A stretch of DNA of 64,000 nt from Phallusia mammillata (taxonomy: Eukaryota): contig OZ281499.1 in the NCBI GenBank assembly GCA_965637545.1, positions 14,384,001 through 14,448,000 of the forward strand, read 5' to 3'. Below, piece after piece: positions 1 to 64,000 of this stretch (position 1 is the first letter of the stretch; every line of letters begins with the position of its first letter). A model generated the notes under the pieces. It ran no database searches. It was not told where the DNA came from and was given only the letters and a program-made list of their open reading frames with translations. The translations under genes and the position numbers were made by a program.

Positions 1-283
1 TGTGGGAGCCAAACTCTTCTTTGTGGCGGCAGCGTAGGACATACTGGGCTGCTGTAAAAGCCACAACAAGAACTAGCCTCAAACAAAGAAAAGGCTGCAC
101 CAACCGGTGTCAAGTTGCACGAACCCGTGTGAAAGCGGGAAACAGCAACAAGCGGCTTCTCTAAACAAAGAAAACCTTCCTCGAACCGCTTGCAAGCGGA
201 CAAGAACAATGAAATTTCTGGGAAAACTTGTAAACAAGTTACCCACATGAAAATAACAAAAGCTGCCTCAAATCCAAAACTGA

Positions 284-865
<582 letters not shown>

Positions 866-905
866 ATCGTCGCCCCTGTCTCGTACGTGGTGCAAACCGA
901 AAAAC

Positions 906-921
906 GGCTCTTTTCAGAGCC
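906..921 (+). terminator. Histone 3' stem-loop (H2A); equivalents follow every histone gene
   Basis: GGCTCTTTTCAGAGCC followed by ACC and a purine-rich downstream element AAAAGAGA. Confidence 0.95.
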
Positions 922-1402
922 ACCCGAATTTTTCGCAAAAGAGATTTCAAGATGGCCGCCCCCCCCCGCTGCGGCCCGGGACCGTGCATTGCTCGCCCCG
1001 AACGAATGTCTTCCTTGTAGCCTTTGCCCAATTTTTGCGATGGCAAACTATTTCGACCAATTGAAACCGCATTCCAATTTCACAACACAGCCCTACATGA
1101 CGTCACTGTGCACCCTGTTGCCTTTGTCGTCGAGTTCGACCAGGGCTCCGGCTCCGGGCGAAACGAGCCTTTAATGTGCGTCATTCATGCTCCAGCGAGC
1201 AACTGTCCTCGCGCAATTGAATTTCACCCAACGAAACGAAATGCCATTTCGAAACACGGCAAAAGAGACTAGCCGGCGGCGGCCATGTTCCTGTTTTTGC
1301 CGCGCACATCGCAGGCAAGCGTACTTACTTACGCCGTAAAAAAATGGCACGACGCGCCGGCCCCCGAAACAAGTCAAGTATCTCTTTCGCAAGGGTTTAG
1401 GT

Positions 1403-1418
1403 GGCTCTGAAAAGAGCC
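1403..1418 (-). terminator. Histone 3' stem-loop (H3)
   Basis: Reverse complement GGCTCTTTTCAGAGCC, then GAAAGAGA. Confidence 0.93.
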
Positions 1419-1443
1419 GTTTTGGTTGTTGGTGTGCCGCTTC

Positions 1444-1980
<537 letters not shown>

Positions 1981-2125
1981 TCAGCGCTTTGATCTCGCCG
2001 CACCGGCCAAGCGGCCGGCCGCGAAACGAGTGTATTTCTGCGCAAAAACGAGCGCCGCCAAGGCCCCGGGCCTGGCCTAGCCTAGCCGCCCCTTCTCGCA
2101 AAATTCTCTCCCGCCAAGTATGGGT

Positions 2126-2141
2126 GGCCCTGAAAAGGGCC
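2126..2141 (-). terminator. Histone 3' stem-loop (H4)
   Basis: Reverse complement GGCCCTTTTCAGGGCC, then GGGAGAGA. Confidence 0.93.
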
Positions 2142-2190
2142 GATTTTGTTGTTGTTGCCGCTTGTGACAAGTCCGAAAGGTGCTGGCAGC

Positions 2191-2655
<465 letters not shown>

Positions 2656-2728
2656 TCAGTTTCGAAAGGCTAAGTGCGACTGGCGCGCGCAAAACACGAG
2701 TTGTTTTTCCCTTTGCGAAAGTGTGGGT

Positions 2729-2744
2729 GGCCCTGAAAAGAGCC
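2729..2744 (-). terminator. Histone 3' stem-loop (H1), with one U-G pair
   Basis: Reverse complement GGCTCTTTTCAGGGCC. Confidence 0.9.
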
Positions 2745-2781
2745 GTTTTTGTTGCGCGCGGAAAATCTACCGCGCTCCGCT

Positions 2782-3378
2782 CTACTTCTTGGTCGCCTTC
2801 TTGGCGGCAGGCTTTTTGGCCTGCTTCTTGGCTGCCGGTTTCTTCGCCTTCACAGCCGTCTTCTTGGGTGACTTCTTAGCCGCCGCAGCCGGGGCCCTTT
2901 TCGCTTGCTTGGCCGCCTTCTTGGGTGACGACTTCTTGCCCGCCGCCGCCTTCTTGGCAGGCGCTTTTTTGGCGGCCGGCTTCTTTTTCGGGGACTTCTT
3001 CGCGTCCTTCTTGGCTGCGGCCGCCTTGGGCTTGTCCGCCTTCTTGCCGGCTGCTGCCTTGGGCTTCTTCTTCTTCTTGCCCTCGCCGGCCTGCGGCTTC
3101 ACGAGCTTGAAGGAGCCGGACGCGCCGGTGCCCTTGGTGCGTGCCAACTGGCCCTTTTCGGCAAGGCGCCGCAGCGCCAGCTTGATATGGCTGTCGGCCG
3201 AGTCACCCACCTTGTAGTTGGCCTTGATGTACTTGGCGATCGCCTGGCGCGACGAGCCGCCCCTCTCCTTCAGCTGCGCGATGGCAGCGCTGATCATCTC
3301 CTGGTATGTGGGGTGCGCCTTGGGCGCGGCCGCCTTCTTGCTGGCCTGCTTCTTTCCTGCGCTCTTCGCGTCGGACAT
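2782..3378 (-). CDS. H1: Linker histone H1 (type A, 198 aa)
   Basis: Globular domain [32 protein letters not shown]; K/A/P-rich tail with SPKK. Confidence 0.97.
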
Positions 3379-4718
3379 TTTGATTTCTGCTAGTGACTGA
3401 CTGACTGACTGACAAAGAAATGACGTTTGCCGGTCGAGCGGCTTCGACGCGTATTTGTACGGCGTGTCCGCACTAACGCGAAACGACGTTTCGGAAAGCC
3501 CGCCGACGGTGCGGGTGCAACTTGCTGTTTGTGCTTGAATCGCCTAAACGCGGGCCTGCCCAAGCGCGGCCCCAGGTCGCTCGGCGTCGGCCTGTGCCCT
3601 GTCGAGGAGCGTAGCGCTCAGGGCGCACGCCAGCGCAATTGCAGACCGGCACCGCGCCGCCGCGCTCCACGGGGGGCTCAGGAGCGAGGCGGCAAGGTGT
3701 GCGGTGCGCCCGGTCGAGTGCAGGCGTGGCCTTCACGCGGGCGTGGGCCCGGGTGGGACGGATTCAGGCGATTTCTCTTGTCGAAAACGCAAGTCCCAGG
3801 TGGCCCGGAGCTCGTGGCACCGGGCACTGTCCGGTGCGGTGGTGCGGGTCGAAGTGGTGGGGCCGCCAAGGCCGCGGGTTAGTACAGGTTGGGCCCGGCG
3901 CGTGCGCAGCAGGGGTCACGCCGCTGGTCGGGCCACCAGAGCGAAAGAGAGAGGGCCGAAAGTGAGACAGCACGCGTGTTTGGTTGTTTGGTTGTTTGCC
4001 TTGGCCCTTGGCCTCGCGCCCGTTGATTGCGTTTTGTCGACGCATTTGCACGGGTTCGGCTCGTCGGTGGGGCGGGTGGCGCCTGACGGTTGTCGTTAGT
4101 TCGCCGGTCGGCTTGCTGCACCACGTTTCAGTATTTTGTTTCGCCAGTTTGCGCGGCTTTTGCGGTTCGATGCGCGCGTGGGTATTGGCAGGAGGCGAAA
4201 TCGTGCGGCGCACGTAAAGCCGAGCGCGCGGTGTTGCCGCTTTGTCCATCTTTTCCTATTTCTCTGGCTTGCGGCAGGTTATGACGCACTTGTGTTCCTT
4301 TTAATGGCTGTAAAATCGTTCGCGGTCTGGGGTTTTTCCCTCGGGCTACTGGTTGAGTTTCGGTTCGGCGAGGTCGGGTCGTTTTTTTTCCGAGTGGCAG
4401 CGGAACTGAACTGGGCTGGCAACGGCGCAGTTTTGGGGGCATTGAAAACAAACAGTGTTTGCCTGTCGACTCGACTCGCGAAAAAGCGGCTAGATCGAGG
4501 GTGGTCCCAACGCTGAAGTGGCCAACACAAAAAGCAAAGTGCGCTTTGCCGTGGCGGCGGTACATTGTGCGCAACGACATTTTTTGGTTTTTGTTTTTTC
4601 TTGTTGGCACGGAGCAAAATGAGAAGGGAAAAAAAAGCAAAAAAACAGAAACGACAAGAAAGTCGGCAAAGCAGGCCTTTCGGCGCTCGCGATTGATTCT
4701 CTCCCTGAACGATCGGGT

Positions 4719-4734
4719 GGCTCTGAAAAGAGCC
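4719..4734 (-). terminator. Histone 3' stem-loop (H2B)
   Basis: Reverse complement GGCTCTTTTCAGAGCC, then GGGAGAGA. Confidence 0.93.
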
Positions 4735-4815
4735 GTTTTGGTTGGCGGCGGCGGCGGCGCTCGCTGAGGATGAGGCCCCCCGCGGCGGCGCTTGCTGCTG
4801 GTGGTGGTGGCTTGC

Positions 4816-5175
4816 TTACTTGGAGCTGGTGTACTTGGTGACGGCCTTGGTGCCTTCGGACACCGCGTGCTTGGCCAATTCGCCGGGCAGGAGCAGACGG
4901 ACCGAGGTCTGGATCTCGCGGCTGCTGATGGTCGACCGCTTGTTGTAGAGCGACAGGCGCGACGCCTCGCCGGCGATGCGCTCGAACACGTCGTTGACGA
5001 ACGAGTTCATGATGCCCATCGCCCGGCTCGAGATGCCGGTGTCGGGGTGCACCTGCTTCAACACCTTGTAAATGTAGATGCTGAAGGTCTCGCGTCTGCG
5101 CTTTCGCCGCTTCTTGGTCTTGTCGGCCGGCGCGGCCTTCTTCACTGCCTTCTTGGTGCCTTTGCTAGCTGCCAT
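4816..5175 (-). CDS. H2B: Histone H2B (type A)
   Basis: ...[17 protein letters not shown]...[17 protein letters not shown]; ATG at 5175. Confidence 0.97.
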
Positions 5176-5477
5176 GCTGCTGCTCACTGAATTTCTTTCG
5201 AAAGGAAACGAACTGAGCGGCTCTCCGGCCACCGCGGGCATTTATAGGCGCTCCATGCAAATGAGGCGTCCGTCCTCCCGACGAGCGGCGCTCCCGGGAG
5301 CAAAAGGAAACAATGGCCCCTTGTGGTCGAGTCGTGATCCGAGCGTGATCGGAGTGCGAGAGAATTTCGACAAAGGCGAGAGCTATAAAAGGAGAAGGGC
5401 GGCGAGTGGCAGGCATTCGACCTTGTTTGGTTTGTCATTCGCTCAGCTAAGCAGGCAAACAATCAGCAGTCAGCAAT
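5176..5477. promoter_or_regulatory. Bidirectional H2B/H2A promoter
   Basis: TATAAA on the minus strand at 5241-5246, octamer ATGCAAAT at 5255-5262, TATAAAA on the plus strand at 5384-5390. Blocks GGAAACAAT and TGCGAGAGAATTTCGACAAAGGC are shared with array B promoters. Confidence 0.8.
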
Positions 5478-5501
5478 ATGTCAGGACGTGGTAAAGGTGG
5501 C
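5478..5501 (+). pseudogene. H2A: 5' fragment of the H2A gene interrupted by the retrotransposon
   Basis: ATG TCA GGA CGT GGT AAA GGT GGC behind an intact H2A promoter, then diverges. Confidence 0.93.
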
Positions 5502-5704
5502 AAAGGATTGGGAAATTAGTCTGATTTCTGCCGGAAAGCTTTAACACAGGGTCGGAAGAGACCCTGTTTTGGATTTACTTATTGGATTTATTCACTGCTC
5601 TCATTGGATTTTGGATTATCCTTAAAGATCTGTGACGCACCACAAACTAAAAGTGGGCGTGGTTACCCCGCCCTTTAAGGTCGTGGGTCATCATTGTTTA
5701 CAAC

Positions 5705-7084
5705 ATGGAGGATGCCCCTGCAGGCTCCTCCATCGGTCTCCATGAGCAACAGGCCACGGGCGGCTCTGCTCCTGAGGCATCGACGCAATGTTCTTCTGCT
5801 GTCAGTACAAGACAGGGAACGCTCCCTAGGGGAGGACCCCCCGCTGCAAAGCGTGGATGGAATAGAGTTGTCAGCGGAGGCACTACAGGGCCCACTGCAT
5901 CCTTTTCACGGGAAACGGAGGTGATGGTTAAATTTCCCGCCAAGAAAACACGGGGGCTCATTTACAAATGGTTAGAGAAGATTAAGTTTCCTCTCCAATC
6001 AATAGAAGGCATTGTCGAAAGGTTTAATGGCCTTACCGACATTACCTGTACATCGAAGGAGAAAGCGAGAGCACTCGCTGAAAGATTGAATACCTTAAAG
6101 GAAGTTGAATATGCCAAACTTCATGATCCGGAATTTACAGACGTCATAATAGAGCATATACCGAATAGGCTTGAATGGGAGCCGATCCTATACCAACTAG
6201 AGCGACGACACGGAGAAGTACGGAAATATTATAAATTGCGGGATCCGCAATACAGAAAATTTAATGGCAAAAGAATCTTCGAGGTGAGAACGAGCGACCT
6301 GAAGGAAAACCCGATACCGAAGAATGTAAGAGTAAGCGGTCTCAAATTCGTAGTGCACTATGACAATCAACCCATCCAGTGTTTTCTTTGTCGAAAGTTT
6401 GGTCACAGAGACCGTGATTGTCCTCAAGAGGATATTGACGTAGAAGATTTTCCTTCTCTGAATATCACCCCTAAAGAAAGCAAACGCAATCACAGTCGCC
6501 ATGCCACTGTAATCAACGCGGTGGCTAACGCAAAGGCCGTCAAAGAGGCATATGAAGAATTGAAGAGAACGGCTGCAATTGCAGATCCGCAAAGCAGTAC
6601 AACGAAAGATTCACTCGATACCAGCGAAGGGGACCCCGTTCCCCCCTCACAGGATGCAACGGATACACCACCTAATGAGGCCCAGGAGGAGGAGGTCCAC
6701 TGCGACTCCTCAACATTAATCACCGATTCCAGCGGCGAAGCAGGGGACGGAGAGGAGACTTCGGAGGAGGAGAAGGAGGAGACCTCGGAGGGAAACGGCT
6801 TTACAAAGGTCAGCAGAAAGAGGCGAGGGAGGTCTACTCCCTCCCCTAACAATAACATTAAGAAAAAGTTGCAAAAAATATCCAAGTGCCCGTGTGGGCG
6901 CTTTGTGGGAGAACCAGGTCCGGGCTTGCAGAAGGTCTGCGAGGGCTGTTCCGCAATCACTTTTGGTTGTGCTTGCGGTTCAGTTCTCGCAGTCCAACCC
7001 GGACATACAACAACTTGCCCAAAGTGCGAGAGGACTTACCATCCTCATACGCACCACGCTAGTGACCCGGGTGGTCAAACGTAA
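5705..7084 (+). CDS. Retrotransposon ORF1 (gag-like nucleic-acid-binding protein)
   Basis: 459 aa; CX2CX4HX4C knuckle CFLCRKFGHRDRDC (6380-6421), acidic linker, basic patch RKRRGR, C-terminal 8-Cys domain. Confidence 0.9.
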   Translation: MEDAPAGSSIGLHEQQATGGSAPEASTQCSSAVSTRQGTLPRGGPPAAKRGWNRVVSGGTTGPTASFSRETEVMVKFPAKKTRGLIYKWLEKIKFPLQSIEGIVERFNGLTDITCTSKEKARALAERLNTLKEVEYAKLHDPEFTDVIIEHIPNRLEWEPILYQLERRHGEVRKYYKLRDPQYRKFNGKRIFEVRTSDLKENPIPKNVRVSGLKFVVHYDNQPIQCFLCRKFGHRDRDCPQEDIDVEDFPSLNITPKESKRNHSRHATVINAVANAKAVKEAYEELKRTAAIADPQSSTTKDSLDTSEGDPVPPSQDATDTPPNEAQEEEVHCDSSTLITDSSGEAGDGEETSEEEKEETSEGNGFTKVSRKRRGRSTPSPNNNIKKKLQKISKCPCGRFVGEPGPGLQKVCEGCSAITFGCACGSVLAVQPGHTTTCPKCERTYHPHTHHASDPGGQT

Positions 7085-7132
7085 TCTATATTATCTTTGC
7101 ATCCTTTTATTTACACTGCCTAATTTTTTTTA

Positions 7133-10100
7133 ATGGCTGACTACCTTAAAATAACAACCCTCAACTGCCGAGGACTCGCGGATGACGCCAGGAGACTGGC
7201 CGTCTTCGAGAGTCTTCGGCAGTTGGAAGTCCATGTCGTCCTCCTGCAAGAGACTCACTCGAGAATCGAACAGGAGGAGACATGGACTCGTCAATTTGGG
7301 CCTTCCAGAGCCTTGTTCTATTCAAATCAAAATAACAAAAGTGTGGCGAGCAATGGAGTCGCAATTTTACTAATTCACCCGTCTCTCTCTTTTGTGTCGC
7401 ATCACGGGGATCGGGACGGGAGGGTTGTGGTTGCCGATATTAAAATATTTACTCAATACGTACACGTCATAAACGTGTACGCCCCGGAAAAAGATATTAA
7501 AGCTGCAATTAGAAAATCATTTTTTGAAAATTTGTATCCATTCGTAACCTCCAATCACCCAATTATACTCGCAGGCGATTTTAATGGGGTTGAACAACCC
7601 GGTTTAGACCGTTTTCCCCCCTCTAAACGCAACAATACGGCAATGGTTCCTTTGAGGCAACTCTGCCATGACTTTCAGCTTTCCGACACTTTTCGTTCCT
7701 TGCACGGAAACAAGCACATTTTTACGCGGCGACAAGGAAATTCGCAATCTCGTTTAGATCGCTTTTATGTAAATAATTCGATACAACCAATTCACGAAAA
7801 AACCCAAAATTTTTCTCTTTCGGACCACGACGCGGTGATCCTCACTGTCCAAATTGGGCCTCTGCCCCAGCGAGGATCACCGCCATGGAAAAATAATGTC
7901 GCCGCGTACGATGAGCACTTCCAGGAGGAGCTCTCGAACAGATGGCCTCGGTGGCTAACACTGGAGGAACATTTGTTCGAGAACGCTCCTTCCTGGTGGA
8001 TGCTCATCAAACAAAAAATTAAATCATTAAATATACAAAATTCGAAACGTCTAGCTAAATTACAAAAACAAGAACAAAAGGACCTGGAACGAAAAGTGTT
8101 GGAATTGTGGGAAGGCATGGCAGAGAATCCTTCCCTACTTCCCCAATATTATACCCTTAAAAAACAATTGGCCACCCTTCTTCGCAATAGGGCGAAGAAG
8201 AAAATTACTAGGGACCGACTTTTAAGTTTTGAACAAGGAGATAGGGGAACCAAAGAATTTTTTCAACGCTTTGCCCAGAATCGCCAAAGGACTTTGATCG
8301 AAAGCCTGGTTGACGATTCTGGGCAAGCAAACTCCGACATCCCATTTATTTTGGAAAAAACCGCAAAATTTTACGAAAACCTTTTTTCGGCCAGTAATGT
8401 AAATGAGCCCATCCAAGAACAATTCTTAAATAATATACATCCCAAATTTAGCGAGAACGCATGTTTGGCATTAACCGAAATAATTAGTAAAGAAGAAATT
8501 GAACGCGCTCTCGCCACGTTTAAAGCTGGGAAATCTCCCGGACCCGATGGTCTCTCCTTTGAATTTTATAAACTCAATTGGGGAACCATCGGGACAAAAT
8601 TTACTGAAATTATTAATTGCATCCATAACGGTCAAATTCCCTCAAATTTTAACGATGGGCTCATTACACTTATCCACAAAAAAAACGACAAGGACCAATT
8701 AGGTAACTACAGACCTATCTCCTTGCTCAATTCTGACCTAAAAATATATTCTAAAATCCTTTCCCTTCGCCTCAAGGCCATTTTACCGGATGTTGTTCAA
8801 CCCCATCAATTTGCAACACCCGGCAAAAAAATATCGGAAGCCACAACCCTCTTACGGGACCTTTTGCATGAGGCCCAAAGGAGAGAGCTTAATTACTACT
8901 TTATTTCGCTAGACTTTAAAAAAGCATTCGACTCCATTGCCCACACTTGGCTCTGGAAGGTCCTGTCTAAACTGGGCTTTCCTCAACAATACATTAACAA
9001 TATTAAAAACTTGTACAGGGAGGGCAGCTCGAAGATTCTCGTCAATGGCTTTTCCACCAGAAGCGTTCCCATTCGAAACGGTGTTCGTCAGGGCGACCCC
9101 CTTAGCCTGTACTTGTTCGTACTGGCTATTGAACCCCTCGCCCAAGCGTTCCAGGATGACCCCAGTGTTGAGGGAATCCGCCTACCTGGAAGGCATTTGA
9201 TTAAGTGCCCCAGCTATGCGGATGACGTCACACTGACCCTCACCCATTCTTATTCGGTAAATAAAGCTTTCCACATTCTTGACCTTTTTTATTTGGCGTC
9301 GGGCTTAAAAATTAATCCTGAAAAAACAAAAGGCATTAAGCCAAGCAACCTAAACACCTCTACCCAACTTCCCGATATCAATTGGTCTGAATCAAAATTG
9401 GATATTTTAGGAATTTCGATCGGCCCTCAAAAAACAATTCAAAACTTGTGGGAAGCAAATACCCAAAAATTAAAACAAGAAATCTCGCTCTTAAAGCGCT
9501 ACCCCTGCACCTGGAACGCCAAGTCACTCTTATCAAAAGCCAAATTATTACCACACCTATCCTATACTGCTAACCTTTATCCCCTCCCTGGCGACATCGC
9601 AGAGAAAGTGAACGCCATGGTGGAAAAGTACGTGTGCGGGAGTCGGAGAGTTGCCCTCCCGATTGAAACACTAAGCAAACCATTTGACAGAGGTGGGTAC
9701 AATGTGGCAAACATCCCTCTATACTGTGACCTGCTTTATCTTTCTAACATTTATCAATATTGTAAACATAGAGAAAACAATTTAACAACCACACCCGGTC
9801 TTGCCTTGACGGAATACAACATCGGGCATCAGCTTTCCCGTCAATTTGGCTTTCGTTTAATAAACAGCACTCCCCATGCTGATGTCCCATCACCCTTCTA
9901 CACCCATTCTCTAAAATTAATTGATAAATACAAATTAAAACTAGAAACCCTCCTCAATGGCAAGATTCGTAACCTTTATCGTTCCCTCAATTGCTCCCCT
10001 AGTGGCACCCTCCACCCGTCCCAGAGTGACCACTGGAGGAGCATTCACCACCCTATACTCTCCAATAACTTACGAACTTTAAATTACCGAATAACATGGA

Positions 10101-10546
10101 ATTGCCTTCCCCTTTCTACAAAATTTTCCCATTTCCTTCTCGACAACGACACATTGTGCCCCTTCTGTCAAAACTTCGCCGAAACAACATGGCATATTTT
10201 TGCTGAATGTTCTCAAATTCAACCGGTTTGGCGCGAGGTGCACCAACTCATCACTCGTGCCACTGGGTGCACCTCGTTAAACATTTCAATTGCTTTGATC
10301 ATCAATATGGAAATACCACCGCCCCTGGAGTACTGGTCCGACCTTTTAATTTACTTGATTTCTGTTACGAAACATAGTATTTGGATACATCGCAACAAAA
10401 TAAAATATGATAAAATACAACCCTCAACCAACAAAATTTTTTTGTCTGTTAAACAATCCATCATTCACCGACTTTTCTTTGAGAACAAACGCCGTGATAC
10501 CACTTTTTTACCAGTACTCCAGGGGCTGAGGGAAGCCCTAAGGTAG
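7133..10546 (+). CDS. Retrotransposon ORF2: APE endonuclease, reverse transcriptase, C-terminal CCHC motif
   Basis: 1137 aa. Endonuclease motifs TLNCRGL, LQETH, GDFN, SRLDRFY, SDH. RT motifs KSPGPDG, NYRPISLLN, LDFKKAFD, GVRQGDPLS, YADD. C-terminal CPFC-x8-H-x4-C. Confidence 0.97.
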   Translation: MADYLKITTLNCRGLADDARRLAVFESLRQLEVHVVLLQETHSRIEQEETWTRQFGPSRALFYSNQNNKSVASNGVAILLIHPSLSFVSHHGDRDGRVVVADIKIFTQYVHVINVYAPEKDIKAAIRKSFFENLYPFVTSNHPIILAGDFNGVEQPGLDRFPPSKRNNTAMVPLRQLCHDFQLSDTFRSLHGNKHIFTRRQGNSQSRLDRFYVNNSIQPIHEKTQNFSLSDHDAVILTVQIGPLPQRGSPPWKNNVAAYDEHFQEELSNRWPRWLTLEEHLFENAPSWWMLIKQKIKSLNIQNSKRLAKLQKQEQKDLERKVLELWEGMAENPSLLPQYYTLKKQLATLLRNRAKKKITRDRLLSFEQGDRGTKEFFQRFAQNRQRTLIESLVDDSGQANSDIPFILEKTAKFYENLFSASNVNEPIQEQFLNNIHPKFSENACLALTEIISKEEIERALATFKAGKSPGPDGLSFEFYKLNWGTIGTKFTEIINCIHNGQIPSNFNDGLITLIHKKNDKDQLGNYRPISLLNSDLKIYSKILSLRLKAILPDVVQPHQFATPGKKISEATTLLRDLLHEAQRRELNYYFISLDFKKAFDSIAHTWLWKVLSKLGFPQQYINNIKNLYREGSSKILVNGFSTRSVPIRNGVRQGDPLSLYLFVLAIEPLAQAFQDDPSVEGIRLPGRHLIKCPSYADDVTLTLTHSYSVNKAFHILDLFYLASGLKINPEKTKGIKPSNLNTSTQLPDINWSESKLDILGISIGPQKTIQNLWEANTQKLKQEISLLKRYPCTWNAKSLLSKAKLLPHLSYTANLYPLPGDIAEKVNAMVEKYVCGSRRVALPIETLSKPFDRGGYNVANIPLYCDLLYLSNIYQYCKHRENNLTTTPGLALTEYNIGHQLSRQFGFRLINSTPHADVPSPFYTHSLKLIDKYKLKLETLLNGKIRNLYRSLNCSPSGTLHPSQSDHWRSIHHPILSNNLRTLNYRITWNCLPLSTKFSHFLLDNDTLCPFCQNFAETTWHIFAECSQIQPVWREVHQLITRATGCTSLNISIALIINMEIPPPLEYWSDLLIYLISVTKHSIWIHRNKIKYDKIQPSTNKIFLSVKQSIIHRLFFENKRRDTTFLPVLQGLREALR

Positions 10547-10670
10547 TCAGCCAATTACTTGTGTTGTCATTATTTAATTTGTTTTGTTTTTCCGCTTACG
10601 TTTTTTCTTTTTCCGATTATTACTATTTCCCACTTACCCATGTCTACAATTTATATCCACTTTTACGACC

Positions 10671-10701
<31 letters not shown>

Positions 10702-11531
10702 GCAAATGCGCACAGATATATACCAAACTTTGTACTAAATGAAGGTATATAATACGCATTCAAATATATATGAATGTAACTGTCAACGGTCATTAGACAA
10801 CATTGCCCATGTTGCTTATTATGTTTATGTTTCTATCGTTTTTCTCAGTCCTTCACTTCACACCCGGTTTTCTGTTGTTTGTCCGAAAAAAAAAAATAAA
10901 AAAAATACCTACATACATTTGTGTGCATGTGTATTTATTGTGTATGTGATATGTATATATGTCCTGTTTTTGTCGTCGATGTGTTTCGTCCTTTTCTCGA
11001 GAAATATGCATAAAATGCGCATGTAGCACACATCCGCTATACATATACTTGTTGCCATAGTCACGTTACCCCCCGCTCATCGTGCTTCATCGGTCTCATC
11101 CGATATATAAATATATTTATACAGCGACCATTCTATTGGCACTTAAACTAATGACATCCTGTTCACTATCTAATATTTGTATATAATATCATTGTTAACT
11201 ACGCTCATCTCTTTATTTCTGTATTTGCGCTATTTAATAATATTAATAAATAATAATAACATAATTAGGCTCTATATTTCTTTCCTTTTTCTCTGCCATA
11301 ATTATTTGTTTTGTAAACTATTATCATTTATTGCGTACATGCTATTGCAGTGTTTCTATTATTATAATATTTTGTATGTATTTAACTCCGTTGTGTTACA
11401 TCAATTTGTCTTCGTAATATAAAAATTTGTTGTGATATACCAAATGGTGTGTTTGTAATCCAATGTGCTTTCGCAATGTATTATGTTGTTTTTCGCATGT
11501 ACGATTTTTCGGTTGTGTAATTTCTTTTTGA

Positions 11532-11912
<381 letters not shown>

Positions 11913-12491
11913 ATCGTCGCCCCTGTCTCGTACGTGGTGCAAACCGAAAAACGGCTCTTTTCAGAGCCACCCGAATTTTTCGCAAAAGAGATTTCAAGAT
12001 GGCCGCCCCCCCCCCGCTGCGGCCCGGGACCGTGCATTGCTCGCCCCGAACGAATGTCTTCCTTGTAGCCTTTGCCCAATTTTTGCGATGGCAAACTATT
12101 TCGACCAATTGAAACCGCATTCCAATTTCACAACACAGCCCTACATGACGTCACTGTGCACCCTGTTGCCTTTGTCGTCGAGTTCGACCAGGGCTCCGGC
12201 TCCGGGCGAAACGAGCCTTTAATGTGCGTCATTCATGCTCCAGCGAGCAACTGTCCTCGCGCAATTGAATTTCACCCAACGAAACGAAATGCCATTTCGA
12301 AACACGGCAAAAGAGACTAGCCGGCGGCGGCCATGTTCCTGTTTTTGCCGCGCACATCGCAGGCAAGCGTACTTACTTACGCCGTAAAAAAATGGCACGA
12401 CGCGCCGGCCCCCGAAACAAGTCAAGTATCTCTTTCGCAAGGGTTTAGGTGGCTCTGAAAAGAGCCGTTTTGGTTGTTGGTGTGCCGCTTC

Positions 12492-13028
<537 letters not shown>

Positions 13029-13238
13029 TCAGCGCTTTGATCTCGCCGCACCGGCCAAGCGGCCGGCCGCGAAACGAGTGTATTTCTGCGCAAAAACGAG
13101 CGCCGCCAAGGCCCCGGGCCTGGCCTAGCCTAGCCGCCCCTTCTCGCAAAATTCTCTCCCGCCAAGTATGGGTGGCCCTGAAAAGGGCCGATTTTGTTGT
13201 TGTTGCCGCTTGTGACAAGTCCGAAAGGTGCTGGCAGC

Positions 13239-13703
<465 letters not shown>

Positions 13704-13829
13704 TCAGTTTCGAAAGGCTAAGTGCGACTGGCGCGCGCAAAACACGAGTTGTTTTTCCCTTTGCGAAAGTGTGGGTGGCCCTGAAAAGAGCCGTTTTTGT
13801 TGCGCGCGGAAAATCTACCGCGCTCCGCT

Positions 13830-14426
13830 CTACTTCTTGGTCGCCTTCTTGGCGGCAGGCTTTTTGGCCTGCTTCTTGGCTGCCGGTTTCTTCGCCTTCA
13901 CAGCCGTCTTCTTGGGTGACTTCTTAGCCGCCGCAGCCGGGGCCCTTTTCGCTTGCTTGGCCGCCTTCTTGGGTGACGACTTCTTGCCCGCCGCCGCCTT
14001 CTTGGCAGGCGCTTTTTTGGCGGCCGGCTTCTTTTTCGGGGACTTCTTCGCGTCCTTCTTGGCTGCGGCCGCCTTGGGCTTGTCCGCCTTCTTGCCGGCT
14101 GCTGCCTTGGGCTTCTTCTTCTTCTTGCCCTCGCCGGCCTGCGGCTTCACGAGCTTGAAGGAGCCGGACGCGCCGGTGCCCTTGGTGCGTGCCAACTGGC
14201 CCTTTTCGGCAAGGCGCCGCAGCGCCAGCTTGATATGGCTGTCGGCCGAGTCACCCACCTTGTAGTTGGCCTTGATGTACTTGGCGATCGCCTGGCGCGA
14301 CGAGCCGCCCCTCTCCTTCAGCTGCGCGATGGCAGCGCTGATCATCTCCTGGTATGTGGGGTGCGCCTTGGGCGCGGCCGCCTTCTTGCTGGCCTGCTTC
14401 TTTCCTGCGCTCTTCGCGTCGGACAT
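13830..14426 (-). CDS. H1: Histone H1 type A
   Basis: Same as 2782-3378. Confidence 0.97.
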
Positions 14427-15863
14427 TTTGATTTCTGCTAGTGACTGACTGACTGACTGACAAAGAAATGACGTTTGCCGGTCGAGCGGCTTCGACGCGT
14501 ATTTGTACGGCGTGTCCGCACTAACGCGAAACGACGTTTCGGAAAGCCCGCCGACGGTGCGGGTGCAACTTGCTGTTTGTGCTTGAATCGCCTAAACGCG
14601 GGCCTGCCCAAGCGCGGCCCCAGGTCGCTCGGCGTCGGCCTGTGCCCTGTCGAGGAGCGTAGCGCTCAGGGCGCACGCCAGCGCAATTGCAGACCGGCAC
14701 CGCGCCGCCGCGCTCCACGGGGGGCTCAGGAGCGAGGCGGCAAGGTGTGCGGTGCGCCCGGTCGAGTGCAGGCGTGGCCTTCACGCGGGCGTGGGCCCGG
14801 GTGGGACGGATTCAGGCGATTTCTCTTGTCGAAAACGCAAGTCCCAGGTGGCCCGGAGCTCGTGGCACCGGGCACTGTCCGGTGCGGTGGTGCGGGTCGA
14901 AGTGGTGGGGCCGCCAAGGCCGCGGGTTAGTACAGGTTGGGCCCGGCGCGTGCGCAGCAGGGGTCACGCCGCTGGTCGGGCCACCAGAGCGAAAGAGAGA
15001 GGGCCGAAAGTGAGACAGCACGCGTGTTTGGTTGTTTGGTTGTTTGCCTTGGCCCTTGGCCTCGCGCCCGTTGATTGCGTTTTGTCGACGCATTTGCACG
15101 GGTTCGGCTCGTCGGTGGGGCGGGTGGCGCCTGACGGTTGTCGTTAGTTCGCCGGTCGGCTTGCTGCACCACGTTTCAGTATTTTGTTTCGCCAGTTTGC
15201 GCGGCTTTTGCGGTTCGATGCGCGCGTGGGTATTGGCAGGAGGCGAAATCGTGCGGCGCACGTAAAGCCGAGCGCGCGGTGTTGCCGCTTTGTCCATCTT
15301 TTCCTATTTCTCTGGCTTGCGGCAGGTTATGACGCACTTGTGTTCCTTTTAATGGCTGTAAAATCGTTCGCGGTCTGGGGTTTTTCCCTCGGGCTACTGG
15401 TTGAGTTTCGGTTCGGCGAGGTCGGGTCGTTTTTTTTCCGAGTGGCAGCGGAACTGAACTGGGCTGGCAACGGCGCAGTTTTGGGGGCATTGAAAACAAA
15501 CAGTGTTTGCCTGTCGACTCGACTCGCGAAAAAGCGGCTAGATCGAGGGTGGTCCCAACGCTGAAGTGGCCAACACAAAAAGCAAAGTGCGCTTTGCCGT
15601 GGCGGCGGTACATTGTGCGCAACGACATTTTTTGGTTTTTGTTTTTTCTTGTTGGCACGGAGCAAAATGAGAAGGGAAAAAAAAGCAAAAAAACAGAAAC
15701 GACAAGAAAGTCGGCAAAGCAGGCCTTTCGGCGCTCGCGATTGATTCTCTCCCTGAACGATCGGGTGGCTCTGAAAAGAGCCGTTTTGGTTGGCGGCGGC
15801 GGCGGCGCTCGCTGAGGATGAGGCCCCCCGCGGCGGCGCTTGCTGCTGGTGGTGGTGGCTTGC

Positions 15864-16223
15864 TTACTTGGAGCTGGTGTACTTGGTGACGGCCTTGGTG
15901 CCTTCGGACACCGCGTGCTTGGCCAATTCGCCGGGCAGGAGCAGACGGACCGAGGTCTGGATCTCGCGGCTGCTGATGGTCGACCGCTTGTTGTAGAGCG
16001 ACAGGCGCGACGCCTCGCCGGCGATGCGCTCGAACACGTCGTTGACGAACGAGTTCATGATGCCCATCGCCCGGCTCGAGATGCCGGTGTCGGGGTGCAC
16101 CTGCTTCAACACCTTGTAAATGTAGATGCTGAAGGTCTCGCGTCTGCGCTTTCGCCGCTTCTTGGTCTTGTCGGCCGGCGCGGCCTTCTTCACTGCCTTC
16201 TTGGTGCCTTTGCTAGCTGCCAT
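15864..16223 (-). CDS. H2B: Histone H2B type A
   Basis: Same as 4816-5175. Confidence 0.97.
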
Positions 16224-16498
16224 GCTGCTGCTCACTGAATTTCTTTCGAAAGGAAACGAACTGAGCGGCTCTCCGGCCACCGCGGGCATTTATAGGCGCT
16301 CCATGCAAATGAGGCGTCCGTCCTCCCGACGAGCGGCGCTCCCGGGAGCAAAAGGAAACAATGGCCCCTTGTGGTCGAGTCGTGATCCGAGCGTGATCGG
16401 AGTGCGAGAGAATTTCGACAAAGGCGAGAGCTATAAAAGGAGAAGGGCGGCGAGTGGCAGGCATTCGACCTTGTTTGGTTTGTCATTCGCTCAGCTAA

Positions 16499-16903
<405 letters not shown>

Positions 16904-17484
16904 ATCGTCGCCCCTGTCTCGTACGTGGTGCAAACCGAAAAACGGCTCTTTTCAGAGCCACCCGAATTTTTCGCAAAAGAGATTTCAAGATGGCCGCCCC
17001 CCCCCCCCGCTGCGGCCCGGGACCGTGCATTGCTCGCCCCGAACGAATGTCTTCCTTGTAGCCTTTGCCCAATTTTTGCGATGGCAAACTATTTCGACCA
17101 ATTGAAACCGCATTCCAATTTCACAACACAGCCCTACATGACGTCACTGTGCACCCTGTTGCCTTTGTCGTCGAGTTCGACCAGGGCTCCGGCTCCGGGC
17201 GAAACGAGCCTTTAATGTGCGTCATTCATGCTCCAGCGAGCAACTGTCCTCGCGCAATTGAATTTCACCCAACGAAACGAAATGCCATTTCGAAACACGG
17301 CAAAAGAGACTAGCCGGCGGCGGCCATGTTCCTGTTTTTGCCGCGCACATCGCAGGCAAGCGTACTTACTTACGCCGTAAAAAAATGGCACGACGCGCCG
17401 GCCCCCGAAACAAGTCAAGTATCTCTTTCGCAAGGGTTTAGGTGGCTCTGAAAAGAGCCGTTTTGGTTGTTGGTGTGCCGCTTC

Positions 17485-18021
<537 letters not shown>

Positions 18022-18231
18022 TCAGCGCTTTGATCTCGCCGCACCGGCCAAGCGGCCGGCCGCGAAACGAGTGTATTTCTGCGCAAAAACGAGCGCCGCC
18101 AAGGCCCCGGGCCTGGCCTAGCCTAGCCGCCCCTTCTCGCAAAATTCTCTCCCGCCAAGTATGGGTGGCCCTGAAAAGGGCCGATTTTGTTGTTGTTGCC
18201 GCTTGTGACAAGTCCGAAAGGTGCTGGCAGC

Positions 18232-18696
<465 letters not shown>

Positions 18697-18822
18697 TCAG
18701 TTTCGAAAGGCTAAGTGCGACTGGCGCGCGCAAAACACGAGTTGTTTTTCCCTTTGCGAAAGTGTGGGTGGCCCTGAAAAGAGCCGTTTTTGTTGCGCGC
18801 GGAAAATCTACCGCGCTCCGCT

Positions 18823-19419
18823 CTACTTCTTGGTCGCCTTCTTGGCGGCAGGCTTTTTGGCCTGCTTCTTGGCTGCCGGTTTCTTCGCCTTCACAGCCGT
18901 CTTCTTGGGTGACTTCTTAGCCGCCGCAGCCGGGGCCCTTTTCGCTTGCTTGGCCGCCTTCTTGGGTGACGACTTCTTGCCCGCCGCCGCCTTCTTGGCA
19001 GGCGCTTTTTTGGCGGCCGGCTTCTTTTTCGGGGACTTCTTCGCGTCCTTCTTGGCTGCGGCCGCCTTGGGCTTGTCCGCCTTCTTGCCGGCTGCTGCCT
19101 TGGGCTTCTTCTTCTTCTTGCCCTCGCCGGCCTGCGGCTTCACGAGCTTGAAGGAGCCGGACGCGCCGGTGCCCTTGGTGCGTGCCAACTGGCCCTTTTC
19201 GGCAAGGCGCCGCAGCGCCAGCTTGATATGGCTGTCGGCCGAGTCACCCACCTTGTAGTTGGCCTTGATGTACTTGGCGATCGCCTGGCGCGACGAGCCG
19301 CCCCTCTCCTTCAGCTGCGCGATGGCAGCGCTGATCATCTCCTGGTATGTGGGGTGCGCCTTGGGCGCGGCCGCCTTCTTGCTGGCCTGCTTCTTTCCTG
19401 CGCTCTTCGCGTCGGACAT
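18823..19419 (-). CDS. H1: Histone H1 type A
   Basis: H1. Confidence 0.97.
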
Positions 19420-20856
19420 TTTGATTTCTGCTAGTGACTGACTGACTGACTGACAAAGAAATGACGTTTGCCGGTCGAGCGGCTTCGACGCGTATTTGTA
19501 CGGCGTGTCCGCACTAACGCGAAACGACGTTTCGGAAAGCCCGCCGACGGTGCGGGTGCAACTTGCTGTTTGTGCTTGAATCGCCTAAACGCGGGCCTGC
19601 CCAAGCGCGGCCCCAGGTCGCTCGGCGTCGGCCTGTGCCCTGTCGAGGAGCGTAGCGCTCAGGGCGCACGCCAGCGCAATTGCAGACCGGCACCGCGCCG
19701 CCGCGCTCCACGGGGGGCTCAGGAGCGAGGCGGCAAGGTGTGCGGTGCGCCCGGTCGAGTGCAGGCGTGGCCTTCACGCGGGCGTGGGCCCGGGTGGGAC
19801 GGATTCAGGCGATTTCTCTTGTCGAAAACGCAAGTCCCAGGTGGCCCGGAGCTCGTGGCACCGGGCACTGTCCGGTGCGGTGGTGCGGGTCGAAGTGGTG
19901 GGGCCGCCAAGGCCGCGGGTTAGTACAGGTTGGGCCCGGCGCGTGCGCAGCAGGGGTCACGCCGCTGGTCGGGCCACCAGAGCGAAAGAGAGAGGGCCGA
20001 AAGTGAGACAGCACGCGTGTTTGGTTGTTTGGTTGTTTGCCTTGGCCCTTGGCCTCGCGCCCGTTGATTGCGTTTTGTCGACGCATTTGCACGGGTTCGG
20101 CTCGTCGGTGGGGCGGGTGGCGCCTGACGGTTGTCGTTAGTTCGCCGGTCGGCTTGCTGCACCACGTTTCAGTATTTTGTTTCGCCAGTTTGCGCGGCTT
20201 TTGCGGTTCGATGCGCGCGTGGGTATTGGCAGGAGGCGAAATCGTGCGGCGCACGTAAAGCCGAGCGCGCGGTGTTGCCGCTTTGTCCATCTTTTCCTAT
20301 TTCTCTGGCTTGCGGCAGGTTATGACGCACTTGTGTTCCTTTTAATGGCTGTAAAATCGTTCGCGGTCTGGGGTTTTTCCCTCGGGCTACTGGTTGAGTT
20401 TCGGTTCGGCGAGGTCGGGTCGTTTTTTTTCCGAGTGGCAGCGGAACTGAACTGGGCTGGCAACGGCGCAGTTTTGGGGGCATTGAAAACAAACAGTGTT
20501 TGCCTGTCGACTCGACTCGCGAAAAAGCGGCTAGATCGAGGGTGGTCCCAACGCTGAAGTGGCCAACACAAAAAGCAAAGTGCGCTTTGCCGTGGCGGCG
20601 GTACATTGTGCGCAACGACATTTTTTGGTTTTTGTTTTTTCTTGTTGGCACGGAGCAAAATGAGAAGGGAAAAAAAAGCAAAAAAACAGAAACGACAAGA
20701 AAGTCGGCAAAGCAGGCCTTTCGGCGCTCGCGATTGATTCTCTCCCTGAACGATCGGGTGGCTCTGAAAAGAGCCGTTTTGGTTGGCGGCGGCGGCGGCG
20801 CTCGCTGAGGATGAGGCCCCCCGCGGCGGCGCTTGCTGCTGGTGGTGGTGGCTTGC

Positions 20857-21216
20857 TTACTTGGAGCTGGTGTACTTGGTGACGGCCTTGGTGCCTTCGG
20901 ACACCGCGTGCTTGGCCAATTCGCCGGGCAGGAGCAGACGGACCGAGGTCTGGATCTCGCGGCTGCTGATGGTCGACCGCTTGTTGTAGAGCGACAGGCG
21001 CGACGCCTCGCCGGCGATGCGCTCGAACACGTCGTTGACGAACGAGTTCATGATGCCCATCGCCCGGCTCGAGATGCCGGTGTCGGGGTGCACCTGCTTC
21101 AACACCTTGTAAATGTAGATGCTGAAGGTCTCGCGTCTGCGCTTTCGCCGCTTCTTGGTCTTGTCGGCCGGCGCGGCCTTCTTCACTGCCTTCTTGGTGC
21201 CTTTGCTAGCTGCCAT
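20857..21216 (-). CDS. H2B: Histone H2B type A
   Basis: H2B. Confidence 0.97.
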
Positions 21217-21491
21217 GCTGCTGCTCACTGAATTTCTTTCGAAAGGAAACGAACTGAGCGGCTCTCCGGCCACCGCGGGCATTTATAGGCGCTCCATGCA
21301 AATGAGGCGTCCGTCCTCCCGACGAGCGGCGCTCCCGGGAGCAAAAGGAAACAATGGCCCCTTGTGGTCGAGTCGTGATCCGAGCGTGATCGGAGTGCGA
21401 GAGAATTTCGACAAAGGCGAGAGCTATAAAAGGAGAAGGGCGGCGAGTGGCAGGCATTCGACCTTGTTTGGTTTGTCATTCGCTCAGCTAA

Positions 21492-21896
<405 letters not shown>

Positions 21897-22477
21897 ATCG
21901 TCGCCCCTGTCTCGTACGTGGTGCAAACCGAAAAACGGCTCTTTTCAGAGCCACCCGAATTTTTCGCAAAAGAGATTTCAAGATGGCCGCCCCCCCCCCC
22001 CGCTGCGGCCCGGGACCGTGCATTGCTCGCCCCGAACGAATGTCTTCCTTGTAGCCTTTGCCCAATTTTTGCGATGGCAAACTATTTCGACCAATTGAAA
22101 CCGCATTCCAATTTCACAACACAGCCCTACATGACGTCACTGTGCACCCTGTTGCCTTTGTCGTCGAGTTCGACCAGGGCTCCGGCTCCGGGCGAAACGA
22201 GCCTTTAATGTGCGTCATTCATGCTCCAGCGAGCAACTGTCCTCGCGCAATTGAATTTCACCCAACGAAACGAAATGCCATTTCGAAACACGGCAAAAGA
22301 GACTAGCCGGCGGCGGCCATGTTCCTGTTTTTGCCGCGCACATCGCAGGCAAGCGTACTTACTTACGCCGTAAAAAAATGGCACGACGCGCCGGCCCCCG
22401 AAACAAGTCAAGTATCTCTTTCGCAAGGGTTTAGGTGGCTCTGAAAAGAGCCGTTTTGGTTGTTGGTGTGCCGCTTC

Positions 22478-23014
<537 letters not shown>

Positions 23015-23224
23015 TCAGCGCTTTGATCTCGCCGCACCGGCCAAGCGGCCGGCCGCGAAACGAGTGTATTTCTGCGCAAAAACGAGCGCCGCCAAGGCCC
23101 CGGGCCTGGCCTAGCCTAGCCGCCCCTTCTCGCAAAATTCTCTCCCGCCAAGTATGGGTGGCCCTGAAAAGGGCCGATTTTGTTGTTGTTGCCGCTTGTG
23201 ACAAGTCCGAAAGGTGCTGGCAGC

Positions 23225-23689
<465 letters not shown>

Positions 23690-23815
23690 TCAGTTTCGAA
23701 AGGCTAAGTGCGACTGGCGCGCGCAAAACACGAGTTGTTTTTCCCTTTGCGAAAGTGTGGGTGGCCCTGAAAAGAGCCGTTTTTGTTGCGCGCGGAAAAT
23801 CTACCGCGCTCCGCT

Positions 23816-24412
23816 CTACTTCTTGGTCGCCTTCTTGGCGGCAGGCTTTTTGGCCTGCTTCTTGGCTGCCGGTTTCTTCGCCTTCACAGCCGTCTTCTTG
23901 GGTGACTTCTTAGCCGCCGCAGCCGGGGCCCTTTTCGCTTGCTTGGCCGCCTTCTTGGGTGACGACTTCTTGCCCGCCGCCGCCTTCTTGGCAGGCGCTT
24001 TTTTGGCGGCCGGCTTCTTTTTCGGGGACTTCTTCGCGTCCTTCTTGGCTGCGGCCGCCTTGGGCTTGTCCGCCTTCTTGCCGGCTGCTGCCTTGGGCTT
24101 CTTCTTCTTCTTGCCCTCGCCGGCCTGCGGCTTCACGAGCTTGAAGGAGCCGGACGCGCCGGTGCCCTTGGTGCGTGCCAACTGGCCCTTTTCGGCAAGG
24201 CGCCGCAGCGCCAGCTTGATATGGCTGTCGGCCGAGTCACCCACCTTGTAGTTGGCCTTGATGTACTTGGCGATCGCCTGGCGCGACGAGCCGCCCCTCT
24301 CCTTCAGCTGCGCGATGGCAGCGCTGATCATCTCCTGGTATGTGGGGTGCGCCTTGGGCGCGGCCGCCTTCTTGCTGGCCTGCTTCTTTCCTGCGCTCTT
24401 CGCGTCGGACAT
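23816..24412 (-). CDS. H1: Histone H1 type A
   Basis: H1. Confidence 0.97.
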
Positions 24413-24458
24413 TTTGATTTCTGCTAGTGACTGACTGACTGACTGACAAAGAAATGAC

Positions 24459-24658
24459 NNNNNNNNNNNNNNNNNNNNNNNNNNNNNNNNNNNNNNNNNN
24501 NNNNNNNNNNNNNNNNNNNNNNNNNNNNNNNNNNNNNNNNNNNNNNNNNNNNNNNNNNNNNNNNNNNNNNNNNNNNNNNNNNNNNNNNNNNNNNNNNNNN
24601 NNNNNNNNNNNNNNNNNNNNNNNNNNNNNNNNNNNNNNNNNNNNNNNNNNNNNNNNNN
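24459..24658. other. Assembly gap (200 N)
   Basis: N run between arrays A and B; true size, copy number and relative orientation are unresolved. Confidence 0.99.
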
Positions 24659-24791
24659 CCTCTTAAGAGATTTGACGCTTTATTTGCATGCAAATGTTTA
24701 TAAAACCGAGCGGTGGCGGGAAATGCGTTTAGTTCGTTATTTTGACCTTCAGTACCAGCAGTGATCGTAGGCTAAACTGAGGCAGCACAGC

Positions 24792-25151
24792 ATGGCAGCC
24801 AGCAAAGGAACTAAGAAGGCAGTGAAGAAGGCCGCGCCGGCCGACAAGACCAAAAAGCGCCGAAAGCGCAGACGCGAGACCTTCAGCATCTACATTTACA
24901 AGGTTCTGAAGCAGGTACACCCAGACACCGGCATCTCAAGCAAAGCGATGAACATCATGAACTCGTTCGTCAACGACGTGTTCGAGCGCATTGCTGGCGA
25001 AGCTTCCCGCCTGTCGCTCTACAACAAGCGACGGACTATTAGCAGCCGCGAGATCCAGACCTCAGTCCGTCTGCTCCTGCCCGGCGAATTGGCCAAGCAC
25101 GCAGTGTCCGAAGGCACCAAGGCCGTTACCAAGTACACCAGCTCCAAGTAA
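24792..25151 (+). CDS. H2B: Histone H2B type B-a
   Basis: 119 aa; KAMNIMN, NKRRT. Confidence 0.97.
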
Positions 25152-26502
25152 GCACCAAAGCAAGCGCCGCGGGGGGCTTCATCACCCGAGCGAGGTCATC
25201 GCCGCCCTTGCCCCAAAAAACGGCTCTTTTCAGAGCCACCCGATCGTTCAAAGAGAGAATTGCAACGGCCGAAAGGCGGCCTGGTTAAAGTCATTTGCCG
25301 ATTTCTTGCCGTTGTAGTTTTTCCTCGTTTTGGTCCCAGCCAATTCACCACGAAACACCGAAAAATGTATTTGCCCACACTAAAGCGCCACTAGCCTACT
25401 GACTGGCCCGCGGGAAAGCGCCCTTTGCGTGTTTTTTTTTCTCTGCCGACGTTTAGGCCAATGATTCGTCTGCTTTTCCGCGCCCGCCAAAAATAACAAA
25501 TAAATACACCAATAAATGCTCCACAGCAGCCAGAGAAATACCAAAATCACAAGCAAAACTAGAGCGCTGCCAGCTTGTGCTACTCGAAAAACTCGAAAAG
25601 TTCCACCCGCCGATCTACGATCCTTCCACCACCGGACCGCAACTGAAAAACAACCCGACGGGAAAGGCCCCGGACCGCGAAGGATTTTGCAACAAATTCA
25701 TTAATACTTACATAATTAACTGGCGCTAATGCTAATCAATTTGTAAAAGTCACACAATTTTTTGCTCGCCGCAAAGCCGAGATGCAGGCTCTCAAACATT
25801 CACTCATAACGTAAACTGTTTCTAGTCTTGTGTGTTGGTAATCCCCTGTGGTGTGAAAACATAATAAATGGAACCCACTGATCTGTGAAGGAGCGACGAG
25901 CCAAAGTAAAAACCAAACTCGCATTCCGCTTCGCTTTCAGGCCGCTCACTGACCTGCCTAGCTTGCCCCCTGCTGCGCAGGCGCCCTGTCCGACCTGTAC
26001 TAACCCCCAGGCTTGGCGGTCCCAACAGTTCACCCCACACGACAGCAGCGGACGGCGCCGGGTGTCACGACCTCCGGGGCGCTTCGGCTCCACTTTTGTG
26101 ACAAACCAGGCTTGCCGTGAACAAACCTGTTTGGGCCCGCAGCCGGATTTAGGCCACGCGCACACTCGACTAGGCGTCTCACACAGCTCAACGCCTCGCT
26201 CTGATGCCCCCCGTGGAGCACGCCGGCGCGGTGCGGGTCGCTAATTGCGCTGGCGTGCGACCTGAGCGTCGCACTGCACCACAGGGCACAAGCCGATGCC
26301 GAGCGACCTGGGGCCTCACTGGGGCAGGCCCGCGTTTAGGCGATTCAAGCACAAACTGCAAGTTTCACCCGCACCCGTCGGCGAGCCTTCCAAAACGTCG
26401 TTTCGCGTTAGTGCGGCCAGGCCATACAAATAGGCGTCGACGCCGCTTGCCCGGCAAACTTCATTTTGTTCTGTCAGTCAACCAGTCAGAAGCAACGACA
26501 CT

Positions 26503-27105
26503 ATGTCCGACTCAAAGAGCGCAGGAAAGAAGCAGGCCAGCAAAAAGGCAGTCGCGCCCAAGGCGCACCCCACCTACCAGGTGATGATCAACGCTGCCAT
26601 TACGCAGCTAAAGGACAGGAGTGGCTCGTCGCGCCAGGCGATCGCCAAGTACATCAAGGCCAACTACAAGGTGGGTGACGGGGCTGACCACCACATCAGG
26701 CAGGCGCTGCGTCGTCTTTCCTCAAAGGGTCAGTTGTTAAACACCAGGGGTAGCAAGGGTGCGTCCGGCTCCTTCAAGCTCGTGAAACCGCAGGCCGGCG
26801 AGGGCAAGAAGAAGAAGCCCAAGGCAGCCGCAAAGAAGGCGGATAAGCCCAAGCAGGCCGCAGCCAAAAAGCCCGCCGCCAAGAAGGATGCAAAGAAGTC
26901 CCCCAAAAAGAAACCGGCGGCCAAACAAACGGCCACCAAGAAGGCGGCGGCAGGCAAGAAGTCGTCACCCAAGAAGGCGGTCAAGCAAGCGAAAAAGACC
27001 CCGGCGGCAAAGAAATCACCCAAGAAGACTGCTGTGAAGTCGAAAAAACCGGCGGCCAAGAAGCAGGCTAAAAAGCCTGCCGCCAAAAAGGCAACCAAGA
27101 AGTAG
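26503..27105 (+). CDS. H1: Histone H1 type B (200 aa)
   Basis: Globular domain plus K/A/P tail; differs from type A. Confidence 0.97.
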   Translation: MSDSKSAGKKQASKKAVAPKAHPTYQVMINAAITQLKDRSGSSRQAIAKYIKANYKVGDGADHHIRQALRRLSSKGQLLNTRGSKGASGSFKLVKPQAGEGKKKKPKAAAKKADKPKQAAAKKPAAKKDAKKSPKKKPAAKQTATKKAAAGKKSSPKKAVKQAKKTPAAKKSPKKTAVKSKKPAAKKQAKKPAAKKATKK

Positions 27106-27352
27106 AGCGGAGCGGCGTAGAGATCCCCGCTCAACACAAACGGCTCTTTTCAGGGCCACCCACACTTTCGCAAAGAGAAAATGAAGTTTTCGCGCGCAAG
27201 CCGCACTAAGCCCTTTTAACTGTTCCGACCAGTTAACAAGCATTGTGCTCTAGTGCGCCGAATGCGGACATGTTGCACATACTTGCTTCGCTGATATTCG
27301 TTTTGGCACTATATAACTGGGAGGCGCGCAGAATGCGGCACAGTCGCTTTAG

Positions 27353-27694
<342 letters not shown>

Positions 27695-27991
27695 GCACCT
27701 TCCAATCATCGGCAACGGCAGCAACAAAATCGGCCCTTTTCAGGGCCACTCATACTTATCGGGAGAGAATTTGTAAGGGCCGAGTGGCTCGGGCCTCGTG
27801 TTGATTAGCCGGCAACGAGCGGCGATAGATGTTATTTTTGCGCCAATAAAAAAATCCCTCGTTTCGCGGCCGCTTTGCCGATGCGGCGAGATCAAAGGTC
27901 TGATTGGTCGAGTTGAATTTTCGCAAACCAATAGGCGTGAGTCCACGAAGGTATATAACGCGGACCGAACACTGCCGGTTCATCAGTCTGA

Positions 27992-28459
<468 letters not shown>

Positions 28460-28760
28460 ATAGGGGCATCGGCGCAATCAACAACACAAACGGCTCTTTT
28501 CAGAGCCACCTAAATGCCAGTGAAAGAGATACTTGACTTGTATTTGTCCGCAGTAAGGTGGGCGAACGGTAATTTCGTTGCTCGCGTCGGGCAATAGGAG
28601 TAAAAAAACGAACAGACAGGGCCGCTGAAGCGCAAGCGGATATATGAAAGCAACCAGGGTGCGGGCACAGCACGTCAAACTCTTTTGCGAAAAATCGAGT
28701 GGCTCTGAAAAGAGCCGTTTCTGTTTTGCATCACGTACGAGACGAGACAGGGGCGTCGAT

Positions 28761-29189
<429 letters not shown>

Positions 29190-29473
29190 TCAAATGCCTG
29201 CAAAATGCGTCTGTTCGCTTTTATAGCTCGTGCCTTTGTCGAAATTCTCTCGCATTTCCGTCACGTGCGAATAAAACTCGACCACCGTCGCTCGTACAGC
29301 TATTGTTTCCTTGTTGCTCTCAGAGGCGCCGCGTCTGAGGAGGTTTGATGTTTCATTTACATACGAGTGTTTATAAAATCGGGCGGTGGCGGGAAAAGCG
29401 TCCAGTTCGTTATTTTAACGTTGAGTTTTAGCACAGCTCGCCGTCGGACAAGACAAACCTAAGGCAAGACAGC

Positions 29474-29833
29474 ATGGCAGCCAGCAAAGGAACTAAAAAA
29501 GCCGTGAAGAAGGCCGCACCGGCCGACAAGACCAAGAAGCGCCGAAAGCGCAGACACGAGACCTTCAGCATCTACATTTACAAGGTTCTGAAGCAAGTGC
29601 ACCCGGACACCGGTATCTCAAGCAAAGCGATGGGCATCATGAACTCGTTCGTCAACGACGTGTTCGAGCGCATTGCCGCCGAGGCCTCACGACTGTCGCT
29701 CTACAACAAACGATCGACCATCAGCAGCCGCGAGATCCAGACCTCAGTCCGTCTGCTCCTGCCCGGCGAATTGGCCAAGCACGCAGTGTCCGAAGGCACC
29801 AAAGCCGTGACCAAATACACCAGCTCCAAGTAA
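29474..29833 (+). CDS. H2B: Histone H2B type B-b
   Basis: 119 aa; RRHETF, KAMGIMN, IAAEAS. Confidence 0.97.
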
Positions 29834-30289
29834 GCGCGGCGCGGGGCTTGATCGAAAACGGCTCTTTTCAGAGCCACCTCAGTACTTAAAAAGGGAATTG
29901 CGACGGCCGAAACGGCTGTTTTGGACCGTGCTACAGTTTTGGCGAATGTCAAGTTGCTAAAAACCGCTTTGCTGCTGCTGGTGTGTTGGCCTTTTGTCCC
30001 AAAAGCATCGAACAATTTCGGTACCCATAGTTCATAAAATTTCGATTGGTGCAGAGTTTTATTTTTAGCCTGACCGAAAAATTAAAGGATGACGCCAAAT
30101 TTATGTAAAAATCGTTGAAATGTCTGGAATTGGGGATATTATATCGAATGTACCCTATTTCTTTTTCTTGTGCAATTCATGGGCGTCGCGAAATGCGAAG
30201 GGGCGGGGATAAACTCTTTTGCGAATAAAGAAGGTGGCTCTGAAAAGAGCCGTTTTTGCTTCGCGCCACGTACTTGGCCGGGCGCCGAT

Positions 30290-30691
<402 letters not shown>

Positions 30692-30989
30692 TTACTGACA
30701 CACAACAAATCGACTGAATGCCCGCGAGTAACGGATCTTCGCTCTTATAGCTCATGCCCTTGTCGAAATTCTCTCGCATTTCCGTCACGTGCGAATGAAA
30801 TTCGACCACAGTCGCTCCTACAGTTATTGTTTCCTTCATGCTCTTGAGGAGCGTCGCCTCTTAAGAGATTTGACGCTTTATTTGCATGCAAATGTTTATA
30901 AAACCGAGCGGTGGCGGGAAATGCGTTTAGTTCGTTATTTTGACCTTCAGTACCAGCAGTGATCGTAGGCTAAACTGAGGCAGCACAGC

Positions 30990-31349
30990 ATGGCAGCCAG
31001 CAAAGGAACTAAGAAGGCAGTGAAGAAGGCCGCGCCGGCCGACAAGACCAAAAAGCGCCGAAAGCGCAGACGCGAGACCTTCAGCATCTACATTTACAAG
31101 GTTCTGAAGCAGGTACACCCAGACACCGGCATCTCAAGCAAAGCGATGAACATCATGAACTCGTTCGTCAACGACGTGTTCGAGCGCATTGCTGGCGAAG
31201 CTTCCCGCCTGTCGCTCTACAACAAGCGACGGACTATTAGCAGCCGCGAGATCCAGACCTCAGTCCGTCTGCTCCTGCCCGGCGAATTGGCCAAGCACGC
31301 AGTGTCCGAAGGCACCAAGGCCGTTACCAAGTACACCAGCTCCAAGTAA
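30990..31349 (+). CDS. H2B: Histone H2B type B-a
   Basis: Repeat copy. Confidence 0.97.
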
Positions 31350-32700
31350 GCACCAAAGCAAGCGCCGCGGGGGGCTTCATCACCCGAGCGAGGTCATCGC
31401 CGCCCTTGCCCCAAAAAACGGCTCTTTTCAGAGCCACCCGATCGTTCAAAGAGAGAATTGCAACGGCCGAAAGGCGGCCTGGTTAAAGTCATTTGCCGAT
31501 TTCTTGCCGTTGTAGTTTTTCCTCGTTTTGGTCCCAGCCAATTCACCACGAAACACCGAAAAATGTATTTGCCCACACTAAAGCGCCACTAGCCTACTGA
31601 CTGGCCCGCGGGAAAGCGCCCTTTGCGTGTTTTTTTTTCTCTGCCGACGTTTAGGCCAATGATTCGTCTGCTTTTCCGCGCCCGCCAAAAATAACAAATA
31701 AATACACCAATAAATGCTCCACAGCAGCCAGAGAAATACCAAAATCACAAGCAAAACTAGAGCGCTGCCAGCTTGTGCTACTCGAAAAACTCGAAAAGTT
31801 CCACCCGCCGATCTACGATCCTTCCACCACCGGACCGCAACTGAAAAACAACCCGACGGGAAAGGCCCCGGACCGCGAAGGATTTTGCAACAAATTCATT
31901 AATACTTACATAATTAACTGGCGCTAATGCTAATCAATTTGTAAAAGTCACACAATTTTTTGCTCGCCGCAAAGCCGAGATGCAGGCTCTCAAACATTCA
32001 CTCATAACGTAAACTGTTTCTAGTCTTGTGTGTTGGTAATCCCCTGTGGTGTGAAAACATAATAAATGGAACCCACTGATCTGTGAAGGAGCGACGAGCC
32101 AAAGTAAAAACCAAACTCGCATTCCGCTTCGCTTTCAGGCCGCTCACTGACCTGCCTAGCTTGCCCCCTGCTGCGCAGGCGCCCTGTCCGACCTGTACTA
32201 ACCCCCAGGCTTGGCGGTCCCAACAGTTCACCCCACACGACAGCAGCGGACGGCGCCGGGTGTCACGACCTCCGGGGCGCTTCGGCTCCACTTTTGTGAC
32301 AAACCAGGCTTGCCGTGAACAAACCTGTTTGGGCCCGCAGCCGGATTTAGGCCACGCGCACACTCGACTAGGCGTCTCACACAGCTCAACGCCTCGCTCT
32401 GATGCCCCCCGTGGAGCACGCCGGCGCGGTGCGGGTCGCTAATTGCGCTGGCGTGCGACCTGAGCGTCGCACTGCACCACAGGGCACAAGCCGATGCCGA
32501 GCGACCTGGGGCCTCACTGGGGCAGGCCCGCGTTTAGGCGATTCAAGCACAAACTGCAAGTTTCACCCGCACCCGTCGGCGAGCCTTCCAAAACGTCGTT
32601 TCGCGTTAGTGCGGCCAGGCCATACAAATAGGCGTCGACGCCGCTTGCCCGGCAAACTTCATTTTGTTCTGTCAGTCAACCAGTCAGAAGCAACGACACT

Positions 32701-33303
32701 ATGTCCGACTCAAAGAGCGCAGGAAAGAAGCAGGCCAGCAAAAAGGCAGTCGCGCCCAAGGCGCACCCCACCTACCAGGTGATGATCAACGCTGCCATTA
32801 CGCAGCTAAAGGACAGGAGTGGCTCGTCGCGCCAGGCGATCGCCAAGTACATCAAGGCCAACTACAAGGTGGGTGACGGGGCCGACCACCACATCAGGCA
32901 GGCGCTGCGTCGTCTTTCCTCAAAGGGTCAGTTGTTAAACACCAGGGGTAGCAAGGGTGCGTCCGGCTCCTTCAAGCTCGTGAAACCGCAGGCCGGCGAG
33001 GGCAAGAAGAAGAAGCCCAAGGCAGCCGCAAAGAAGGCGGATAAGCCCAAGCAGGCCGCAGCCAAAAAGCCCGCCGCCAAGAAGGATGCAAAGAAGTCCC
33101 CCAAAAAGAAACCGGCGGCCAAACAAACGGCCACCAAGAAGGCGGCGGCAGGCAAGAAGTCGTCACCCAAGAAGGCGGTCAAGCAAGCGAAAAAGACCCC
33201 GGCGGCAAAGAAATCACCCAAGAAGACTGCTGTGAAGTCGAAAAAACCGGCGGCCAAGAAGCAGGCTAAAAAGCCTGCCGCCAAAAAGGCAACCAAGAAG
33301 TAG
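32701..33303 (+). CDS. H1: Histone H1 type B
   Basis: Repeat copy. Confidence 0.97.
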   Translation: MSDSKSAGKKQASKKAVAPKAHPTYQVMINAAITQLKDRSGSSRQAIAKYIKANYKVGDGADHHIRQALRRLSSKGQLLNTRGSKGASGSFKLVKPQAGEGKKKKPKAAAKKADKPKQAAAKKPAAKKDAKKSPKKKPAAKQTATKKAAAGKKSSPKKAVKQAKKTPAAKKSPKKTAVKSKKPAAKKQAKKPAAKKATKK

Positions 33304-33550
33304 AGCGGAGCGGCGTAGAGATCCCCGCTCAACACAAACGGCTCTTTTCAGGGCCACCCACACTTTCGCAAAGAGAAAATGAAGTTTTCGCGCGCAAGCC
33401 GCACTAAGCCCTTTTAACTGTTCCGACCAGTTAACAAGCATTGTGCTCTAGTGCGCCGAATGCGGACATGTTGCACATACTTGCTTCGCTGATATTCGTT
33501 TTGGCACTATATAACTGGGAGGCGCGCAGAATGCGGCACAGTCGCTTTAG

Positions 33551-33892
<342 letters not shown>

Positions 33893-34189
33893 GCACCTTC
33901 CAATCATCGGCAACGGCAGCAACAAAATCGGCCCTTTTCAGGGCCACTCATACTTATCGGGAGAGAATTTGTAAGGGCCGAGTGGCTCGGGCCTCGTGTT
34001 GATTAGCCGGCAACGAGCGGCGATAGATGTTATTTTTGCGCCAATAAAAAAATCCCTCGTTTCGCGGCCGCTTTGCCGATGCGGCGAGATCAAAGGTCTG
34101 ATTGGTCGAGTTGAATTTTCGCAAACCAATAGGCGTGAGTCCACGAAGGTATATAACGCGGACCGAACACTGCCGGTTCATCAGTCTGA

Positions 34190-34657
<468 letters not shown>

Positions 34658-34958
34658 ATAGGGGCATCGGCGCAATCAACAACACAAACGGCTCTTTTCA
34701 GAGCCACCTAAATGCCAGTGAAAGAGATACTTGACTTGTATTTGTCCGCAGTAAGGTGGGCGAACGGTAATTTCGTTGCTCGCGTCGGGCAATAGGAGTA
34801 AAAAAACGAACAGACAGGGCCGCTGAAGCGCAAGCGGATATATGAAAGCAACCAGGGTGCGGGCACAGCACGTCAAACTCTTTTGCGAAAAATCGAGTGG
34901 CTCTGAAAAGAGCCGTTTCTGTTTTGCATCACGTACGAGACGAGACAGGGGCGTCGAT

Positions 34959-35387
<429 letters not shown>

Positions 35388-35671
35388 TCAAATGCCTGCA
35401 AAATGCGTCTGTTCGCTTTTATAGCTCGTGCCTTTGTCGAAATTCTCTCGCATTTCCGTCACGTGCGAATAAAACTCGACCACCGTCGCTCGTACAGCTA
35501 TTGTTTCCTTGTTGCTCTCAGAGGCGCCGCGTCTGAGGAGGTTTGATGTTTCATTTACATACGAGTGTTTATAAAATCGGGCGGTGGCGGGAAAAGCGTC
35601 CAGTTCGTTATTTTAACGTTGAGTTTTAGCACAGCTCGCCGTCGGACAAGACAAACCTAAGGCAAGACAGC

Positions 35672-36031
35672 ATGGCAGCCAGCAAAGGAACTAAAAAAGC
35701 CGTGAAGAAGGCCGCACCGGCCGACAAGACCAAGAAGCGCCGAAAGCGCAGACACGAGACCTTCAGCATCTACATTTACAAGGTTCTGAAGCAAGTGCAC
35801 CCGGACACCGGTATCTCAAGCAAAGCGATGGGCATCATGAACTCGTTCGTCAACGACGTGTTCGAGCGCATTGCCGCCGAGGCCTCACGACTGTCGCTCT
35901 ACAACAAACGATCGACCATCAGCAGCCGCGAGATCCAGACCTCAGTCCGTCTGCTCCTGCCCGGCGAATTGGCCAAGCACGCAGTGTCCGAAGGCACCAA
36001 AGCCGTGACCAAATACACCAGCTCCAAGTAA
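35672..36031 (+). CDS. H2B: Histone H2B type B-b
   Basis: Repeat copy. Confidence 0.97.
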
Positions 36032-36487
36032 GCGCGGCGCGGGGCTTGATCGAAAACGGCTCTTTTCAGAGCCACCTCAGTACTTAAAAAGGGAATTGCG
36101 ACGGCCGAAACGGCTGTTTTGGACCGTGCTACAGTTTTGGCGAATGTCAAGTTGCTAAAAACCGCTTTGCTGCTGCTGGTGTGTTGGCCTTTTGTCCCAA
36201 AAGCATCGAACAATTTCGGTACCCATAGTTCATAAAATTTCGATTGGTGCAGAGTTTTATTTTTAGCCTGACCGAAAAATTAAAGGATGACGCCAAATTT
36301 ATGTAAAAATCGTTGAAATGTCTGGAATTGGGGATATTATATCGAATGTACCCTATTTCTTTTTCTTGTGCAATTCATGGGCGTCGCGAAATGCGAAGGG
36401 GCGGGGATAAACTCTTTTGCGAATAAAGAAGGTGGCTCTGAAAAGAGCCGTTTTTGCTTCGCGCCACGTACTTGGCCGGGCGCCGAT

Positions 36488-36889
<402 letters not shown>

Positions 36890-37187
36890 TTACTGACACA
36901 CAACAAATCGACTGAATGCCCGCGAGTAACGGATCTTCGCTCTTATAGCTCATGCCCTTGTCGAAATTCTCTCGCATTTCCGTCACGTGCGAATGAAATT
37001 CGACCACAGTCGCTCCTACAGTTATTGTTTCCTTCATGCTCTTGAGGAGCGTCGCCTCTTAAGAGATTTGACGCTTTATTTGCATGCAAATGTTTATAAA
37101 ACCGAGCGGTGGCGGGAAATGCGTTTAGTTCGTTATTTTGACCTTCAGTACCAGCAGTGATCGTAGGCTAAACTGAGGCAGCACAGC

Positions 37188-37547
37188 ATGGCAGCCAGCA
37201 AAGGAACTAAGAAGGCAGTGAAGAAGGCCGCGCCGGCCGACAAGACCAAAAAGCGCCGAAAGCGCAGACGCGAGACCTTCAGCATCTACATTTACAAGGT
37301 TCTGAAGCAGGTACACCCAGACACCGGCATCTCAAGCAAAGCGATGAACATCATGAACTCGTTCGTCAACGACGTGTTCGAGCGCATTGCTGGCGAAGCT
37401 TCCCGCCTGTCGCTCTACAACAAGCGACGGACTATTAGCAGCCGCGAGATCCAGACCTCAGTCCGTCTGCTCCTGCCCGGCGAATTGGCCAAGCACGCAG
37501 TGTCCGAAGGCACCAAGGCCGTTACCAAGTACACCAGCTCCAAGTAA
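37188..37547 (+). CDS. H2B: Histone H2B type B-a
   Basis: Repeat copy. Confidence 0.97.
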
Positions 37548-38898
37548 GCACCAAAGCAAGCGCCGCGGGGGGCTTCATCACCCGAGCGAGGTCATTGCCG
37601 CCCTTGCCCCAAAAAACGGCTCTTTTCAGAGCCACCCGATCGTTCAAAGAGAGAATTGCAACGGCCGAAAGGCGGCCTGGTTAAAGTCATTTGCCGATTT
37701 CTTGCCGTTGTAGTTTTTCCTCGTTTTGGTCCCAGCCAATTCACCACGAAACACCGAAAAATGTATTTGCCCACACTAAAGCGCCACTAGCCTACTGACT
37801 GGCCCGCGGGAAAGCGCCCTTTGCGTGTTTTTTTTTCTCTGCCGACGTTTAGGCCAATGATTCGTCTGCTTTTCCGCGCCCGCCAAAAATAACAAATAAA
37901 TACACCAATAAATGCTCCACAGCAGCCAGAGAAATACCAAAATCACAAGCAAAACTAGAGCGCTGCCAGCTTGTGCTACTCGAAAAACTCGAAAAGTTCC
38001 ACCCGCCGATCTACGATCCTTCCACCACCGGACCGCAACTGAAAAACAACCCGACGGGAAAGGCCCCGGACCGCGAAGGATTTTGCAACAAATTCATTAA
38101 TACTTACATAATTAACTGGCGCTAATGCTAATCAATTTGTAAAAGTCACACAATTTTTTGCTCGCCGCAAAGCCGAGATGCAGGCTCTCAAACATTCACT
38201 CATAACGTAAACTGTTTCTAGTCTTGTGTGTTGGTAATCCCCTGTGGTGTGAAAACATAATAAATGGAACCCACTGATCTGTGAAGGAGCGACGAGCCAA
38301 AGTAAAAACCAAACTCGCATTCCGCTTCGCTTTCAGGCCGCTCACTGACCTGCCTAGCTTGCCCCCTGCTGCGCAGGCGCCCTGTCCGACCTGTACTAAC
38401 CCCCAGGCTTGGCGGTCCCAACAGTTCACCCCACACGACAGCAGCGGACGGCGCCGGGTGTCACGACCTCCGGGGCGCTTCGGCTCCACTTTTGTGACAA
38501 ACCAGGCTTGCCGTGAACAAACCTGTTTGGGCCCGCAGCCGGATTTAGGCCACGCGCACACTCGACTAGGCGTCTCACACAGCTCAACGCCTCGCTCTGA
38601 TGCCCCCCGTGGAGCACGCCGGCGCGGTGCGGGTCGCTAATTGCGCTGGCGTGCGACCTGAGCGTCGCACTGCACCACAGGGCACAAGCCGATGCCGAGC
38701 GACCTGGGGCCTCACTGGGGCAGGCCCGCGTTTAGGCGATTCAAGCACAAACTGCAAGTTTCACCCGCACCCGTCGGCGAGCCTTCCAAAACGTCGTTTC
38801 GCGTTAGTGCGGCCAGGCCATACAAATAGGCGTCGACGCCGCTTGCCCGGCAAACTTCATTTTGTTCTGTCAGTCAACCAGTCAGAAGCAACGACACT

Positions 38899-39501
38899 AT
38901 GTCCGACTCAAAGAGCGCAGGAAAGAAGCAGGCCAGCAAAAAGGCAGTCGCGCCCAAGGCGCACCCCACCTACCAGGTGATGATCAACGCTGCCATTACG
39001 CAGCTAAAGGACAGGAGTGGCTCGTCGCGCCAGGCGATCGCCAAGTACATCAAGGCCAACTACAAGGTGGGTGACGGGGCCGACCACCACATCAGGCAGG
39101 CGCTGCGTCGTCTTTCCTCAAAGGGTCAGTTGTTAAACACCAGGGGTAGCAAGGGTGCGTCCGGCTCCTTCAAGCTCGTGAAACCGCAGGCCGGCGAGGG
39201 CAAGAAGAAGAAGCCCAAGGCAGCCGCAAAGAAGGCGGATAAGCCCAAGCAGGCCGCAGCCAAAAAGCCCGCCGCCAAGAAGGATGCAAAGAAGTCCCCC
39301 AAAAAGAAACCGGCGGCCAAACAAACGGCCACCAAGAAGGCGGCGGCAGGCAAGAAGTCGTCACCCAAGAAGGCGGTCAAGCAAGCGAAAAAGACCCCGG
39401 CGGCAAAGAAATCACCCAAGAAGACTGCTGTGAAGTCGAAAAAACCGGCGGCCAAGAAGCAGGCTAAAAAGCCTGCCGCCAAAAAGGCAACCAAGAAGTA
39501 G
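38899..39501 (+). CDS. H1: Histone H1 type B
   Basis: Repeat copy. Confidence 0.97.
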   Translation: MSDSKSAGKKQASKKAVAPKAHPTYQVMINAAITQLKDRSGSSRQAIAKYIKANYKVGDGADHHIRQALRRLSSKGQLLNTRGSKGASGSFKLVKPQAGEGKKKKPKAAAKKADKPKQAAAKKPAAKKDAKKSPKKKPAAKQTATKKAAAGKKSSPKKAVKQAKKTPAAKKSPKKTAVKSKKPAAKKQAKKPAAKKATKK

Positions 39502-39748
39502 AGCGGAGCGGCGTAGAGATCCCCGCTCAACACAAACGGCTCTTTTCAGGGCCACCCACACTTTCGCAAAGAGAAAATGAAGTTTTCGCGCGCAAGCCGC
39601 ACTAAGCCCTTTTAACTGTTCCGACCAGTTAACAAGCATTGTGCTCTAGTGCGCCGAATGCGGACATGTTGCACATACTTGCTTCGCTGATATTCGTTTT
39701 GGCACTATATAACTGGGAGGCGCGCAGAATGCGGCACAGTCGCTTTAG

Positions 39749-40090
<342 letters not shown>

Positions 40091-40387
40091 GCACCTTCCA
40101 ATCATCGGCAACGGCAGCAACAAAATCGGCCCTTTTCAGGGCCACTCATACTTATCGGGAGAGAATTTGTAAGGGCCGAGTGGCTCGGGCCTCGTGTTGA
40201 TTAGCCGGCAACGAGCGGCGATAGATGTTATTTTTGCGCCAATAAAAAAATCCCTCGTTTCGCGGCCGCTTTGCCGATGCGGCGAGATCAAAGGTCTGAT
40301 TGGTCGAGTTGAATTTTCGCAAACCAATAGGCGTGAGTCCACGAAGGTATATAACGCGGACCGAACACTGCCGGTTCATCAGTCTGA

Positions 40388-40855
<468 letters not shown>

Positions 40856-41156
40856 ATAGGGGCATCGGCGCAATCAACAACACAAACGGCTCTTTTCAGA
40901 GCCACCTAAATGCCAGTGAAAGAGATACTTGACTTGTATTTGTCCGCAGTAAGGTGGGCGAACGGTAATTTCGTTGCTCGCGTCGGGCAATAGGAGTAAA
41001 AAAACGAACAGACAGGGCCGCTGAAGCGCAAGCGGATATATGAAAGCAACCAGGGTGCGGGCACAGCACGTCAAACTCTTTTGCGAAAAATCGAGTGGCT
41101 CTGAAAAGAGCCGTTTCTGTTTTGCATCACGTACGAGACGAGACAGGGGCGTCGAT

Positions 41157-41585
<429 letters not shown>

Positions 41586-41869
41586 TCAAATGCCTGCAAA
41601 ATGCGTCTGTTCGCTTTTATAGCTCGTGCCTTTGTCGAAATTCTCTCGCATTTCCGTCACGTGCGAATAAAACTCGACCACCGTCGCTCGTACAGCTATT
41701 GTTTCCTTGTTGCTCTCAGAGGCGCCGCGTCTGAGGAGGTTTGATGTTTCATTTACATACGAGTGTTTATAAAATCGGGCGGTGGCGGGAAAAGCGTCCA
41801 GTTCGTTATTTTAACGTTGAGTTTTAGCACAGCTCGCCGTCGGACAAGACAAACCTAAGGCAAGACAGC

Positions 41870-42229
41870 ATGGCAGCCAGCAAAGGAACTAAAAAAGCCG
41901 TGAAGAAGGCCGCACCGGCCGACAAGACCAAGAAGCGCCGAAAGCGCAGACACGAGACCTTCAGCATCTACATTTACAAGGTTCTGAAGCAAGTGCACCC
42001 GGACACCGGTATCTCAAGCAAAGCGATGGGCATCATGAACTCGTTCGTCAACGACGTGTTCGAGCGCATTGCCGCCGAGGCCTCACGACTGTCGCTCTAC
42101 AACAAACGATCGACCATCAGCAGCCGCGAGATCCAGACCTCAGTCCGTCTGCTCCTGCCCGGCGAATTGGCCAAGCACGCAGTGTCCGAAGGCACCAAAG
42201 CCGTGACCAAATACACCAGCTCCAAGTAA
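41870..42229 (+). CDS. H2B: Histone H2B type B-b
   Basis: Repeat copy. Confidence 0.97.
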
Positions 42230-42685
42230 GCGCGGCGCGGGGCTTGATCGAAAACGGCTCTTTTCAGAGCCACCTCAGTACTTAAAAAGGGAATTGCGAC
42301 GGCCGAAACGGCTGTTTTGGACCGTGCTACAGTTTTGGCGAATGTCAAGTTGCTAAAAACCGCTTTGCTGCTGCTGGTGTGTTGGCCTTTTGTCCCAAAA
42401 GCATCGAACAATTTCGGTACCCATAGTTCATAAAATTTCGATTGGTGCAGAGTTTTATTTTTAGCCTGACCGAAAAATTAAAGGATGACGCCAAATTTAT
42501 GTAAAAATCGTTGAAATGTCTGGAATTGGGGATATTATATCGAATGTACCCTATTTCTTTTTCTTGTGCAATTCATGGGCGTCGCGAAATGCGAAGGGGC
42601 GGGGATAAACTCTTTTGCGAATAAAGAAGGTGGCTCTGAAAAGAGCCGTTTTTGCTTCGCGCCACGTACTTGGCCGGGCGCCGAT

Positions 42686-43087
<402 letters not shown>

Positions 43088-43385
43088 TTACTGACACACA
43101 ACAAATCGACTGAATGCCCGCGAGTAACGGATCTTCGCTCTTATAGCTCATGCCCTTGTCGAAATTCTCTCGCATTTCCGTCACGTGCGAATGAAATTCG
43201 ACCACAGTCGCTCCTACAGTTATTGTTTCCTTCATGCTCTTGAGGAGCGTCGCCTCTTAAGAGATTTGACGCTTTATTTGCATGCAAATGTTTATAAAAC
43301 CGAGCGGTGGCGGGAAATGCGTTTAGTTCGTTATTTTGACCTTCAGTACCAGCAGTGATCGTAGGCTAAACTGAGGCAGCACAGC

Positions 43386-43745
43386 ATGGCAGCCAGCAAA
43401 GGAACTAAGAAGGCAGTGAAGAAGGCCGCGCCGGCCGACAAGACCAAAAAGCGCCGAAAGCGCAGACGCGAGACCTTCAGCATCTACATTTACAAGGTTC
43501 TGAAGCAGGTACACCCAGACACCGGCATCTCAAGCAAAGCGATGAACATCATGAACTCGTTCGTCAACGACGTGTTCGAGCGCATTGCTGGCGAAGCTTC
43601 CCGCCTGTCGCTCTACAACAAGCGACGGACTATTAGCAGCCGCGAGATCCAGACCTCAGTCCGTCTGCTCCTGCCCGGCGAATTGGCCAAGCACGCAGTG
43701 TCCGAAGGCACCAAGGCCGTTACCAAGTACACCAGCTCCAAGTAA
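43386..43745 (+). CDS. H2B: Histone H2B type B-a (last gene of the array)
   Basis: Repeat copy with stem-loop. Confidence 0.97.
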
Positions 43746-46700
43746 GCACCAAAGCAAGCGCCGCGGGGGGCTTCATCACCCGAGCGAGGTCATTGCCGCC
43801 CTTGCCCCAAAAAACGGCTCTTTTCAGAGCCACCCGATCGTTCAAAGAGAGAATTGCAACGGCCGAAAGGCGGCCTGGTTAAAGTCATTTGCCGATTTCT
43901 TGCCGTTGTAGTTTTTCCTCGTTTTGGTCCCAGCCAATTCACCACGAAACACCGAAAAATGTATTTGCCCACACTAAAGCGCCACTAGCCTACTGACTGG
44001 CCCGCGGGAAAGCGCCCTTTGCGTGTTTTTTTTTCTCTGCCGACGTTTAGGCCAATGATTCGTCTGCTTTTCCGCGCCCGCCAAAAATAACAAATAAATA
44101 CACCAATAAATGCTCCACAGCAGCCAGAGAAATACCAAAATCACAAGCAAAACTAGAGCGCTGCCAGCTTGTGCTACTCGAAAAACTCGAAAAGTTCCAC
44201 CCGCCGATCTACGATCCTTCCACCACCGGACCGCAACTGAAAAACAACCCGACGGGAAAGGCCCCGGACCGCGAAGGATTTTGCAACAAATTCATTAATA
44301 CTTACATAATTAACTGGCGCTAATGCTAATCAATTTGTAAAAGTCACACAATTTTTTGCTCGCCGCAAAGCCGAGATGCAGGCTCTCAAACATTCACTCA
44401 TAACGTAAACTGTTTCTAGTCTTGTGTGTTGGTAATCCCCTGTGGTGTGAAAACATAATAAATGGAACCCACTGATCTGTGAAGGAACCCAATATCGTCA
44501 TAATTCTTCGCGCCATAGAGATAAAATGCTTTGTATTTATTTTTTTCCTAGTGTTGTATTTTGTTGTAACAATTATTGCGAGTCCCGTGAAAATCTTCAA
44601 AATTTTTCAATAGTTTCGACATATAAGCACTTTTTTTTGTTAATTTATTCTAATACACATGTACACTTCTTTGTCTCTCCCCTGTTAATTTTCAATTTGG
44701 TAGTGTACCTAACTGTGGTGTGTCACTGGCAGTTTATTTCGACTTTATTGCAACAGTGATTGGCAAGGCGGCCCACGTAAACTTTTTGCTGTTGTTAAAA
44801 GCAGGGTCAATGACGTCTCAGAGACGCAAAATTTTGCATGACGTTATCATATGACCTTAACTATGTTGTGACTTAATTTTATGTTTTTGTGACGTCATTA
44901 ACTGATGTACGTAGGATTGTGCTCTGGTCTGGACCCCTCTCATCATTATCTGTCAAGTTTCTCCTGAAAAAGCTGTTTGTTGTAAGAAGGCAAGTGTTGC
45001 ATTCTTTCCCTTGTGTTTATGGTTTTAGATTCAATTTTGTGTAATTTGTTTACAGTAGCCAGTAGAAATTTTAAACACTTTGTCTATATTTGCTTTATAG
45101 TTTTCAGCAAAAAATGTTTAAGCTGTAGATTGTATCCCAATCTGTTTTCATTTATTGTTACCAATGTATACATTTCAGCCTCAGCATCTAGCCTCAGCAC
45201 CAGCAAAATAGCCTCATTTTACTAAAATATCATGTGGTTCGGTCAACTGATTTGGATTTGAAAAATACTACTAAAGAGAAGGTTTTAAGGCATTATTGTA
45301 ATGCAAACAATTATGGTAAATTGCATGATCTATTTGCTTTTAGGATTATAGAAAACAAAATTATACTGGGTTACTTTTTTATGTATTTCACAATTTTTCC
45401 CTGTCATATGATCCAACAAACATATTGATGATTTGATGCATTTTTGAAACTAAAACAACAACAACCTGAAATTAAGATGTATATCCTCAGCTACAAATGT
45501 TGAACACTGTTGAACAAATAAGGGTTGTTTAACCCAGGGGGTGATTTTGTCCACCTAGGAAAGTAATTGTGACAATGTTTAAAGTTGAAGAGCAATTTTA
45601 CTTTTCAAAGTCGATTCTAAATTTTCTGCATACAAAATATAAGATTTGGGGAATATGCAATACAACTGTATAACTTGTTGTGTTTATTAGTTTTCCGAAC
45701 AAACACCAAGCAGAACAGGGGCACGCAGCTATTTAAATGATTTGTGTTTGCTGGTAATTGTTTGTGTTTTTATTTTTTTGTAATCTTAATTCAGGTTTAG
45801 GCATTTAATTTGCCACAGGAGACACTGAAATAAGGCTATATAGATACAATGGTAACAAGCATTTTTGAATTTTTTTCACGTTCACACCCTCTACACCAGT
45901 GCTTTTTTAAACTACAAAGTATTTGTATCATTTAGTTTAGTAATAAACAGTATTATCAATTGTGACTTTATGTAAAATGAATAGGAGTCTTTTCTGTCAA
46001 GTAAAGGCAGCTTTGTTCCCAGTCTGTCAATAATAATCATAATATTGTCGTATTTATGGTGTCACAATTCATAGGCCTTCCTATCTGAGTTAATTATTTT
46101 AGAACTAGAAGTAATTAACCCAGCATGTTGTTGTAGCATTTCATTTTTATGTGTTAAACTGGATTTTGACTGCATTGCTGAATGTAAGCAATTGCCCGCA
46201 TCTGCTTGAAAGGCAAGCTTCTAAACGAAGTAAATCTTAAAGGCGGCGATTTTCACTGAGAGCCTCGAAAGAGAGTGATTTTCAAAAAAGGTTGAAGACC
46301 ACTTTACTAAATAAAAAAAAAGCCAACACATATTTTTGTAGTTGACCATTCTTATTCTTGTTGGAAAGTTGAATCAATCTATTGATTCTGCGTGTGTGTT
46401 TTTATTTACAGAAGTATATACAAACATTTTTAATGTGGATTTTCTTCGAAGCAATGTTTCTAAAATTTACAAAATTTCTTTACAAAAATCAAATTTTTAA
46501 TTCGCAATTGTTTTAAAGTGAGACAAAATACTGTGATCAAATATTTTTAGTCCTACACTAGTTTTTGTCCGCATTTTTCTTTAGCTTTTGTTCCTTGTGA
46601 CTTCCTTGTTATTTTATTTATTCTTTTAGGCAAATGAGCAAGTAGAAGATTTTGGTTGCCTGTGTACTGACCCAGTGGGTAGACAATTGAACACACTCCG

Positions 46701-47883
46701 TTTATCTGACTCTAATAATTAAACTATCGCTACCTAAACAAACAACAAGACGCAAAGCTAAATTAACGTTCCCACATTATATTTTAATAAGGCATACCAC
46801 GAAATCTTGCGGCTAAACACGCAACACAAAAGTCACCGCGCCAAGAATCAACTGTGAGATATCAATTCCAATGCGTACTCTAGTCACTCTGGTCACTCTT
46901 ATGATAACTCTAGATGACTCTAGATAACTGATTTTAAGTCTAAAATACGTCTATATTTATAGCGTTCAGGTCATATCTCGTTATCACCGGCATAGTCGTA
47001 AAACGTACGCCCGAGAAGATTAACTGTGTTCTAAACCGTAATTATACTTTAAATCGCTTATAGAATTGTCAAGTGTAACATGGCTGGAAGCAGTTTAAGA
47101 CATTGCTTCACGTTAACACGTAAGGGGACGATAAAACGATAGCCTTAAGCAGTAATTGACCGATGCATTAATAAGTAAAACAGGTTTCAACAGTTTTAAC
47201 AGCCGGTCAAGCTTTTGTGTAGAAAAAGGCGAGTTATGAACGGGGTTGACCGTGATGATATGACACGACAATTACACGAATTAAAATGTTTTGAATTAAA
47301 AAGTCCAAAGTCCGATACACCTGAAAAAGAACTCTTTTTAAACAATTATAGATACATGGGCGACATTTTATGTTTGTTAAATACAAAAAAAAACAGGCAT
47401 TACAAATACCATTGATGAGTCAAAAACTGGCTTGCTGTGTATGTTACAATCATTTTGTAACTTGCCCTGTATATGTGTACTGCTGACGGGTGTAATATGT
47501 ATTGAAGTCATCAGTCAGGAGTTTAATCTAAACACTGTTACTATCATTCAGCAGCTTGTAAATTATAAATTGCTGATTGTGACCGAGCTGCCTTTTTTAT
47601 GCATTGTCCTGGTAAGTTTGGCTTTACCCTCTTGTGTTTCTAAACCTGTAAATGTTTGCCTCTTGTGCAGTATTTGTTCGGCGTTTTATAGACGCATTTA
47701 ATGTCAAACCCCTGTGGCCAAACAGTTGGGTATCTGGTGTCCCGGTTTTTCGCTAGCGTCATTGTGTGACGCTCGGGTGAATGAAAGCGTTACACTTGGT
47801 TACATTTCTTGTTGCTGTTGTCTATTTTCACATACTCTGTTGTGTTGTTCATATTCTGCCGATGACATTTTGTCAATAAACAA

Positions 47884-47958
47884 ATTGAAAGGGAGGCACA
47901 CGAAGGTGCTGCGTGGCAATATTCAAGGCGTCACAAACCCATAGCGATCAGGCGTCTT
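47884..47958 (+). pseudogene. Decayed histone H4 fragment (about codons 10-37) fused to a retrotransposon-like 3' end
   Basis: gaaagggaggcacacgaaggtgctgcgtggcaatattcaaggcgtcacaaacccatagcgatcaggcgtctt aligns to H4 [21 protein letters not shown] with indels. Confidence 0.85.
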
Positions 47959-48150
47959 AAGCCTTCCCATATTTATTCATTTTCTTACGACAGTTTGGCT
48001 CGTTCCTGAAGTATAATTCATTTCTTACGTATGCTAATGCATAAATCGTCTTCAACATACGATTGCAGTAACATATATTGACATATCACAGCTGTAACCT
48101 TTTACAGCACACTTACATCCATCGTTAGTATTGAGGAGAGATGCTTCAGA

Positions 48151-50422
48151 CAGTGGCGGCTCGTGCCTAAAATTTGTGGGGGTGCTGCTCAAAATTTTAG
48201 CCTTTATTGAACATATATAAGTTGGCAATATATAGAAAACCTACATTTATAGTTTTCTAGCCATTGTTTTGTGTAGAAAAACAAGTAATACAAATCTTAA
48301 TTAGCAACTCCATTGTGACGTAATTTTTGTTACGCAATAATGTACACGAGTGTAAATAGCAGACGGCATCATTTGTGTATTTTGTTTACTTGCACAGCGA
48401 CAGCTAAACTGTTTAGCCTAAACACAATAACATGCAGTAATAATGTGGAACAAAAACACACGTGACACAGAAGCGGTTGTAAATACGGTAAAACACAACA
48501 AGAATATAGAAAAAAAAGTAATGATTCGAAAAAGGTCGAAGTATTTCAGTTCGACAACATTTAAAAAATGGTCATATTTCATTTAAGTTACCTTATGATC
48601 ACAGTCAGCGTTTTCAACATATTATATGACCTTCACAGATTATAATTGTCACACAAAAAACTAGCCATACAGCTGTTTATTGGTATCATAACTGACAAAT
48701 TTAACAACCACTTTACATTTGTGTCAGAACTTGTTTATTTTAACATCTTTTTTTGAATTTTTGTGTACAGACTATTATTTGTCTTTCAGATTTTTAACTG
48801 CTATAATTGCTGCTTTATTTGCTGGCAAATAGCTTATAATTGCTTTTTTAAGTGCAAAACTCCTTGAAGCTTTAAAATTTACAACACTCTCACTTAAATT
48901 TAAACCATATTATTAAACCTTGTGCTTCCTTTTTACAACCAAAATGAATCATAAAGTTATAGTTTGGGCATGATAATTGATAGCTTCTTCCTTGATTCCA
49001 AATGACAACTGAGAAACTGTTTTTCTATTTAGTAGTACTAGCACTGCAGGTGCAAGTCTTTTGGAAATAATGGTGTTCCTAACAAAGGTTTGCATCCAAA
49101 CTGTTTTGCCTTTGAAAGACTCATGGAAACAGCAAAAAGGATTTTTCATCCTAGTAATTTCACTTGTCAAAACATCATCTAGATTATTTTCAAAGTAATC
49201 ATGAACTTCAGATCTACAGAAACATTTTCATTTCAGTAACTAGTATTTCTTTGTCAACAATAGGATGTGCTTGGTGGTCACTACTAGCTTGTCTGTAGAA
49301 TGTTCATTCTTAAGACACACTTCCTGTGAAGCAATTTAGCAGCTACTGTTTAGACAAACAGTACATGTCCATTATATCAATACTCATCTTTTTCATCATG
49401 TTCACGTAAGGGAGTTTCAAAGTTTCCACAGAACAAAATGCAGTCTATTATTTTGGACAAAATTTCACGATTTTTTACCACTTTTTTGTTGTGTTCAATA
49501 ATTGAAAGTCTATATACGCCTCACTAAGTTTTTCCTTAATATTTACAGTTCCCAAAAGTGAAAGTGAAACATCATTGCCCACATGCTTCTTTGACTTCTC
49601 ATGTTTTTCTGCTTTCTCACCTATTTTGGCTACATTTGTAAAACCATCTTTTGTCCAGCATTTTTTATCACCTCCAAACAGCAAAAATGGAAAACAGAAC
49701 AGTGCATTTTTAACTTCACAACCACGAAGCCATTTTTTCTTTTGATACCATTCAGAATTAAAACTGCGTATATATTTCTTGTTGTGGCTCATTCCTGGCT
49801 GACAAAGTTGAATATCAGGCGTTGGACGCCCTTTTTTCTTTATACTTACCTTTTCAGCACTTGATAACTGCGAAATCTTAAGTTGCTGAAGCTCACTTAC
49901 AGTCACCGAATTAGAATCTTGAAAAGCCATGATTAACCTTTCAATCAAAAACTGTAAAAATGATTAAAAAAGAATAACTGTCGTACTGTAGGCTACTCAT
50001 TGTCGAACCTGATGGTACACGTGATTTGCTTTGGCACACAATAAACGCGGAACAGACAACTACTTCCGGGTGCCCAGGTCACACGCTACGTGATTGGTGG
50101 AGCTGCGCGAGCCGCAGCACCCTGGCTCCTATTTCGCCCAGCATGTAGCTTTTCAAAGTGCGCATGCGCAGAACCGCAAAACGTCATGAAACGTCAGAAA
50201 ACTGGAGCTGCAGTTCCAGCATAGATATACATTAGTGTCCAAATTTTTTTTTTTTTCAATGAAAAAAAAGGTGATTAGGGCGGAAATTATGCTTATTATT
50301 TATTGATAAGGAATAAAAAATAAAAATAATGAAAGTTATTTGTAATATTATGGTAGGTTTATTAAGTAAAAATATCTAGGGGGTGCTGCAGCTCCGCAGC
50401 ACCCTAGCACGAGCCGCCCCTG
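48151..50422 (-). mobile_element. Defective hAT DNA transposon (Tip100/ZMYM1-like)
   Basis: TIRs CAGTGGCGGCTCGTGC / GCACGAGCCGCCCCTG; 8-bp TSD GCTTCAGA (48143-48150, 50423-50430). Confidence 0.9.
49380..49931 (-). pseudogene. Frameshifted N-terminus of a hAT transposase (TTF-type zinc finger region)
   Basis: RSFNSEWY..KWL..C...NALFCFPFLLFGG..W...GF, continuing after a frameshift as NREILSKIIDCILFCG...LREHDE. Confidence 0.75.
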
Positions 50423-50489
50423 GCTTCAGACGATTTTCTTATATTTCTGTATATACCTACAAATTCCCTACAAACTTTGTTGTATAGGG

Positions 50490-51400
50490 CAGGGGTCCGC
50501 AAATACTTTTTGGCGCGACCCTATAAAAAAATTGCTCTACATTCTCGCGACCTGTAAGTTTGTGGAATTTTGTTAGCATGTAGGCCTAAGTTTGTGGAAA
50601 ATACTAAGGAACTAAATATCAATATTAGGATGTTATATGCTACCGTATTTACTCGATTGTAAGCCACGGCTTATATTGTTTTTTACCTGCCGTTTGTGCG
50701 GCTGTATAATCAGCGCCTTGCATATTTATTTTATACCGGTATTGTTTCTACACTTTAACGTTTTAATTTTTGGGGGGTTCAAAACTTGCATGTACAGATT
50801 ATACGTCGATATACGTCCCGTTAATGAGTACAATTATTAACGTGACTAACAAACATGGGCAAAAAGTTGTACTACGTAGCGTGCGGCATACAATCGAGGG
50901 CGTCTTACATTATTTTTTTGACACCTCAACATCTGGCTTATAATCGAGGGCGACTTATAAACGAGGACGGCTTACAATAGAGCAAATACGGTAAACAAAC
51001 GTATATTAATTCTAACAAATGAGAACGGTGGTCTCTGTGTTGAGAACACAACAAATCAATTTGAGGTTTAATTTGAGAGACGGCAAGCCGAAGATCTTTC
51101 TCTACTTCTAGCCTTGATCTGTATTTGCTTTGAATATAAGGTATTGCAGCAAAACGCATGACTGCTTGCACAGGTGCGCTTAACTTATTGCATTGTTACA
51201 TAGGCTGTATGTAACAATTACATAGTCATATGTAACAATGCAATAATAATTAAAATGTTGAAAAAAGCCGAAGTTCATTAATACTGTAGATGCGATGCTT
51301 TCATGCTTATATTCATGGAAAATTTTGAAATATTTCGCGACCCAGACTGGAAGGTCTCGCGACCCTAATTTGGGTACATTTTTTTATTTGCGGACCCTTG
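50490..51400 (-). mobile_element. Non-autonomous hAT (Charlie/Buster-like)
   Basis: TIRs CAGGGGTCCGCAAATA / TATTTGCGGACCCTTG; TSD GTATAGGG; Buster-type C-terminal remnant KYRSRLEVEKDLRLAVSQIKPQIDLLCS (~51020-51135). Confidence 0.88.
50643..50991. mobile_element. Nested Tc1/mariner-pogo-type MITE
   Basis: TIRs CCGTATTTACTCGATTGTAAGCC / GGCTTACAATAGAGCAAATACGG; TA on both sides. Confidence 0.85.
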
Positions 51401-51408
51401 GTATAGGG

Positions 51409-51919
51409 CAGGGATGGCGAACCACTGACCCGCGGGTCACAATGTGACCCACCACGTGAATTTTAGTGACCCACTTGTGGTTTCAAACATTTATATCGAT
51501 TACTATTACTATAGGTAGGGTTACCAGGTTTCTAAGAGTAAAAAGCAACATAACAATTAACTTTAAGTCCTTTGCCAGATTGCCTATTGTCTCAAAATAC
51601 AGATTGTTGAGTCAATTGTGAGGCAACAGATGTGTTTATTTAAACGTACAACTTGAAACGATTTTGTTGACGCTGTTCGGTTCCACATATTCATGCGAAT
51701 CCTTGTTTTAACACATGAATTTTATAAAATCGAGTGATATGACTGCTGCGTGTATTAAGCTGAAAACTACCTAGGATTGCAAGGTTTGCAAAGAAGATGC
51801 AGCAACAAGCTTCTTAGCATTGACATTGACATGTAATGAAATATGTGACCCACTTTGTTTTCTTTCCGAATTTTGATGTCATGTTTGACCCATCCAACTA
51901 AAAAGGTTCGCCATCCCTG
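51409..51919. mobile_element. hAT MITE
   Basis: TIRs CAGGGATGGCGAACC / GGTTCGCCATCCCTG; TSD GTATAGGG (51401-51408, 51920-51927). Confidence 0.9.
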
Positions 51920-51960
51920 GTATAGGGCAATGCTTTGTCTAATACGAGTGGAAGTTAAGC

Positions 51961-53015
51961 TAGGGTTGCCATTCGTCAGGATTTTCCCTGACATGTCAGG
52001 GAATTTAGTGTTTAAATCTGCGTCAGGGAGAAATGTTAAAATGTACCTAAAAGTCCGGAATTCAAGAAAAAATATTTGTATATTTTATGAAATTAATGTA
52101 CCAACGGAGAAAGTTTCTAGCAGATAGCTGCAACCGCGTCTATACCATGAAACTAATGAGGTAAACTGGCGGCGCGCACGTTACTTATACAGTTTGATGT
52201 GTGTGCGCGCGTAACAATACCTGTTTGTTACTAGATGTTTAATGTGTGTGCGCGCGTAACAATACCTGTTTGTTACTAGATGTGCGTTAAATACACAAAT
52301 AAAAATCCGCGTCTCAAGAAAACACAGCATTCGATGCTACATGAGAACGTGGGAAATTTCCTTAACTGTGTACCTATTATGCAGGGAACTAACAACTAAA
52401 AGTCGAATGCGTGAGACATAACAACATTTTTACAGTGGCATTTTTCTTCAAATTTAAAAAGGTCCTTGTGACTCCCAATCGTTTAATTTTTTTGGTTAAA
52501 AAAAAAACTTAACTAAACAGAAGCCTGCGCAGAAAGTTAATTGACAAGGATCAGAGTATCGTATCTAACGTTTTCTCGTGTCGCCGTCCGTGTGACTTCC
52601 CAATATTCTAATTTATTCCGGAGTAGAAGTGTTTGGATCGCAAAAATGGTCAACGCAGCGGTTCTAGGACTGGGGTCCGCGGTCTTTTAGGGCATTTTGC
52701 GGGGACCTCGAAAAGGTGGAAGTAATTCTATATCCTTATTTGGCGTCAGTTTGTGCAACTGGATAAGTTGAAATCAAAGTTCAAGTGAGAATCGACCGTC
52801 TCCATTGTTAAACAATAGGCTTTATTGCATGACAACTAACAAAAATGCAATTGTTCGCGCACAATTGTAATGTTTTTTCACATTTGGACATCAACACATT
52901 TGGATTTCACATTTTCACATCAACACATTTGGACTTAAAGTTTGAGAAAAACTGGGTTCACGCAACCGAGATAAATCTTGTCAGGGATTGTGTTTCATAA
53001 AATATGGCAACCCTA
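51961..53015. mobile_element. hAT MITE
   Basis: TIRs TAGGGTTGCCAT / ATGGCAACCCTA; TSD AGTTAAGC (51953-51960, 53016-53023). Confidence 0.88.
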
Positions 53016-54341
53016 AGTTAAGCCGGCCCAAACGATTCGAGAGTGCCAAACCATTTTCTTGGTCTTGATTTAATTTGTTGAAGCCGAACTTTCTTTTAGT
53101 TGTATTCTTGAATAAATCCAACAGCAAATATCACTTTTACAAAATCTAGTAAGAACTACGATTTAAAGGCGAAAAACACACTATTTGTACCACGCAAAGT
53201 ATTCCATGCAGACTTTGGTACCACCCACTTTCCTGTTCTACCCACAATACAACGGTTACTTCATCACAAATTTTATTTTATTAAAGATACTTTGAAATGA
53301 GCCACAGTCTCAAATCATATTTGCCCTTTTCGGGTGCTAAAATCTGCTCGTAATAAAAACATAGACATTGATGGCGATGAGACAAATACATAACATACAG
53401 GTAGTGGTGAGATTAAATTTTTTTGAGCCAGTTCTGTTACAAAAAGTTCATTGACAGGTACCAGTAGGCTATTGCTATCCGGTTCGCTGATTTCATAAAA
53501 TTTCGTGAGACGGTTCTAAAGAACCGGTGAAAACCGGCTGAATGCGAACCCAACACTGCATACAGGGCAAAAATGTATAAAAGTAGACTTGGTACCAAAA
53601 CAAGGCATTTCGATAAAACCAAAACTATTTGTTATTTTTGTTTTAAGTATAGAATTTAACTGTTTTAAGTAAATCTCGCCGCCACATCTTCATCTGCCTA
53701 TTTGTCACATTGTTTTGTAGAAATAGCAAAACAGATATGACGAACGTTTGGTCGAAATTTCTAGTAAGCTAAAAATCATGAAAACAAGAGTGTTAGTAAA
53801 TGGGTGGCTTTTAATTTAACCAAACCTTGCCACTTTTTACATATATATTTATTGGCTCCCATATGCACTTTTTATACATAGATGCAAAGTAATTTTTTCG
53901 GTTAGAATATTAAACGTAGCCTAGGCTACTTTTTTCCAGTTTAACATAAAATGAAACTTGGAATTTACAAAAAAACGGCATACGATGACCTTTCCTAATA
54001 CATGCAGTTTACTTTGAAACAAAATTAACCGATTGGGCACCGGTTACATTCGTGGCTGTCGTTGTACAGATCAAACACATGACTTATGTGAGCGCACAAA
54101 AACCTCGTAATTTTGAGGTCGACGTCCTCGAGGTCAAGCTGTTAAGCGGCAACGAAGTGCCTAAATATTTACACAGTCCACGATAAAACAGTGCTTATTC
54201 CGCCTTCAGTCAAGACTAGACATTCAGTCATTATTGCAAGGCTAGGTTGATTGTCTGTACAGCGACAATCAGTTGTTCTTCGCCAAACAGAGGACTTTTT
54301 GTACACGGCAACTGCATATCGATCCAGTTGCCAAAGTAAAG

Positions 54342-55137
54342 ATGCTTGTTATTAAAGCCAGTTATGACCATGGAAGTTTTCATCAGCCACTGACGATTCC
54401 ATACATGCCGCAGCAAGGAAGGTTTTTTGCTCCAAGTCCACCAACGGAAGAAGTGTGGGCAAATTGTCTTATTCCTACTCAACAGGACAAGTTTCTTAGG
54501 AGCCAGAGGGATTTAGCTTTGTTGCAGCATGATTTAAACTTTCAGCCAAAATTGCGACCTGCTAGATCTACCCGCTATAGCCCATACGTACCAAGTCCAA
54601 TTATGTCAGATGATGCTCAACGCCGTAAACAGGAAAATCCTATACTGCAACGATTACTGAAATTGGACAAAGCTAAAACCGTTTATCAAACTCTCCCTTA
54701 CGACAAAGCTGGAGGCGGAAGCAATAGTTGTTTTCAAGATGGCGACGCTTTTTCACCTAAGACGGCACCGACGATGATATCGCCTTATGTAACGGCACTG
54801 CTGTGGCGGGTGATGTTCAACACTGGCACATTCATTCAAAATATTGTAAAGTTGCATGACATATCGCCAAAGAACCAACACGGCATGATCTACAACTCAT
54901 GGGCAAACCTGATGCTGATCAACATTGCCCAGCAAGTTTCGCATTCGAAAAATTACTCAGGATTTTCGAACCCAGAATTAAACATAGATAGTGTTATGAA
55001 GATTCTTAATTCCTCTATTTTGTGTGACTGTAAGGAAACAGCATTGGCAACCCGCAATTTCCTCAATCGTTGCGTCAAGTTACACATCACCGAAACGGAG
55101 TTCGAATGCCTGAGACAAGCTTTATTTTTCAACAGCG
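54342..55137 (+). CDS. NR0B: Nuclear receptor, NR0B (SHP/DAX1)-like, coding exon 1
   Basis: First ATG at 54342; PILQRLL (LxxLL); ligand-binding-domain signature FIQNIVKLHDISPKNQHGMIYNSWANLMLINIAQ and LHITETEFECLRQALFFNS; donor GTTAGT at 55138; no C4 zinc fingers. Confidence 0.75.
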
Positions 55138-55474
55138 GTTAGTAAATTTTTAGTCACGGTTTAATTGTTAACACGAAAATTACAAGGTCAAATCAGTTAC
55201 GAAAAATAGAACGAAAAATGTGTGGCTGTATTGGTTTAAAACACCACCTAGTCATAGTGGTACTCCATGCATAATTTTAAAATTGGGGACAACATGGCCT
55301 CCTGAGTCAGGTCACTACCTGTTCCTTACCTTCACCGTATTGGGTTTGTTTGTGTTTAATTAGCTTTTACTCCGTCTAAAATACGACGAAATAGAAAACG
55401 TCGATCATCATCGTGTTTTATTGGTCAGGTTTTTTGCAAATTTTTATGATACAAATGTGCTTTTTTGCGTTAAG

Positions 55475-55543
55475 ATGATTTAACTGTTCCCAAAGAAACG
55501 GAACCGGCACCAGGACAACAGCAGGCTACCGACTATTCCTTGG
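55475..55543 (+). CDS. NR0B: NR0B-like, predicted exon 2 (69 nt)
   Basis: Acceptor tttttgcgttaag and donor GTGAGT, phase 1-1; restores FNSD and plausible helix 8-10 spacing. Confidence 0.55.
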
Positions 55544-58273
55544 GTGAGTTGCACGTAATCATAAAAAAAAACGAGTATTTGTCCAGTTATAGCCTGAATG
55601 CAGTGTTCTAATGAACTGTGTTCAACCCCGTACGGAATTTGAACGCAGTTTTCGGCAACATGTTTTTTTCTGACTGGCGCACGTAATTGCAGTTAAACAT
55701 TAGCTAATCCTGGTGGAGAAAAGAAACACATAAAATCAACCAAGTCTTTGTTGACCTGGCGGGTTTATAGCACACATTGTTCAAGGACAACAAGGATCAT
55801 TCTTCTTGTCTGGTGGTTCTCAGAAAGGGCCAGTTTTCTTTTAGTGAGATTCGAATAAACGACAGTTGTTAATGCCCAGTTAACATTTCGTGATGATTCA
55901 TGTAAAAAAGTAAATCACTAACTTTCCAGGAGAAAAAAAGTAATAGCCTAAGTAGATTTGTGCCACAACACATTTTGTACAGAGTGAGCACAATTATTCT
56001 TGTTTCGTTTTTCTTTTTCCCTGGTAAAAATAATAGCCTGCTGGCAACAGAGTAATATTTATAGTCCTATGAGCAATAATTAGTGGTCGAAATAAGTCGA
56101 AAATAAAGTCAAAATACGCAACGTCGAAATACGCAACGGTTTTTATTGACCAACATCGATGATAGCAGAAATCTCTTTCCAAAATGTTTATCATAAAAAT
56201 GTCGCAACGTGTTTTTGCACGGTTTACAATTTGTTATTCATCCAACACAAAGTAACATAACATTTAACTGTCTTAATTTTACGTGCATTATTATTCCCTT
56301 ACAAACAGTTTGTGTAAACATGTCCATCATGATTGCTTCATGTAGTATGTGGTAAAGTCACCTCGCCTTTTCATTTTAATTTTCGAATCTTGCCAGTCCA
56401 TATGCTTTGTGGTTTCCTTGTTACTGTGTTAACTAGTTAAGTATTTTTTTGACCAAAATGCTATTTCTACGACAGTTCACAAGTAAGTTCATAGCATAAG
56501 CACAAGTCAAGTCCGATTTTGACTATATTGTTACTTCATTAAAATTGTAATTGTCCTAACGAGCCTACCTAACCGCCTAATGTGAGTCCCTGCCACATAA
56601 CGCTTGTAGTAAAGGTGCACTGTAAATCAAAAAGGTGGAGTTTACAAAACCCGAGGGGTGGTCCCAAATTTCCAAGCGGTGTTGGAGAATTCCACCCCCT
56701 GGGTTGTGGTGGAAAACTCCACGCATGATGTTTAACACCCGCTGGTGTGGTGATTCACACCAATACCTGATGTTTACCCACGGTCATTAGCCTACATATT
56801 TTCCTGCTTACACCCCTTACATAGTCTTTTCCACTCAGAAAAAACAACAACACAAACATAGGATTATAAATCAAACAACATCTATTGAGGCACAAAGAAA
56901 TAAATGAAACGAATAAAAAGGATTTTTTATGGTCTTCACACAAATCTAAAAGTGGTTGATAACCCTTTGTACAGACATTCCCCATTCACATGGCATTTTT
57001 AAAAGGAATGCCAAAAGTTGCAGTGTTTTTGTTAAATCCTTTGGAAAGCAAATATCAAAAATCCAGTAGGCACTAATCATAACACTGATTGCACTGCTTA
57101 GATCATCACACTTGCACAATACTTCTTTTTGGAACAACACTTTTGTATTATTGGTCATCTTTACAACAACTAGATAGGGTGTTGTTGTTGTATCATTCTG
57201 AAAAAGGGCATTGTCAACTTAACTATATCACTGCAATAGTTATAACTATATTACTGCAATAGTTTTGACCTTATCCATTACAACATAAAATTGAGATTTC
57301 TTCGGCATTACAATTTATGTACACTACACCCTTTTTTAATTTATGTACACATTTATGTACAAATTATACACAAAAAGTACTTAGGGGTATTTTAAAAATA
57401 TAATTGAATTGATGATATTACAAAAATACAAGAGTGTTTGCTGACATATACGGGAGTTAAAAATCTTTGACAAAAAACATTAAAGTACACTTACAAAATA
57501 ACAAAATTAAACGAAACATGTTTTTAACTTACTTCACTGTTAACGATATATGCAGACTGTTTTTCATTGAACAAAATAGGCAATTGCTCTATAACCCTTA
57601 CATTTCCTGTAAAACAGCAACAAGTTAAAAAAATTTAAACTTGTCAAAAAAGTTATATTAGTAAACAGTGCATTGTGACAGAAACATCATGCAAAATGTC
57701 TGTGGTGTTATGTGTCCTTATTTTGTATTGTGCATAGTTATGTCTAATAACTGCAATGTGGGTCAATATTGTTCTAACTTTTCTTTATAGCTACAACATG
57801 AAATGAAGGAAAAATTGTCTTGTAGAGCAAAAGTTAAACAGGAAAACATCCAAATAACTTACAACAGGCTAGTTTACCTTCGGCAGAGCATCCAGGTTAA
57901 TAAGATTTTAGTTTTTTGTTTAGCAAAGTTTCCAGACTGGCTATAATAGATTTGTCCATACTTTGAATAGCATTGACAATGCTAAACCCCAAAACCGTTT
58001 CTGCTTGTTCCAGTAAGAAGAAATGCTAACAAACTAAACATGACTAAATGCATAAAATTACTTACTACTGAAGAAAAATGTAGTGCTGGATATCGGTCAA
58101 TAATTTCAGCAATAGTTGATTGGCCACCATGTACTTCTTTTTTTCTTTGATCAAAAGTTTTTGCCATTCGGTCAAGTAGTATTTTCTCATCAACTGTATG
58201 TTTTTGCATTCTTTTAGCATTTCAGCTACATGGTTAGAGATGCTGTGTTCATCCTCAGACCCATGCTAAAAAG

Positions 58274-58783
58274 CAGTGTTTCATACCGGAACGGAACGAA
58301 ACCAAATAACGTTATTCGTTCTGAGCAAATTATTTATTTCGTTATTTCGTTCTGGACCGATATTTTCATTTCGTTCCGGTCTGACCGAAATAAAATTATA
58401 ACGGTATTTATCGGTATTTCGGTCTTAAAAAAGAACATTTCTTTGTGGTCTTTACAACTATTAAGCGAAAAAAGAAAGAAACTTGCAACACACAAAAATT
58501 ATTGTCGGTAGTTGTTACGTCACATAACATTTGTCAATAATGGTCAAACGGATGTTAATTGTAGGAGCCTCAATTTTTATTATATCTTAACGGCGCGAAA
58601 TTTTCAGCAATTGTTTCATGTCAAATGTCCAGAACGAAATACCGGAATAAAATATAACGGTATTTCGTTCCGTTCCGGTATTTTGAATATTTTTTATTTC
58701 GGTATTTCGTTCCGGTATTTGAGCCAAAAAATATTTATTTCGTTCCGGTATAACGTTCCGTTCCGTTCCGGTATGAAACACTG
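58274..58783. mobile_element. hAT MITE nested in the EnSpm element
   Basis: TIR CAGTGTTTCATACCGGAACGGAACG; TSD CTAAAAAG; internal CGTTCCGG repeats. Confidence 0.92.
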
Positions 58784-59483
58784 CTAAAAAGAATAACTTA
58801 CAGATTTTTCTGACTGCAAATCAAATGAAAGTTAATACAAACCAGGACTATAATATCAAAAAAGTTTACAAATAAATCTGAAAAAAATACCTGGGATGAT
58901 GTTGCATGGATTTCTGCGGAAAATTTGTGTCCATACTTTCGTTTCATTGCCATTAGGATTGTCGGTCATATTTTGTCGTTTATCCTGAAATTTTTGCCTT
59001 AAACTTTCAACCCAAGTTCCCTAAAAACATGCAAATGTGTTTAACTGGTAATTATAATTCCACTTCCCTAGTTACTTACTATAGGAGTGCTTGCATGCTT
59101 GTCAACCAAACTGGGGTATTTTTTTATCAGTTGAAGACAAACTGTTCTGCATTCTAGAGGCGAAGGATATCTAAAAGCAACACAGAAGGTCACCACAATA
59201 GGCTAATTACAACAACACAAGATTCACAGAACCTACATGGTGTGACACGCCATAGAATTAAATAAAGCCTGAATTATCCTTCTTCGAGCACTTGTGTTGC
59301 AACCATTTTTAATTGCCTCATTAACAAAGACAGGAAAAGCTGGTATCTTATATTCAGCTAGCCAATTAGAATGACCACTCAAATCTGACATCAACTCCGT
59401 ATCCCCCAGTGTTGTATGCAAACTTGCTTCTTCTGAAACTGTAACATAAGGTTTTTGCATTTTTATTTCTAAATTATATATGT

Positions 59484-60542
59484 TAGTGATGGGACGATAC
59501 CAGGTTTTGAAGCGAGTACCGATACCGAGTACGAGTACCACATGTATATACCTTCGATACCGAGTACGATTACCGAGTACTTAAGTGTAGTGTTGTGCTT
59601 ATGTATATCACTGTCAAATTTATCTGCCATGGTCGGGGTCATAGGTGTAGACTATAGAGTTTTAAAAAATACCGGGGATGCGACTTTTGATCACCGACGC
59701 CGATACCTATATCATGTGCAGTATCTGTACGCGTATGGGACCAAACACCGATACCTTCGGGATTTAGCCTATCCCTATATAGTTTCTATCACATTGTTTG
59801 CAAATAGTCACTTGGCACAATTTCTTCGTGTGGTTTGGACGTTTGCTGTGCGTCTCATAACGTCTGATGTAAAGAAAGGACGATTTGCGGAATCAGCAAC
59901 TTTAACGACGATTTAGTTCTCAAATAATGTGTTACGGCGGGCGATTCACGTTTTAAATATAGCCAACCATGTATTGTATACGCCTAAACTGAGGTCTATT
60001 CGGATCAAGTTTAGACCGTTGCAGTGCTTTGCAAACGGACATTACACTCGGCTTTTATAGTTATTTATTTTGCAAACGTTAGTCTATATGTCATGTTTGT
60101 GTTGCATTAAAATGTCCGCTTATTGCGAAACACCGACGTCTGTTCGATCAATGGCATGAGTTCAAGCGCATTTGTTTAGCTGGAAACACGTTCTAAAACC
60201 GACGTAACTTGAACAAAGATGCGATTTTGGTGTTATACAAAGGTCAAGGGCGGGGGGTGCCGCGCACTCTACGCCAGTGGTCGAGGTACAGGCGTGCACG
60301 CACACATGCTAAAAAAATATACGTAAACTGGCGGAACTTTTTTCCAATTTTGTGCTGTCCGAAGCAAATATTGGCAAAAAGTTGCCCGTATCTTACGGTG
60401 TAAATCGGCCATCGGTATTCGCTCGTTGGTATCGAAAACTGAGACAAAATATTTCGATACCGAGTACGAGTATCGATACCACTGAAATCGTTCGATACCA
60501 TCGATACCGAGTACCGAGCACCGGGTACTCGTCCCATCACTA
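59484..60542. mobile_element. hAT MITE nested in an EnSpm exon
   Basis: TIR TAGTGATGGGACGA; TSD ATATATGT; subterminal CGATACC/CGAGTAC repeats. Confidence 0.92.
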
Positions 60543-61380
60543 ATATATGTTTGTGTATACCTGTGCTATTATGCAAAGTTTCAGTATAGGAATCATTACA
60601 TAATGGCTCAGTGTCTGAATCTGAAGATGTAGTTTCGGCAACATTTTGACACACACAGGTTTAATCCACATAATAAACAACAAATTAGTTAAACATCATT
60701 GGTCAACTCATTAAAAAAGTTACATACCTTTGCATTGGACAAGTAACTTTCCTTTGTCAGGAAGTTCATCTACATTGTCAACATCCACCCAATGTTTATA
60801 GTCCCTGACGTAAAGTTGTAGTTGGATAATGTCCTTTATATTGAAAGCACCTCGAATTTTGCAATTAACTTCATGTTTGTTGCAGATAATTATCTTGTTG
60901 TTGGTTTTATACGTAACATGAAATGAGCAATTCATTTTTGTGCTACATAAGGCTTCTAATAAAAAGCATAGTAATTTACACTCTGTTGAGCAGACGTACA
61001 TATTGTTTGCAATTCACTGTGTATACATCAAGTGGGCTGTGGGACAATTCATCACTAGGCTTGAAAAATAGTACTTCCTCAGTTACACATACATTGTAAC
61101 AGTGAAAATGAGTAACAACACAAATAGGTTTTAACCAATAAGCACACAAAATTACCAATTCTTTACACACAATTATACAGAATTTGTTTGCAAAAAGTGG
61201 TATGTTATCTGCCATGTCCAAAATAAAAACATTACTTTGAGCATACATCACTCCATCTACTACAACACTTTTAACTGTCATTACGGCAGTATCCTCATGT
61301 ACATTATACACTTGTTGCATACAACTGCTGACATCTTTTTGTAAATGTTTTACCCTGACAAAAAAAAAACGCTTAGGCTG

Positions 61381-61989
61381 CAGGGTTGCCAGGTAGTGAC
61401 GATTGGATTCGGACAATATTTGTCTGAAAATCGGACATTTTAGGACAAAAAAAACTAGAGCGTATAATTGCAAACAAGGTATCAATATCGAGGTGCCAAC
61501 AGCCATTTTTGTGCGCTTACGTTCCCTACACTCACAAGCGCGAGTTTTAGAAAAATGCAAAGGGGTTGACGTAAAACATGACAAACTTCCCATGTTTGAC
61601 AAAAAAACGACATGTTTAAAATAATCATTGGTTTTAGCAACGTTAAAAAATGTTTCGTCAAGTTGCTGCTTCATATCACCAGAGATAACCGTTTATTACA
61701 ACACATTTGCATTGTACACAACAATGGCCAGACATTCACTGGTAGGCAATTATGTGTTTAACGTCATAAACAAGGCACTCACCAAAACAAGTTGCAGTTT
61801 TAAGCCACGTTTTGTCGTTAAAAAGGTTTGCAACCTTCAAAAAATAGGATTTTCGGACATATAGCAAAAGTCGGACATATTAGGACAAAAAACTAAATGT
61901 CCTAATGATTTTTAGTCGTCGGACACAGCATGTGAAATTAGGCCAATTTATCGTTTTTTGTCCGAATTTTAGGCCACCTGGCAACCCTG
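61381..61989. mobile_element. hAT MITE nested in the EnSpm element
   Basis: TIRs CAGGGTTGCCAGGT / ACCTGGCAACCCTG; TSD TTAGGCTG vs TTAGGCTC (7/8); internal TCGGACA repeats. Confidence 0.85.
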
Positions 61990-63101
61990 TTAGGCTCACC
62001 TCGACTCCGAGTCCTGACGACAAAGACATTTCGAAACGTGGCCGTGGGTAATCCGTTGCAAATAACCGCGGGAAAACACAAAAATCTTATGCAATCGAAG
62101 TTTTATCGAACACTTTTGTTTTTGTGTACGGTAAACTACATTTGCAAACACTATTAATGTACATTGCAACATAGCAAAATTTTTAACTTCTTTCCGACCT
62201 GCTTGTTAAAATGACTTTTTAAACTTTTGGGTCTTTTTAACGTCATAACGAGGTGATACTTGAAGGCAGCTCAAAACTTAAACGCAATAAAGCGCTAAGA
62301 GTGAACATTGTTCTAATTGCCTAATAGCTGTTTTACATTAATGGAGAACACTTTAAAATTGGAACGTTTGCCGAAACATGCAAAGGTGGGAATTCCACAC
62401 ACAAATGCGTGTGATGTTCCACCATAACTGGGGTCGGAAAAAAATTTTGGGTGGAAAATTACACGTCTAGATTTTGAGGTGGCAATTTACAACACAAGGT
62501 TGGGTTTTTACAAGGTGTGGTGGTGAAATTCCACATCACATTGGAAAAGCACACCATAAGTTGTCATATCCCAACATATATTTGTAATTACCAGTTACCA
62601 CCTTTTTTCCACCCCAAAAATTTACAGTGTGTGACTGCAGCGCGTCTATCATCCATCTACCAATTGTGCTCTTTACCTTGTCGAGATTTGAAACGTTTGA
62701 GCGTCGTGCAAGTTCCGGCTTGGTGAATATTTTTCCGCAATTGTATCGCTATGATTTGTTTTATGCGGCGAAATAAAATTACATCGTTAAACCAATTACA
62801 AACACTGCTTTGCCTAAATATTAATGCGTCATAAAACTCCATTTTTACCTTACTTGCTACAAAAAGCAGTCTTAGGTTACTTATCACTTCTAAAATCTTG
62901 ATTGTTTCGTCCCATCCGAGCGTGATGAACTATAACTTTTTATAGTCAACTTCTTTTTAAATTGCTTGCATTCTTCTTTTGGCTTAACGCCTTATTTCGA
63001 TAACTATCATGTGTTTTTTGAAACAATGGTTGTTAGTCTTAGCAATTTAATTGTAAAAGAAATTATTAATAACTCGGTAGCTTATCAATGTTTTTTTGTA
63101 G

Positions 63102-63277
63102 GTTCAGCTTCACAACATCGTCAAATGAGGGTCGCCGAACTATTTCTCTGTCTCTACACCTTGCGCGGTGTAAGATCCAAGAGGGTTGTTACACAACTCA
63201 TGCAACCTCTTGTGGGTACGACAAATGACGTGGAAAGCTACTTAACGTGCAGCTTTCTCAACATACTTTCCCAGTAA
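63102..63277 (+). CDS. NR0B: NR0B-like, terminal exon (helices 10-12)
   Basis: Acceptor tttttttgtag, phase 1; RVAELFLCLYTLRG...LMQPLVGTTNDVESYL resembles the DAX1/SHP C-terminus (LFFRPIIG). Confidence 0.7.
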
Positions 63278-64000
63278 GAGGACTGTTAAATTCACCCTTG
63301 TTCGTGTACGTATTTTCGACATGAAGTATTTACTACTTTGAAAATACTGTTTGTATGTCACATCGAATTTCAACTGCAGGTCTTATTGACCTGTACACTT
63401 TCTGTTTCATAATATGTTATCGCCGATTACTGTGTAAGACCTTCCGTCATTTGATGGTGAAATTTCCTCGTTTTGTCTCTCAGACCAAACTGAAGAAAAA
63501 ACTTGTTTTGTGCGTTTTTTTAGTTAGGCTTTGACTCGTTTGCGAAAATTCGCTAACGTACTGGCATCGAAAACACAGTTCTGCAGTTAACGAGCGTTTA
63601 AATTATCCAACAGTTCAAATGTTTTGTATCGTTTCTTTTGTTGCACAGACTGCGCTTTTACGACGGTTTTCACAGCCGAAACAAAGTAGATTTTATTGAC
63701 CATTTATCTATGCAACGTGTTTGTATTATATCTTTACTACCACTTTGTCGACAGCTAATATCAACTTTTGACGTTTTTTTCTACGTGTGATAGCTTGTTT
63801 TCTTCGCCAAACACGTAAATACGAAAAAATAAAACAATCCATTTAAAATGCTTATCTTCAAATATTTATTTAAAATTGGTTTGTGGTTTACAATATACGG
63901 TCATACGCTATTATCAGAAGTTTTTTATCACATTACTCTCTGGCCAACTGAAAGTTTTTTTTATGTATGGAAGAAACTTGGTTAAAGACTGTAGAATGTT

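What the first reader, a model, noticed from the sequence alone, without database searches (positions are those of the whole stretch)
5493..5519. H4-specific sequence at the 5' junction of an element inserted in H2A
Seen: after H2A codons 1-8 (H2A-type CGT GGT), the sequence reads AAAGGATTGGGAAA (5502-5515), which is H4 (K-G-L-G-K codons) and not H2A (GGTAAGTCC). Positions 5493-5515 are a 23/23 match to the H4 genes. Inference: the donor copy sat in an H4 gene, was co-transcribed with upstream H4 sequence, and its cDNA joined H2A through the shared AAAGGTGGC homology, as R2 carries upstream 28S sequence. The apparent 6-bp TSD may therefore be microhomology, and the native H4 TSD could be up to 20 bp (GGTGGCAAAGGATTGGGAAA). 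This would be a captured H4-to-H2A jump.
Basis: partly seen in the sequence, partly recalled or inferred. Interest (0 to 1): 0.85.

Follow-up and report, generated by a model that had tools for sequence, protein, structure and literature searches.

The report
Retrotransposon hopping between histone gene starts
A jumping gene sitting in a sea-squirt histone H2A gene starts with 14 letters of the histone H4 gene, a sign that its family normally lives in histone gene starts, borrows their on-switch and uses the carried piece to join new sites, a lifestyle known for ribosomal-RNA parasites but not, in the papers I could search, for protein-coding genes.

Summary
Observation confirmed. An intact 6,037-bp L1/Tx1-like element (5516-11552) splits an H2A gene. 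Inside the GGTGGC duplication it carries 14 nt identical to H4 nt 25-38; 5493-5515 matches all seven H4 genes 23/23. In three runs from separate studies the element contig starts exactly at 5493, at bulk depth in the two DNA-like runs. By simulation this means the H4 piece is family-wide, not an assembly slip, not a 14-nt end at unrelated sites, and has at least two upstream flanks, one most likely H4. The element's first bases stop the histone frame after one codon. Three related families in other tunicates (H3, H2B, H3) do the same, and spliced-leader-headed relatives carry their home-gene head inside 21-22-bp duplications. Best reading (0.72): R2-like co-transcription from a histone promoter, with the H4 head annealing to the near-identical H2A start. 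Not shown: an H4 donor with both junctions, the true duplication length, or that this copy is the primary jump. The scan noted histone-targeting families earlier elsewhere in this genome. I found no paper on them; Repbase was not searchable.

The parts
5478..5501 (+). H2A codons 1-8 (5' stub of the interrupted H2A gene, promoter upstream intact); 22/24 identical to H4 codons 1-8
   Evidence: upstream 4,500 nt differ by 1 base from an intact unit
5493..5501 (+). 9 nt identical in H2A and H4; the switch from H2A to H4 sequence lies here; includes the left GGTGGC copy (5496-5501)
5502..5515 (+). H4-specific 14-nt head (H4 nt 25-38), inside the duplication
   Evidence: present in contigs of X1, X3, X7
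5517..5519 (+). In-frame TAG that ends the histone reading frame (13-codon u[16 protein letters not shown])
5516..5704 (+). Element 5' UTR, no ATG; holds a 12-nt match (5634-5645) to the H4 cap-site region
5705..7084 (+). ORF1, 459 aa, CCHC knuckle at aa 226-239 and ZCCHC3/RRM-like features
7133..10546 (+). ORF2, 1137 aa, APE endonuclease + RT + zf-RVT, catalytic motifs intact
10547..11552 (+). Long 3' UTR with an internal A27 (10675-10701), ending in a small hairpin and AATAAACAAAAAT, the family-type 3' end
   Evidence: the part after the A27 is also covered in runs X6 and X7
11553..11558 (+). Right GGTGGC copy; H2A resumes
11553..11912 (+). Remainder of the H2A gene; the next 4,946 nt match an intact unit except one 2-nt indel
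13239..13582 (-). An intact type-1 H4 gene with its leader (inferred home-site type; other copies at 2502, 18543, 23536 on - and type 2 at 27383, 33581, 39779 on +)
47863..47958 (+). Relic: sister-family 3' end (hairpin + AATAAACAAAT) fused to a decayed H4 fragment (82% over 66 nt)

Best explanation
The element belongs to a tunicate lineage of L1/Tx1-like LINEs that insert in sense at the starts of multicopy Pol II genes (histone genes, spliced-leader genes) and are transcribed from the host promoter. This family's home site is H4, with the 5' junction after H4 nt 38. Its RNA begins with the H4 leader and 38 coding bases; the element's first bases make a stop, leaving a 13-codon uORF before ORF1. 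ORF2p nicked the look-alike site AAA|GGTGGC in H2A and reverse-transcribed from there. The H4 head of the cDNA then annealed to the upstream H2A end (22/24 identical), any non-matching H2A overhang was lost, and second-strand synthesis fixed 14 H4-only bases inside the duplication. Shown: anatomy, H4 identity, family-wide 23-mer in reads, at least two upstream flanks, in-frame stops and carried heads in relatives. Inferred: H4-inserted donors, co-transcription, annealing, nick positions, a native duplication of 6+14=20 bp. The jump may have made this copy or an ancestor of it.
For: 23/23 H4 match ending at the element's first base. Element contigs of X1, X3, X7 start at 5493; depth 1813 against 1750-2067 in ORF1 for X1, and one 3,022-nt contig in X3. 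Simulation: 5493 needs two or more flanks differing at 5492; H2A only gives 5472, one H4 type 5486, unrelated sites 5502. Loose ends before the ATG are H4 leaders in all three runs; in X7 the leader is 33 nt, about the predicted cap site. X6 and X7 hold the element with little or no histone DNA, unlike X1 and X3, so they look like RNA. In-frame stop one codon after the histone piece in four families: window, Clavelina H3 and H2B (L002), and L091, which carries H3 leader-like sequence plus 9 codons with no other histone gene in the 6.4 kb upstream; chance 0.05-0.13 each. Spliced-leader-gene heads inside 22-bp (L005) and 21-bp (L006) duplications. All fall in one RT clade, 99/96. R2 precedent: PMC3774820.
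Against: No contig is listed that shows H4 leader and element in one record; the link rests on graph logic. Two H2A-type flanks (T and A at 5492) would give the same start. The 3' junction lay outside the 6,000 letters laid, so no H4-side 3' junction was seen. RNA status of X6 and X7 is a guess, and the human filter can drop histone contigs. The relic's 3' flank seems to begin near H4 nt 31-35, which would mean a short duplication, though it is decayed and from a sister family. All seven H4 genes in the window are empty.
Confidence: 0.72

Rival explanations
1. Inherited chimeric head. The family now lives mainly in H2A genes (two H2A types). The 14 H4 bases were captured once in an ancestor and are re-copied each cycle from H2A-promoter co-transcripts, as aberrant R2 junctions are propagated. 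Same mechanism, but no living H4 donor is needed and this copy is an H2A-to-H2A jump.
For: H2A1 plus H2A2a flanks also start the contig at 5493. PMC3774820 describes propagation of junction variants. Unchecked notes report worn H4 heads on sister families.
Against: Upstream loose ends in X7 are H4 leader, with no H2A2a leader listed; H2A contigs of X3 run through 5501 unbroken. The 14-mer has no difference from present H4 genes, and it ends where a sister relic abuts H4.
Confidence: 0.15
2. DNA-level transfer. An H4-inserted copy was moved into H2A by ectopic gene conversion or break repair, using 22/24 homology on the left and GGTGGC on the right, with no RNA step.
For: Histone arrays recombine often (own knowledge). 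The H2A copy at 488 and its neighbourhood are rearranged.
Against: Needs a 6-kb copy resolved by 6 bp exactly at the element's 3' end. It does not explain carried heads at foreign sites in relatives (L005, L006, L091), which need an RNA step.
Confidence: 0.06
3. One-off template jump. At this insertion the reverse transcriptase ran off the element's 5' end onto H4 mRNA or DNA and copied a few bases.
For: Template jumps at 5' junctions are known for LINEs (noted for R2 in PMC3774820); histone mRNA is abundant.
Against: The 23-mer is on essentially all full-length copies in three samples, and the element's first bases stop the H4 frame.
Confidence: 0.04
4. Assembly chimera: an H4-inserted element mis-joined to H2A flanks in a collapsed array.
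For: The H2A-side 5' join and the 3' join are not displayed in the laid contigs; the array units are nearly identical.
Against: Needs two mis-joins at 9-bp and 6-bp homologies. Both flanks continue the H2A unit for over 4 kb. X7 has a record that runs over the left end, with no loose part listed, as expected for an H2A-promoter flank (inference).
Confidence: 0.03

Closest known systems
R2 (28S rDNA-specific non-LTR retrotransposon)
   Same: Co-transcription with a multicopy host gene; upstream host bases left on the RNA anneal to the target and give uniform 5' junctions; junction variants propagate (PMC3774820, PMC6795142).
   Different: R2 has one ORF, a restriction-like endonuclease, Pol I transcription and an HDV-like ribozyme. 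Here: two ORFs, APE endonuclease, Pol II protein-coding host, no Rfam ribozyme hit, host ATG closed by an in-frame stop, and hopping between paralogous genes.
Target-specific Tx1-clade families (Tx1L, Keno in U2, Mutsu in 5S, Kibi, Koshi, Tx1-Mar)
   Same: APE-RT ORF2, CCHC ORF1, insertion into repeated sequences (PMC4494074).
   Different: Listed targets are RNA genes, microsatellites, satellites and transposons; histone genes are not mentioned in PMC4494074, PMC4640811 or PMC8869645. Placement in Tx1 rather than L1 was not settled.
Mammalian LINE-1
   Same: Best solved-structure match, E 2.5e-68 over residues 4-880; 5' transduction from upstream promoters occurs (own knowledge).
   Different: L1 has an internal promoter, a poly(A) tail, a coiled-coil ORF1 and dispersed insertion; here a defined end, a CCHC ORF1 and a host-gene head.
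HeT-A of Drosophila telomeres
   Same: Uses a promoter lying upstream of its own 5' end (PMC5537684).
   Different: The promoter comes from the neighbouring element, not a host gene; no endonuclease targeting of genes.
NeSL, CRE and SLACS (spliced-leader-gene elements)
   Same: Sister tunicate families here carry spliced-leader-gene heads; SL exons are a listed target class.
   Different: Those are restriction-like-endonuclease elements (own knowledge); these are APE-type.

Membership tests
L1 group of non-LTR retrotransposons (L1 + Tx1) | ORF2 with N-terminal APE endonuclease, RT and C-terminal Cys/His motif | tested here: met
   PF03372, PF00078, PF13966; motifs intact
L1 group of non-LTR retrotransposons (L1 + Tx1) | RT closest to L1-type RTs | tested here: met
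   Human L1 ORF2p E 2.5e-68 against R2 1e-27
L1 group of non-LTR retrotransposons (L1 + Tx1) | Two ORFs and a target-site duplication | tested here: met
   ORF1 and ORF2; GGTGGC at both ends, origin of the left copy ambiguous
Tx1 clade | RT groups with Tx1L, Keno, Kibi and Koshi in a tree | tested here: inconclusive
   The tree gives a tunicate clade (99/96) apart from vertebrate hits, but no labelled Tx1 reference was available from the tools
Tx1 clade | ORF1 with CCHC knuckle and RRM-like domain | tested here: met
   Knuckle at aa 226 (below Pfam cut-off); Atlas hits zf-CCHC/ZCCHC3-RBD at 0.90-0.93
Tx1 clade | Preference for a repeated target sequence | tested here: met
   Essentially all full-length copies follow the same 23-mer; endonuclease specificity itself not assayed
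R2 clade | Single ORF with restriction-like endonuclease | tested here: not met
   Two ORFs, APE endonuclease
R2 clade | Insertion in 28S rDNA | tested here: not met
   Inserted in H2A
R2 clade | 5' HDV-like ribozyme | tested here: not met
   No Rfam hit at gathering score; 5' region folds no better than shuffles, z -0.8; a divergent ribozyme is not excluded
R2-like working mode | RNA begins in upstream host sequence (co-transcription) | tested here: inconclusive
   H4 leader contig and element start at 5493 in RNA-like run X7; contigs cannot show RNA starts
R2-like working mode | Uniform 5' junctions with carried host bases | tested here: met
   Same junction at bulk depth in three runs; carried heads in L005, L006, L091
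R2-like working mode | cDNA head anneals to target to prime the second strand | not testable with these tools
   Needs an integration assay

The most novel reading that the evidence does not exclude
Tunicates host a lineage of APE-type LINEs whose standing niche is the 5' end of replication-dependent histone genes. They have no promoter of their own, take S-phase-timed transcription from the histone promoter, silence the host ATG with an evolved in-frame stop, and change target gene (H4, H2A, H3, H2B, and spliced-leader genes) by head-guided annealing. This junction is a direct record of one such switch between paralogous genes, and shows how target specificity can move.
Probability: 0.6. Interest if true: 0.82.

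Novelty: new variant of a known kind. Interest (0 to 1): 0.7.

Why it matters
Target-specific LINEs are described from rRNA, snRNA, tRNA and spliced-leader genes, microsatellites, telomeres and other transposons. Multicopy protein-coding genes are missing from that list in the papers I could search. A histone niche would tie retrotransposon expression to S phase and raises new questions: how a histone-promoter transcript becomes polyadenylated, and how ORF1 is translated behind a histone ATG. Because H2A and H4 starts differ at only two of 24 bases, the junction works as a natural marker experiment for the open second-strand step of APE-type LINE integration: it maps the switch from target to RNA-derived sequence to 9 bases. 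It also offers a testable route by which target specificity shifts between genes, and an intact, apparently expressed, low-copy element to test it with.

Tried and rejected
Chance match: rejected. One-off template jump: disfavoured, head is family-wide. Free 14-nt terminus at unrelated sites, or tandem copies behind a 14- or 20-bp footprint in these samples: would start contigs at 5502 or 5496, not seen. A27 at 10675 as the true 3' end with an 850-bp transduction: rejected, because the end at 11552 is shared by relatives and the later part is in the RNA-like runs. Ribozyme at the 5' end: no Rfam hit. Monophyly of histone-associated families: not shown, 2 changes on the tree, weak inner branches (L091 was recognised as H3-headed only afterwards, its cluster P0019 lies next to the window at weak support). 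Most of the 80 metagenome loci had no histone sequence. Seven paper searches found nothing on histone-targeting LINEs; two reviews and the Tx1L paper were not held; Repbase could not be searched. The N gap at 24459-24658 was not filled.

Full report
Setting. The window holds two tandem histone arrays (a 4,993-bp unit up to the N gap at 24459-24658 and a 6,198-bp unit after it). One H2A copy (ATG 5478) is split by an intact element at 5516-11552 with ORF1 (459 aa, CCHC knuckle) and ORF2 (1137 aa, APE endonuclease, RT, zf-RVT). The best solved match is human L1 ORF2p. The nearest named relatives are from the ascidians Phallusia and Clavelina at 35-45% identity, so the host is inferred to be an ascidian; an unchecked note names Phallusia mammillata.

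Positions 5478-5501 equal H2A codons 1-8, with the H2A-type bases at 5489 and 5492. Positions 5502-5515 equal H4 nt 25-38, and 5493-5515 match all seven H4 genes 23/23, ending exactly at the element's first base. The 14-mer occurs only at the seven H4 genes and here; 0.06 matches are expected. At the other end the element stops at AATAAACAAAAAT and H2A resumes with GGTGGC. That end, not the internal A27, is the family 3' end: relatives end the same way. Both flanks are nearly identical to an intact unit for over 4 kb, so the insertion is young or homogenised.

Read evidence. I laid contigs of four runs from four studies on 5400-11399. In X1, X3 and X7 the first element contig begins at 5493, with no extra letters. 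Its depth in X1 (1813) equals that of ORF1 (1750-2067). Contig overlaps of 30 bases show 31-letter words. A simulation built from window pieces gives the start expected for each case: only this H2A flank 5472; one H4 type 5486; a 14-nt head at unrelated sites 5502; no head 5516; two or more histone flanks differing at 5492, 5493. So the join between the H4 piece and the element is real, is on essentially all full-length copies, and is preceded by at least two histone-start variants. The loose ends before the ATG are H4 leaders in all three runs; the X3 consensus is exactly the merge of the two H4 leader types. X7 and X6 hold the element with little or no histone sequence, whereas X3 has the H2A promoter at about 20 times the element's depth, so X6 and X7 look like RNA and the element looks expressed. 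The X7 leader is 33 nt, about the predicted H4 cap site. Limits: no listed record shows leader and element together; a pair of H2A-type flanks would give the same start; depth is not copy number (diverged variants at 250-400 in X1 suggest roughly 6-9 near-identical copies, a rough inference); the 3' junction was outside the stretch.

Relatives. In Clavelina lepadiformis (L002) one relative has its 5' junction in H3 after codon 15, and another family breaks H2B and leaves a 12-14-bp H2B footprint between tandem copies. A copy of the H3 family among ordinary genes still begins with the last 7 H3-matching bases (L087). In another sample, L091 begins with leader-like sequence and H3 codons 1-9, with no other histone gene in the 6.4 kb upstream. 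Other relatives begin with a spliced-leader gene piece at varied sites; in L005 the head lies inside a 22-bp duplication and in L006 inside a 21-bp one. All share one RT clade (99/96), but histone and spliced-leader families are not resolved as separate clades. In all four histone cases the host frame is stopped one codon after the host piece: GLGN-stop here, GGKC-stop, KAVN-stop and TARL-stop. The chance is 0.05-0.13 each; leaving out the first case, where I noticed it, about 6e-4 for the other three together. The 5' UTR here has no ATG. This is what an element transcribed from a histone promoter needs.

Mechanism. Most likely the family's home is H4, with the 5' junction after nt 38. Transcription from the H4 promoter gives an RNA with the H4 leader and 38 coding bases. 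ORF2p nicks the look-alike AAA|GGTGGC in H2A, primes there, and copies the RNA through its H4 head. The head anneals to the upstream H2A end (22/24 identical) and second-strand synthesis starts within 5493-5501, fixing 14 H4-only bases. This is the model proposed for R2 elements whose RNA keeps upstream 28S bases (PMC3774820). A 14-bp or shorter native duplication remains open (Clavelina H2B footprint; relic at 47863). Whether GGTGGC on the left is target DNA or RNA-derived cannot be told. Once in H2A the copy would make chimeric-head RNA able to land in either gene, so this copy may descend from the jump rather than be it.

Comparison and novelty. It works like R2 but is not R2 (two ORFs, APE endonuclease, no rDNA, no ribozyme hit). 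It is an L1-group element; Tx1 membership is likely but untested against references. Tx1 targets listed in PMC4494074, PMC4640811 and PMC8869645 do not include histone genes, and seven searches found no report; Repbase and two reviews were out of reach, so a prior brief report is possible. The scan has already noted histone-start-targeting families and H4 leaders on sister elements elsewhere in this genome; these are unchecked notes and I do not count them as support. What this work adds is read-level evidence that the head is family-wide, the shared in-frame stop, and cases from other species.

Verdict. Real feature; new variant of a known kind (target-specific, host-promoter-dependent LINE in a new target class). 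Interest 0.70; best explanation 0.72.

Noticed in passing
window 457-485 (-), 1-487: Another element's 5' end on the minus strand begins with the H4 mRNA leader (27/29), starting at the predicted cap site, and abuts the H2A ATG at 488; no DNA match to the element studied here.
   Followed up: partly
window 47863-47958: Relic of a sister family's 3' end (hairpin + AATAAACAAAT) fused to a decayed H4 fragment about 4 kb outside the array.
   Followed up: partly
window 5634-5645: 12-nt exact match in the element's 5' UTR to the type-1 H4 cap-site region; 2.6% by chance against all 11 histone promoters, 0.04% against H4 alone. Possibly an older captured head or an initiator mimic.
   Followed up: partly
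window 5535-5560: An 8-bp perfect hairpin near the element's 5' end, stable in the centroid fold; not a Histone3 Rfam hit.
   Followed up: no
window 488-865: This H2A copy differs from the array's H2A at 5 synonymous-looking sites within nt 36-103 only, suggesting local conversion or a hybrid gene.
   Followed up: no
window 24792-43911: The second array has two different H2A genes per 6,198-bp unit and a gene order unlike the first array.
   Followed up: no
L002 1-15486 (Clavelina lepadiformis): Histone cluster with at least four related elements: one ending in H2B, one starting in H3, and tandem copies with an H2B footprint at 12410.
   Followed up: partly
L003, L004, L005, L006, L007, L011, L031, L058, L073, L089, L090, L092: APE-type relatives that begin with an unspliced spliced-leader gene piece (exon plus donor site) at unrelated sites; L005 has the head twice, inside a 22-bp duplication.
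   Followed up: partly
L091 6370-6445: Element with H3 leader-like sequence and codons 1-9, then a stop, with no histone cluster upstream; its 3' end is not in the contig.
   Followed up: partly
window 11533-11552: The element's 3' end contains an ATG in frame with the H2A remainder, giving a 125-aa ORF (MSINKN start, 11535-11912); probably a by-product of the conserved end hairpin.
   Followed up: no
window 54273-55142 (+) and 60976-61674 (-): ORFs of 289 and 232 aa with no Pfam hit.
   Followed up: no

What the first reader, a model, noticed from the sequence alone, without database searches (positions are those of the whole stretch)
47863..47958. Older independent insertion relic: matching retrotransposon 3' end fused to a decayed H4
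Seen: TGACATTTTGTCAATAAACAAA directly precedes an H4 fragment starting at about L10-K12. The intact element ends TGACCTATGTCAATAAACAAAAAT, so 14 nt are identical (TGTCAATAAACAAA) and the TGAC/GTCA hairpin is shared. The upstream ~450 bp is T/TG-rich like a 3' UTR but not visibly alignable. The relic junction (ATTG-AAAGGGAGG) lies close to where the H4-derived 5' tag of the intact element ends (GGGAAA). Inference: a diverged family member inserted in H4, implying long-term histone targeting, possibly at a second site about 12-16 nt downstream.
Basis: partly seen in the sequence, partly recalled or inferred. Interest (0 to 1): 0.8.

Follow-up and report, generated by a model that had tools for sequence, protein, structure and literature searches.

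The report
Fossil LINE–histone H4 junction beside array
A short, worn scrap of DNA just outside a histone gene array joins the last 22 letters of a jumping gene that lives in histone gene starts to about 74 letters of a dead histone H4 gene.

Summary
The core observation holds. Window 47863-47884 matches the 3' terminus of the L1/Tx1-like LINE family that sits in H4/H2A gene starts: 14 nt are identical and a small GAC/GTC stem is shared. It abuts a decayed H4 fragment (47885-47958, H4 nt 31-114, 10 mismatches and 3 indels).

Genome-wide, this terminus-plus-H4 arrangement occurs at 3 places: two canonical H4 insertions and this relic. The reversed control pattern gives 0, so chance is excluded.

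- The "3' UTR-like" 450 bp upstream is a 5'-truncated solo LTR of a BEL/Pao retrotransposon ending at 47794, itself abutted by a younger repeat.
- Only 68 T-rich nt (47795-47862) could still be element-derived, and they do not align significantly to any family member I hold.
- No ORF1 or ORF2 remains exist nearby.

Long-term histone targeting is supported, but better by other copies. Diverged family members carry the same 15-nt H4 site in tandem element-to-element junctions, and the H4 flanks show an age ladder of 0%, 2.7% and about 14% divergence.

A "second site" is unproven. All other family 3' junctions I read that lie in histone sequence sit at one position (before GGTGGC). The relic's 12-nt offset fits later deletions equally well.

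The scan had already noted this family on other DNA of the genome. This relic is a minor, corroborating fossil.

The parts
47863..47884 (+). Last 22 nt of a LINE of the histone-start-targeting family: TGAC-loop-GTCA stem plus AATAAA-containing terminus. 47871-47884 is identical to the intact element's end.
   Evidence: The family 3'-end profile gives its best hit in the 20-kb tail at 47868-47884, though E is only 0.8. The stem folds at -3.2 kcal/mol, against -3.1 for the intact copy.
47885..47958 (+). Decayed histone H4 fragment, CDS nt 31-114. It lacks GG (nt 34-35), lacks 10 nt between two GAGGC repeats, carries a 2-nt insertion, and runs into a stop.
47795..47862 (+). 68 T-rich nt between the LTR end and the terminus. 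Possibly the remains of a diverged 3' UTR; unassigned.
   Evidence: Unique in the genome. T 50% and T+G 68%, like the end of the intact 3' UTR. Smith-Waterman against shuffles gives p 0.11-0.9, and the profile without its terminal 20 nt gives no hit.
47419..47794 (+). 5'-truncated solo LTR related (about 73%) to a 628-nt LTR of a 6.5-kb BEL/Pao retrotransposon. It ends ...GAAAGCGTTACA at 47794.
   Evidence: no pol and no second LTR nearby; Peptidase_A17, DUF1759, DUF5641, integrase.
46663..47319 (+). Younger interspersed repeat (84-97% to at least 39 copies, often in pairs about 3.5 kb apart). It abuts the side of the old LTR where that LTR's first ~120 nt cannot be aligned.
47959..48150 (.). 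Unique AT-rich DNA (GC 36%) after a sharp end of H4 homology. It is not decayed H4.
48151..50422 (+). Young ~2.27-kb interspersed repeat, at least 40 copies at 93-98%.
5502..11552 (+). Reference intact element in H2A. It has a 14-nt H4-derived 5' tag (5502-5515), ORF1 5705-7084, ORF2 7133-10546 and a 3' UTR to 11552. GGTGGC is duplicated at 5496-5501 and 11553-11558.
43901..44486 (+). Last stretch of the 6.2-kb histone repeat, 100% identical to the inner units. The array ends at 44486, 3.4 kb before the relic.

Best explanation
This is a fossil 3' junction between a member of the genome's histone-start-targeting L1/Tx1-like LINE family and a histone H4 gene.

How the family inserts (sequence facts shown, mechanism inferred): the element's endonuclease is inferred to nick the bottom strand just before GGTGGC (H4 nt 19; the same word occurs in H2A). 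The RNA is inferred to be reverse-transcribed from that nick. The 5' end joins 15-20 nt further on, duplicating nt 19-33 or 19-38. The element then lies in sense behind the histone promoter.

What happened to this copy (inferred): the hit H4 copy lay at or beyond the edge of the array, or was copied there. It then decayed neutrally, to about 0.15 substitutions per site plus small deletions. Nearly all of the element and the rest of H4 were lost to deletions and to later insertions (a BEL/Pao LTR, then younger repeats). That left 22 assignable nt of the terminus (at most 90) and 74 nt of H4.

Not resolved: whether the junction was at the canonical site and later lost about 15 nt, or was 12 nt downstream from the start. 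Also unresolved is whether the scrap is in situ.
For: - Terminus and H4 are adjacent and in sense.
- Only 3 such arrangements exist in 240 Mb, against 0 in the control. The background density of the 14-mer, about 26 per genome, makes a chance hit within a few nt of an H4 break roughly 1e-6 per H4 fragment.
- The H4 part starts inside the family's duplicated target stretch, nt 19-38.
- Family copies in H4: L033 with a 294/294 identical H4 flank, and L034 with 286/294.
- Tandem element, 15-nt H4 site, element junctions occur in diverged members L038 and L043.
- The terminal motif is kept even in L040, whose ORF2 is 49-63% identical in its aligned pieces.
- The relic's indels are mostly losses (14 gap positions: 12 nt lost, 2 nt gained), one lying between direct GAGGC repeats.
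- Nesting of LTR and repeats around it.
Against: - Only 22 nt tie it to the family, and the family profile alone scores E 0.8 there.
- The 68 nt upstream do not align, although family members as far apart as 71-74% align over the whole 1-kb UTR.
- No ORF1/ORF2 trace and no other remains of a histone unit lie within 20 kb.
- Both sides of the scrap are sharp breakpoints into AT-rich unrelated DNA. An in-situ origin therefore needs at least two deletions.
- The junction is not at the family's otherwise invariant position.
Confidence: 0.8

Rival explanations
1. True second target site. A distinct, now unsampled lineage nicked H4 12 nt further downstream (GGA|TTG), so the relic's junction is original and not a deletion product.
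For: - Turning the canonical junction into the relic's needs at least 2-3 events, against 1-2 from a junction at TTG (my reading).
- The loop of the terminal stem differs from all sampled copies.
- The 68 nt upstream align to none of them, as expected for a separate lineage.
- Older subfamily 5' junctions lie exactly after GGATTG.
Against: - No other place in the assembly has the terminus joined there.
- The five different junctions I read in H4 or H2A sequence (L032, L033, L034, L038, L043) lie before GGTGGC.
- The relic shows three other indels within 74 nt.
Confidence: 0.3
2. Not in situ. The scrap is a dispersed copy of an existing element-H4 junction. It could be a severely 5'-truncated retrocopy of a transcript reading through from the element into H4 (3' transduction), or a patch captured during break repair. 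It then landed in ordinary AT-rich DNA next to the array.
For: - It is an island of about 96-164 nt with sharp borders in unrelated AT-rich sequence.
- No other histone-unit or element remains lie within 20 kb.
- The array ends cleanly at 44486 at 100% identity.
Against: - A read-through RNA should end at the histone 3' end, not at H4 nt 114.
- I saw no A-tail and no flanking target duplication in the sequence.
- The fragment has the same strand as H4 in the adjacent repeat units, and lies within about 650 bp of where the next unit's H4 would fall once the two inserted repeats are discounted. This is weak evidence.
Confidence: 0.3
3. Chance. An AT-rich 14-mer happens to lie next to an unrelated H4 pseudogene fragment.
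For: About 26 unrelated exact copies of the 14-mer exist in the genome. With one mismatch the motif is no commoner than its reversed control (908 against 859). The family profile gives E 0.8 here.
Against: The combined pattern gives 3 hits against 0 in the control, and the other two are bona fide insertions. The break in H4 falls inside the 20-nt target window. Orientation and the extra TGAC stem also agree.
Confidence: 0.03

Closest known systems
Target-specific APE-type non-LTR retrotransposons of the L1/Tx1 group (Tx1 clade elements in multicopy RNA genes and repeats; PMC4640811 names the Tx1 clade as one of three groups holding most target-specific families)
   Same: - APE endonuclease, RT and zf-RVT in ORF2.
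- L1-like ORF2 (PDB 8uw3, E 2.5e-68).
- One fixed insertion position in a tandemly repeated gene, in sense orientation.
- Tandem element-to-element junctions separated by the short target word.
   Different: The target is the coding start of protein-coding histone genes (H4, H2A). I found no paper describing such a target. Clade placement by phylogeny was not done here. The relic itself keeps only 22 nt.
R1/R2 insertions in rDNA arrays and their decayed copies
   Same: A site-specific LINE in a concerted-evolving tandem array, with old broken junction fossils outside the homogenised part of the array.
   Different: R2 uses a restriction-like endonuclease and an rRNA gene target. Here the element is APE-type and the target is a histone gene. 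The analogy rests on my own knowledge and was not tested.
Histone orphons (solitary histone pseudogene fragments outside the array)
   Same: An isolated decayed H4 piece 3.4 kb outside the array.
   Different: It is fused at its 5' break to a LINE terminus, at the LINE family's target window.

Membership tests
Histone-start-targeting L1/Tx1-like LINE family of this genome (reference copy at window 5502-11552) | 3' terminal motif: GAC-loop-GTCAATAAACAAAAAT | tested here: met
   The 14 nt are identical and the TGAC stem is present. The final AAT is absent or altered.
Histone-start-targeting L1/Tx1-like LINE family of this genome (reference copy at window 5502-11552) | 3' junction immediately before GGTGGC (H4 nt 19) | tested here: not met
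   The relic joins at TTG (nt 31), 12 nt downstream. The other five different junctions read in H4 or H2A sequence are before GGTGGC. A secondary deletion cannot be excluded.
Histone-start-targeting L1/Tx1-like LINE family of this genome (reference copy at window 5502-11552) | Sense orientation relative to the histone gene, with the histone sequence continuing downstream | tested here: met
Histone-start-targeting L1/Tx1-like LINE family of this genome (reference copy at window 5502-11552) | 3' UTR homology beyond the terminal motif | tested here: not met
   nhmmer with the terminal 20 nt removed gives no hit at the relic. Smith-Waterman against shuffles gives p 0.11-0.9. The upstream 375 nt are a BEL/Pao LTR.
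Histone-start-targeting L1/Tx1-like LINE family of this genome (reference copy at window 5502-11552) | ORF1/ORF2 coding remains | tested here: not met
   tblastn of both ORFs against 43901-64000 gives only noise (E at least 0.49).
Tx1 clade (as opposed to L1 proper) for the reference element | Phylogenetic placement of the RT and APE domains within the Tx1 clade | not tested
   Only Pfam domains and similarity to human L1 ORF2p were obtained.
BEL/Pao LTR retrotransposon (for 47419-47794) | Homology to an LTR that flanks a Pao-type gag-pol as identical direct repeats with TG...CA ends and a 5-bp duplication | tested here: met
   - L044 has 628-nt identical LTRs 6487 nt apart, a TGCTG duplication and a 1908-aa ORF with Peptidase_A17, DUF1759, DUF5641 and integrase.
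- The window matches the LTR profile at E 2e-56 and up to the LTR's last base.
- The window copy is solo and 5'-truncated.

The most novel reading that the evidence does not exclude
The relic is the only surviving trace of an extinct lineage of histone-targeting LINEs that cut H4 at a different position (GGA|TTG). That would show that target position shifted within a LINE radiation specialised on protein-coding histone genes, and that insertion-bearing units are expelled to the array margin and decay there, as proposed for rDNA units carrying R1/R2.
Probability: 0.2. Interest if true: 0.55.

Novelty: new variant of a known kind. Interest (0 to 1): 0.4.

Why it matters
Site-specific LINEs are known from rRNA, snRNA, tRNA, spliced-leader and repeat targets. 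A family fixed on the coding start of histone genes is a target class I could not find in the searchable literature.

This relic adds time depth. A junction with the H4 flank about 14% diverged shows that the association is much older than the intact copies (0-2.7%). It also shows what becomes of hit gene copies: they are stranded at the array margin, cut down and overrun by other transposons.

On its own it is a small, corroborating fossil. The mechanistic weight lies with the intact and tandem copies.

Tried and rejected
There is no homology. Genome search showed 47435-47729 to be a repeat with paired copies 6.5 kb apart, which proved to be BEL/Pao LTRs.
- A profile of six family 3' ends against the 20-kb tail. 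Only the terminal 17 nt hit (E 0.8), and nothing hit once the terminus was removed.
- Smith-Waterman of the 68 nt against seven family members with dinucleotide shuffles. Not significant.
- tblastn of ORF1, ORF2, all five histones and the Pao polyprotein against the tail. Only the H4 piece was found.
- blastn of whole histone units against the tail. Only the array end and the H4 piece were found.
- Looking for target duplications around the scrap and around the old LTR (CTTGG after the LTR). Reading, I saw none, and the LTR's 5' end is lost.
- The idea that the H4 piece is a 5' tag of a downstream element. Rejected, because tags end at nt 33-38 while the piece covers nt 31-114, and no element follows.
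- Genome search with 47790-47892. It found only itself.
- Literature searches for histone-targeted LINEs. Nothing relevant was found.
I did not try to get round it.

Full report
**Setting.** The window is G000:C6:14384001-14448000 of a 240-Mb eukaryotic genome. Earlier notes of the scan call the animal a sea squirt; I did not test that. Bases 1-44486 are a tandem histone array, first with 5-kb units and then with 6.2-kb units. The rest is AT-rich non-histone DNA. An intact LINE lies at 5502-11552 inside an H2A gene. ORF2 has Exo_endo_phos, RVT_1 and zf-RVT domains and matches human L1 ORF2p at E 2.5e-68.

**The observation.**
- 47863-47884 reads TGACATTTTGTCAATAAACAAA.
- The intact element ends TGACCTATGTCAATAAACAAAAAT at 11552. 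Fourteen nt are identical, and both ends fold into a 5-bp stem (-3.2 and -3.1 kcal/mol).
- A GAC...GTC stem is present in 5 of the 7 sequences folded. The two without it are L034, whose H4 flank is decaying, and the diverged tandem copy L038.
- Directly after the terminus comes H4. Nt 51-114 of the CDS align to 47893-47958 (blastn E 1.5e-11 and 82%; tblastn E 6e-5).
- A global alignment extends the H4 part to nt 31-114: 62 matches, 10 mismatches and three indels. One indel is a 10-nt loss between two GAGGC repeats.

**Chance.**
- The exact 14-mer occurs 34 times in the genome. Eight copies belong to the family and about 26 do not.
- With one mismatch the motif is no commoner than its reversed control, 908 against 859.
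- The terminus followed within 16-46 nt by the H4 word AAGGTGCTGCG occurs three times: two canonical H4 insertions and this relic. The control gives none. Chance is excluded.

**What the family does.**
- Copy L033 (98% 3' UTR identity) reads ...CAAAAAT|GGTGGCAAAGGATTGGGAAAGGG..., with the H4 flank 294/294 identical to a live H4 of the window.
- L034 (94%) has the same junction, with 8/294 mismatches in H4.
- The window copy in H2A has ...CAAAAAT|GGTGGC too. Its 5' end carries 14 nt that are H4 and not H2A.
- In H4 the inferred target duplication is therefore nt 19-38.
- Diverged members L038 and L043 (72-79% and 88% over the pieces aligned) show element end, a 15-nt H4 word (GGTGGCAAAGGATTG), then the 5' end of the next element. 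These are repeated hits on the same site.
- L040, whose ORF2 is 49-63% identical in its aligned pieces, still ends GGACTTTACGTCAATAAACAAAAAT and aligns over the last ~60 nt.
- A pattern search found four family junctions at this position in H4 sequence. It also found three places where an A-run abuts the same GGTGGC word.
- Long-term, position-specific histone targeting is thus well supported, independently of the relic.

**What lies upstream of the relic.**
47435-47729 matches at least 39 other places at about 73%, many in pairs 6487 nt apart.
- One such pair (L044) is a 628-nt identical LTR pair with TG...CA ends and a 5-bp duplication. It flanks a 1908-aa ORF with Pao peptidase, DUF1759, DUF5641 and integrase domains.
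- A profile of 12 LTRs hits the window at 47419-47729 (E 2e-56). It also hits 47734-47794 (E 2e-4), which runs to the LTR's last base.
- There is no pol and no second LTR nearby, so this is a 5'-truncated solo LTR.
- It is abutted by a younger repeat at 46663-47319.
- Downstream, H4 homology stops sharply at 47958. Then come 192 unique nt (GC 36%) and a young 2.27-kb repeat at 48151-50422.

**How much of the element is left.**
- Between the LTR end and TGAC lie 68 nt (47795-47862).
- They are unique in the genome and T-rich like the end of the intact 3' UTR (T 50%; T+G in the top 1% of local windows).
- They do not align significantly to any member: p is 0.11-0.9 against dinucleotide shuffles, and there is no profile hit.
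- Family members as far apart as 71-74% align over the full 1-kb UTR. So these 68 nt either come from a more distant lineage or are not element-derived.
- No ORF1 or ORF2 trace exists in 43901-64000.

**The junction.**
- The relic's H4 part starts at nt 31. That is 12 nt downstream of the canonical 3' junction and inside the duplicated target stretch.
- Deriving it from the canonical junction needs at least two or three events. Deriving it from a junction at TTG needs one or two.
- Against a second site, no other place has the terminus joined there. The five different junctions read in H4 or H2A sequence are canonical. The relic also has three further indels within 74 nt.
- I leave this open, at about 0.3 for a true second site.

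**In situ or dispersed.**
- The scrap is an island with sharp borders in AT-rich DNA, 3.4 kb beyond a clean array end. An in-situ origin therefore needs deletions on both sides.
- A retrocopy of a read-through transcript should reach the histone 3' end and show a tail or a duplication, and neither is seen.
- The strand and the approximate position fit the H4 of a further repeat unit, but only weakly.
- I put in situ at about 0.55 and dispersed at about 0.3.

**Age.** H4 flank divergence runs 0% (L033), 2.7% (L034) and 13.9% (relic), which is a Jukes-Cantor distance of about 0.15. The relic also has three indels. It is therefore by far the oldest H4-borne junction that I could read. One caveat is that gene conversion inside the array may keep the young flanks identical.

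[quoted passage not shown] Five full-text searches found no histone-targeted LINE.

**Earlier notes of this scan.** They describe the same family and sister families on neighbouring DNA. I re-derived the H2A/H4 junctions and the 5' tag myself, and I did not examine the sister families.

Noticed in passing
G000:C6:14350424 (minus strand, about 33.5 kb before the window), C57:10256, C261:7351: Three places where a run of eight A abuts GGTGGCAAAGGATTG, the same H4 position used by the family. This looks like a different, poly(A)-tailed element, or a retrocopy, at the identical site.
   Followed up: no
L038 (C6:14256803) and L043 (C6:14044647): Tandem junctions of element 3' end, a 15-nt H4 word, then the next element's 5' end, in diverged members. 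Their 5' junction lies after GGATTG, 5 nt short of the young subfamily's GGGAAA.
   Followed up: partly
L035 (C3:1082386), L036 (C6:22813662), L040 (C6: about 13833020): Diverged family members whose 3' flanks are not recognisably histone, though L036's TGAGGAAAG weakly recalls GGTGGCAAAGG. They may be off-target copies or lineages with other targets.
   Followed up: partly
window 48151-50422: A young ~2.27-kb interspersed repeat with at least 40 copies at 93-98% identity. It holds a 157-aa ORF on the minus strand (49475-49948). Its type was not determined.
   Followed up: partly
window 46663-47319: A ~657-nt repeat with 84-97% copies, often in direct pairs about 3.5 kb apart. This suggests LTRs of a short, perhaps non-autonomous, LTR element.
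   Followed up: no
L034 2816-3352 (C6: about 14203100-14203650): About 540 nt after the stop of the H4 gene that carries an insertion, there is an ORF1-like stretch only 25% identical to this family's ORF1. This is probably another LINE family at the next histone gene.
   Followed up: no
G000:C38:14998-21050: An unplaced contig carries a 100% identical copy of the window's element and its H2A flank. It is likely an assembly duplicate or a very recent unit duplication.
   Followed up: no
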